From NCBI RefSeq assembly GCF_000011805.1, contig NC_006841.2: a stretch of 32,000 bases of DNA. The stretch is one strand, 5' to 3'. Every line of letters starts with the position of its first letter. Position 1 is the first letter of the stretch. Source of the stretch: Aliivibrio fischeri ES114 (GTDB taxonomy: Bacteria > Pseudomonadota > Gammaproteobacteria > Enterobacterales > Vibrionaceae). This document shows, one piece after another, positions 1 through 32,000 of this stretch. Below the pieces are notes generated by a model that was not told the origin of the DNA, did not search any database, and saw nothing but the letters and a program-made list of their open reading frames with translations. A program made the translations under genes and the position numbers.

Positions 1-1
1 A

Positions 2-1867
2 GCTCAAGCATTACTGGCGAACATGGCTTCTTTTTATGCCGTGTATCATGGTCCAGAAGGGTTAAAAACCATTGCTCGTCGTGTCCACCACTTTACAGCT
101 ATTGTGGCAAAAGCATTACAAACAGCAGGTTTTGAACTAGAGCACCAACATTTCTTTGATACCTTAACCGTTAAGACTGAACAACAGACAGATATTTTGT
201 ACACTAAAGCGTTGGCTTCAAGCATTAATCTACGCAAATTTGATACAAAATTAGGAATCAGTTTTGATGAAACCACTACGGTTTCGGATCTCGTTACTCT
301 ATTAGCGGTATTTGGTATCGATAATGCGGAATGTGAAACCTTATCTGCTGAAGTAGGAAAAGATGAATTTGCTGCCATTCCTAAACATTGTCAGAGAACA
401 TCTTCCTTTTTAACTCATCCAGTATTTAATACGTACCATAGTGAAACACAAATGCTACGTTATTTGAAAAAACTGGAAAACAAAGACTTCTCTTTAACTC
501 ATGGCATGATCCCACTAGGCTCTTGCACCATGAAATTAAACGCCGTTGCAGAAATGCTGCCTGTTACATGGCCAGAGTTTGGTGGTATTCACCCATTCGC
601 ACCACTAAACCAAGCTGCGGGTTATACAACACTAGCAACGTCACTAAAATCCATGTTATGTGAAATCACAGGTTATGATGAGTTTTCATTGCAACCAAAC
701 TCGGGCGCTTCTGGTGAATACGCAGGTCTAATTGCGATTCAACGTTACCATGAGAGCCGTGGTGACGCTCACCGTAATGTTTGCTTAATCCCAAGCTCTG
801 CACACGGTACTAACCCTGCCACTGCATCTATGGTATCGATGAAAGTTGTCGTAGTTAAATGCGATGAAAACGGCAATATCGATATGATCGATTTAGCTGA
901 GAAAATTGAAAAGCATCAAGAGAATCTATCAAGCATCATGATCACTTACCCTTCTACGCATGGCGTATATGAAGAGCAAGTACGTGAAGTGTGCGATATG
1001 GTACATGCAGCTGGTGGTCAAGTGTATCTTGATGGTGCCAATATGAATGCGCAAGTTGGTTTAACAAGCCCAGGTTTCATCGGCTCAGATGTATCTCACT
1101 TAAACCTACACAAAACCTTCTGTATTCCACACGGTGGTGGTGGTCCGGGTATGGGTCCTATTGGTGTTAAATCACACCTTGCGCCTTTCCTTCCGGGTCA
1201 CACTGAAAACGGTGTTCAAGGAATGGATTATGCTGTTTCAGCTGCGGATTTAGGCAGTGCCTCTATCTTACCAATATCATGGGCATATATTGCTATGATG
1301 GGTGAAATGGGTCTGACTGAAGCGACAAAAGTGGCGATATTAAATGCCAACTATGTAATGGAACGCCTACGCCCTCACTACCCTGTGTTATACCGTGGTA
1401 CCAATGGTCGTATTGCGCACGAATGCATTATAGATATTCGTCCATTAAAAGAGACGACAGGCATTAGTGAAGAAGACATTGCAAAACGATTAATGGACTT
1501 TGGTTTCCATGCTCCAACCATGTCATTCCCAGTTGCTGGAACCTTAATGGTTGAGCCAACGGAATCTGAAGACCTAGCTGAACTGGATCGTTTCTGTGAC
1601 GCGATGATAGCGATTCGTGAAGAGATGAATAAGGTTGAGCAAGGTGAATGGCCATTAGACAACAACCCACTTGTTAATGCACCACACACACAAGTCGATT
1701 TAATGTCTGATAGCTGGGAACATCCATATACTCGTGAAGTAGCATGCTTCCCATCATCACAATCAAAAGATTCTAAATACTGGCCTACCGTCAACCGTGT
1801 AGACAATGTGTATGGTGATCGTAATTTAATCTGTTCATGCCCAAGCATTGAGAATTACGAAGAGTAA
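2..1867 (+). CDS. gcvP: Glycine dehydrogenase (decarboxylating), glycine-cleavage P protein; C-terminal ~620 aa, 5' end lies outside the window
   Basis: The frame is open back to the window edge (AQALLAN precedes the Met at 23). Hallmark GcvP blocks are present: [25 protein letters not shown] (PLP-lysine region), [11 protein letters not shown] and [17 protein letters not shown]. Stop TAA at 1865-1867. Confidence 0.95.
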
Positions 1868-1897
1868 CACTCACCACTAACAACCTATCTATATAAA

Positions 1898-1929
1898 ATA
1901 GACAAGCGTATGTTTGTCTATTTTTTTTA
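1898..1929 (+). terminator. Rho-independent terminator of gcvP
   Basis: Perfect 8-bp stem ATAGACAA (1898-1905) / TTGTCTAT (1914-1921) with an 8-nt loop, running into a T8 tract (1921-1928). Lies 31 nt after the gcvP stop. Confidence 0.75.
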
Positions 1930-1935
1930 TCTAAA

Positions 1936-1990
1936 AAATGAATCATTCCTTTCCCTTTTGCTACATGAAAAAATCGTAATCATGATGTAA
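1936..1990. repeat. Left copy of a perfect 55-bp direct repeat (candidate attL / target duplication)
   Basis: AAATGAATCATTCCTTTCCCTTTTGCTACATGAAAAAATCGTAATCATGATGTAA is identical base-for-base to 9921-9975. The flanks diverge immediately on both sides. Confidence 0.95.
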
Positions 1991-2180
1991 TAGGATTAAT
2001 TAATCTACTCATAACTAGCGGAACTGAATTATTCTATTTGATGGTTCTAATACGTTTTTTGTAAAAATACGTCCCTTTAAGTAACCCTCTGATTATTAAT
2101 GCATTTATACGTCGCACTTAATATACAACATTAGTAACTTCTTTCATAAAGCAGCAAGTCCAACATATCCTTAAAGTTAA

Positions 2181-2888
2181 CTAACTATTAGGCAATTCTT
2201 CTTTGAGTTTTTGTAACTTTTTGCATAAATCATCAATATAATCACTAAGAAATTTTGACATATGTTGAACTTCACTTTTCTCTGTAAGCAAATCGTTAGC
2301 AGAACGAAAGTTCATTTCTTCTTCGGCCCATGAGAGCAAAAAATCATATAATTCTTGTTCTTCAACTGTTAATACGCTAGGAGGTACTTGATTACCTCTA
2401 TATAACTTCAATGTAGTAAACTCAACAAAATGTAGAGCTCTATACAAGTCAACTATCATCGAAAATGTATCCGCAGCTAAGGATTCATACTTTCCTAACT
2501 TGTTTCTTTCCCATACGTTAGCCTCGGGAGATAGAATACTCAGTGATTCAATAATTTTCTTAAAACGAGCCAATGGATAAGCATTGTTAGTCATATTACG
2601 TCTATGCCCCCATAGCTTCAAAATCAACTCAACGGATTGTTGTTGATATTTTTCTTTTTCCTCTGGATTCTCTGCATGTTCTGCCCTTTCCATCACCTCA
2701 ACTAGGTAATGAGACATCCACTTACCTAGAGTGTCACAACTATCTGAAAAGCCTAGCTCAGTCGCTAGGTGATGTCCAAGTACCAACACATCCTTCAGTG
2801 GTAAGGATTTCTCCAGTTCTTCTGAGAAGATAGAGTCTTGCGTATCGTGCTTCTTTTTCGGACTTTTCGTTATACTCTGTAATTCCAT
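2181..2888 (-). CDS. Hypothetical, predicted all-helical 235-aa protein; downstream partner of the giant NTPase
   Basis: ORF in the same orientation, overlapping the 3' end of the 2,147-aa ORF by 131 nt. An in-frame stop lies 3 codons upstream of the ATG at 2888. An alternative non-overlapping start is Met58 (ATG at 2717). I recognise no motif. Confidence 0.6.
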   Translation of the reverse strand: MELQSITKSPKKKHDTQDSIFSEELEKSLPLKDVLVLGHHLATELGFSDSCDTLGKWMSHYLVEVMERAEHAENPEEKEKYQQQSVELILKLWGHRRNMTNNAYPLARFKKIIESLSILSPEANVWERNKLGKYESLAADTFSMIVDLYRALHFVEFTTLKLYRGNQVPPSVLTVEEQELYDFLLSWAEEEMNFRSANDLLTEKSEVQHMSKFLSDYIDDLCKKLQKLKEELPNS

Positions 2889-5800
2889 CTTTAGTTACTC
2901 TTCGTGTTATTTCGACTTCAAGGATTAGATCAAAGCCAACTTTATCTAGGTATTGCTTAAGGTGATGTAATGACACTTTCAGGCGATGTCCATTAGAGAT
3001 TACATCTTCACCAAAAATGTATTCTTTCCACAGGGAGTTACCTCTTGTATCTCCCCATGCTTCATAATGAAATGCTCTTGCTCCATTAGAGGAGTCAAGC
3101 CAACTAACGGGATAGCTATCTGAACGACACAATCCTAGTATTTCAACGACATTTTCAGACGGAGTCGCTTCTATTAGGCGGACATCATGATTAAACACAT
3201 CCTTTTCATCTAGACGAGCATCACCAGAGTGTTCGTTGAGCCAACCACGTAATAAAAATGGGTCATCATCTATCTCAAATTCATGTCCAGCAGGTGGTAG
3301 ACGATAATCCCAAGAATCACGGGAAGTTTGTAGTGCCCGAAGCAATGATAATCCTGTATCTGGGCTAACAAGGGAAGAAGATATTCTCACACTGGAGCGA
3401 TGATTACTGGTGCGAATATCATGATATGAATCCACAACCAGACTTTCATCTTCGGAAGTTAAACCAAGTTCCAACTCAAAATCATTGTCGGTTATTGCTG
3501 CTACCCAATCTTCTGCCTCGACGGTAGGAGGAAGATGAAAACGTGTTTCTAGTGGTGTTGGACAACGAAGATCACTTGACCAGTGCGGGGGTTGAGTTAA
3601 TCCGTTTTGTCTCAAAAATCCGTTTAGTGTTCCATAATCGTCATCATCGTATTTAGGCTCAGATAACGCTTTTTCTGCCATTAGAGAGCCGAGGCTACAC
3701 CACATGGCGTGCCATTCTAGGTAATAACTGTGTCGCTCTATCGTCGGCATTGAGCCGTGACTATGGCTGTATAGGCTATAGTTTGCTCTTTCAAACTTAT
3801 ATTTTCGTGGCTCATTTTCCCATGTTGATAAATCAGAACCACTATTCCAGCGATCCATGATCCAAGCTTCCGCCTCATCTAGGAACATTTCTTGGTCAAC
3901 ATCAGAGAAGCACCTTATCGCGCCTGGATACACATAACTGAGAGTATCTAGCGAATCAAAGCTAAATCTTCTCTCTTTATTACCTTTGTGAAATCCGCCT
4001 CGATAAACTCTACCTTTCGATTTTTTGGTAGCTAATTCCGAAGTATTGATAGCATCTAATGCTGTAATTTCCTGTTCATCAAAATCAATAAAACCATTTG
4101 AAAGAAGTTTCATCAAACAAGATTTAGCAAAATGGCGCATCAATACATGCGGGAAGTCTTGGTCGGTAGCAATGCTCAACAACCAGCGTGCGACAGGTGC
4201 AATGGCTTCCGGTACCTCAGATGCAATTCGATCAAATGTAACAATGAGCCAAAGACGCGCTGACAACCAATAGAAAGGCACACTATCTTCACGATAGCCG
4301 GGCATAGATTTTCGCTCATACAAAGCGGTTAACGCCACAATTGTCTTAAAATCTCCCATTCTAGCAGACGCTCTAATACTATGTGCCGCTCGCCACCTCA
4401 CTCTAGTATCTATGTCGCCTAGGAACGAGTAGAGTTGGCATGCTAATGCTGATTCAACTAAAGACTCCGACTCAATTTTATCCGTTGGAAGTTTTAACCG
4501 TGTGGTTAGTCGCTGAACATAACGAATTGTGACATCAGCAATCTGCTGCTCACTGCAATAATCAGTCAACAGCCTGACTAACGAATAGAGCTTGGTCAAG
4601 GGCAAAGATTCGGCATTTTTTTCCAGGCCATCTAGCAGTATGCTAACCGCTTCTTCTTTATTTAAGTTAAGGCTATGAATAATATCTTTCAGCATCCGCT
4701 TGTCGTAACCATAATTTTCATCATAAGAGAACTCGCCCAAATGATTAGCAATTAAGACTGGTAGGTTTTCCTCTTTCCAAGCAGATATAGAGTGAGATGA
4801 CCCTATCCATAGGTTAATGCAGTCAATTAACGTATTAGCCCATGTATAGCCAAGATCATCAATTACGTGTTCATCGGTCAAGAAATCCAGAAAGGTAATA
4901 CGATCTTTTGACTCCAACTGACTGATTAAAGATCTCAATATGTCATCGTTGGTGATATATAAATCTTCACCTCTAGCTTCATTTCGCTTAGCGCGAATTG
5001 AAATCATAAAACTGGAAGGTGATTCAAAGGAAACGTCTGCTAATTTTATACCTTCAAGGAACTCGCGATCCTTTAATTTCCTAGTTGCCGAATCAAGTAT
5101 GTCATTGCTATTTTTTGACTTAGTACTTTTTTTGGTATGTGATTTAAATTCAACTAATTGATTAAGTGCTGAATGCCAATACTCACTACTATCGCAATAT
5201 GGAACTAACGCATTTAACTCCTGACATATTTTAGAACTACCGCTTCTGTTGAATCTCAATAACTCAGCTTTTGCAATTTCCTCTACAACTTGACTTGCAT
5301 CTTGAACACTTGTAACTGAAGCTAGTTTAACCACAAGCTCCTCATGTAAATCATCACAGAAATTGAGCAAAGATGCGGCCTGCGCAGAACTTATAGTTCC
5401 TTCTGTAACCCCTGTCGACATCAATGCAGGAAGAGTATCGCCGGCTTGAACTAAATCACAATCTTCCCAATAACCGATAAGGCTGATTGCTTGCGGCATA
5501 TCCAATATAGCAACAGCAGAAATTGCATCATTCCAGGGAAAATTATCATAGCCATCAAGAAGAGTGCCGTACTCCGTTATTATCGCAGCTATTTGACTTG
5601 CTATCTTCCGCGAATCTGTGGACGAAAAGTGCTTTTTAGCGTTTTTAGATAACGCTGAAAAAAGAGCCATGTCATGCATAGCATCGACATCAACGTCATT
5701 AGCGATATCAACCGCTATTTTAAATACTTCTCTGGCTTCGTCCTTATCCACAAACAGTAATATTCTGGACAAATCCAAAAGAATGCTGATCTTTTCGTTT

Positions 5801-8800
5801 GCTGCTGTTTTTAGAGCTGTTACTTCAACTGAGCGATCGTAAATATCCTTAACAACTAACGACCTCAACTCTGGTATTTTTATTAGATTTGCAATAACTT
5901 TACGCTGACCAGAAGAAAACACAGATGGCCATTGTTTAAACGCTCCCTTAGTTAGGCTTAGCACTATATTCATATTGATATCAGGCACAACAGACAGCTT
6001 GGCTAATGATAAAGAAAGGTGACTACATATGGATTCAAAATAGTGCTCCCTAGACATCCTCCAGGAATTTGCAAACAAAGAACCCAGTGCAGACTTAACT
6101 TTCTCTTCAGCATTTTCCGGCAAGATATTGGACAGCAAAACGTCCGCTCTAACAGCATAAACAGACATTAGACCTGACAGGCTTTCCTTTATCTCTTTAT
6201 GCTTTTCCGATAGTTTTTGCTTCTTCCTATTTTTCTCGGCCTCATTAAGATCTTCAGGTATAGGTGAATCAATCCAATAGGACTCTATTGTTACGTTGAG
6301 ACCACGATGGCGCATTAACAAAGAGTAAGCTCTAAAAGCGACATCGTTTTTAAGAATATCGTGTGTGTAGATGTTATTGACTAACCGCCAATTATCAGGG
6401 CATAGATATTCAAGAATTGGCTCAACTGAGGATAAATTCATTCCATTGGCAGCCAAAATTTCACAGCCATTAAGTAACATTTCCGCGTAGCTATAACCGT
6501 CTGAGCCTTCTGAAGTGTACCTTTCTAGCTCTTTTAGATCGCAATATTTCAATATATCCTTGTTGCACAGTGACTTTTCAAGAGAGGAACAATCAATACG
6601 GTAGCCAACAAGCGCCAAAGGTATTTTGAACAATGATGACCAAGGTTCTGGAATACAACCACTATCCAAAAACTCTTGAATTGCCGCTACCTTGTCCGAT
6701 AACAACAGACGATCCAATAATCTGTTCGCGATTTTGTAATGAATACTTTTGGGTTGCCAAATACAAATGAACTTGTATGCAGCCTCGTAACCTTCCATAT
6801 CCAACACTGAATGAGCAACAGCAGTAATATCCGCAAGCTCTAATGGCCACATATTTATATGTTGGTACCGACGATCGCTTTGTTCGGATTTTTGTCGTTC
6901 AATATCTTCACTTCTCCGATTAATCCATTCACGAAGAATACGTTTCTTTTCGCGGGCAGCGATAAAATCCCTGTCGGCTGCATCACGGGCAATAATATGC
7001 GATAAGAACCTACCATGGCTTTCATATGTTTTTGACGAGTAAAGTATATTTCGGCCTACAGTATCAGACGCAAAATGGACGGATAAATCGGGGTTTTCAG
7101 CGATAATTTTATCTACTGCATCATCTGTTTTTATCGCCTCTGCGCCAACCAGTAAGGTAAATATTGCATCTGCTGGCTCGCCCGCTGAACGACACACTTT
7201 CATCGCGAGTTGTAACCGCTGACGTTGTACTTCTCGGCGAATTATTTGGTCTTTTATAGCTTTTGGTGCTTCATTTTTCTCTATGATTTTTATGATTTCT
7301 TGGCCTTGCCCAGCTGAAAATAGCGCTGAAGCCAAATGCATGGCAGAATATTCATCACTTTCATGGTTAGCTTTGAAGTGTGCTGCTGAACGCTTATAAG
7401 CTTCCAGCAGCTTTGGTCGAGCTTTTTCTCTGACAAAGAACTCAACATCTTCATCAAGAAATCCCACCTTGCCATCAAGGACTCGCATTCCTGGCAGATC
7501 AGAGACAATATCACTAACCCTTTCTATTGATATCCCTGCAACACTAGCTAAATGTTGCTTTGGAACTGGTGACGGTAGTGCTACTAACGATGAACAAACG
7601 AGAGATAGGACGTCAGAATTACCCTCCTTCAAAATTGCTTCTTCAAAGCGGGCTTCAAAGATTTGTTCCAACCCCTTTCCATTGGGTCTTAAAAATTCAA
7701 TCGCTTTGCCCACATCTGATTTTGCATAGTCGAATGCGTAACTTTGTACTCGTGGATTTCGATTAGATAAATTATGAAAATCCTCTACCCATGCTTTGTC
7801 TACACCGGGAAATTGATTTAATACATTGAGCTCTGTTTCTTCCAATGAGAAGTTAGAAATTTCTACTGAGTTGTATTTAGATGGAATTGATAAGGAATCT
7901 AAACGTCCAGTTCTTGCAGAGATCATTAATCTAACATTAGCTGGCAGATTGCCTATTTTAATCAATTCATGAACGAAACTGATTTCTTCTGGCTTACATT
8001 GGTTTGCACCCGTCACAGAATTATCCGCAGCATCAATAACGACGACCAACAATGCATTATCTTCTTGTGCCTCTAAAACCTTGCTTGCACTTTCGATTCT
8101 TAAAGAAAAAGCCTTAATAAGATCTACTGAAGTATCCTGACTAATCAACAAAGGTAATCGCAATCGAGCCGAAGTTTCATTAATTAATTGCAAGTAGGCA
8201 TCTTTCGATCTATGCCGATAGGCTTCACTATCCATATAAGTGCCAGCGCCATAACAGTCATATGTAATCATAACTGAACCCTCGGGCAATAGATTTTCAA
8301 CCTGTTTTAGTACGGTCGTTTTTCCACTACCGCCTTCGCCATGCAAGCATATAAATTGATCTCCATTGACCATAGCAGTTTGTATCGCAACGGCAGCATT
8401 TCTATTAACAGGATTTTTCACTGCTTTGAGCCTTGAGGGGCATGGGAATAGAGCACGAGGGTCAGACACATTCATCCATGTCAACACCGTCTCTCTAGTG
8501 ATATAACTTCCTGTGGCCTCCGGCAGCATCAGCTTATGAATACGGTCTTTTAAATCCAACACAAACCCTCGATCAGCACTCAATGTAAGAGCTAGAATCT
8601 CATTAATTGCACTTTCCTCCTGCTCAAATCGAGAACCAGCGCCACAGTCAGAAAAGTCGAAGAGTTTAATAAATTTCTTGAAATTGGCTTTGTTAAGACC
8701 ACTAGCAATTCTTAGCGTTTCATACTTTTTGTTACTAAAATCGGAAAGCGACTTTTGAAGGTCTATACCAATAGGGCGATTACTGACTAGCCTAATTGTT

Positions 8801-9201
8801 AGCGTACCAGCACCAATCAGTTCTGGCCTAGCTTTTAATATTGCAGTAAATGAATCAGCAAGCCCTTTTACAATGCTGTTATTTGAAGATTTCGATTTAG
8901 AACTTGTTAGCTCCGAAACAGTCCAATTTTTTTCAGGCGTTGATGCAGAGTACTTTAGCTGCTCAATGACAACCTTTTCAGCTTGCTCTATTGTATGACC
9001 ACCATAAAATAAACCACAATCAACAGAGTCCCATTCCGTTAACTCCTGAGAATTTTCATCATCAAGATTTACGCCTTCAACTGTAACGGCAACCAATGAT
9101 GTGTCAGGTTCGAGTAACTGTAATGCTAGACGAAGTGCCCACCACTCATGAAAATCATCGCCAGTGTTGGAGGCTCTGGCACCTAGGTATTCTGCTTTCA
9201 T
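2758..9201 (-). CDS. Giant (2,147 aa) STAND-type P-loop NTPase with a nuclease-like N-terminal domain, long helical/HEAT-like repeat region and an unrecognised C-terminal module; Avs-like candidate defence protein
   Basis: Uninterrupted 6.4-kb ORF. The N-terminus (GDDFHEWWALRLALQLL, then E42, D58/D61, E80-Q-L-K83) resembles DUF4297/Cap4-type PD-(D/E)xK domains. Walker A is GEGGSGKTT (nt 8314-8340, aa 288-296). Walker B is LLVVVIDAADN (nt 8020-8052). An LMISARTGR block follows. A HEAT-like repeat GDIDTRVRWRAAHSIRASARMGD lies at nt 4351-4419. The last ~430 aa are rich in W, H and D and contain no motif I recognise. Confidence 0.85.
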   Translation of the reverse strand: MKAEYLGARASNTGDDFHEWWALRLALQLLEPDTSLVAVTVEGVNLDDENSQELTEWDSVDCGLFYGGHTIEQAEKVVIEQLKYSASTPEKNWTVSELTSSKSKSSNNSIVKGLADSFTAILKARPELIGAGTLTIRLVSNRPIGIDLQKSLSDFSNKKYETLRIASGLNKANFKKFIKLFDFSDCGAGSRFEQEESAINEILALTLSADRGFVLDLKDRIHKLMLPEATGSYITRETVLTWMNVSDPRALFPCPSRLKAVKNPVNRNAAVAIQTAMVNGDQFICLHGEGGSGKTTVLKQVENLLPEGSVMITYDCYGAGTYMDSEAYRHRSKDAYLQLINETSARLRLPLLISQDTSVDLIKAFSLRIESASKVLEAQEDNALLVVVIDAADNSVTGANQCKPEEISFVHELIKIGNLPANVRLMISARTGRLDSLSIPSKYNSVEISNFSLEETELNVLNQFPGVDKAWVEDFHNLSNRNPRVQSYAFDYAKSDVGKAIEFLRPNGKGLEQIFEARFEEAILKEGNSDVLSLVCSSLVALPSPVPKQHLASVAGISIERVSDIVSDLPGMRVLDGKVGFLDEDVEFFVREKARPKLLEAYKRSAAHFKANHESDEYSAMHLASALFSAGQGQEIIKIIEKNEAPKAIKDQIIRREVQRQRLQLAMKVCRSAGEPADAIFTLLVGAEAIKTDDAVDKIIAENPDLSVHFASDTVGRNILYSSKTYESHGRFLSHIIARDAADRDFIAAREKKRILREWINRRSEDIERQKSEQSDRRYQHINMWPLELADITAVAHSVLDMEGYEAAYKFICIWQPKSIHYKIANRLLDRLLLSDKVAAIQEFLDSGCIPEPWSSLFKIPLALVGYRIDCSSLEKSLCNKDILKYCDLKELERYTSEGSDGYSYAEMLLNGCEILAANGMNLSSVEPILEYLCPDNWRLVNNIYTHDILKNDVAFRAYSLLMRHRGLNVTIESYWIDSPIPEDLNEAEKNRKKQKLSEKHKEIKESLSGLMSVYAVRADVLLSNILPENAEEKVKSALGSLFANSWRMSREHYFESICSHLSLSLAKLSVVPDINMNIVLSLTKGAFKQWPSVFSSGQRKVIANLIKIPELRSLVVKDIYDRSVEVTALKTAANEKISILLDLSRILLFVDKDEAREVFKIAVDIANDVDVDAMHDMALFSALSKNAKKHFSSTDSRKIASQIAAIITEYGTLLDGYDNFPWNDAISAVAILDMPQAISLIGYWEDCDLVQAGDTLPALMSTGVTEGTISSAQAASLLNFCDDLHEELVVKLASVTSVQDASQVVEEIAKAELLRFNRSGSSKICQELNALVPYCDSSEYWHSALNQLVEFKSHTKKSTKSKNSNDILDSATRKLKDREFLEGIKLADVSFESPSSFMISIRAKRNEARGEDLYITNDDILRSLISQLESKDRITFLDFLTDEHVIDDLGYTWANTLIDCINLWIGSSHSISAWKEENLPVLIANHLGEFSYDENYGYDKRMLKDIIHSLNLNKEEAVSILLDGLEKNAESLPLTKLYSLVRLLTDYCSEQQIADVTIRYVQRLTTRLKLPTDKIESESLVESALACQLYSFLGDIDTRVRWRAAHSIRASARMGDFKTIVALTALYERKSMPGYREDSVPFYWLSARLWLIVTFDRIASEVPEAIAPVARWLLSIATDQDFPHVLMRHFAKSCLMKLLSNGFIDFDEQEITALDAINTSELATKKSKGRVYRGGFHKGNKERRFSFDSLDTLSYVYPGAIRCFSDVDQEMFLDEAEAWIMDRWNSGSDLSTWENEPRKYKFERANYSLYSHSHGSMPTIERHSYYLEWHAMWCSLGSLMAEKALSEPKYDDDDYGTLNGFLRQNGLTQPPHWSSDLRCPTPLETRFHLPPTVEAEDWVAAITDNDFELELGLTSEDESLVVDSYHDIRTSNHRSSVRISSSLVSPDTGLSLLRALQTSRDSWDYRLPPAGHEFEIDDDPFLLRGWLNEHSGDARLDEKDVFNHDVRLIEATPSENVVEILGLCRSDSYPVSWLDSSNGARAFHYEAWGDTRGNSLWKEYIFGEDVISNGHRLKVSLHHLKQYLDKVGFDLILEVEITRRVTKDGITEYNEKSEKEARYARLYLLRRTGEILTTEGCVGTWTSPSD

Positions 9202-9920
9202 ATAATGATAATTTCTACAAATCTCTTTTGAGAGCTATGGTTCTATTGGATTGCTAGCTAATCAACAAGAATAATTCAACCAAGCACATAATGATTGATT
9301 AAAAAAATTAGAGCAAGCCGCAGCTACTTAAAATGTGACAAATCGTAACTCTTAAATACTTTTAAAACAAAAGCTTGTTTATTAAACAATTAAATCTAAA
9401 TGGATAAAGTTGTAAAGCTATTTCGCAAATCAGATCCTCATGCCTCTTACACAGTAATATACTACGACGGTGTGGTAAGAACCTTCATCGACACAATTTT
9501 ACTAACTAACAGATATCCATCTGCCGGTAATAATTCTTTACAAAGGCTAGTACACCACAATACGAACGTAAACATAGTCAAGTACACACGACATTTATGT
9601 CCCATTCCCTAAAATCATTTTAATGGATCATTGTATGAAATCATTCAACGAGGCCTTTACAAAAACGTTTCTACCTACTTAACACTCTGTACTCGATTTT
9701 CTATATAGAGAAGTAGCTCTATGACAAACTGCGAATAAGTCAAGTAAAGCACCATCAAAAATTTCTAATCTGGTAAATTTTAATATTTCTGAGTATTAGA
9801 ACTTCACAATAAGTATATATCTGCCATATTTTTTAAAATCATAAAATAACTTATTGATTTACAAATTTACTGCTTTCAACTAGATAGCTGTATTCAATCA
9901 TCACTACTCTCCAATATGGG

Positions 9921-9975
9921 AAATGAATCATTCCTTTCCCTTTTGCTACATGAAAAAATCGTAATCATGATGTAA
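9921..9975. repeat. Right copy of the perfect 55-bp direct repeat (candidate attR)
   Basis: Identical to 1936-1990. Preceded by GGG (AAA at the left copy) and followed by CTCACTA (TAGGATT at the left copy). Confidence 0.95.
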
Positions 9976-10207
9976 CTCACTAATTTATAAATAAAAGATT
10001 TTATTTTTTAAAATAATGATAATGAGCACAAATTAATACTAGCAAGATGGTAACCTGTATGTCAGAATCCATCGCTTTTTTATGCTTGTTTATTAAGACG
10101 TTACATACAATTTATCTATTGATAGCATGATTTATCATTGTTGAAACCGTTAGTTTACGAGCCTTTTCAATATCTCAACAATGTAATCAATTATTGGAAT
10201 TTCTCAT

Positions 10208-12298
10208 TTGAAAATAGCTTTAAATCTTAATTTTGTTAGTAGTGCGCTATCAGGGTTAACCTCTGTGTTTAAACGTAAGAATTCGCAGTCTTCATCACGC
10301 TCTTACATTTATGATTTATCCGCAATTGCATTACTTCTTTTACCTCTAACGTTATCGAACGCAACCGCTGTTCTACTCGGGCATTTATTTAACTTTTTTG
10401 AATTTAAAGAACTTTCAAGCCTCCTTTTTCATTTATCGAATTTATTAATTAACATCTACCCACTCTCTTTTTGTGTCATTGCAGGGTATTACTTATCGCA
10501 CAAAACGACCTTTAGTAGCGCAACGTTTATCATCTACGCTTTAGCTCTGTTTTATCTGCTTTCAATAGAGAACGGTAGTTTATCTACGCCTTTCTATTTT
10601 CCTAATAACCCACTACTTGCTCTCTTAAGTGCTCTGATCACATTCATGTATTGCACTCGCTTTAATCTACAGCAACTAGAACCACAGGCTTTGGATTTTT
10701 CTTCTCGTTTGTTTAAGCACGTCTTCCACTTTTTTACTTTTATCAGCGCCGCCTTTTTATTGTCTAAATTGATGATGAAAGTCATTAATTACATGACGGC
10801 ATTAATCGGCAACATGAGTGCTGACCCTTTAACCTTTACTGGTGGGCTAATCTACCAAACCATTCTTGGGTTATTAGGCGCGATTGGCATTAATGGCCAC
10901 AACATGTTATTTGCCGTTAAACAGACCATCTATTCTGAAACTCAACAGAATATGGCGGATTGGGCAGCAGGAGAAGCAACGTTAAATATCATAAACCAAG
11001 GATTTTATGATGCGTTTATGTCAATGGGTGGCTCAGGGAACTCCATCAGTTTATTACTTTGTATTCTTCTATTTTCAAAAGAAAAAAATCATATTATGTT
11101 GGCTCTCGCAGCTTTCCCATTGGTAATGTTTAATATCAATGAGGTTTTGCTGTTTGGCTTACCAATCATCTTTAATCCATTACTGATCGTCCCATTTGTT
11201 GCGTTACCATTAATCAGTTTTTTAATTACTTATTTAGCTATTTTTTCAGGGGCAATATCTCCAGTCGTTAATATCGTTAACTGGATGACTCCACCATTAT
11301 TTAGTGGTTATGTTGCTATGGGAGAAAGCATAGAAGGCTCAATATTACAGCTTGTTATTATCATTGTAGGCATTTTTGTATATCGTCCTTTTTATCTTGC
11401 ATTTGCAGGGAAATACGCTCTCAATCACCCTGCGGTACTGAGTAATACGAATATAGAACAGTCGATTTTTAAAAGCCTATTAGATAACGTTAGAAGCTCA
11501 GCAGCGACGAGCTTAAAGCATTCTTCAACCCAGCAACGCTTATCGCGAATGCTGCACGAAGATGGCTTTGTAATGCATTATCAATTACTTCAATCTGTTG
11601 TTGAGAAAGACGTTATCTCTTTTGAGGCATTATTGCGCTATCAAGATCGTGAAGGCAATTTATGCCCGCCTACCTTTATTAGCGATTTCCAACTGCTTAA
11701 TATGATGCCAACACTGGATAAATTGGTTATTGATAAAGTCTTAACTGATATGCAGAAAATGGATCTCAACGAAGATCGACGTGTTGCTATCAATATTTCT
11801 GTCGCTTCCATTGAAGAACATGGTTTTGCAGAACACGTAATCGATCGTCTAAAGTTCTTTTCAATTCCACCACATTGGCTAGAAATTGAGATAACAGAAG
11901 AAGCTATTTTAAGTGATAACCATAATCTGCTAAGTACATTAGAGATCTTAAAGTCCCATGGAATTAAAATCGCTATGGATGATTTTGGAACCGGTTATGC
12001 TTCGTTCCCACATCTACTAAAATACCCATTTGATAAAATTAAGTTAGACCGCTCTTTGTTATTAGATGCTTCTACAACTAAAGGTAAACAGTTATACCAA
12101 TTAATCGCTCAAATGGGTGATGTAGCAAATTGTGAAGTGGTAGCAGAAGGTGTTGAAACTGAAGATGAATTTAAATTTGTTGCCGAGTGTGGTGTTGATA
12201 AAGTACAAGGCTTTTTGATTGCGCGACCACAACCGCTTTCTGAAGCGCTAAAATTAATAAAGCGCAACGATCAGATTGATACCAATCGTAATAAATAA
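10208..12298 (+). CDS. Membrane c-di-GMP phosphodiesterase: N-terminal PTS EIIC (lactose/cellobiose family)-like polytopic domain fused to a C-terminal EAL domain
   Basis: The N-terminal ~400 aa carry ChbC/CelB-type EIIC signatures: LLPLTL, AIGINGHN, GGSGNSISLLLCILLFSKEK, FNINEVLLFGLPIIFNPLLIVPFV. The C-terminal domain has an intact EAL motif set: EALLRY, INIS, EIEITE, DDFGTGYAS, KLDRS, EGVETEDE, QGFLIARP. The start is TTG at 10208 and there is no upstream in-frame ATG. An in-frame GTG at 10265 is an alternative start. Confidence 0.85.
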   Translation: MKIALNLNFVSSALSGLTSVFKRKNSQSSSRSYIYDLSAIALLLLPLTLSNATAVLLGHLFNFFEFKELSSLLFHLSNLLINIYPLSFCVIAGYYLSHKTTFSSATFIIYALALFYLLSIENGSLSTPFYFPNNPLLALLSALITFMYCTRFNLQQLEPQALDFSSRLFKHVFHFFTFISAAFLLSKLMMKVINYMTALIGNMSADPLTFTGGLIYQTILGLLGAIGINGHNMLFAVKQTIYSETQQNMADWAAGEATLNIINQGFYDAFMSMGGSGNSISLLLCILLFSKEKNHIMLALAAFPLVMFNINEVLLFGLPIIFNPLLIVPFVALPLISFLITYLAIFSGAISPVVNIVNWMTPPLFSGYVAMGESIEGSILQLVIIIVGIFVYRPFYLAFAGKYALNHPAVLSNTNIEQSIFKSLLDNVRSSAATSLKHSSTQQRLSRMLHEDGFVMHYQLLQSVVEKDVISFEALLRYQDREGNLCPPTFISDFQLLNMMPTLDKLVIDKVLTDMQKMDLNEDRRVAINISVASIEEHGFAEHVIDRLKFFSIPPHWLEIEITEEAILSDNHNLLSTLEILKSHGIKIAMDDFGTGYASFPHLLKYPFDKIKLDRSLLLDASTTKGKQLYQLIAQMGDVANCEVVAEGVETEDEFKFVAECGVDKVQGFLIARPQPLSEALKLIKRNDQIDTNRNK

Positions 12299-12359
12299 CG
12301 AGTCATTTTAGCTGGTTAAAGACTTGATAACTGCGTTAGAGTTTTTGCTTGTAGAGTAA

Positions 12360-12384
12360 AGGACTATTCCTCATAGTTCTTTTT
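12360..12384. terminator. Hairpin between convergent genes (probable terminator of the EIIC-EAL gene)
   Basis: AGGACTAT (12360-12367) pairs with ATAGTTCT (12373-12380), giving 8 bp including one G-U. The loop is 5 nt and a TTTT tract follows. It abuts the stop of the minus-strand DMT gene. Confidence 0.4.
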
Positions 12385-12385
12385 A

Positions 12386-13258
12386 CTACCACATAACTAG
12401 CACAGCAGCGATTGCTATCAATATTAACGCTAATATGTCTTTTCTTTTTATCCCCTCTTTTAACCAAAAGAAAGAAATCAACATAGTAAAAAAAACTTCA
12501 ACTTGACCCAAGGTTTTTACTAATGGCACCGTTTGTAATGACATGGCACTAAACCAACCAAGCGATCCAATAAAGCTAGCTATACTGGTCATAACAACCA
12601 ATTTAGGCTTTATAAACATCTCCTTAAGTGTATTTAAATCCCTGATTAAAAGATAAGAAACAAGTGCAATGGTTTGAAGTAGAATCACCAAGAATAAAAC
12701 CCAAGCGGCACGATGTGGAAATGGCAGTGATAAGGTTAAACTCGCCTCTCTTATCCACAATGACGTTAACGCAAAAGAGGTACTACACGCCAAACCTATG
12801 ATTGCCGTTTTGAATGAAATACTACGAAAGCCATCAGGACAACTTAATAAGAAGACAGCAACCGCGCCGATTGCCACCCCTAACCACCCAAATAATGATA
12901 AAGACGTGCCAAAGAATAAAACACCAAGAAAAGCAGACACAGGAGCTTCACTCTTTGCCAACCCTGCTCCAATGGCAAAGTTTTTCTGTTTAAACAATAC
13001 CACCATCAAGCCTGTGGCGATGATCTGCATTACTGATGCGCCAATAATGAAAAAATACGAATAAGCCGTAAAGCTTGGTAAATTAACAGGCTCAAAGTAA
13101 TAAAGAAGCCACAGATATATTGCTGCTAATGGACCGGCCCACAAAAATCGTGACAGTGTCACGCCCGTCACATTCAATTCTTTACTTAATCGGCTTTGAA
13201 ACGCATTCCGCCATGATTGGCTAAACGCGGCAAGTAACGTAAATAATATCCAACTCAC
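12386..13258 (-). CDS. DMT superfamily (EamA-like) inner-membrane transporter
   Basis: 290 aa with about 10 hydrophobic spans arranged as two similar halves. Size and pattern are typical of EamA/RhaT-type permeases. Substrate unknown. Confidence 0.75.
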   Translation of the reverse strand: MSWILFTLLAAFSQSWRNAFQSRLSKELNVTGVTLSRFLWAGPLAAIYLWLLYYFEPVNLPSFTAYSYFFIIGASVMQIIATGLMVVLFKQKNFAIGAGLAKSEAPVSAFLGVLFFGTSLSLFGWLGVAIGAVAVFLLSCPDGFRSISFKTAIIGLACSTSFALTSLWIREASLTLSLPFPHRAAWVLFLVILLQTIALVSYLLIRDLNTLKEMFIKPKLVVMTSIASFIGSLGWFSAMSLQTVPLVKTLGQVEVFFTMLISFFWLKEGIKRKDILALILIAIAAVLVMW

Positions 13259-13339
13259 ACATCATCCTTTATGAATCACTTCCTTTTCTCACATGATACA
13301 TAAGTGAAACTCTATAGATAGTCGTTGTGAGTGATTATT

Positions 13340-14206
13340 TTATACTTTTACCATCGCTCTATAATCAGAAGGGGTATAACTGGTTTTATTCTTAAATACA
13401 CGATAAAAATAGTTCACATCTTGAAAGCCACAACGTGTTGCTACCTCAGTTAAACGGAAGGTGTATTTCTTTAGCATAAACTTAGCGCGTTCAATTCTCA
13501 CCCATGTTATATAATCAGCCAATGTCATATGTCCTTGTTGTCTAAACATACGCGATAAATGGTTTGGTGAAATATTAAAACGATTCGCAATCGTGGTTCT
13601 ATCTATGCTTTTATGGAAATTCTCTTGAATATAAATACAGATACCTTGATACAAGTCCTCACTGCGCTTTTTAGGCGACACCGCTTCACTTGGCTCACCT
13701 AACATGGATTTACTGTAACTGAGTAACGCAAGAAGCAGATATTCGTCGATCTGCTTTTTGTTTGGTTCGCGGGCTAACGCATTTAGCGCTTCTAAAATAT
13801 TATCAATAGCATGACCTGTACGAGTCTGAATACTGTACTTTTGTACGTCGTAAAACCCCTCTTCCCCTTTACGCTTACTCACTAAGCTAAATCCAACTTG
13901 TCTGCGACCAAAGAGCAAACTAAGTACAGAGCAATCCTCACTCCAATCTGGCTTGTTCCAGCAGTTCGGTGGGATATACAAGGCGTCACCAGCCATGACT
14001 TTAACTTCAGTAATGCCAAATTCGGGATCTTCTATTTGATTTCGGTATTCACCACTAATCACCAATTCTAGACGAGGAAAGTTTACCTGATAACAACATG
14101 CGGGAGGCGTTACTTTATCTCCAGCAAACCAGATCTGATTAAAGCTTTCCCTCTCAGCCAACAAGGCCTCTAAAACGGTATTAAATACTAAATCCATGAT
14201 AACCAC
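13340..14206 (-). CDS. AraC/XylS-family transcriptional regulator, divergent from the PTS-manA operon
   Basis: The C-terminus has a double HTH (ISPNHLSRMFRQQGHMTLADYITWVRIERAKFML ... VATRCGFQDVNYFYRVFKNKTSYTPSDYR). The N-terminal domain is cupin-like. The true start may be Met4 (14197). Confidence 0.9.
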   Translation of the reverse strand: MVIMDLVFNTVLEALLAERESFNQIWFAGDKVTPPACCYQVNFPRLELVISGEYRNQIEDPEFGITEVKVMAGDALYIPPNCWNKPDWSEDCSVLSLLFGRRQVGFSLVSKRKGEEGFYDVQKYSIQTRTGHAIDNILEALNALAREPNKKQIDEYLLLALLSYSKSMLGEPSEAVSPKKRSEDLYQGICIYIQENFHKSIDRTTIANRFNISPNHLSRMFRQQGHMTLADYITWVRIERAKFMLKKYTFRLTEVATRCGFQDVNYFYRVFKNKTSYTPSDYRAMVKV

Positions 14207-14375
14207 TTTACGAAAATAACCGCATTTTTATCCACTTTAATAATCAAGTGCATGATTACTATTGATAAAAACAACAATGAGAAACACACCAAGCAATCAT
14301 GTAACTCTTTATTTATTAAATATTTTTTTGATTTGTACATTATAGATATTTCGTTTTATAAAAATAAGAGCTGAA

Positions 14376-14415
14376 TCACACTTGCTGACAGATGTTACAA
14401 TAATCCAGTAAATGT
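14376..14415 (+). promoter_or_regulatory. Conserved promoter/operator element, copy 1 (TCACACTT-N10-GTTACAATAATCCAGTAAATGT) upstream of the EIIABC-manA operon
   Basis: 32 of 40 positions are identical to 19022-19061, including an exact 22-mer containing a TACAAT -10-like hexamer. The 18-nt offset between the two sub-blocks is the same in both copies. It ends 82 nt before the ATG. Confidence 0.45.
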
Positions 14416-14497
14416 CTTTCTCGCACACTTACACAAAGCCCTTATTCCATTCAAACTGTCCCTACATAAGTAACCCATCATTAACAGGGAATATTTC

Positions 14498-16399
14498 ATG
14501 ATTACTGACTTAATCAATGAACAACTCATTTGTTTAAACCTGAAAGCTCAAACTAAAGACGACGTTTTTTCTGAAATGGCTGAACACTTGTTCCAACAAG
14601 GCCGTATCAGTGATAAACAACAATTTTTAGCGGATATCTACGCTCGTGAAGAGTTAGGAAATACCGGATTTGAAGAAGGCGTTGCCCTTCCTCATGCTAA
14701 AAGTGCGGCGGTTATTTCTCCTGCTGTAATGATTGGTGTTAGCAAAGAAGGCATCGAATACGGTGCTGAAGATGGTCTTCCATCTCGCCTATTCTTCATG
14801 ATCGCCTCACCAGCAAATGGTGCAGATCACCACATTGAAGTACTTGCAGAACTATCATCTAAGTTAATCGAAGACGGCTTTATTGAGAAATTCTTAAACA
14901 CAACTTCTTCAAAAATGGCACTTGAATTACTGCTTCAAAAAACTGACGAAGCAGAAGCTGTTGAAGCGAATAAAGGGTTCTTGATTGGCGTTACAGGTTG
15001 CCCTGCAGGTATTGCACATACTTACCTTGCATCTGAAGCACTTGAGAAAGGTGCCGCTGAATTAGGTTATCAAATCAAAGTAGAAACGAACGGTTCTATT
15101 GGTGTTAAAAATAGTCCAACAGCCGAAGAAATCGAAAAAGCAGAAGCGATCATCGTGGCTTGTGATAAGCAAGTGGATCTGAATCGTTTTGCTGGTAAAA
15201 AATTAATTCAAACTGGCGTAAAAGCGCCAATTAAAGATGCGAAAGGGTTAATTACTCAATCACTTTCTCAACCACCTTTTGTGGCTGATAACTCTAATGC
15301 ATCGTCTGAAACAAAAGACAAAGCATCACAAACTCGTTCTGATCTATACCGTTACCTAATGAATGGCGTATCTCACATGATCCCATTCGTTGTTACTGGT
15401 GGTCTATTGATCGCACTGGCTCTAGCGCTTGGTGGTCAACCAACAGAAAGTGGAATGGCAATTCCTCCTGGTAGCCTATGGAATAAAGTGCTTGATGTTG
15501 GTGTAGTTGCCTTTACTTTAATGATCCCTGTTTTAGCCGGTTACATTGCTTACGCTATTGCTGATCGTCCTGCTCTTGCTCCTGGCTTAATTGGCGGTTG
15601 GATTGCAAACAATGGTTCATTCTACGGTGCCGAAGCAGGTACTGGTTTCATTGGTGCTATCATCGCTGGTTTATTAGTGGGTTACTTCGTTAAATTTGTT
15701 GCCAACATTAACTACAACAAATTTATTCAACCGCTAGTTCCTATTATGATTGCTCCTATTGCAGGCTCTCTATTTATCTCAGGTCTGTTTATCTTTGTTA
15801 TTGGTGCTCCAATCGCAAGCTTAATGGATTCATTAACTGCGCTGCTTACTACAATGAGTACAGGTAACGTTGTATTGCTTGGTATCGTACTGGGTGGTAT
15901 GGCTGGCTTTGATATGGGTGGTCCATTCAACAAAGTAGCCTTCCTATTCTCTGTAGGTATGATTGCAAGTGGTCAAACTCAATTTATGGGTGCAATGGCA
16001 TGTGCGATTCCTGTTGCTCCACTAGGTATGTCTTTAGCAACCGTTATTGGTCGTAAATTCAATATCTTTGAAGAATCTGAAACCGAAGCAGGTAAAGCAG
16101 CTGGTGCAATGGGCTTAGTCGGTATCTCTGAAGGTGCGATTCCATTTGCAGCTCAAGATCCATTATCTGTTATCCCTGCGAACATGCTTGGTTCAATCAC
16201 TGCTGCAGTAATGGCTTTCTCATTTGGTATTACAAACAGTGTTGCTCACGGTGGTCCAGTTGTTGCGCTTCTTGGTGCAATGAACAAACCAGTACTAGCA
16301 ATTGCATGTATGGCAGCAGGTACTGTTGTGACTGCTCTAGTTTGTGTATCACTTAAAAAGATGCGCCAGAACAAAAATTCTGCTCCTGTAGCTGCTTAA
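14498..16399 (+). CDS. PTS fructose-family permease, domain order EIIA-EIIB-EIIC; possibly mannose-specific given the adjacent manA
   Basis: The EIIA(Fru/Mtl type) His motif is GFEEGVALPHAKS. The EIIB Cys motif is GVTGCPAGIAHTYLASEAL. The EIIC carries GGPFNKVA and GISEGAIPFA. The substrate call is context inference only. Confidence 0.9.
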   Translation: MITDLINEQLICLNLKAQTKDDVFSEMAEHLFQQGRISDKQQFLADIYAREELGNTGFEEGVALPHAKSAAVISPAVMIGVSKEGIEYGAEDGLPSRLFFMIASPANGADHHIEVLAELSSKLIEDGFIEKFLNTTSSKMALELLLQKTDEAEAVEANKGFLIGVTGCPAGIAHTYLASEALEKGAAELGYQIKVETNGSIGVKNSPTAEEIEKAEAIIVACDKQVDLNRFAGKKLIQTGVKAPIKDAKGLITQSLSQPPFVADNSNASSETKDKASQTRSDLYRYLMNGVSHMIPFVVTGGLLIALALALGGQPTESGMAIPPGSLWNKVLDVGVVAFTLMIPVLAGYIAYAIADRPALAPGLIGGWIANNGSFYGAEAGTGFIGAIIAGLLVGYFVKFVANINYNKFIQPLVPIMIAPIAGSLFISGLFIFVIGAPIASLMDSLTALLTTMSTGNVVLLGIVLGGMAGFDMGGPFNKVAFLFSVGMIASGQTQFMGAMACAIPVAPLGMSLATVIGRKFNIFEESETEAGKAAGAMGLVGISEGAIPFAAQDPLSVIPANMLGSITAAVMAFSFGITNSVAHGGPVVALLGAMNKPVLAIACMAAGTVVTALVCVSLKKMRQNKNSAPVAA

Positions 16400-16406
16400 T
16401 TGCTCT

Positions 16407-16445
16407 GACACTATTGACGACAATCCCCCTGTCGTTGATAGTGTC
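16407..16445 (+). other. Intercistronic stem-loop between the PTS permease gene and manA
   Basis: GACACTATTGACGACA (16407-16422) pairs with TGTCGTTGATAGTGTC (16430-16445), giving 16 bp including 2 G-U pairs. The loop is 7 nt (ATCCCCC) and is followed by TTTCTAGTTTT. Confidence 0.5.
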
Positions 16446-16470
16446 TTTCTAGTTTTATGACGAGTACATT

Positions 16471-17667
16471 ATGAACGCATTAAAACCTCAAACTTTTTAC
16501 CCAATGACCAACGTAATTCAAGATTATGCTTGGGGAAGTCACACTTCAATCGAAGCCTTATTTGATATAAAAAACAACACAGGTAAACCTCAAGCTGAAC
16601 TTTGGATGGGTGCTCATCCTAATGGTTGTTCTGCGGTTACTGTTAATGGCGACTCTGTTCTTCTATCTGATTTAATCAATCAAGATAAAGAAGCTTTTTT
16701 ATCAAAAACAACAGCTGATGCCTTTGGTGAATTACCGTACCTTTTTAAAGTACTGGCAGCAGAAAAAGCCCTTTCTATTCAAGTTCACCCAAATAAACAA
16801 CAAGCGGTTGATGGGTTTGAAAAAGAAGAAAAAACAGGCATTGCCCTAACGGCTTTCAATCGTAACTACAAAGATAACAACCACAAACCTGAATTGGTTT
16901 ACGCATTAACTGACTATAAAGCGATGAACGGCTTTAAAGATTATCAAGAAATCGTCTCTTTGTTCTCTGCAATGCAGCTTCCAACTATTGCATCTTATGT
17001 TGATGACTTAGCTCAGGAACCAAATTCAAACGGTTTACAACGTTTCTTTAAAGCAATTCTTTCTTTAGAAAATGAAACCAAAGAGCGTGCTGTTGCTGAA
17101 TTACTGGATTACGCATCAAACAGCACTGATGAGCTATTTGTGCTGCTTCAAGATCTTGCGATTCAATACCCGAATGACGTGGGTTTATTTGCTCCACTTA
17201 TGCTTAATGTTATTACGTTAAAACCAGGTGAAGCAATGTTCCTAAGCGCATGTACACCGCACGCTTATATTCATGGAACAGGGTTAGAAATCATGGCAAA
17301 CTCTGACAACGTATTACGTGCAGGGTTAACACCTAAATACATGGATATTGATGAATTGATGTCTTGCACTGAGTTTGTAAGCCAACCGCTTTCATCATTA
17401 CTTACTCAACCAAATACGGTTGATGGTGGTATGAGCTACCCTATCCCTGTTAATGACTTTAAATTCTCAGTATTTACCGCAACAGATGCGTTAACGCTAG
17501 AAACCAACAGCGCAGAAATCTTATTCGCTATTGATAGTGATTTAACCTTAACTCATGAAAATGGGGAGTCGGTAACAATAGCAAAAGGACACTCTGTTTT
17601 TGTTCCTGCTTATGCAAAACGTTACTCGTTAACCAGCAGTGGTAACGTAGCGAGAGCGTATAACTAA
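16471..17667 (+). CDS. manA: Mannose-6-phosphate isomerase, class I
   Basis: 398 aa with type I PMI signatures: YAWGS, ELWMGAHP, LSIQVHPNK, HAYIHGTGLEIMANSDNVLRAGLTPKY. Confidence 0.93.
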   Translation: MNALKPQTFYPMTNVIQDYAWGSHTSIEALFDIKNNTGKPQAELWMGAHPNGCSAVTVNGDSVLLSDLINQDKEAFLSKTTADAFGELPYLFKVLAAEKALSIQVHPNKQQAVDGFEKEEKTGIALTAFNRNYKDNNHKPELVYALTDYKAMNGFKDYQEIVSLFSAMQLPTIASYVDDLAQEPNSNGLQRFFKAILSLENETKERAVAELLDYASNSTDELFVLLQDLAIQYPNDVGLFAPLMLNVITLKPGEAMFLSACTPHAYIHGTGLEIMANSDNVLRAGLTPKYMDIDELMSCTEFVSQPLSSLLTQPNTVDGGMSYPIPVNDFKFSVFTATDALTLETNSAEILFAIDSDLTLTHENGESVTIAKGHSVFVPAYAKRYSLTSSGNVARAYN

Positions 17668-17668
17668 A

Positions 17669-17780
17669 GGGTCTAGGGTCTAGGGTCTAGGGTCTAGGGT
17701 CTAGGGTCTAGGGTCTAGGGTCTAGGGTCTAGGGTCTAGGGTCTAGGGTCTAGGGTCTAGGGTCTAGGGTCTAGGGTCTA
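17669..17780 (+). repeat. Perfect heptanucleotide microsatellite (GGGTCTA)x16
   Basis: 112 bp in 16 exact units, starting 2 nt after the manA TAA and ending 7 nt before the terminator hairpin. Stop codons occur in all six frames. Confidence 0.97.
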
Positions 17781-17787
17781 GCAGAAT

Positions 17788-17821
17788 GCTGGCTTAGCGT
17801 TGTCGTTAAGTCAGCTTTTTT
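17788..17821 (+). terminator. Rho-independent terminator of the manA operon
   Basis: GCTGGCTTA (17788-17796) pairs with TAAGTCAGC (17807-17815), giving 9 bp including one G-U. The loop is 10 nt and a T6 tract follows. Confidence 0.7.
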
Positions 17822-17846
17822 ATGCCCGCAATATTCATTATTGTCG

Positions 17847-18632
17847 TTACAATAATTGACACATTGCATATAAGATCAAAGCTTGAAGTCCTTTAGGTTG
17901 CCTTGTATGTACCAATCTTTGACTGAAATCCTCAGATAATAAACTCCGCGTTAAATACGTCGCAGCCATGATCATCTCTTTGGTTGGCTTTTCAGGAAGC
18001 ACCAAAGCAATAATGACATTCACATCCCCCATTTTGGATGCCCAATCAACTGGGTAATCACTGCGAATAATGGCGATTGTCGGTTTTTCTACATAAGGGG
18101 AAATAACATGTGGTAGCGCGATCTGTTTTGCCATTGCAGTCGATGAACGCTCTTCACGCTTTATCAATGCAAGCAATAGCTCATCAGATTCTTTTGGATA
18201 AATAAGTTGAGACAAACCTTTTAGGATTTCAAACTTAGACAGTACGGCTTGCGCTTTTACGTAGTGGAAATCCACCTCACACTGAGGGGTTAATTGAGGG
18301 TAAGTATTGGTAATGGTTTCTGAGAAATCACACAATTTATCTGAAGCAACAAAATCAAACGTCGACGACAATAAATCCGTTAAAACAAAATTGGCCCACT
18401 CCGCATCCATACCCACGGTGATTAATTGACAAAAATCACCAGGACACAGACCTACTTGAAGTAACCCCAATGAACTTTCAGCGTTTGTGCTTCGATTTTG
18501 AGTAATATTATCGATATAAACCAAACTCTTAAACTTTTTAGCAAGACGGGTTAATTGACTTGCAACTTGAGGTGGCAAGCCCTGATCTTTTACAAAAAAA
18601 GTAATTCGGTAATCGATAGTATTAAGCTCCAT
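17847..18632 (-). CDS. Fusion protein: N-terminal HPr-like domain lacking the phospho-histidine, plus a C-terminal PTS EIIA (Fru/Mtl/Ntr type)
   Basis: aa 6-90 align along their length with HPr (GLPPQVASQL in place of GLHxRPAxxF; NAESSLGLLQVGLCPG; ITVGMDAE). The C-terminal EIIA keeps its active-site His (KQIALPHVISP). The start overlaps the EIIB stop (TAATG). Confidence 0.8.
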   Translation of the reverse strand: MELNTIDYRITFFVKDQGLPPQVASQLTRLAKKFKSLVYIDNITQNRSTNAESSLGLLQVGLCPGDFCQLITVGMDAEWANFVLTDLLSSTFDFVASDKLCDFSETITNTYPQLTPQCEVDFHYVKAQAVLSKFEILKGLSQLIYPKESDELLLALIKREERSSTAMAKQIALPHVISPYVEKPTIAIIRSDYPVDWASKMGDVNVIIALVLPEKPTKEMIMAATYLTRSLLSEDFSQRLVHTRQPKGLQALILYAMCQLL

Positions 18633-18931
18633 TAGAAAAGGTGTTTTTTCAGTATACCTTCAACATCCGTTAATATGGTTTCAATTGGGAATTGTTTTGA
18701 ATTAATTCCTAAAAAACGATTTTTATCTTCAATCTCGATATCCGATGCAATAATAACTAAATCAGCACTGACGATATCAACGGGTGTCAGTACATTTTCT
18801 ACCCCCATTGCACCTTGTGTTTCCACTTTAATTGAGACACCTAACTTTGCTGCCGCTTTTTTCAATACATCCGCAGCCATATAAGTATGTGCGATTCCTG
18901 TAGGACAAGCGGTAACTGCTACAATTTTCAT
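18632..18931 (-). CDS. Stand-alone PTS EIIB, fructose family
   Basis: 99 aa, MKIVAVTACPTGIAHTYMAADVLKKAAAKLGVSIKVETQG, with the active-site Cys in the CPTGIAHT motif. Confidence 0.9.
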   Translation of the reverse strand: MKIVAVTACPTGIAHTYMAADVLKKAAAKLGVSIKVETQGAMGVENVLTPVDIVSADLVIIASDIEIEDKNRFLGINSKQFPIETILTDVEGILKKHLF

Positions 18932-19021
18932 TATTAACTCTTTTCTTATTACAATTTAAATGTTCGATATATATCTGTTATTTATGATAAATTGCTTTAT
19001 ATAAATGAATAAGGATGAAAC

Positions 19022-19061
19022 TCACACTTTACCAATTAGGTTACAATAATCCAGTAAATGT
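19022..19061 (+). promoter_or_regulatory. Conserved promoter/operator element, copy 2, upstream of the EIIA-C-B permease gene
   Basis: TCACACTT-N10-GTTACAATAATCCAGTAAATGT. The 22-mer is identical to 14394-14415. It ends 74 nt before the ATG at 19136 and lies in the divergent intergenic region shared with the EIIB/HPr-like operon. Confidence 0.45.
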
Positions 19062-19135
19062 ATTTTTTATCCAGTTATAAAAACCCAAAGATCAACTAAA
19101 ATTACGCCCTATTACCGGTAGATAATGGAATTGTT

Positions 19136-21031
19136 ATGGATATCACCTCTCTTATAAACGCCAATGTTATCTGTTTAGACCTTACATCCACATCGAAAGA
19201 AGATATCCTTCAAGAGATGGTTCAAATTTTAGATGATGCCGGAAAACTCTCTAATAAAACGCAATTCTTATCCGATGTGTGGGCCCGCGAAGAGATAGGC
19301 AACACAGGTTTTGAGGATGGTATTGCTATTCCTCACGCAAAAAGCTCTGCCGTACTCACCCCTTCTGTCGCTATTGGGATCAGTCGCACTGGTATTGATT
19401 ATGGTGCTGAGGACGGTGAACCTTCTGATATCTTTTTTATGCTCGCTTCAACTGATGGTGATGATAATCAACACATTGAAGCCCTAGCACAGATCTCCAG
19501 TCGTTTGATTGAAGATGGTTTTACCAACAAGCTAAAAAAAGCCGACTCAAAAGAAGAAATACTCGACCTTTTTACGGATATTATTCAACCAAATACTGAA
19601 TCAACCGACATTGAAAATGCTCCATCTCAAATAGAGAAAAGTGAGTTAACGCGTAAACTAGGCCGCACCAAAGAACATTTATTATTTGGTACATCGCACA
19701 TGATCCCATTCATTGTTGCAGGTGGTGTATTACTTTCCTTATCTGTGATGATCTCAGGTCAAGGGGCCGTACCAACAGAAGGTATTTTGGCTGATATCGC
19801 TCAAATGGGCATCGCAGGGTTAACGCTATTTACTGCGGTATTGGGTGGTTATATCGCCTACTCTATTGCAGATAAACCGGGACTCGCTCCTGGCATGATA
19901 GGTTCATGGATTGCAGTTCAACAATACAATACCGGCTTTTTAGGAGCGATCATCATTGGATTCTTTGCAGGCTTTGTGGTTCGCAGTTTAAAGAAAATTA
20001 AACTGCCTGAAAGCATGGCTTCATTAGGCTCTATCTTTATTTATCCTCTTGTTGGTACCTTCCTCACTTGTGCAGCTGTAATGTGGGTGATTGGTGCTCC
20101 TATATCTAACGCCATGGCAGCGCTAAATGAATGGCTCGCTAGCATGGCAGGCTCAGGAAAAATCGCTTTAGGTGCAATTCTAGGTGCGATGGCCGCTTTT
20201 GATATGGGTGGACCAATTAATAAAGTAGCAACCTTATTTGCTCAAACCCAAGTGAACACTCAGCCATGGTTAATGGGCGGTGTTGGCATCGCTATTTGTA
20301 CTCCACCACTAGGAATGGCACTGGCGACGTTCTTATCTCCAAAGAAATTTAAACGTGATGAACGAGAAGCCGGTAAAGCGGCCGGAATTATGGGAATGAT
20401 AGGCATAACAGAAGGTGCGATTCCATTTGCTGCTGCCGATCCTGCTCGTGTTATCCCTGCGATTGTGGCTGGTGGCATTGTCGGTAATATTACCGGATTT
20501 GTATTTAATGTATTAAACCATGCTCCTTGGGGAGGATGGATTGTATTACCTGTTGTCGATGGCAAAATTGGCTACATTATAGGAACGCTTTTGGGTGCAT
20601 TCACCACTGCCGCTATTGTTATTTTACTTAAGAAAAACGCAGTAGAAGATGATGAACATACGCAACAAAAATTCACTTTTGAATCCGTTAAAAATGAAGG
20701 TGAAGCCGACGTATTAGCAGTCACGGCTTGCCCATCAGGAGTCGCTCATACTTTTCTTGCGGCTAAAAGTTTAGAAAAAGCGGCTCATAAACTCGGTATT
20801 AAAATCAAAGTAGAGACCCAAGGTGCTGATGGTATTAATAACCGTATTACCCCTCTTGATATAAAGAACGCAAAACTGGTCATTTTTGCTCATGATGTGG
20901 CAATCAAAGAACCCCTTCGTTTTAAAGGAATGCGGACACTGGATATTGCCACCAAAGATGCCATGTACAGTGCAGAGCAACTGCTCAATGATAATTTAAC
21001 GAAACATCACAAGCGTTTTTCAAAAGCGTAA
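19136..21031 (+). CDS. PTS fructose-family permease, permuted domain order EIIA-EIIC-EIIB
   Basis: The EIIA motif is GFEDGIAIPHAKS. The EIIC carries GGPINKVA and GITEGAIPFAA. The C-terminal EIIB motif is LAVTACPSGVAHTFLAAKSLEKAAHKLGIKIKVETQG. Confidence 0.9.
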   Translation: MDITSLINANVICLDLTSTSKEDILQEMVQILDDAGKLSNKTQFLSDVWAREEIGNTGFEDGIAIPHAKSSAVLTPSVAIGISRTGIDYGAEDGEPSDIFFMLASTDGDDNQHIEALAQISSRLIEDGFTNKLKKADSKEEILDLFTDIIQPNTESTDIENAPSQIEKSELTRKLGRTKEHLLFGTSHMIPFIVAGGVLLSLSVMISGQGAVPTEGILADIAQMGIAGLTLFTAVLGGYIAYSIADKPGLAPGMIGSWIAVQQYNTGFLGAIIIGFFAGFVVRSLKKIKLPESMASLGSIFIYPLVGTFLTCAAVMWVIGAPISNAMAALNEWLASMAGSGKIALGAILGAMAAFDMGGPINKVATLFAQTQVNTQPWLMGGVGIAICTPPLGMALATFLSPKKFKRDEREAGKAAGIMGMIGITEGAIPFAAADPARVIPAIVAGGIVGNITGFVFNVLNHAPWGGWIVLPVVDGKIGYIIGTLLGAFTTAAIVILLKKNAVEDDEHTQQKFTFESVKNEGEADVLAVTACPSGVAHTFLAAKSLEKAAHKLGIKIKVETQGADGINNRITPLDIKNAKLVIFAHDVAIKEPLRFKGMRTLDIATKDAMYSAEQLLNDNLTKHHKRFSKA

Positions 21032-21036
21032 ACTCA

Positions 21037-21072
21037 GTCAGGGTTGATTGTAATATCTTAATCAACCCTGAC
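21037..21072. terminator. Perfect 13-bp hairpin between convergent genes (PTS permease and patatin gene)
   Basis: GTCAGGGTTGATT (21037-21049) pairs with AATCAACCCTGAC (21060-21072) around a 10-nt loop. There is no strong T tract on the plus strand and only a modest one on the minus strand, so terminator function is uncertain. Confidence 0.5.
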
Positions 21073-21098
21073 CTTAAAACCGTTAATCATCTCCACGC

Positions 21099-23390
21099 TT
21101 ATTCAACATTTCCAACAATCAGATACACAGAATCTAAACCATTTTCTGCTCGTCCATAAGACAGAATAATCGGCCCAATAGGCGTGTCTATTCCTCCAAA
21201 CAATGAACCAGAGAAAATAAGCGGTGCGGAGCTAATGTCTGTTGATTTCATTGACCATAAACCACCGTATTCTGCTGAAGCCCCCAAATAAACCGCTGTT
21301 TTAAACATGCCTAAATCATTCTCAAACCAACGGTATCGATAAGTTAAGCGACCATAAATTTTATTTGCACCAATCAAGCTATTTCGTGGCAAGCCTGATA
21401 AGTGATTAAACCCGCCAAGCTCAATCGGATTAACTGGAACCAAGTAATCATCACTGTTCGTTATGCCATATTCCGCACTACTAATGAAAGTGTGTCTTGC
21501 AATGCTTCTGGCAAATAGCGCTTCTGCTGTAAATTCATCAATGTATTGTTCTGAATGATCAGAGCCTTCTACATCACGGCTATTTACCTTATCGAACGCA
21601 TATAGGTAACGTGCATTTATTAACGAACCATGCGTTGGCAATGAAATACTGTCTAAACTATCAAAATTGTATTCGAGCGTTGCACCTAAGCGTTCATATT
21701 CCGTTCTTCCATACGCTGAAAGTCCGGTTAATTCATGGCTTCCTCTTGCATATAAGATCCCTGTTTTTAACTGCTGATCTTTTGTTGCTTCTACACCAAA
21801 CAAAGCATCGACGGTAAAATCTCGAAGATTAACAGGATAAAAGCTCATGCTGCTGTTTGGCTCTTTATCTTCTAAACTGCTTGTTGAAATTGAGCGTTTT
21901 TTATCGCTATACATCATGTTTGATTGCACAAAGAAATGATGATTCAGATAAAAAGGATAATGGATGGTCGCATCAAATATCTTATCTGTACCTAATTCAA
22001 CATTTGTACGTAATTCAGCACCATAATCGTTTAAATCGGTAAAATTAATTGAAGCACCAAGACCATATTGACTGTGCGTATCAAAATCCTCTTCTAAGAA
22101 AAAACGAAAATTTAAGTAATTGGGCCCCCACTCTTTCTCTTTAGCGGTCACTTTCAATACATTTTCATTGTTATCTTCTTCAACTAAATAAGTGATGGTT
22201 TCAAAACGATTAGTTGCATATAGAGCGTGAATTTTATCTTCAATATAATCACTGCTAAGCAATGTTCCTTGCTCAAACTGAATAAAACGCTCTAGTTTGT
22301 CGCTCTCATAATGACTTCGATTTTCAACTTCCACTTTATCAATGATTGCACCTTGAGCTAAACGAACGTTAGCTGATTGCTGCTTTATCTTGTTTTGGTA
22401 TTGAGCATATTCATTTGGAGCAACCGCTAAAGATTGCAGACGTGATTTCAGCGTCATTACAGTATCGTAACCCTCTTGATACGCTCTTGGCATGCTTGAG
22501 AAATCCGTCGTTTCAATATCACCAACACGAGGCTGCAATAAAATATCTTTATCTGTTAAAAATTCCGCTTGCTCTTGGGTACTGCGCTTAACCATAAAAT
22601 TAGTTAATTGAGATGCTACATCAAATAACGAGCCTATCTGCTCTTTAGTCATATAATTTGAGCTAATATCCACCGCGATGACAATATCCGCCCCCATCTC
22701 TTTTGCCAGTTCAACAGGCATATTATTGGTTACGCCACCATCGATAAGCAGCTTATCCTCAAACTCATAAGGTGGTAAGGCGCCGGGTACCGACATGCTT
22801 GCCATCATGGCATCAACTAAAAGACCATGGTCAATAACCACTTCTTCCATTGAAACAATATCAGTCGCAACTGAACGGTAGCGAATAGGGAAATCATCAA
22901 ACGATGCAACGGACACGGGATTACCAGATGTTTCACGTAAAATCTTAAGCATATTCTGTCCTTGAATCGCTGACTTTGGTGATTTTACTCCCTCTTTTCT
23001 GATTCCTAGCGATGGATTTATTGCAAATCTGTCTTCGTACTTTTTATCTCGACTATTTTTCTCTTCTCTGCCAACCTCATCTTGATAGCCACTGTACCAA
23101 TCTACGGTATGCAAATACGCTTCAATCTCAGAGGCCGATTTCCCTGTTGCATAAAGCCCACCGACATACGCCCCCATACTGGTTCCTGTAATAATATCTA
23201 TGGGTATATTTAACTCTTCAAGCGCTTTTAATACGCCAATGTGCGCCGCTCCTTTTGCACCACCACCAGCAAGTACCAAAGCAATTTTAGGGCGAGATGG
23301 TTCTTTTATTGGCTCTGCATATAAATACGGCGTAAAAAGAAATGTAGCTAAAAAAACAAACCATAAGTTCAAGCGAAAAACATGACGCAT
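21099..23390 (-). CDS. Patatin-like phospholipase fused to POTRA plus an Omp85-type beta-barrel (PlpD-like, type Vd secretion architecture)
   Basis: Signal peptide MRHVFRLNLWFVFLATFLFTPYLYA. Patatin motifs are present: GGGAKGAAHIGV, GTSMGA (GxSxG) and DGGVTNN. A POTRA-like segment and a long beta-rich C-terminus follow. The ORF track starts at 23417, but Met10 (23390) gives a canonical signal peptide. Confidence 0.85.
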   Translation of the reverse strand: MRHVFRLNLWFVFLATFLFTPYLYAEPIKEPSRPKIALVLAGGGAKGAAHIGVLKALEELNIPIDIITGTSMGAYVGGLYATGKSASEIEAYLHTVDWYSGYQDEVGREEKNSRDKKYEDRFAINPSLGIRKEGVKSPKSAIQGQNMLKILRETSGNPVSVASFDDFPIRYRSVATDIVSMEEVVIDHGLLVDAMMASMSVPGALPPYEFEDKLLIDGGVTNNMPVELAKEMGADIVIAVDISSNYMTKEQIGSLFDVASQLTNFMVKRSTQEQAEFLTDKDILLQPRVGDIETTDFSSMPRAYQEGYDTVMTLKSRLQSLAVAPNEYAQYQNKIKQQSANVRLAQGAIIDKVEVENRSHYESDKLERFIQFEQGTLLSSDYIEDKIHALYATNRFETITYLVEEDNNENVLKVTAKEKEWGPNYLNFRFFLEEDFDTHSQYGLGASINFTDLNDYGAELRTNVELGTDKIFDATIHYPFYLNHHFFVQSNMMYSDKKRSISTSSLEDKEPNSSMSFYPVNLRDFTVDALFGVEATKDQQLKTGILYARGSHELTGLSAYGRTEYERLGATLEYNFDSLDSISLPTHGSLINARYLYAFDKVNSRDVEGSDHSEQYIDEFTAEALFARSIARHTFISSAEYGITNSDDYLVPVNPIELGGFNHLSGLPRNSLIGANKIYGRLTYRYRWFENDLGMFKTAVYLGASAEYGGLWSMKSTDISSAPLIFSGSLFGGIDTPIGPIILSYGRAENGLDSVYLIVGNVE

Positions 23391-24119
23391 AATCACCATC
23401 CAGATAAGAATAATCATTAATTTTCATAAGAATATCAGGTTTAAAAAAGCAGAATTTGATCGGGGTAACGAAGTGATTAAGAGCTAAATTTATTAATATA
23501 AAAAACCTCCATCACTCGGCCAAAAAGTTACCACAATGTTAAACCAGAAGCTTGCTATCGCTAACTTAAATTTACATTTAGAATTTATACGCCTCTTATT
23601 CAATCAAAATAAAACGACTAACAAATCATGTCCTCTTACGATTAACGATCAATTATGAAACATAAGTTTTCACACTAAATTCAAAATAAACACAGATTCA
23701 CATTTGACATTAAAAAATCACCTCTTTTAAAAAGTCAAAATAACAACGAAAAACTGACTTTTATGTCAAAAAAACAGACACCTAACACATTGCAGTCGCA
23801 ATTCCAAGAATTACTTTAGAAGCAAGATCACAGTTTAAAAAACTCCTGATATCCTTAAAAATTCTTCTGGTTAGAATGCTCGAAAATTCAATTCAGCTAT
23901 TAATTTGATATTAATAAATGAATTTTGCGTGGTTCGATTCGAGGTTTTTGCCTAATTATAGTGGTTTGGGAATTAACCTTTTCGTAACAGAGTGAGCCCT
24001 TATTAAACGGCTCATTCAATCATAGGCAAGGAAGCGAGTGATGATGAAATCTATCCATCGCACACCTTTATAATTAATAAATTTATCTAGATAAGATAAA
24101 TAAAAAAGAAGAAAAAGCA

Positions 24120-27100
24120 GTGATAAAATTAAATAAAATAACAGCCGCTATTACTAGCGTCATGTTTAGCGGATATTTATACGCCGCTGATGCAAGTGCA
24201 ACTTCTAACGTTGTTACTTTTGTTCCTGGTGAAACAAAAGTTCAAAATGGAGATATGGTTTCTTTCAATGGCGACTGTTTTGTTGCTAAAAATAACCCAG
24301 GTGTTTGGGAATCTCCTACCGCTGATTCATGGTTCTGGGATGTTGCTGAATGTTCAGGTGAACCAAACCCAGGTCCGGGTCCAAATCCAGGACCAAACCC
24401 GACTCCAGATCCTGATTTAGGCGATATTATTCCGTTTATTCCAGGTAAAACTCAAGTTGAGAATGGCGATGTGGTTTCATACGAAAACCAATGTTTCATT
24501 GCTCAAAACAACCCAGGTGTTTGGGAAACGCCAAGCGCAAGTTCTTGGTTCTGGACGCTAACAGAATGTTCTGACGAACCTGTAAATCCTGAACCAGAAG
24601 TGACTGAGCTGTCTATCCTTGCTCCTATTGCTGGACAAGTGTTAACCGCTAACGAAGCTATCTCAATCAATGCACATGTTGATGGCAACTTAGCTGCTAA
24701 AGTTGAATTTTGGGCGAACAACACCAAGCTTGCTGAAAAAACAGTAAACCAAAACAACACTCAATACTCTCAAACTTGGACGCCAAGTGAAGAAGGTAAT
24801 GCGACGATTAACGTATTTGTTTTCGATAAAAATAACCAAAAGATCGAGCAAAAGTCAGTATCAGTTACTGTAAAAGCAGAAGTAACTGAAGATTTCGTTG
24901 CACCTGTAGTTAAATTTGTTACTCCAGCTAATGGTTCAACAATGAACGTTGCTGAGAGCCTTTCTATTTCTGTTAATGCAACAGATGCTGATAACGATTT
25001 AGCGACACTGATTGTTAAAGCAAACAACAAAGAAATCTGTTCATTTGACGCGGCGAATACAGACACATTTGCGTGTGACTGGCAACCAACTCAAGCTGGT
25101 AATGTAACTCTGAATGCTATCGCTACTGATGCACAAGATCTTTCTTCTACAGCAACAGTAAGAATCACTGTTGAAGAAGATGTGGTAGAGCCACCAGTAG
25201 AGCCGCCTGTAACTCCAGGTGACTTATGTAAAGACTTTAATGTTTATCCTGATTGGACTCGTGGTGATCACGCAACAGGTGGTGACATTATGGTTCATGA
25301 TAACATCGCTTACTCAGCAATCTACTGGACTAAAACCATTCCAGGTAGTGATGACTCATGGTCTCTTCATCTAAATTGTGATGGTACAGAACCGGGCACT
25401 GCTCCGCTTCTTTCTCTACCAAACCCAATGGATCCAGTACGTCTAGAAGTAGCTGGCTGGCCAAATACATTAGTTGTTGCAAGCCCTTCTACTTCAGCAC
25501 CAACGACATTAACGATCCAAGCAAGTAACAGTGCTGATCTAGCTGATTTCGATAAGCTAACAAGCACATTTGTATCTATCATTAATGCTGCTGCACAAGC
25601 GGGGTCAGCATCTATTATCATCAACTCCGATGTTCTTGATAAAGCGACTCGTGATAATGCGTTATCTTCAAGCAGTATTTCTGTTAAAGAAGCACTAACA
25701 CAAGCGATGGATATCACTGGCAATAAGATTGATATTGATGACATCAACGCTCTAAGCAATGATTTAAAAGGTTGGGCAAACGCTCATCACCTAATCATCT
25801 CTACTCTTGCGCCAGAAGCAAGTTACGGTTGGTCTCTAAGCATTGGTGACTTTGCTTTTGATACGCACTCAGGTAGACAATCTGTTTGGGATGAGGCGTC
25901 TAGTTTCTCTGCGGACTTACTGAATAAATTAGAGCTTTATAAAGCTGAACTAGCAACAAAAGCTGACTTTATTGCGTTCACAAAATCAAACACGACTGAA
26001 GCGTTATCAAGTGACCAATGGCACAATGCTTTGGAATACGTTAAGCAAGTTTCTGATTACGTGAAAACACCGGTAATGCTAAACAACATCCCAACAGATC
26101 AAGCTTCTGCTTACTTCATGGGTGACAAGTCTAGCAAACCACAAATCCGTAAAGCAGCATTCAGCAACGTGTTCGCAATTCTGTTTGATAAGAACACGGC
26201 AGAACTAACAGCTAAAATTGAACGCTACCAAGATGCTAAAATGCCACTGTACTACGTTGGTAAAACAACAGAAAACGGCAAACTAACGGTTATTGATGAA
26301 CTAAATAACCAATTAGCAAATGCTGAAGATGCAATGAACAACACTGCATTCTTGTATGAAACGCCTCAATCACAATGGATTCCGTCTACGGTTTACAAGT
26401 GGGCTGACTTCATGGAAGGCTTGAATGCAATGCATAACATTGGTGTTGCTGGTAACAAGTTCTGGCTATTAGATGAAAACGTTGATGATGCTACAAACAT
26501 CAAATATGCAAAAGTAGCGATTGCTGCGTTCCTAGCTCAAAGTATGCAAGAAACTATTCGTTACAATGCGTGTGATGAGAATAACTGGTCTGAAATCAAA
26601 TACGGTGCACCTGCTGATTACCCAATGTCTGCAAGCTGTGGTCAACTGGGTCAAAAATACGCAGATTACGGTGTTAACCCTATTTCAGGTTTAGATCACG
26701 CTTACTCTTGTCCTCGTGATGACAAAATGGAAGTAAGTGCCCTAACCCATGCGAAATGGTACGGTGCTCCAGCTCCTGTATTTGCTGCACCTGATGCTGT
26801 TCTTGAAGAGCGTGGTTTACTTGTAAACGGAAGTGTTGGTCGTTGGACAAACAACGGTCACTGTAATGATGTACCAACGGCTGTAGATACGTCTAAGCAA
26901 GTATGGGAACGTGATACATGTAAAACTTACGTTGATCAAAAAGCGGGTAGCTTTATTTGGGATGGCAGCAGCCAAGAAAGTGTTCAAGGTTGTGGCTGGT
27001 GGGGCCGTGGTGTAATTCAAACTACAGGTCGTCAAAACTTCGGTACACTTAACCACTACTTAGGCCGTTCACACGTTGATCCTGAGACAATTGGTAAAAC

Positions 27101-27479
27101 AATTGATGGTGTTGTTGTTGAAGCGCCACCAGAGAACCCGCTATACGCTGAACTGGATTTCTGTTCAAACCCAGGCTTAATTTGTAGCTCTGAAGAGAAC
27201 AAAGAAATCAAGTGGATTGCTGGTCTATTCTACTGGGTTACATCAGTACAAGCGTACCCTGATGAGTCTGGTCAATACGGTAACTGGAACTACCACAACG
27301 AGCTTAAGAAGTATGTTGATGGTGGAATGAAAGGTACTGAGTTTATCGATGATGTATCTGGTATCGTAAACCGTGGTTGTCCTGATTTAGTGTGTTCTAC
27401 TGGTGAAGTACATAACGTTAAAGAACGTCGTGCTAACTTTAAGCTGGTACTAGAGCAACTAGGCCTTAACCCACAATAA
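24120..27479 (+). CDS. Secreted multidomain chitinase: signal peptide, 2 N-terminal chitin-binding (CBM5/12-type) modules, Ig-like repeats, a third CBM5/12-like module, an unassigned ~330-aa module, and a C-terminal GH19 catalytic domain
   Basis: GTG start followed by signal peptide MIKLNKITAAITSVMFSGYLYAADA. Two repeats of the pattern GDxVSxxxxCFxAxNNPGVWExPxxxSWFW are separated by a PNPGPGPNPGPNPTPDPD linker. GH19 blocks are present: AAFLAQSMQETIRYNAC (Glu at codon 811) and GCGWWGRGVIQTTGRQNFGTLNHYLG. Confidence 0.9.
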   Translation: MIKLNKITAAITSVMFSGYLYAADASATSNVVTFVPGETKVQNGDMVSFNGDCFVAKNNPGVWESPTADSWFWDVAECSGEPNPGPGPNPGPNPTPDPDLGDIIPFIPGKTQVENGDVVSYENQCFIAQNNPGVWETPSASSWFWTLTECSDEPVNPEPEVTELSILAPIAGQVLTANEAISINAHVDGNLAAKVEFWANNTKLAEKTVNQNNTQYSQTWTPSEEGNATINVFVFDKNNQKIEQKSVSVTVKAEVTEDFVAPVVKFVTPANGSTMNVAESLSISVNATDADNDLATLIVKANNKEICSFDAANTDTFACDWQPTQAGNVTLNAIATDAQDLSSTATVRITVEEDVVEPPVEPPVTPGDLCKDFNVYPDWTRGDHATGGDIMVHDNIAYSAIYWTKTIPGSDDSWSLHLNCDGTEPGTAPLLSLPNPMDPVRLEVAGWPNTLVVASPSTSAPTTLTIQASNSADLADFDKLTSTFVSIINAAAQAGSASIIINSDVLDKATRDNALSSSSISVKEALTQAMDITGNKIDIDDINALSNDLKGWANAHHLIISTLAPEASYGWSLSIGDFAFDTHSGRQSVWDEASSFSADLLNKLELYKAELATKADFIAFTKSNTTEALSSDQWHNALEYVKQVSDYVKTPVMLNNIPTDQASAYFMGDKSSKPQIRKAAFSNVFAILFDKNTAELTAKIERYQDAKMPLYYVGKTTENGKLTVIDELNNQLANAEDAMNNTAFLYETPQSQWIPSTVYKWADFMEGLNAMHNIGVAGNKFWLLDENVDDATNIKYAKVAIAAFLAQSMQETIRYNACDENNWSEIKYGAPADYPMSASCGQLGQKYADYGVNPISGLDHAYSCPRDDKMEVSALTHAKWYGAPAPVFAAPDAVLEERGLLVNGSVGRWTNNGHCNDVPTAVDTSKQVWERDTCKTYVDQKAGSFIWDGSSQESVQGCGWWGRGVIQTTGRQNFGTLNHYLGRSHVDPETIGKTIDGVVVEAPPENPLYAELDFCSNPGLICSSEENKEIKWIAGLFYWVTSVQAYPDESGQYGNWNYHNELKKYVDGGMKGTEFIDDVSGIVNRGCPDLVCSTGEVHNVKERRANFKLVLEQLGLNPQ

Positions 27480-27527
27480 TTTGGTTAAGCTAACTAGGTA
27501 ATTAATTACCTAACACTGTTAAATGAA

Positions 27528-27562
27528 TAAGAACCCTGCTTTTCGAAGTGGGGTTCTTTTTT
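27528..27562 (+). terminator. Rho-independent terminator of the chitinase gene
   Basis: AAGAACCC (27528-27535) pairs with GGGTTCTT (27550-27557), running into a T7 tract. Confidence 0.75.
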
Positions 27563-27714
27563 TGTAATAAACAAAGTAAAGAATGAAGTGGACAAATCAG
27601 AAGTGGTTTTATAAAAATGACAGATACGAAAAAACACGCAATAAAGCGTTTAATTTTAAATAATCATTGGGAATTTGAAACTAGAACAATCTCTAAGAAG
27701 GGGAAGCAAGAGAT

Positions 27715-27789
<75 letters not shown>

Positions 27790-27928
27790 ACATCGTTGGA
27801 ACGAGATAGATAATGCCATACTGAGCGCTGAGGTAAAGTACTTTTTTACACTTAACTAATTGATTGCATGATATTTAAGCATAATATGCAAATTTTAATC
27901 TCTTCACACCATACGATAGGTATAAATA

Positions 27929-27983
27929 GTAAGCACCGTCAGCCTATTTGTTGCTAGTTTATCTGAACGATGCTTACTTTTTT
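27929..27983. terminator. Long imperfect hairpin with a T6 tract, between the minus-strand unknown-function operon and the tRNA promoter region
   Basis: GTAAGCACCGTCAG (27929-27942) pairs with CTGAACGATGCTTAC (27963-27977), giving 13 bp with one mismatch and one bulge. A TTTTTT tract follows on the plus strand and a weaker ATTTATA on the minus strand. It may act as an insulator or bidirectional terminator. Confidence 0.35.
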
Positions 27984-28045
27984 ACATTACAAAAATTGCT
28001 TAGACTTTAATTCAATGGCGGTCGGTTGTTTCTCTATCCATTTTT

Positions 28046-28537
28046 TTATTCGCAGTATGCGTATTGGTAATCACGAAAGAATAACTCTTTTACTATCTCC
28101 ATTGACATTGTTTTGCTAATTGCCAAGCGACTTAAAATAGTTAACGGCGGAAAACACAATGAATACCGATCATCATCTAAATGGTTGACCACACTTTTAT
28201 GCTGAAGGTATTCAAAATCACCACTTTCAGCAATCGCTTGTACGCCAGTATCAAGTGCATGGATCAGTCCATGTTTATCTGTTCCCCAAATGCCATTGGT
28301 TTCTCGCTCTTCTATTCGTTCACTTAACTCTTTTATATTGGCAATTAAGGGAGTAAAAGGAACGGGACGAATGTTATCTACACCATTATTCTTTCTATCA
28401 CTTCCAAGGGTTACAATTTTGGGGTTTGAGTGCCAGTTTTCAAATAAAGTTTTTCTTGTTGTTTCATTATATTACCCATAAAACTGCGTAGAAAATAAAT
28501 AAATCCCTTCAGCTAACACTGCTTTATTACTCATCAT
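28046..28537 (-). pseudogene. 164-codon ORF interrupted by a single in-frame TAA at codon 22 (nt 28474-28472); unknown function; translationally coupled to the upstream lipoprotein gene
   Basis: Hand translation: MMSNKAVLAEGIYLFSTQFYG*YNETTRKTLFENWHSNPKIVTLGSDRKNNGVDNIRPVPFTPLIANIKELSERIEERETNGIWGTDKHGLIHALDTGVQAIAESGDFEYLQHKSVVNHLDDDRYSLCFPPLTILSRLAISKTMSMEIVKELFFRDYQYAYCE*. The ATG (28537-28535) overlaps the TGA of the upstream gene (ATGA) and is preceded by AAGGAGGA. The 141 codons after the stop are open but contain no ATG, GTG or TTG start near their beginning. Confidence 0.5.
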
Positions 28538-29736
28538 TTATCCTCCTTAACAAATGCACCATTATTTGCAAAACCGTTGTATAACCAAGACAGTGTTGCG
28601 GAATGGCCTGAGCAGATTTGTCCCCAATGCAGAGTTTGAGAAAATAATTTTTTATCTTTTGTTAATTTATACTGTCTTGCACTGCCAGCAGAAGCTGAGC
28701 GAACATATTCGGCATTAAATCCTAATACATCAAAAAATCGGTATTGGCTTTTTTTCTTTCGGTCTTTTTTTTCTAATTTAACTTCTTTTGTTTCTGTATT
28801 AATAAAATAACGATATTGTGCCGACTCACCCCACGCATACTTTCCATCAGGGCTGATTGACCTGCTTTTCAAAAAATATTTTCTATCATACGAAAGTGAA
28901 ATGTTCTTAACAGCGAGTTTATCCTCTTCAGCTGTAGATAAACCTATTGAATAAAGTCGTTTGTTATTACTCTCGTTAAAAACAACAATCCCATAATCAG
29001 AGACCACATACCGCTTACCGCCGTATATCACCCCAACTTCTGAGAAATAAAAATCATCGTCCATTTGAGTGGTTTTGCCTGTAGCAAGTTCGTATTTCCA
29101 ATATATGGCTCTGTCTTCAAAATACAGATAGCTACTATCTTCCGCCCAGAGAAATTGAGAATGACCTAAATCTGTACCAAGTAATGTGGATTTCTGAGTT
29201 TGCACATCGAATACTACTTTATCAGTGCCACCGCTTGTTCTTGATGCATATGAATAAGCTAAATAACGGTTGTTGGGGGAACGGCGCATAATACGTACAT
29301 CACCACTAAAATCATCCGTCACTAATCGCAAATCGGTACCATCTGTTTTTATACTCCATACTTTATCGTAAGATTCGTAAATGGCTTTTTCACTAGCAGA
29401 AGCACTCACAAAATCCCCGTTATTCCACCTGAAATCCACTCTCGGTAAGTCGTAAGAATCCGCATTTGATAAATCTTCTCTTGGCCACTCTTTGGCGCTG
29501 TTCACCACAAAGCAGGGCTTCATTATTCCCGGTATCGTGCCATTGGCTTCTTTCATTAAAATGTAGTTATCTTTAGTGACATAAACACGGTTATCATCCC
29601 ACTCTTGCTCGTTAAGCAATTCGACATCAGTTTTTGGTGGTTCAACTACCGCATTTGGTGTTGAGGATTCGTCTTGGTTGCATCCGTATAGGAGTATCAC
29701 AGTGCATGCAATAAGGAATGTTTTATTTAAAGCCAT
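28534..29736 (-). CDS. Lipoprotein of unknown function, beta-propeller-like (TolB/PD40-type hints); paralog A
   Basis: Signal peptide with lipobox (ILLYG-C at Cys19). SPNNRYLAYS and SISPDGKYAWGE resemble PD40/TolB-type blade motifs. High protein identity, estimated by eye at roughly 75-80%, to the adjacent upstream gene. Confidence 0.8.
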   Translation of the reverse strand: MALNKTFLIACTVILLYGCNQDESSTPNAVVEPPKTDVELLNEQEWDDNRVYVTKDNYILMKEANGTIPGIMKPCFVVNSAKEWPREDLSNADSYDLPRVDFRWNNGDFVSASASEKAIYESYDKVWSIKTDGTDLRLVTDDFSGDVRIMRRSPNNRYLAYSYASRTSGGTDKVVFDVQTQKSTLLGTDLGHSQFLWAEDSSYLYFEDRAIYWKYELATGKTTQMDDDFYFSEVGVIYGGKRYVVSDYGIVVFNESNNKRLYSIGLSTAEEDKLAVKNISLSYDRKYFLKSRSISPDGKYAWGESAQYRYFINTETKEVKLEKKDRKKKSQYRFFDVLGFNAEYVRSASAGSARQYKLTKDKKLFSQTLHWGQICSGHSATLSWLYNGFANNGAFVKEDK

Positions 29737-30962
29737 TATTTACCCTCCTTGATAAATGCACCATTATTTGCAAAACCATTGTATAACCACGACAGTGTTG
29801 CTGAATGGCCTGAGCAGATTTGCCCCCAATGCTGAGTTTGAGAAAATAACTTTTTATCTTTTGTTAATTTATATTGCCTTGCACTGCCAGCAGAAGCTGA
29901 GCGAACATAATCGGCGTTAAGTCCTAATACATCAAAAAATCGGTATTGGCTTTTTTTCTTTCGGTCTTTTTTTTCTAATTTAACTTCTTTTGTTTCTGTA
30001 TTAATAAAATAACGATATTGTGCTGACTCACCCCACGCATACTTTCCATCAGGGCTGATTGAGCGACTTTTTAATTCATATTGTAATGAATGCTCTCTAG
30101 TGATAACTAAATAACCTTGTTCTTTTTTCTGCTCTTGTAATTCTTTTGGGTAGATGCTTACACCATACAAACGCTTATCACTCTTCTCATCATAGACACC
30201 AACACCAAAATCAGAGACCACATACCTCTTCCCACCGTATATCACCCCCACTTCTGAAAAATGGAAGTCATCGTTCATTTGGGTAGTTTTTCCTGTGGTA
30301 ATTTCGTATTTCCAATATTTGGCTCTGTCTTCAAAATACAAATAACTGCTGTCTTCCGCCCAGAGGAACTGAGAATGGCCCCTATCAGCACCCAAAACTA
30401 TCGACTCTTGGGTTTCTAAATCAAAAATAACTTTTTCAACGTTATTACTCCAAGCTAAGTAGCGATTATTAGGTGACCGACGCATCATTTTAACCGTTAC
30501 CGCTCTGTTATGTGCCCTTGGCGGAACAACATCTAAAAAATCAGTCACTAATCGTAAATCGGTGCCATCTGTTTTTATGCTCCAAATTTTGTCTCTCGCT
30601 TCATAAATCGCTTTCTCATCTGATGAGGCATTAGTAAATTCACCATTGTCCCATCTAAAATCCACTCTCGGTAAGTCGTATGAATCCGTATTTGATAAAT
30701 CTTCTCTTGGCCACTCTTTGGCGCTGTTCACCACAAAGCAGGGCTTCATTATTCCCGGTATAGTGCCATTGGCTTCTTTCATTAAGATGTAGTTATCTTT
30801 AGTGACATAAACTCGGTTATCATCCCACTCTTGCTTGTTAAGCAATTCGACGTCAGTTTTGGGTGGTTCAACTGCTGTACTTAACGTTGAGGGTTCGTCT
30901 TGGTTGCATCCGTTTAGGAAAATAAGCGCAGCTAATGCTGTCCATAGGTATTTTGAATTCAT
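29736..30962 (-). CDS. Lipoprotein of unknown function, beta-propeller-like; paralog B
   Basis: Signal peptide with lipobox (IFLNG-C). Its stop overlaps the start of paralog A (TAATG), with AAGGAGGG inside its last codons serving as the Shine-Dalgarno sequence for paralog A. Confidence 0.8.
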   Translation of the reverse strand: MNSKYLWTALAALIFLNGCNQDEPSTLSTAVEPPKTDVELLNKQEWDDNRVYVTKDNYILMKEANGTIPGIMKPCFVVNSAKEWPREDLSNTDSYDLPRVDFRWDNGEFTNASSDEKAIYEARDKIWSIKTDGTDLRLVTDFLDVVPPRAHNRAVTVKMMRRSPNNRYLAWSNNVEKVIFDLETQESIVLGADRGHSQFLWAEDSSYLYFEDRAKYWKYEITTGKTTQMNDDFHFSEVGVIYGGKRYVVSDFGVGVYDEKSDKRLYGVSIYPKELQEQKKEQGYLVITREHSLQYELKSRSISPDGKYAWGESAQYRYFINTETKEVKLEKKDRKKKSQYRFFDVLGLNADYVRSASAGSARQYKLTKDKKLFSQTQHWGQICSGHSATLSWLYNGFANNGAFIKEGK

Positions 30963-31052
30963 GGTATCCCTACACTAATTCACTGATTGCAATGTCTTGG
31001 TATAGAATGCTGGATTTATTAACCCAGCTCATTTAACAATAAGAACCAGTTT

Positions 31053-32000
31053 TTATTCAGGCGCAGATCGAGTTTCAGTTTTATCTTTTATCCAACCTTT
31101 CAACCATTTTTTCTGTTCTTCTTTACCTTTTTTCTGCAAAGATTCCCATTTTGTTTGAGCCGATATATTGACCTTAGCTAATTTATTTCCTACTTGAATC
31201 CAAGGTAAATTCCCCTCATAAAAACTCTTACTTTCTGGCAATGTTATCGCTAATGGAGGACCTGATAAATATTTGCTTTCAACCTTATCAATACCTTCTT
31301 GATATAAGCCAAAAAGACGTAATTCAGAAGAATAAATTTCATCAGTGTCGTCATCGAGTATTGGTCCAAACGGTCTTAGTCCTTTTACCTTTTTACCAGT
31401 TGGGGATATATAGTCTAAATCGAATTTCATGATATAAACTTTTCTAGTTCGTGTCCCTACATGCAGCATTGATTGTGGCGCACCTTTGACTCTTTCAAGC
31501 ACTTGAGAAGCAAAATTTACAAAGGATTGCTTCTCTTCAGTTTGAGCATCAAATTCAACGTAATTAGCGTCTATATTTTTATAGGTATTGCCTTTCGAAT
31601 ATTTCTCTATATTTTCAAGATCATAATTAATGTCCATTACATGAAAAACAGAACTAAAGTAACTTGGCCCTTTTCCCTTTGAATTCGCTTTTATAAGCAC
31701 AGAATCTTGCTCTTCAATACTTAACTTTAGCTGCATAGCGATTTTATCAAGATTGAAACCAATACTCTTATAATCTTCACGATTATCTTTATCTGCTAAT
31801 AAGGCCACATAAATCGATGCTGATTGTTCTTTACCCCAATTAAATTGTTGCGAATTTATTGGTTTTTGCTTATCAAACCACTCAAATTTATTTCCTATAT
31901 TTAGTGCAGCAAGCGGGGTGACATGCCCTTCTATATATGGCTTTTTACCAGCACCTTTACTACTTTCATTCGCTTTAACAAAGCTTTCAACGAGCAAATC
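31053..32000 (-). CDS. Hypothetical protein, C-terminal 315 aa; N-terminus lies outside the window
   Basis: The frame is open to the window edge, so the Met at the start of the ORF-track entry is a TTG artefact. It is co-oriented with, and 90 nt upstream of, the lipoprotein pair. It has a Lys-rich C-terminal tail and no motif I recognise. Confidence 0.7.
   Translation of the reverse strand, partial: DLLVESFVKANESSKGAGKKPYIEGHVTPLAALNIGNKFEWFDKQKPINSQQFNWGKEQSASIYVALLADKDNREDYKSIGFNLDKIAMQLKLSIEEQDSVLIKANSKGKGPSYFSSVFHVMDINYDLENIEKYSKGNTYKNIDANYVEFDAQTEEKQSFVNFASQVLERVKGAPQSMLHVGTRTRKVYIMKFDLDYISPTGKKVKGLRPFGPILDDDTDEIYSSELRLFGLYQEGIDKVESKYLSGPPLAITLPESKSFYEGNLPWIQVGNKLAKVNISAQTKWESLQKKGKEEQKKWLKGWIKDKTETRSAPE

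What the first reader, a model, noticed from the sequence alone, without database searches (positions are those of the whole stretch)
1936..9975. 7.9-kb insertion bounded by a perfect 55-bp direct repeat, with no recombinase of its own
The 55-mer at 1936-1990 is repeated exactly at 9921-9975, and the flanks diverge immediately. The left copy starts 7 nt after the T tract of the gcvP terminator. The 7,930 bp between the copies contain only the giant NTPase gene, its partner and AT-rich non-coding DNA. There is no integrase or transposase ORF of 60 aa or more in any frame, and I saw no terminal inverted repeats. A 55-bp duplication is far longer than typical transposon target-site duplications. 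It fits an att core duplicated by site-specific integration with a recombinase supplied in trans, or a cassette that can be lost by recombination between the repeats. The 55-mer also contains a sigma70-like TTGCTA-N17-CATGAT, so the duplication may supply outward or inward transcription.
Basis: seen in the sequence. Interest (0 to 1): 0.7.

Follow-up and report, generated by a model that had tools for sequence, protein, structure and literature searches.

The report
Avs3 defence island with 55-bp target duplication
A 7.9-kb anti-phage (Avs3) gene cassette sits just downstream of gcvP in Aliivibrio fischeri, bracketed by an exact 55-bp duplication of the host's own intergenic DNA. Other strains have this spot empty or filled with different defence genes, so it is an ordinary recombination-driven defence hotspot with one odd detail, not a new mobile element.

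Summary
The 55-mer at 1936-1990 recurs exactly at 9921-9975. The 7,930 bp between the copies hold only a two-gene AVAST type-3 system (Avs3a, 2147 aa; Avs3b, 202 aa) plus non-coding DNA, with no recombinase.

The genome is Aliivibrio fischeri of ES114 type. Six conspecific loci have an empty site: gcvP terminator, one 56-nt allele of the repeat, then CTCACTAATTTATAAA. The repeat is native, species-specific, single-copy intergenic DNA, not a dispersed family.

The att-site reading is not supported:
- Two other strains carry different cargo in the same 125-bp stretch (a Lamassu system; three unknown genes). These have different junctions, only one 56-mer, and are not flanked by it.
- Those cargos begin at the gcvP stop codon and carry another Vibrio's gcvP terminator.
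- The closest Avs3 relative (Vibrio chagasii, 93% nt) also lies next to gcvP.
- Both repeat copies carry one lineage-specific allele of a hypervariable centre, which fits duplication of the resident target.
- Between island-bearing strains, the island plus about 840 bp of left flank is about 0.1% divergent, against 2.5-4.6% outside. This indicates spread by homologous recombination.

Best reading: a recombinase-free defence replacement hotspot, with the 55-bp repeat a by-product of an illegitimate insertion. How the duplication arose remains inferred.

The parts
23..1867 (+). 3' part of gcvP (glycine dehydrogenase), the core gene on the left flank
   Evidence: Pfam GcvP2_C at 1.9e-61 and GDC-P. 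The C-terminal 614 aa are identical to A. fischeri ES114 GcvP, UniProt Q5DZM3.
1895..1928 (+). Native gcvP intrinsic terminator (hairpin plus T tract)
   Evidence: Terminator scan. Present in the empty-site strains.
1936..1990 (.). Left copy of the 55-bp direct repeat (native intergenic DNA)
   Evidence: Homologous to the single 56-nt copy at empty sites.
1991..2180 (.). Island-specific non-coding left end. Its origin is unknown, and it is not shared with other Avs3 loci.
   Evidence: Homology to V. chagasii starts only at 2215. No match to any fetched locus or to plasmids.
2181..2789 (-). avs3b (202 aa)
   Evidence: PADLOC Avs3b at 5.5e-20. NCBIfam NF041817 at 1.4e-22, below the curated cut-off. 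Gene called in public assemblies.
2758..9201 (-). avs3a (2147 aa STAND NTPase)
   Evidence: PADLOC Avs3a at 8.6e-218 over the full length. NCBIfam NF041816 at 7.5e-243, residues 9-2133, 809 bits against a cut-off of 2800. Sub-threshold Pfam AAA_22/NACHT/NB-ARC hits around residues 271-457, covering the nucleotide-binding region.
2215..9364 (-). Conserved Avs3 cargo module (genes plus 163 bp upstream), shared at 93% nt identity with the V. chagasii locus
   Evidence: blastn of L039 against the window.
9202..9920 (.). Upstream non-coding region. 9365-9920 is island-specific and of unknown origin. It contains a doubtful 70-aa ORF at 9400-9612.
   Evidence: No family hits. No relatives in metagenomes. 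No match to other loci.
9921..9975 (.). Right copy of the 55-bp direct repeat
   Evidence: Followed by the native flank CTCACTAATTTATAAA, as at empty sites.
9976..10207 (.). Native intergenic DNA upstream of the EIIC-EAL gene
   Evidence: Collinear with empty-site strains.
10208..12298 (+). PTS-EIIC/EAL-domain gene, the core gene on the right flank
   Evidence: Pfam EAL at 6.9e-66 and PTS_EIIC at 7.8e-17. Adjacent to gcvP in all empty-site strains and in 9 other Aliivibrio species.

Best explanation
The first ~125 bp after the gcvP stop codon of A. fischeri chromosome II is a recombinase-free defence 'replacement' hotspot. Strains have it empty or occupied by unrelated defence cassettes. The ES114-type allele carries an AVAST type-3 system (Avs3a/Avs3b). 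Its closest relatives ride as cargo in Tn7-like transposons, a CRISPR-associated transposon and ICEs, and one also lies next to gcvP in Vibrio chagasii. Shown: the 55-mer pair is a duplication of the resident native target sequence. Inferred: it arose when foreign DNA was joined into the chromosome by two illegitimate (microhomology or repair-type) joints whose positions on the target overlapped by 55 bp. The other two cargos have joints that instead deleted about 50 and about 25 bp of the same stretch. Shown by SNP pattern: the allele later moved between strains by ordinary homologous recombination in the flanks, probably by natural transformation (that route is inferred). The repeats have no dedicated function. 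They do permit rare RecA-dependent precise loss of the island.
For: Cargo identity: PADLOC and NCBIfam Avs3a/Avs3b. Empty sites with one 56-nt copy: L011, L012, L013, L015, L016, L018. The repeat is native and species-specific: it is absent from the homologous intergenic region of 9 other Aliivibrio species. It is single-copy: k=31 Logan contigs run through it in empty strains and break at it only in island strains, and it occurs only at this locus in 136 loci. Alternative cargos in the same spot: Lamassu (LmuA x2, LmuC, LmuB) in L134 and a three-gene unknown cassette in L132/L133. Each has only one 56-mer, to its right, and different junctions. These cargos start at the gcvP stop codon and carry foreign gcvP 3' flanks and terminators: 83% over 86 nt to V. 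chagasii, and 81% over 58 nt to V. agarilyticus. Their gcvP itself is A. fischeri type to the last codon. The closest Avs3 module (93% nt) is also adjacent to gcvP, in V. chagasii. The centre of the repeat differs among five alleles, yet both copies in island strains share one allele. Window vs L029: 46 SNPs in 1-1000, 11 SNPs in about 1100-9975, then 2.5-4% divergence from 9982 on. The L029 flank carries the L013/L132-type allele. There is no recombinase, no terminal inverted repeats and no dif-like motif.
Against: The insertion event itself is not observed. No donor sequence was found for the island's unique ends (1991-2214, 9365-9920), so microhomology at the joints cannot be checked. A 55-bp duplication is unusual for illegitimate recombination, and I found no documented precedent in the papers searched. 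The right edge of the low-divergence block in L029 falls within 22 bp of the right repeat arm (9960-9981). A site-specific crossover would also predict this. No empty site carrying the island lineage's own 55-nt allele was sampled. Only about 12 A. fischeri loci were examined.
Confidence: 0.55

Rival explanations
1. The 55-mers are attL/attR of a site-specific integrative element. Its recombinase is either supplied in trans (CIME- or IME-like) or was lost by internal deletion, leaving only the selected defence genes.
For: An exact long direct repeat with a single copy at empty sites. The common empty-site allele has a perfect 8-4-8 hairpin in its centre, as many recombination sites do. The boundary of the transferred block in L029 lies inside or next to the right repeat arm. 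Avs3 relatives are typical cargo of mobile elements.
Against: No recombinase in the island or within 10 kb in any strain. Other cargos at the spot do not use the repeat. Both copies carry the same lineage-specific centre, whereas attP x attB exchange with a foreign element would give reciprocal chimeras or need a 55/55 match to one strain's allele. The left flank co-transfers with the island. The hairpin is weakened or lost in other alleles. The repeat was not found in viral or metagenome collections or in plasmids.
Confidence: 0.2
2. Campbell-type integration. A circular DNA that already carried the 55-mer (for example an imprecisely excised or plasmid-captured piece of an A. fischeri chromosome) integrated by one RecA- or phage-SSAP-mediated crossover at the 55-bp homology, duplicating it.
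For: This would give two identical copies of one allele flanking the insert. 55 bp is within the range usable by RecA or recombineering proteins (general knowledge).
Against: No plasmid or phage relative of the island or its ends was found. It requires a prior event that put an A. fischeri-specific intergenic 55-mer on a circle. The other islands at the site show no such duplication.
Confidence: 0.12
3. The island is a remnant of a Tn7-like or other transposon that targeted the gcvP 3' region and has since lost its transposition genes and ends.
For: The 94%-identical Avs3a in V. chagasii lies between gcvP and a tnsA-tnsB-tnsC-tniQ-tnsD cluster. Other relatives sit in a type I-F3 CAST and in a tnsD/tnsE element.
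Against: No tns genes, no TGT...ACA ends and no repeated TnsB-type sites at either island end. Tn7-family target duplications are 5 bp, not 55 (general knowledge). In V. chagasii the tns genes point away from gcvP, with Avs3 outside the likely right end. None of 80 Vibrionaceae species representatives has tns genes within 10 kb of gcvP.
Confidence: 0.04
4. The 55-mer is a dispersed intergenic repeat, a chance match or an assembly artefact.
For: None beyond the AT-rich context.
Against: 0 chance matches in shuffles. It occurs only at this locus in 136 loci. Contigs traverse it in empty strains. Both copies are present in two independent assemblies.
Confidence: 0.01

Closest known systems
Core-gene-flanked defence hotspots / 'replacement islands' (e.g. 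P. aeruginosa cDHS, E. coli and Vibrio hotspots; PMC10250203), and HGT hotspots exchanged by recombination in flanking persistent genes (PMC12359135)
   Same: Same two core genes flank unrelated, mutually exclusive defence cassettes or nothing. There are no mobility genes. Flank SNP patterns indicate homologous recombination.
   Different: One allele is bracketed by a 55-bp duplication of the target. Two cassettes carry the gcvP terminator of other Vibrio species, pointing to cross-genus exchange between equivalent gcvP-downstream sites. The site has no tRNA or tmRNA gene.
Recombinase-less att-flanked elements (CIMEs of Streptococcus ICESt1/3; IMEX elements using XerCD at dif). Named from memory.
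   Same: A direct repeat on both sides and no recombinase of its own.
   Different: No partner ICE or integrase at the site in any strain. No dif-like motif. Other cargos at the site ignore the repeat. The repeat is one strain lineage's allele of native DNA.
AVAST type 3 (Avs3a/Avs3b) anti-phage STAND NTPase system
   Same: Full-length matches to both PADLOC and NCBIfam Avs3a/Avs3b profiles. Two-gene architecture with overlapping genes.
   Different: Scores are below NCBI's equivalog cut-offs (809 vs 2800 bits; 81 vs 200), so this is a divergent subgroup. Activity has not been tested.
Tn7-like transposons and type I-F3 CASTs carrying defence cargo
   Same: The same Avs3 module (79-94% aa identity) is cargo of, or a neighbour to, such elements in V. 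chagasii, V. anguillarum and a seawater metagenome contig.
   Different: No tns or cas genes here, no transposon ends, and a 55-bp rather than 5-bp duplication.
Homology-facilitated / double illegitimate recombination during natural transformation (Acinetobacter, Streptococcus; cited in PMC12359135, PMC3240628)
   Same: Insertion of foreign DNA without a recombinase. Junctions lie at or near a conserved anchor gene. Variable loss of target DNA, as seen for the Lamassu and three-gene cassettes.
   Different: Those events are described mainly with deletions. A 55-bp target duplication is not a documented outcome that I could find.

Membership tests
Site-specific integrative island (att-flanked) | Recombinase gene inside or next to the element | tested here: not met
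   Only Avs3a/b. No Pfam hit for any other ORF of 50 aa or more. None within 10 kb in the related loci.
Site-specific integrative island (att-flanked) | Direct repeats equal to the single attB copy at empty sites | tested here: met
   Empty sites have one 56-nt allele at the same position. The centre differs by 5 substitutions and 1 indel.
Site-specific integrative island (att-flanked) | The same att core is used by other elements or cargos at the site | tested here: not met
   The L132/L133 and L134 cargos lie left of a single 56-mer, with other junctions.
Site-specific integrative island (att-flanked) | Excised circle or precise empty site carrying the island lineage's own allele | not testable with these tools
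   No reads are available. All samples with the identical EAL allele have contigs breaking at the repeat.
Transposon (IS/Tn, including Tn7-like) | Terminal inverted repeats or end-binding repeats, a transposase, and a short fixed target duplication | tested here: not met
   No inverted repeat between the ends. No transposase. The duplication is 55 bp.
IMEX (XerCD/dif-exploiting element) | dif-like 28-bp site in the flanking repeat | tested here: not met
   Best match 13-14 of 28 to V. cholerae and E. coli dif, no better than shuffles. The dif sequences were recalled from memory.
Dispersed intergenic repeat (REP/MITE) | Many copies at unrelated loci | tested here: not met
   Only this locus in 136 loci. 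Contigs traverse it in empty strains. 0 hits in the viral and metagenome scans. A whole-genome count was not possible.
AVAST type 3 (Avs3) | Full-length similarity of the large protein to Avs3a, including the STAND NTPase core | tested here: met
   PADLOC 8.6e-218, residues 8-2133. NCBIfam NF041816 at 7.5e-243, but 809 bits is below the 2800-bit equivalog cut-off. Sub-threshold Pfam AAA_22/NACHT/NB-ARC hits around residues 271-457, covering the nucleotide-binding region.
AVAST type 3 (Avs3) | Adjacent small partner Avs3b | tested here: met
   PADLOC 5.5e-20. NCBIfam NF041817 at 1.4e-22, below the cut-off. The partner is conserved next to Avs3a in all relatives.
AVAST type 3 (Avs3) | Protection against phage | not testable with these tools
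   Requires a phage challenge of ES114 against a deletion mutant.
Defence hotspot / replacement island | Same core flanks, with empty and alternative unrelated cargos among conspecifics | tested here: met
   Empty (6 loci), Avs3 (ES114 type, L029), Lamassu (L134), three unknown genes (L132/133).

The most novel reading that the evidence does not exclude
The turnover at this spot is enzymatic rather than accidental. An unidentified trans-acting recombinase or targeting system (for example a Tn7-like TnsD/TniQ, as found beside the V. chagasii copy, or a host or phage integrase) recognises the gcvP 3' flank or the hairpin-bearing 56-mer across Vibrionaceae. The 55-mer pair would then be attL/attR of a recombinase-less, trans-mobilised defence cassette. 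This would explain why two cassettes start exactly at the gcvP stop codon, why the nearest Avs3 relative is also next to gcvP, and why the L029 recombination boundary falls within the repeat arm.
Probability: 0.12. Interest if true: 0.6.

Novelty: new member of a known kind. Interest (0 to 1): 0.3.

Why it matters
This locus gives the model squid symbiont A. fischeri (ES114 type) a strain-specific Avs3 anti-phage system. It also identifies the gcvP / EIIC-EAL intergenic region as a defence hotspot with at least three alternative cargos, one of them an uncharacterised three-gene cassette. The foreign gcvP terminators carried by two cassettes, and the gcvP-adjacent Avs3 in V. chagasii, suggest that defence cassettes are swapped between equivalent 'downstream-of-a-core-gene' sites of different genera without any mobile-element machinery. 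Such exchange has been hard to demonstrate directly. The 55-bp duplication is a small but clean case for studying how such insertions are made, and it is experimentally accessible because A. fischeri is naturally transformable.

Tried and rejected
- **Plasmid or phage origin.** Megablast and blastn of the island and its upstream end against PLSDB found nothing. Viral and metagenome scans for the repeat gave 0 hits.
- **orf70 (9400-9612) as a hidden mobility or regulatory gene.** It has no Pfam or PHROG hit, no relatives in JGI metagenomes, and only two weak 31-aa viral matches that I did not follow. It is probably not a gene.
- **Island ends as remnants of gcvP, its terminator or other islands.** Sensitive blastn against all fetched loci gave nothing.
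- **Long direct repeats around Avs3 in other genomes.** None were found.
- **Tn7-type ends.** Not found.
- **dif-like or integron-like motifs in the repeat.** No dif-like match. I saw no integron attC core by eye.
- **Rfam.** Nothing in the island.
- **Promoter in the repeat.** Not supported.
- **The variant centre as a foreign attP signature.** I first considered this, then rejected it once L132 and L134 showed that the centre is polymorphic within the species.
- **More A. fischeri alleles through gcvP cluster members.** The attempt failed and used the last look-up.
- **V. chagasii empty site.** None could be obtained, so the extent of its insertion is undefined.
Full report
**Observation.** The 55-mer at 1936-1990 is repeated exactly at 9921-9975. 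There is no third copy even at 3 mismatches, and none in 100 shuffles. The flanks diverge immediately on both sides. The left copy begins 7 nt after the T tract of the gcvP terminator. The 7,930 bp between the copies hold one 2147-aa ORF (2758-9201, minus strand), a 202-aa partner overlapping it by 32 nt (2181-2789, minus strand) and AT-rich non-coding DNA. No other ORF of 50 aa or more has a Pfam hit, and no inverted repeat links the two ends.

**Cargo.** The two genes match the Avs3a and Avs3b profiles of PADLOC (8.6e-218 over the full length; 5.5e-20) and of NCBIfam (NF041816, 7.5e-243; NF041817, 1.4e-22). Both NCBIfam scores are below the strict equivalog cut-offs. Sub-threshold Pfam hits to AAA_22, NACHT and NB-ARC mark the NTPase region of the large protein around residues 271-457. 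This is a divergent AVAST type-3 anti-phage system. Its activity is inferred from family membership only.

**Organism and empty sites.**
- The GcvP fragment is identical to that of Aliivibrio fischeri ES114, UniProt Q5DZM3.
- Exact-protein look-ups recovered the same island at the same place in GCA_001029395.1 (essentially identical to the window) and in a different strain, GCA_001640325.1 (L029).
- Six conspecific loci (L011, L012, L013, L015, L016, L018) have gcvP and the EIIC-EAL gene adjacent.
- The single copy differs from the window's 55-mer only in a 14-nt centre: TTACGGTTAAATAACC against CTAC-ATGAAAAAATC. In the common allele this centre forms a perfect 8-4-8 hairpin.

**Nature of the repeat.**
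- It is native A. fischeri intergenic DNA. The homologous spacer of nine other Aliivibrio species, all of them empty at this site, does not contain it.
- It is single-copy. Logan contigs built with k=31 run straight through it in empty strains. In island strains they break exactly at it, and some contigs span 1961-9950, which is the island plus 30 nt of each copy.
- A 20-mer from the repeat occurs only at this locus in 136 fetched loci. The repeat gave no hit in viral or JGI metagenome collections.
- Its centre is hypervariable within the species: five alleles are seen among the strains. Both copies in every island-bearing strain nevertheless carry the same allele. The left flank of those strains also has private variants (G at 1908, T8). 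Both copies therefore derive from one resident allele. This is what a duplication of the target predicts. It is not what exchange between a chromosomal attB and a foreign attP predicts.

**Other cargos at the same spot.**
- Look-ups with two other A. fischeri GcvP sequences gave strains with different content between gcvP and the EIIC-EAL gene.
- L134 (GCA_009727625.1) holds a Lamassu system: a protease-type LmuA, an MBL-type LmuA, LmuC and LmuB (LmuB at 1.8e-300).
- L132/L133 (GCA_021394875.1) hold three genes of 406, 440 and 200 aa with no hit in Pfam, PADLOC or NCBIfam.
- Neither cargo is flanked by the repeat. Each has a single 56-mer to its right. Each is inserted between the gcvP stop codon and the native terminator, with about 50 bp (L132) or about 25 bp (L134) of native DNA deleted.
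- Both cargos start at the stop codon and carry the gcvP 3' flank and terminator of another Vibrio: 83% over 86 nt to V. chagasii for L132, and 81% over 58 nt to V. agarilyticus for L134.
- In both strains gcvP itself is A. fischeri type to its last codon.

**Relatives of the cargo.**
- Avs3a has close homologues across Gammaproteobacteria.
- The nearest, 94% aa and 93% nt over window 2215-9364, is in V. chagasii. It also lies next to the 3' end of gcvP in the same orientation, with a tnsA-tnsB-tnsC-tniQ-tnsD cluster on its other side.
- Other relatives sit beside a type I-F3 CRISPR-associated transposon in V. anguillarum (CRISPR repeats), near the end of a tnsD/tnsE element, inside an ICE, or alone among core genes.
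- None has long flanking direct repeats.
- The window's island ends (1991-2214 and 9365-9920) are unique and match nothing I could reach.

**Spread within the species.** Between the window and L029 there are 46 SNPs in 1-1000 but only 11 from about 1100 to 9975. Divergence of 2.5-4% resumes at 9982, where L029 carries the flank allele seen in L013 and L132. So the island moved, or was retained, together with about 840 bp of gcvP-side flank. That indicates homologous recombination. The right edge of the shared block falls within 9960-9981. One reading is that recombination tracts coming from empty-site donors must stop where homology ends. A crossover inside the repeat arm would look the same, so this point does not discriminate between the models.

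**Mechanism.**
- Shown: a strain-variable Avs3 island in a multi-cargo, recombinase-free hotspot; a duplication of resident native DNA on both sides; and transfer with flanking DNA.
- Inferred: the original insertion was an illegitimate, repair-type event whose two joints overlapped by 55 bp on the target. It is one of three independent insertions in a 125-bp stretch, with target changes of +55, about -50 and about -25 bp.
- Inferred: cassettes are exchanged between equivalent gcvP-downstream sites of different Vibrionaceae, with later conspecific recombination restoring native flanks up to the heterology.
- The repeats allow rare RecA-dependent precise loss. There is no evidence that they do anything else. 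The proposed promoter in the repeat fails the scan, and the Avs3a upstream region is part of the conserved module.
- I put 0.55 on this reading, 0.2 on a true att site with a lost or trans-acting recombinase, 0.12 on Campbell-type integration of a circle carrying the 55-mer, and little on a transposon remnant or an artefact.

**Comparison and novelty.** The locus behaves like the core-gene-flanked defence hotspots or 'replacement islands' described in Pseudomonas, E. coli and Vibrio (PMC10250203), and like HGT hotspots exchanged through recombination in flanking persistent genes (PMC12359135). It fails the tested criteria for an integrative element (no recombinase, no shared att use), a transposon, an IMEX element and a dispersed repeat. 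No paper in the library links gcvP to a Tn7-like target or to a defence hotspot. It is a new member of a known kind. Two details are mildly unusual: the 55-bp target duplication, and the hitch-hiking foreign gcvP terminators.

**Limits.** Only about 12 A. fischeri loci were sampled. The genome-wide copy number of the repeat is inferred from contig behaviour, not counted. The donor of the island ends is unknown. No read-level data were available to look for excision.

Noticed in passing
L132:13038-16177 (also L133): A three-gene cassette (406, 440 and 200 aa) occupies the same defence hotspot in A. fischeri GCA_021394875.1. It has no Pfam, PADLOC or NCBIfam hit, so it is a candidate uncharacterised defence system.
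   Followed up: partly
L134:13195-19221: A Lamassu system with two different LmuA-type effectors (trypsin-like protease and metallo-beta-lactamase fold), plus LmuC and LmuB, sits at the same spot in A. fischeri GCA_009727625.1.
   Followed up: partly
L132:12869-12955 and L134:12869-12945: The gcvP-proximal ends of these two islands are the gcvP 3' UTR and terminator of other Vibrio species (V. chagasii-like, V. agarilyticus-like). They are joined exactly at the A. fischeri gcvP stop codon, which in L134 is changed from TAA to TAG.
   Followed up: yes
L039:1220-7829 and 17363-17402: V. chagasii has a Tn7-like tnsA/B/C-tniQ-tnsD cluster about 9 kb from gcvP, with Avs3 and two unknown genes in between. 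It also has a 20-bp tandem duplication (CTTTGTCTAAAATTAGAATG x2) directly after the gcvP stop, possibly a footprint of an earlier insertion or loss.
   Followed up: partly
L041:3345-9000: In V. anguillarum, a type I-F3 CRISPR-associated transposon module (tniQ, cas8/5, cas7, cas6, and 28-nt repeats at 8447-8594) lies immediately upstream of an 88%-identical Avs3a/b pair.
   Followed up: partly
L069:11993-13102; L085:19991-20755; L061:12664-14498: Defence- or toxin-type genes lie directly downstream of gcvP in other Vibrionaceae species representatives: SoFic in V. rumoiensis, a JetD-like gene in Enterovibrio qingdaonensis, and a HipA-like gene (motifs read by eye; only a weak PADLOC PDC-M03A hit) plus an HTH gene in Vibrio sp. 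CK2-1. Gene content after gcvP is highly variable across the family.
   Followed up: partly
window 17668-17781: A perfect heptamer array (AGGGTCT) x16.3 lies between convergent PTS-EIIA and mannose-6-phosphate isomerase genes. Alignments to other strains break or shift here, so copy number varies between strains.
   Followed up: partly
window 28534-30962: Two tandem paralogous genes (400 and 408 aa, minus strand) are 77-95% identical over 1.2-kb units.
   Followed up: no
window 15370-16192 vs 19693-20473: Diverged paralogous PTS EIIC segments (70-87% identity) lie 4.3 kb apart.
   Followed up: no
window 27715-27789 (-): A lone tRNA-Gly(TCC) gene. No island is associated with it in this window.
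   Followed up: no
L015:5401-6906, L018:2042-3547: The EIIC-EAL gene is called as only 501 aa in some empty-site strains, against 696 aa here. This suggests a truncation or frameshift polymorphism in the right-flank gene.
   Followed up: no
L135:271-363, L136:8001-8093: Two IMG/VR contigs give weak 31-aa matches (45% identity) to the C-terminal half of the doubtful 70-aa ORF at window 9400-9612. These are probably chance matches.
   Followed up: no

What the first reader, a model, noticed from the sequence alone, without database searches (positions are those of the whole stretch)
2181..9201. Candidate novel two-gene defence-type system: 2,147-aa nuclease-like/STAND/HEAT protein plus a 235-aa helical partner
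The large ORF has the tripartite layout of antiviral STAND (Avs/NLR-like) proteins. First comes an N-terminal effector-like domain whose pattern (GDDFHEWWALRLALQLL, D58/D61, E80-Q-L-K83) resembles Cap4/DUF4297-type PD-(D/E)xK nucleases. A P-loop NTPase follows (Walker A GEGGSGKTT, Walker B VVVIDAADN, LMISARTGR). More than 1,200 aa of helical/HEAT-like repeats then lead to a terminal module with no recognisable motif. The gene is paired with a small unknown gene, sits in an insertion flanked by direct repeats, and is surrounded by housekeeping or metabolic genes. The combination of a partner gene and the unrecognised C-terminal module does not obviously match any named Avs type that I can assign from sequence alone.
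Basis: partly seen in the sequence, partly recalled or inferred. Interest (0 to 1): 0.85.

Follow-up and report, generated by a model that had tools for sequence, protein, structure and literature searches.

The report
Divergent Avs3 anti-phage gene pair
The giant gene and its small partner are a distant but clear copy of the known Avs3 (AVAST type 3) bacterial anti-virus system, sitting in a recently acquired 8-kb insert in Aliivibrio fischeri ES114, so they are not a new kind of system.

Summary
A 2,147-aa ORF (2758-9201, minus strand) and an overlapping small ORF lie in a 7,985-bp insert bracketed by a perfect 55-nt direct repeat, between gcvP and sugar-transport/c-di-GMP genes. The novelty claim does not hold. 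PADLOC and NCBIfam match the pair end to end to Avs3a (E 8.6e-218 and 7.5e-243) and to Avs3b (E 5.5e-20 and 1.8e-22). It is a remote member, about 25% identical to canonical Avs3a. It falls below NCBI's equivalog cut-off and is publicly annotated only as "ATP-binding protein" (VF_A0705) and "hypothetical protein" (VF_A0704). The nuclease motif (D61, Q81-x-K83), Walker A/B and many sensor residues are invariant across the family. An Avs3b homolog follows Avs3a in 64 of 65 testable loci from many phyla, usually overlapping it by about 26-35 nt. The most likely mechanism, inferred from SeAvs3, is binding of the phage large terminase, ATP-dependent tetramerisation and non-specific dsDNA cleavage. 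Avs3b's role remains unknown: it is all-helical and has no fold match. The 7.2-kb module is 93-94% identical to Vibrio copies, while gcvP is only 75% identical, which indicates recent horizontal transfer.

The parts
2758..9201 (-). avs3a homolog (VF_A0705, 2,147 aa): Cap4-like nuclease, STAND NTPase and sensor
   Evidence: PADLOC Avs3a E 8.6e-218, aa 8-2133 against 7-2088 of 2090. NCBIfam NF041816 E 7.5e-243. PDB 8DGC SeAvs3 E 7.5e-141. Exact match to VF_A0705 / WP_011263536.1.
8452..9201 (-). N-terminal Cap4-like PD-(D/E)xK nuclease domain (about aa 1-250). Motifs: GDDFH at 14-18, D58, D61, Q81-x-K83.
   Evidence: Aligns to SeAvs3 residues 5-250. G14, D15, H18, D58, D61 and Q81 are invariant in 27 family members including canonical Avs3a. 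K83 is invariant except for one K-to-R change. Domain boundaries are approximate. Pfam DUF4297 itself was not hit.
7102..8424 (-). STAND NTPase module (about aa 260-700). Walker A G288-T296 (K294), Walker B 386-394 (D390, D393), R430.
   Evidence: Weak NACHT/AAA_22/AAA_16 hits at aa 280-457, all below Pfam gathering score. G293, K294, D390, D393 and R430 are invariant. Aligns to the SeAvs3 NTPase. The C-terminal boundary is approximate.
2761..7101 (-). Helical (TPR-like) sensor and C-terminal sensor module (about aa 701-2147)
   Evidence: aa 1138-2137 align to SeAvs3 1119-2083, E 2.9e-64. The end-to-end BLASTP to K. variicola Avs3a also spans the middle region. Invariant residues include R1602, W1603, H1607, F1643, R1658, H1685, W1874, D1877, W2034 and W2049.
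2181..2789 (-). avs3b homolog (VF_A0704, about 202 aa, all-helical, function unknown)
   Evidence: PADLOC Avs3b E 5.5e-20. NCBIfam NF041817 E 1.8e-22, model positions 1-88 of 211. 31% identity over 105 aa to PGAP-annotated Avs3b, E 3e-15. 100% identical to VF_A0704. AF2 model is seven helices, pLDDT 75.5.
2758..2789 (-). Overlap of the avs3a 3' end with the avs3b 5' end (+1 frame). A GAAGGA SD-like motif at 2791-2796 suggests translational coupling.
   Evidence: Sequence read. In 55 of 57 loci the conserved start of Avs3b lies 11-38 nt before the Avs3a stop, and 56 of 57 are in the same relative frame.
9202..9364 (-). Conserved 5' leader/promoter region that travels with the module
   Evidence: DNA homology to Vibrio and Providencia copies extends to window 9226-9380 and no further. 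Promoter function is inferred, not shown.
9365..9920 (.). AT-rich (about 31-33% GC) non-coding spacer inside the insert, of unknown origin
   Evidence: Composition. Only short ORFs are present. No Rfam family. No similarity to related loci, plasmids or phages.
1936..1990 (+). Left copy of the perfect 55-nt direct repeat bounding the insert. It starts 69 nt after the gcvP stop, just past the gcvP terminator hairpin (1895-1924).
9921..9975 (+). Right copy of the 55-nt direct repeat, 232 nt upstream of the PTS-EIIC/EAL gene
   Evidence: Logan short-read contigs from other A. fischeri samples break exactly inside this repeat.

Best explanation
This is a divergent member of the Avs3 (AVAST type 3) two-gene anti-phage system in Aliivibrio fischeri ES114 chromosome II: VF_A0705 is Avs3a and VF_A0704 is Avs3b. 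By homology with SeAvs3, Avs3a most likely rests as an inactive monomer. On infection its C-terminal sensor binds a conserved phage protein, most probably the large terminase subunit. ATP-bound STAND domains then tetramerise and bring the N-terminal Cap4-like nuclease domains together, and these degrade dsDNA indiscriminately, aborting the infection. Avs3b is translated from a start that overlaps the end of avs3a. It is a conserved, co-inherited accessory protein whose role is not known; I favour a regulatory or stabilising role towards Avs3a. The pair arrived by recent horizontal transfer as a compact 7.2-kb module now inside a 7,985-bp insert next to gcvP. Shown here: homology, architecture, motif conservation, partner conservation, and the transfer signature. 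Inferred: the ligand, oligomerisation, DNA cleavage, the defence phenotype, and any role for Avs3b.
For: Profile matches to Avs3a and Avs3b come from two independent libraries. There is full-length homology to the solved SeAvs3 and to a PGAP-named avs3a/avs3b pair with the same overlapping gene order. No other Avs type was hit in PADLOC. Catalytic and nucleotide-binding residues are invariant across 27 sequences of 24-88% identity, including canonical Avs3a, and so are about 25 sensor residues. Avs3b lies directly downstream in 64 of 65 testable loci from Proteobacteria, Chloroflexota, Acidobacteriota, Nitrospirota and other phyla, with a conserved overlap and frame. Pairwise identities of the two proteins are correlated, Spearman rho 0.77. 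The SeAvs3 mechanism is published: terminase binding, tetramerisation and dsDNA degradation, with a C-terminal sensor that binds the terminase ATPase (PMC13601566; PMC11564622; PMC13581612). Horizontal transfer is supported by 93-94% DNA identity to Vibrio copies over window 9364-2203 against 75% for the adjacent gcvP, and by >=90%-identical proteins in V. parahaemolyticus, V. alginolyticus, V. owensii and others.
Against: Identity to canonical Avs3a is only about 24-25%. The NCBIfam equivalog cut-offs are missed by a wide margin: 809 against 2800 bits for Avs3a and 80 against 200 bits for Avs3b. The ligand could therefore differ from that of SeAvs3. Avs3b matches the canonical model only over its first 88 or so positions. 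Pfam does not detect DUF4297, and its NACHT/AAA hits are below gathering score. No experiment on this locus was found in the searchable literature. The original AVAST papers (Gao 2020, 2022) were not readable here, so SeAvs3 terminase-contact residues could not be checked one by one.
Confidence: 0.82

Rival explanations
1. It has the Avs3 architecture but a different trigger. This clade's sensor has diverged enough to recognise a phage protein other than, or in addition to, the large terminase. The downstream steps (oligomerisation, nuclease activation) would be unchanged.
For: Only about 25% identity to canonical Avs3a. The region aa 825-1138 is too divergent for phmmer to align to SeAvs3. 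Published precedent exists for trigger diversification within a single Avs family, KpAvs2 (PMC11564622), and for many STAND families sensing different core phage proteins (PMC13581612).
Against: The C-terminal sensor aligns to SeAvs3 to within 10 residues of both C-termini. About 25 aromatic or charged sensor residues are invariant between this clade and canonical Avs3a. SeAvs3 recognises immutable terminase features across terminases with under 10% mutual identity (PMC13601566), which argues for a conserved ligand.
Confidence: 0.2
2. Avs3b is an obligate functional subunit, for example an inhibitor that prevents autoimmunity, an assembly factor or a second sensor. In that case the single-protein SeAvs3 mechanism is an incomplete description of how the locus works.
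For: Avs3b is present in 64 of 65 loci across phyla, with a conserved overlapping start in a fixed frame. The two proteins are co-inherited. Avs3b is a large stand-alone family, with 1,702 representatives at 50% clustering and none of the top 150 fused to another domain. Its N-terminal 90 or so residues are conserved, with invariant W24, W60, R63 and P72.
Against: The solved active complex 8DGC matched here only through SeAvs3 chains. The papers I could read describe it as SeAvs3 plus terminase, with no Avs3b mentioned. The Avs3b C-terminal half is poorly conserved. The model has only moderate confidence and no fold match that would suggest an activity.
Confidence: 0.35
3. The locus is a non-defence STAND/NLR-like ATPase or a decaying relic with no current function.
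For: The immediate neighbours in this genome are metabolic genes, not defence genes. The public annotation is generic.
Against: Both ORFs are intact and all catalytic motifs are preserved. Recent horizontal spread at 93-94% DNA identity is typical of defence cargo. Some related loci sit beside type IIG R-M/DrmMI-like genes, and one sits in a Tn7-like element.
Confidence: 0.04

Closest known systems
SeAvs3 (Salmonella enterica Avs3; PDB 8DGC) and the AVAST type 3 avs3a/avs3b pair (NCBIfam NF041816/NF041817; PADLOC PDLC02167/PDLC02168)
   Same: Length is similar (2,147 against 2,092 aa). The order is the same: Cap4-like nuclease, STAND NTPase, helical sensor, C-terminal sensor. The D...QxK and Walker motifs are the same. 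A small avs3b gene overlaps the 3' end of avs3a. Alignment runs end to end.
   Different: About 25% identity. The nuclease signature is GDDFHEW rather than GDQFHYLW. The loop before the catalytic Asp is 3 residues shorter; this loop falls in the SeAvs3 41-60 region described as regulatory in PMC13581612. The scores are below the NCBI equivalog cut-offs. The Avs3b C-terminal half is unrelated in sequence. The trigger and phenotype are untested.
Avs1, Avs2 and Avs4 (other antiviral STANDs that sense terminase or portal)
   Same: All share the tripartite effector-NTPase-sensor logic. Avs2 is reported to share a C-terminal terminase-binding sensor with Avs3, and Avs1 to be structurally similar to Avs3 (PMC13601566).
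   Different: No PADLOC profile for these types was hit by either protein. They are not defined by an Avs3b partner.
Cap4 (CBASS) and DUF4297 nucleases (HerA-DUF4297)
   Same: The N-terminal PD-(D/E)xK nuclease fold and the oligomerisation-dependent activation logic (PMC13581612; bioRxiv 10.1101/2024.10.24.620088).
   Different: There is no SAVED domain, no cyclase and no HerA. The domain is fused to a STAND NTPase. The Pfam DUF4297 model does not detect it.

Membership tests
Avs3 / AVAST type 3 | Full-length similarity of the large protein to Avs3a profiles | tested here: met
   PADLOC PDLC02167 E 8.6e-218, covering aa 8-2133 against 7-2088 of 2090. NCBIfam NF041816 E 7.5e-243, covering 9-2133 against 2-2081 of 2083.
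Avs3 / AVAST type 3 | Score above NCBI's curated 'equivalog' cut-off. This is a naming threshold, not a biological definition. | tested here: not met
   809 against 2800 bits for Avs3a, and 80 against 200 bits for Avs3b. The pair lies outside the narrow seed clade, which is why RefSeq calls it 'ATP-binding protein' or 'hypothetical'. I read this as 'divergent subclade', not as exclusion from the family.
Avs3 / AVAST type 3 | N-terminal Cap4-like nuclease with catalytic Asp and QxK | tested here: met
   Aligned to the SeAvs3 N-terminus. D61, Q81 and K83 are conserved across the family.
Avs3 / AVAST type 3 | STAND NTPase with Walker A and Walker B | tested here: met
   G293-K294 and D390/D393 are invariant. 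There are weak NACHT/AAA hits.
Avs3 / AVAST type 3 | C-terminal sensor homologous to the SeAvs3 terminase-binding sensor | tested here: met
   aa 1138-2137 against SeAvs3 1119-2083, E 2.9e-64, with invariant sensor residues shared with canonical Avs3a. This is sequence homology only; no structure was predicted for this region.
Avs3 / AVAST type 3 | Avs3b gene immediately downstream on the same strand | tested here: met
   Avs3b profile hits. E 3e-15 to annotated Avs3b. The same arrangement occurs in 64 of 65 related loci.
Avs3 / AVAST type 3 | Activation by the phage large terminase, tetramerisation, dsDNA degradation and phage defence | not testable with these tools
   Known for SeAvs3 only (PMC13601566, PMC11564622). 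No multimer prediction tool was available here.
Avs1 / Avs2 / Avs4 / Avs5 | Match to the corresponding PADLOC sensor/NTPase profiles | tested here: not met
   At E <= 1, only Avs3a and a 20-residue P-loop match to VakA were returned.
CBASS Cap4 effector | Nuclease fused to a SAVED domain and linked to a CD-NTase | tested here: not met
   No SAVED or cyclase hit appeared in Pfam, PADLOC or NCBIfam for this protein or its neighbours.
Tn7-like transposon cargo (for the insert) | tnsA/B/C genes and TGT...ACA ends with repeated TnsB sites | tested here: not met
   These features are present around the same module in Vibrio locus L092 but absent from the window. The window insert is bounded by a 55-nt direct repeat instead.

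The most novel reading that the evidence does not exclude
Avs3b, which accompanies Avs3a almost without exception, with a fixed-frame overlap, and is absent from descriptions of the solved SeAvs3-terminase complex, could be an essential regulator or co-sensor. This 25%-identical marine clade could also respond to a trigger other than the terminase. Either would mean the accepted single-protein Avs3 mechanism is incomplete.
Probability: 0.25. Interest if true: 0.55.

Novelty: new member of a known kind. Interest (0 to 1): 0.25.

Why it matters
The locus is not a new defence system, so the high first-stage score should come down. It still has practical value. It shows that a widespread Avs3 subclade, found in Vibrio, Aliivibrio, Shewanella, Aeromonas, Morganella, Providencia and many environmental phyla, is missed by NCBI's naming threshold and is annotated generically. 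It corrects the avs3b start: the RefSeq 178-aa calls cut off a conserved N-terminus. It documents that Avs3b pairing and overlap are near-universal, which raises the open question of what Avs3b does. It also places a characterised type of immune sensor in the squid-symbiont model strain ES114, where phage defence can be tested genetically.

Tried and rejected
- **Pfam.** Only sub-threshold NACHT/AAA hits on the large protein and noise on the small one.
- **Fused domains.** The HMM search of 1.84 billion representatives found 1,702 Avs3b relatives. All of the top 150 are small stand-alone proteins, so no fused domain gives a functional clue.
- **Insert mobility.** There is no integrase or transposase ORF inside the insert. 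No flanking direct repeats occur at seven related loci. No Tn7-type end motifs or tns remnants occur in the window.
- **Spacer 9365-9975.** No match in plasmids or phages and no Rfam family.
- **Empty-site search.** The repeat core was not found in metagenome contigs. Look-ups of identical ManA and EAL proteins returned only contigs that carry the insert or break inside the repeat. An unoccupied site was therefore not seen.
- **Defence-island test.** A PADLOC scan of 59 flanking ORFs from related loci hit 431 models, with type IIG R-M/DrmMI-like in 3 members and mad2 in 4. The output does not allow a proper enrichment statistic.
- **Literature.** Gao 2020 and 2022 are not held. There are no papers on VF_A0704 or VF_A0705.
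Full report
**Observation**

The window holds a 2,147-aa ORF at 2758-9201 (minus strand) and a small ORF on the same strand whose longest form is 2181-2888, 235 aa. A perfect 55-nt direct repeat lies at 1936-1990 and 9921-9975, a spacing of 7,985 nt. It brackets the two genes plus about 720 nt of AT-rich non-coding DNA.

To the left is the 3' end of gcvP with its terminator hairpin. To the right are a PTS-EIIC/EAL protein, an EamA transporter, an AraC regulator, fructose-type PTS genes and manA.

**Source organism**

The small protein is 100% identical to VF_A0704, and the large one is an exact match to VF_A0705 (WP_011263536.1, UniProt Q5DZM1). Both are from Aliivibrio fischeri ES114 chromosome II. 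They are annotated as "hypothetical protein" and "ATP-binding protein".

**What the genes are**

PADLOC matches the large protein end to end to Avs3a (E 8.6e-218, aa 8-2133 against model 7-2088 of 2090) and the small one to Avs3b (E 5.5e-20). No other Avs type is hit. NCBIfam gives the same answer. NF041816, "AVAST type 3 anti-phage nuclease/ATPase Avs3a", scores E 7.5e-243, and NF041817, Avs3b, scores E 1.8e-22.

Both NCBIfam scores are far below the strict equivalog cut-offs: 809 against 2800 bits and 80 against 200 bits. This explains the generic public names.

The large protein matches the solved SeAvs3 chain of PDB 8DGC (E 7.5e-141) in two stretches: 6-825 against 5-820, and 1138-2137 against 1119-2083. 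The "terminal module with no recognisable motif" is therefore the counterpart of the SeAvs3 C-terminal sensor.

A Klebsiella variicola plasmid carries a PGAP-named avs3a/avs3b pair with the same overlapping order. BLASTP to that Avs3a is end to end at 25% identity. Avs3b is 31% identical over its first 105 residues, E 3e-15. Pfam alone would not have resolved this, because it gives only sub-threshold NACHT/AAA hits and no DUF4297.

**Conservation**

I aligned 27 homologs spanning 24-88% identity, including the canonical Avs3a.

- Invariant nuclease residues: G14, D15, H18, D58, D61 and Q81. K83 is invariant apart from one K-to-R change.
- Invariant NTPase residues: G293, K294 (Walker A), D390, D393 (Walker B) and R430.
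- Invariant sensor residues (about 25): R1602, W1603, H1607, F1643, R1658, H1685, W1874, D1877, W2034, W2049 and others.

The protein therefore looks catalytically competent. The shared sensor residues argue for a ligand shared with SeAvs3.

**The partner gene**

A pattern scan of one genome per species returned 80 loci from many phyla. Of 65 loci with a full-length Avs3a and at least 650 nt of downstream sequence, 64 have an Avs3b homolog directly downstream on the same strand.

In 55 of 57 loci with an intact Avs3a ORF, the conserved start of Avs3b lies 11-38 nt before the Avs3a stop. In 56 of 57 it is in the same relative reading frame.

In the window the start is the GTG at 2789 or the TTG at 2786, preceded by GAAGGA, so the overlap is 29-32 nt. 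The residues just after that start (L4, G5, W24) are conserved across phyla. The 178-aa RefSeq calls that begin at M25 are therefore truncated.

Pairwise identities of Avs3a and Avs3b across 58 pairs correlate (Spearman rho 0.77), and Avs3b evolves somewhat faster. Only the first 90 or so residues of Avs3b are well conserved.

The best AF2 model is seven helices (pLDDT 75.5, pTM 0.55). It has no significant Foldseek match in PDB or BFVD. A full HMM search finds 1,702 relatives, and the top 150 are all stand-alone proteins of about 110-370 aa. The function of Avs3b remains open.

**Mechanism**

SeAvs3 tetramerises on binding the phage large terminase. This activates its Cap4-like nuclease to degrade dsDNA. 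It reads immutable terminase features such as active-site residues and bound ATP. Its C-terminal sensor binds the terminase ATPase domain (PMC13601566; PMC11564622; PMC13581612).

I infer the same chain of events for VF_A0705. The homology and motif conservation are shown here. The ligand, oligomerisation, DNA cleavage and defence phenotype are inferred.

For Avs3b I favour a regulatory or stabilising role, on the basis of coupled translation and strict co-inheritance. Nothing here demonstrates that role.

**Origin of the insert**

DNA similarity to Vibrio copies (loci L091 and L092) is 93-94%, but only over window 9364 to 2203. That span covers about 160 nt of leader plus the two genes. The adjacent gcvP is only 75% identical. 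Proteins at least 90% identical occur in V. parahaemolyticus, V. alginolyticus, V. owensii, V. antiquarius and V. vulnificus. This is recent horizontal transfer of a compact 7.2-kb module.

In L092 the same module also lies next to gcvP, inside what looks like a Tn7-like element. TGTGTCAGAG followed by two tandem ATTCTAATTTTAGACAAAG repeats begins 7 nt after the gcvP stop, and TnsA-like, TnsB-sized and TniB genes lie 9.5 kb away.

The window has none of these features. Its 55-nt repeat is not seen at seven related loci. I could not find an unoccupied site, so how the insert arrived in ES114 is unresolved.

**Verdict**

This is a new, divergent and under-annotated member of a known and mechanistically characterised family. 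It is not a novel system. The remaining open point is the role of Avs3b. Interest is low to moderate.

Noticed in passing
L092:1-3829 and L092:13300-13422 (Vibrio, Logan SRR30718032): The same avs3ab module sits beside gcvP in a Vibrio. It appears to be cargo of a Tn7-like element whose end (TGTGTCAGAG plus two tandem 20-nt repeats) starts 7 nt after the gcvP stop. TnsA-like, 753-aa and TniB genes lie nearby. This suggests that the gcvP 3' flank is an attachment site or hotspot.
   Followed up: partly
window 27715-27789 and 28534-31997: A tRNA-Gly(TCC) is followed by three co-directional minus-strand ORFs of 400, 408 and 314 aa. None has a hit in Pfam, PADLOC or NCBIfam. This may be another acquired gene cluster.
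   Followed up: partly
window 10208-12298: An unusual fusion protein of 696 aa: an N-terminal PTS EIIC membrane domain joined to a C-terminal EAL c-di-GMP phosphodiesterase domain.
   Followed up: no
window 21099-23417: A 772-aa patatin-like phospholipase. Only the first 60 or so residues of its patatin domain resemble CBASS/defence phospholipase effector models. It is probably not a defence gene.
   Followed up: partly
window 2717-2789: RefSeq versions of Avs3b (178 aa, for example WP_162200284.1) start at an internal Met and omit 24 residues that are conserved across phyla. The GenBank 202-aa call fits the family better.
   Followed up: yes
window 9921-9975; loci L082, L083, L094-L102: Short-read (Logan) contigs from many A. 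fischeri samples start exactly within the 55-nt repeat (window 9921 or 9946). This is expected if the repeat is two-copy in all of them. No sample with an empty site was seen.
   Followed up: yes
L008:363-454 and L008:5777-5868 (Arenicella sp. MAG): A 92-nt direct repeat (89% identical) brackets a 5.4-kb segment that ends 133 nt upstream of that genome's avs3a. This may be another small mobile insert beside an Avs3 locus.
   Followed up: no
L091:4596-5636: In another Vibrio-type locus the gene directly upstream of avs3a carries a SMEK_N (PF21941) domain. The module's neighbours differ in every genome examined.
   Followed up: no
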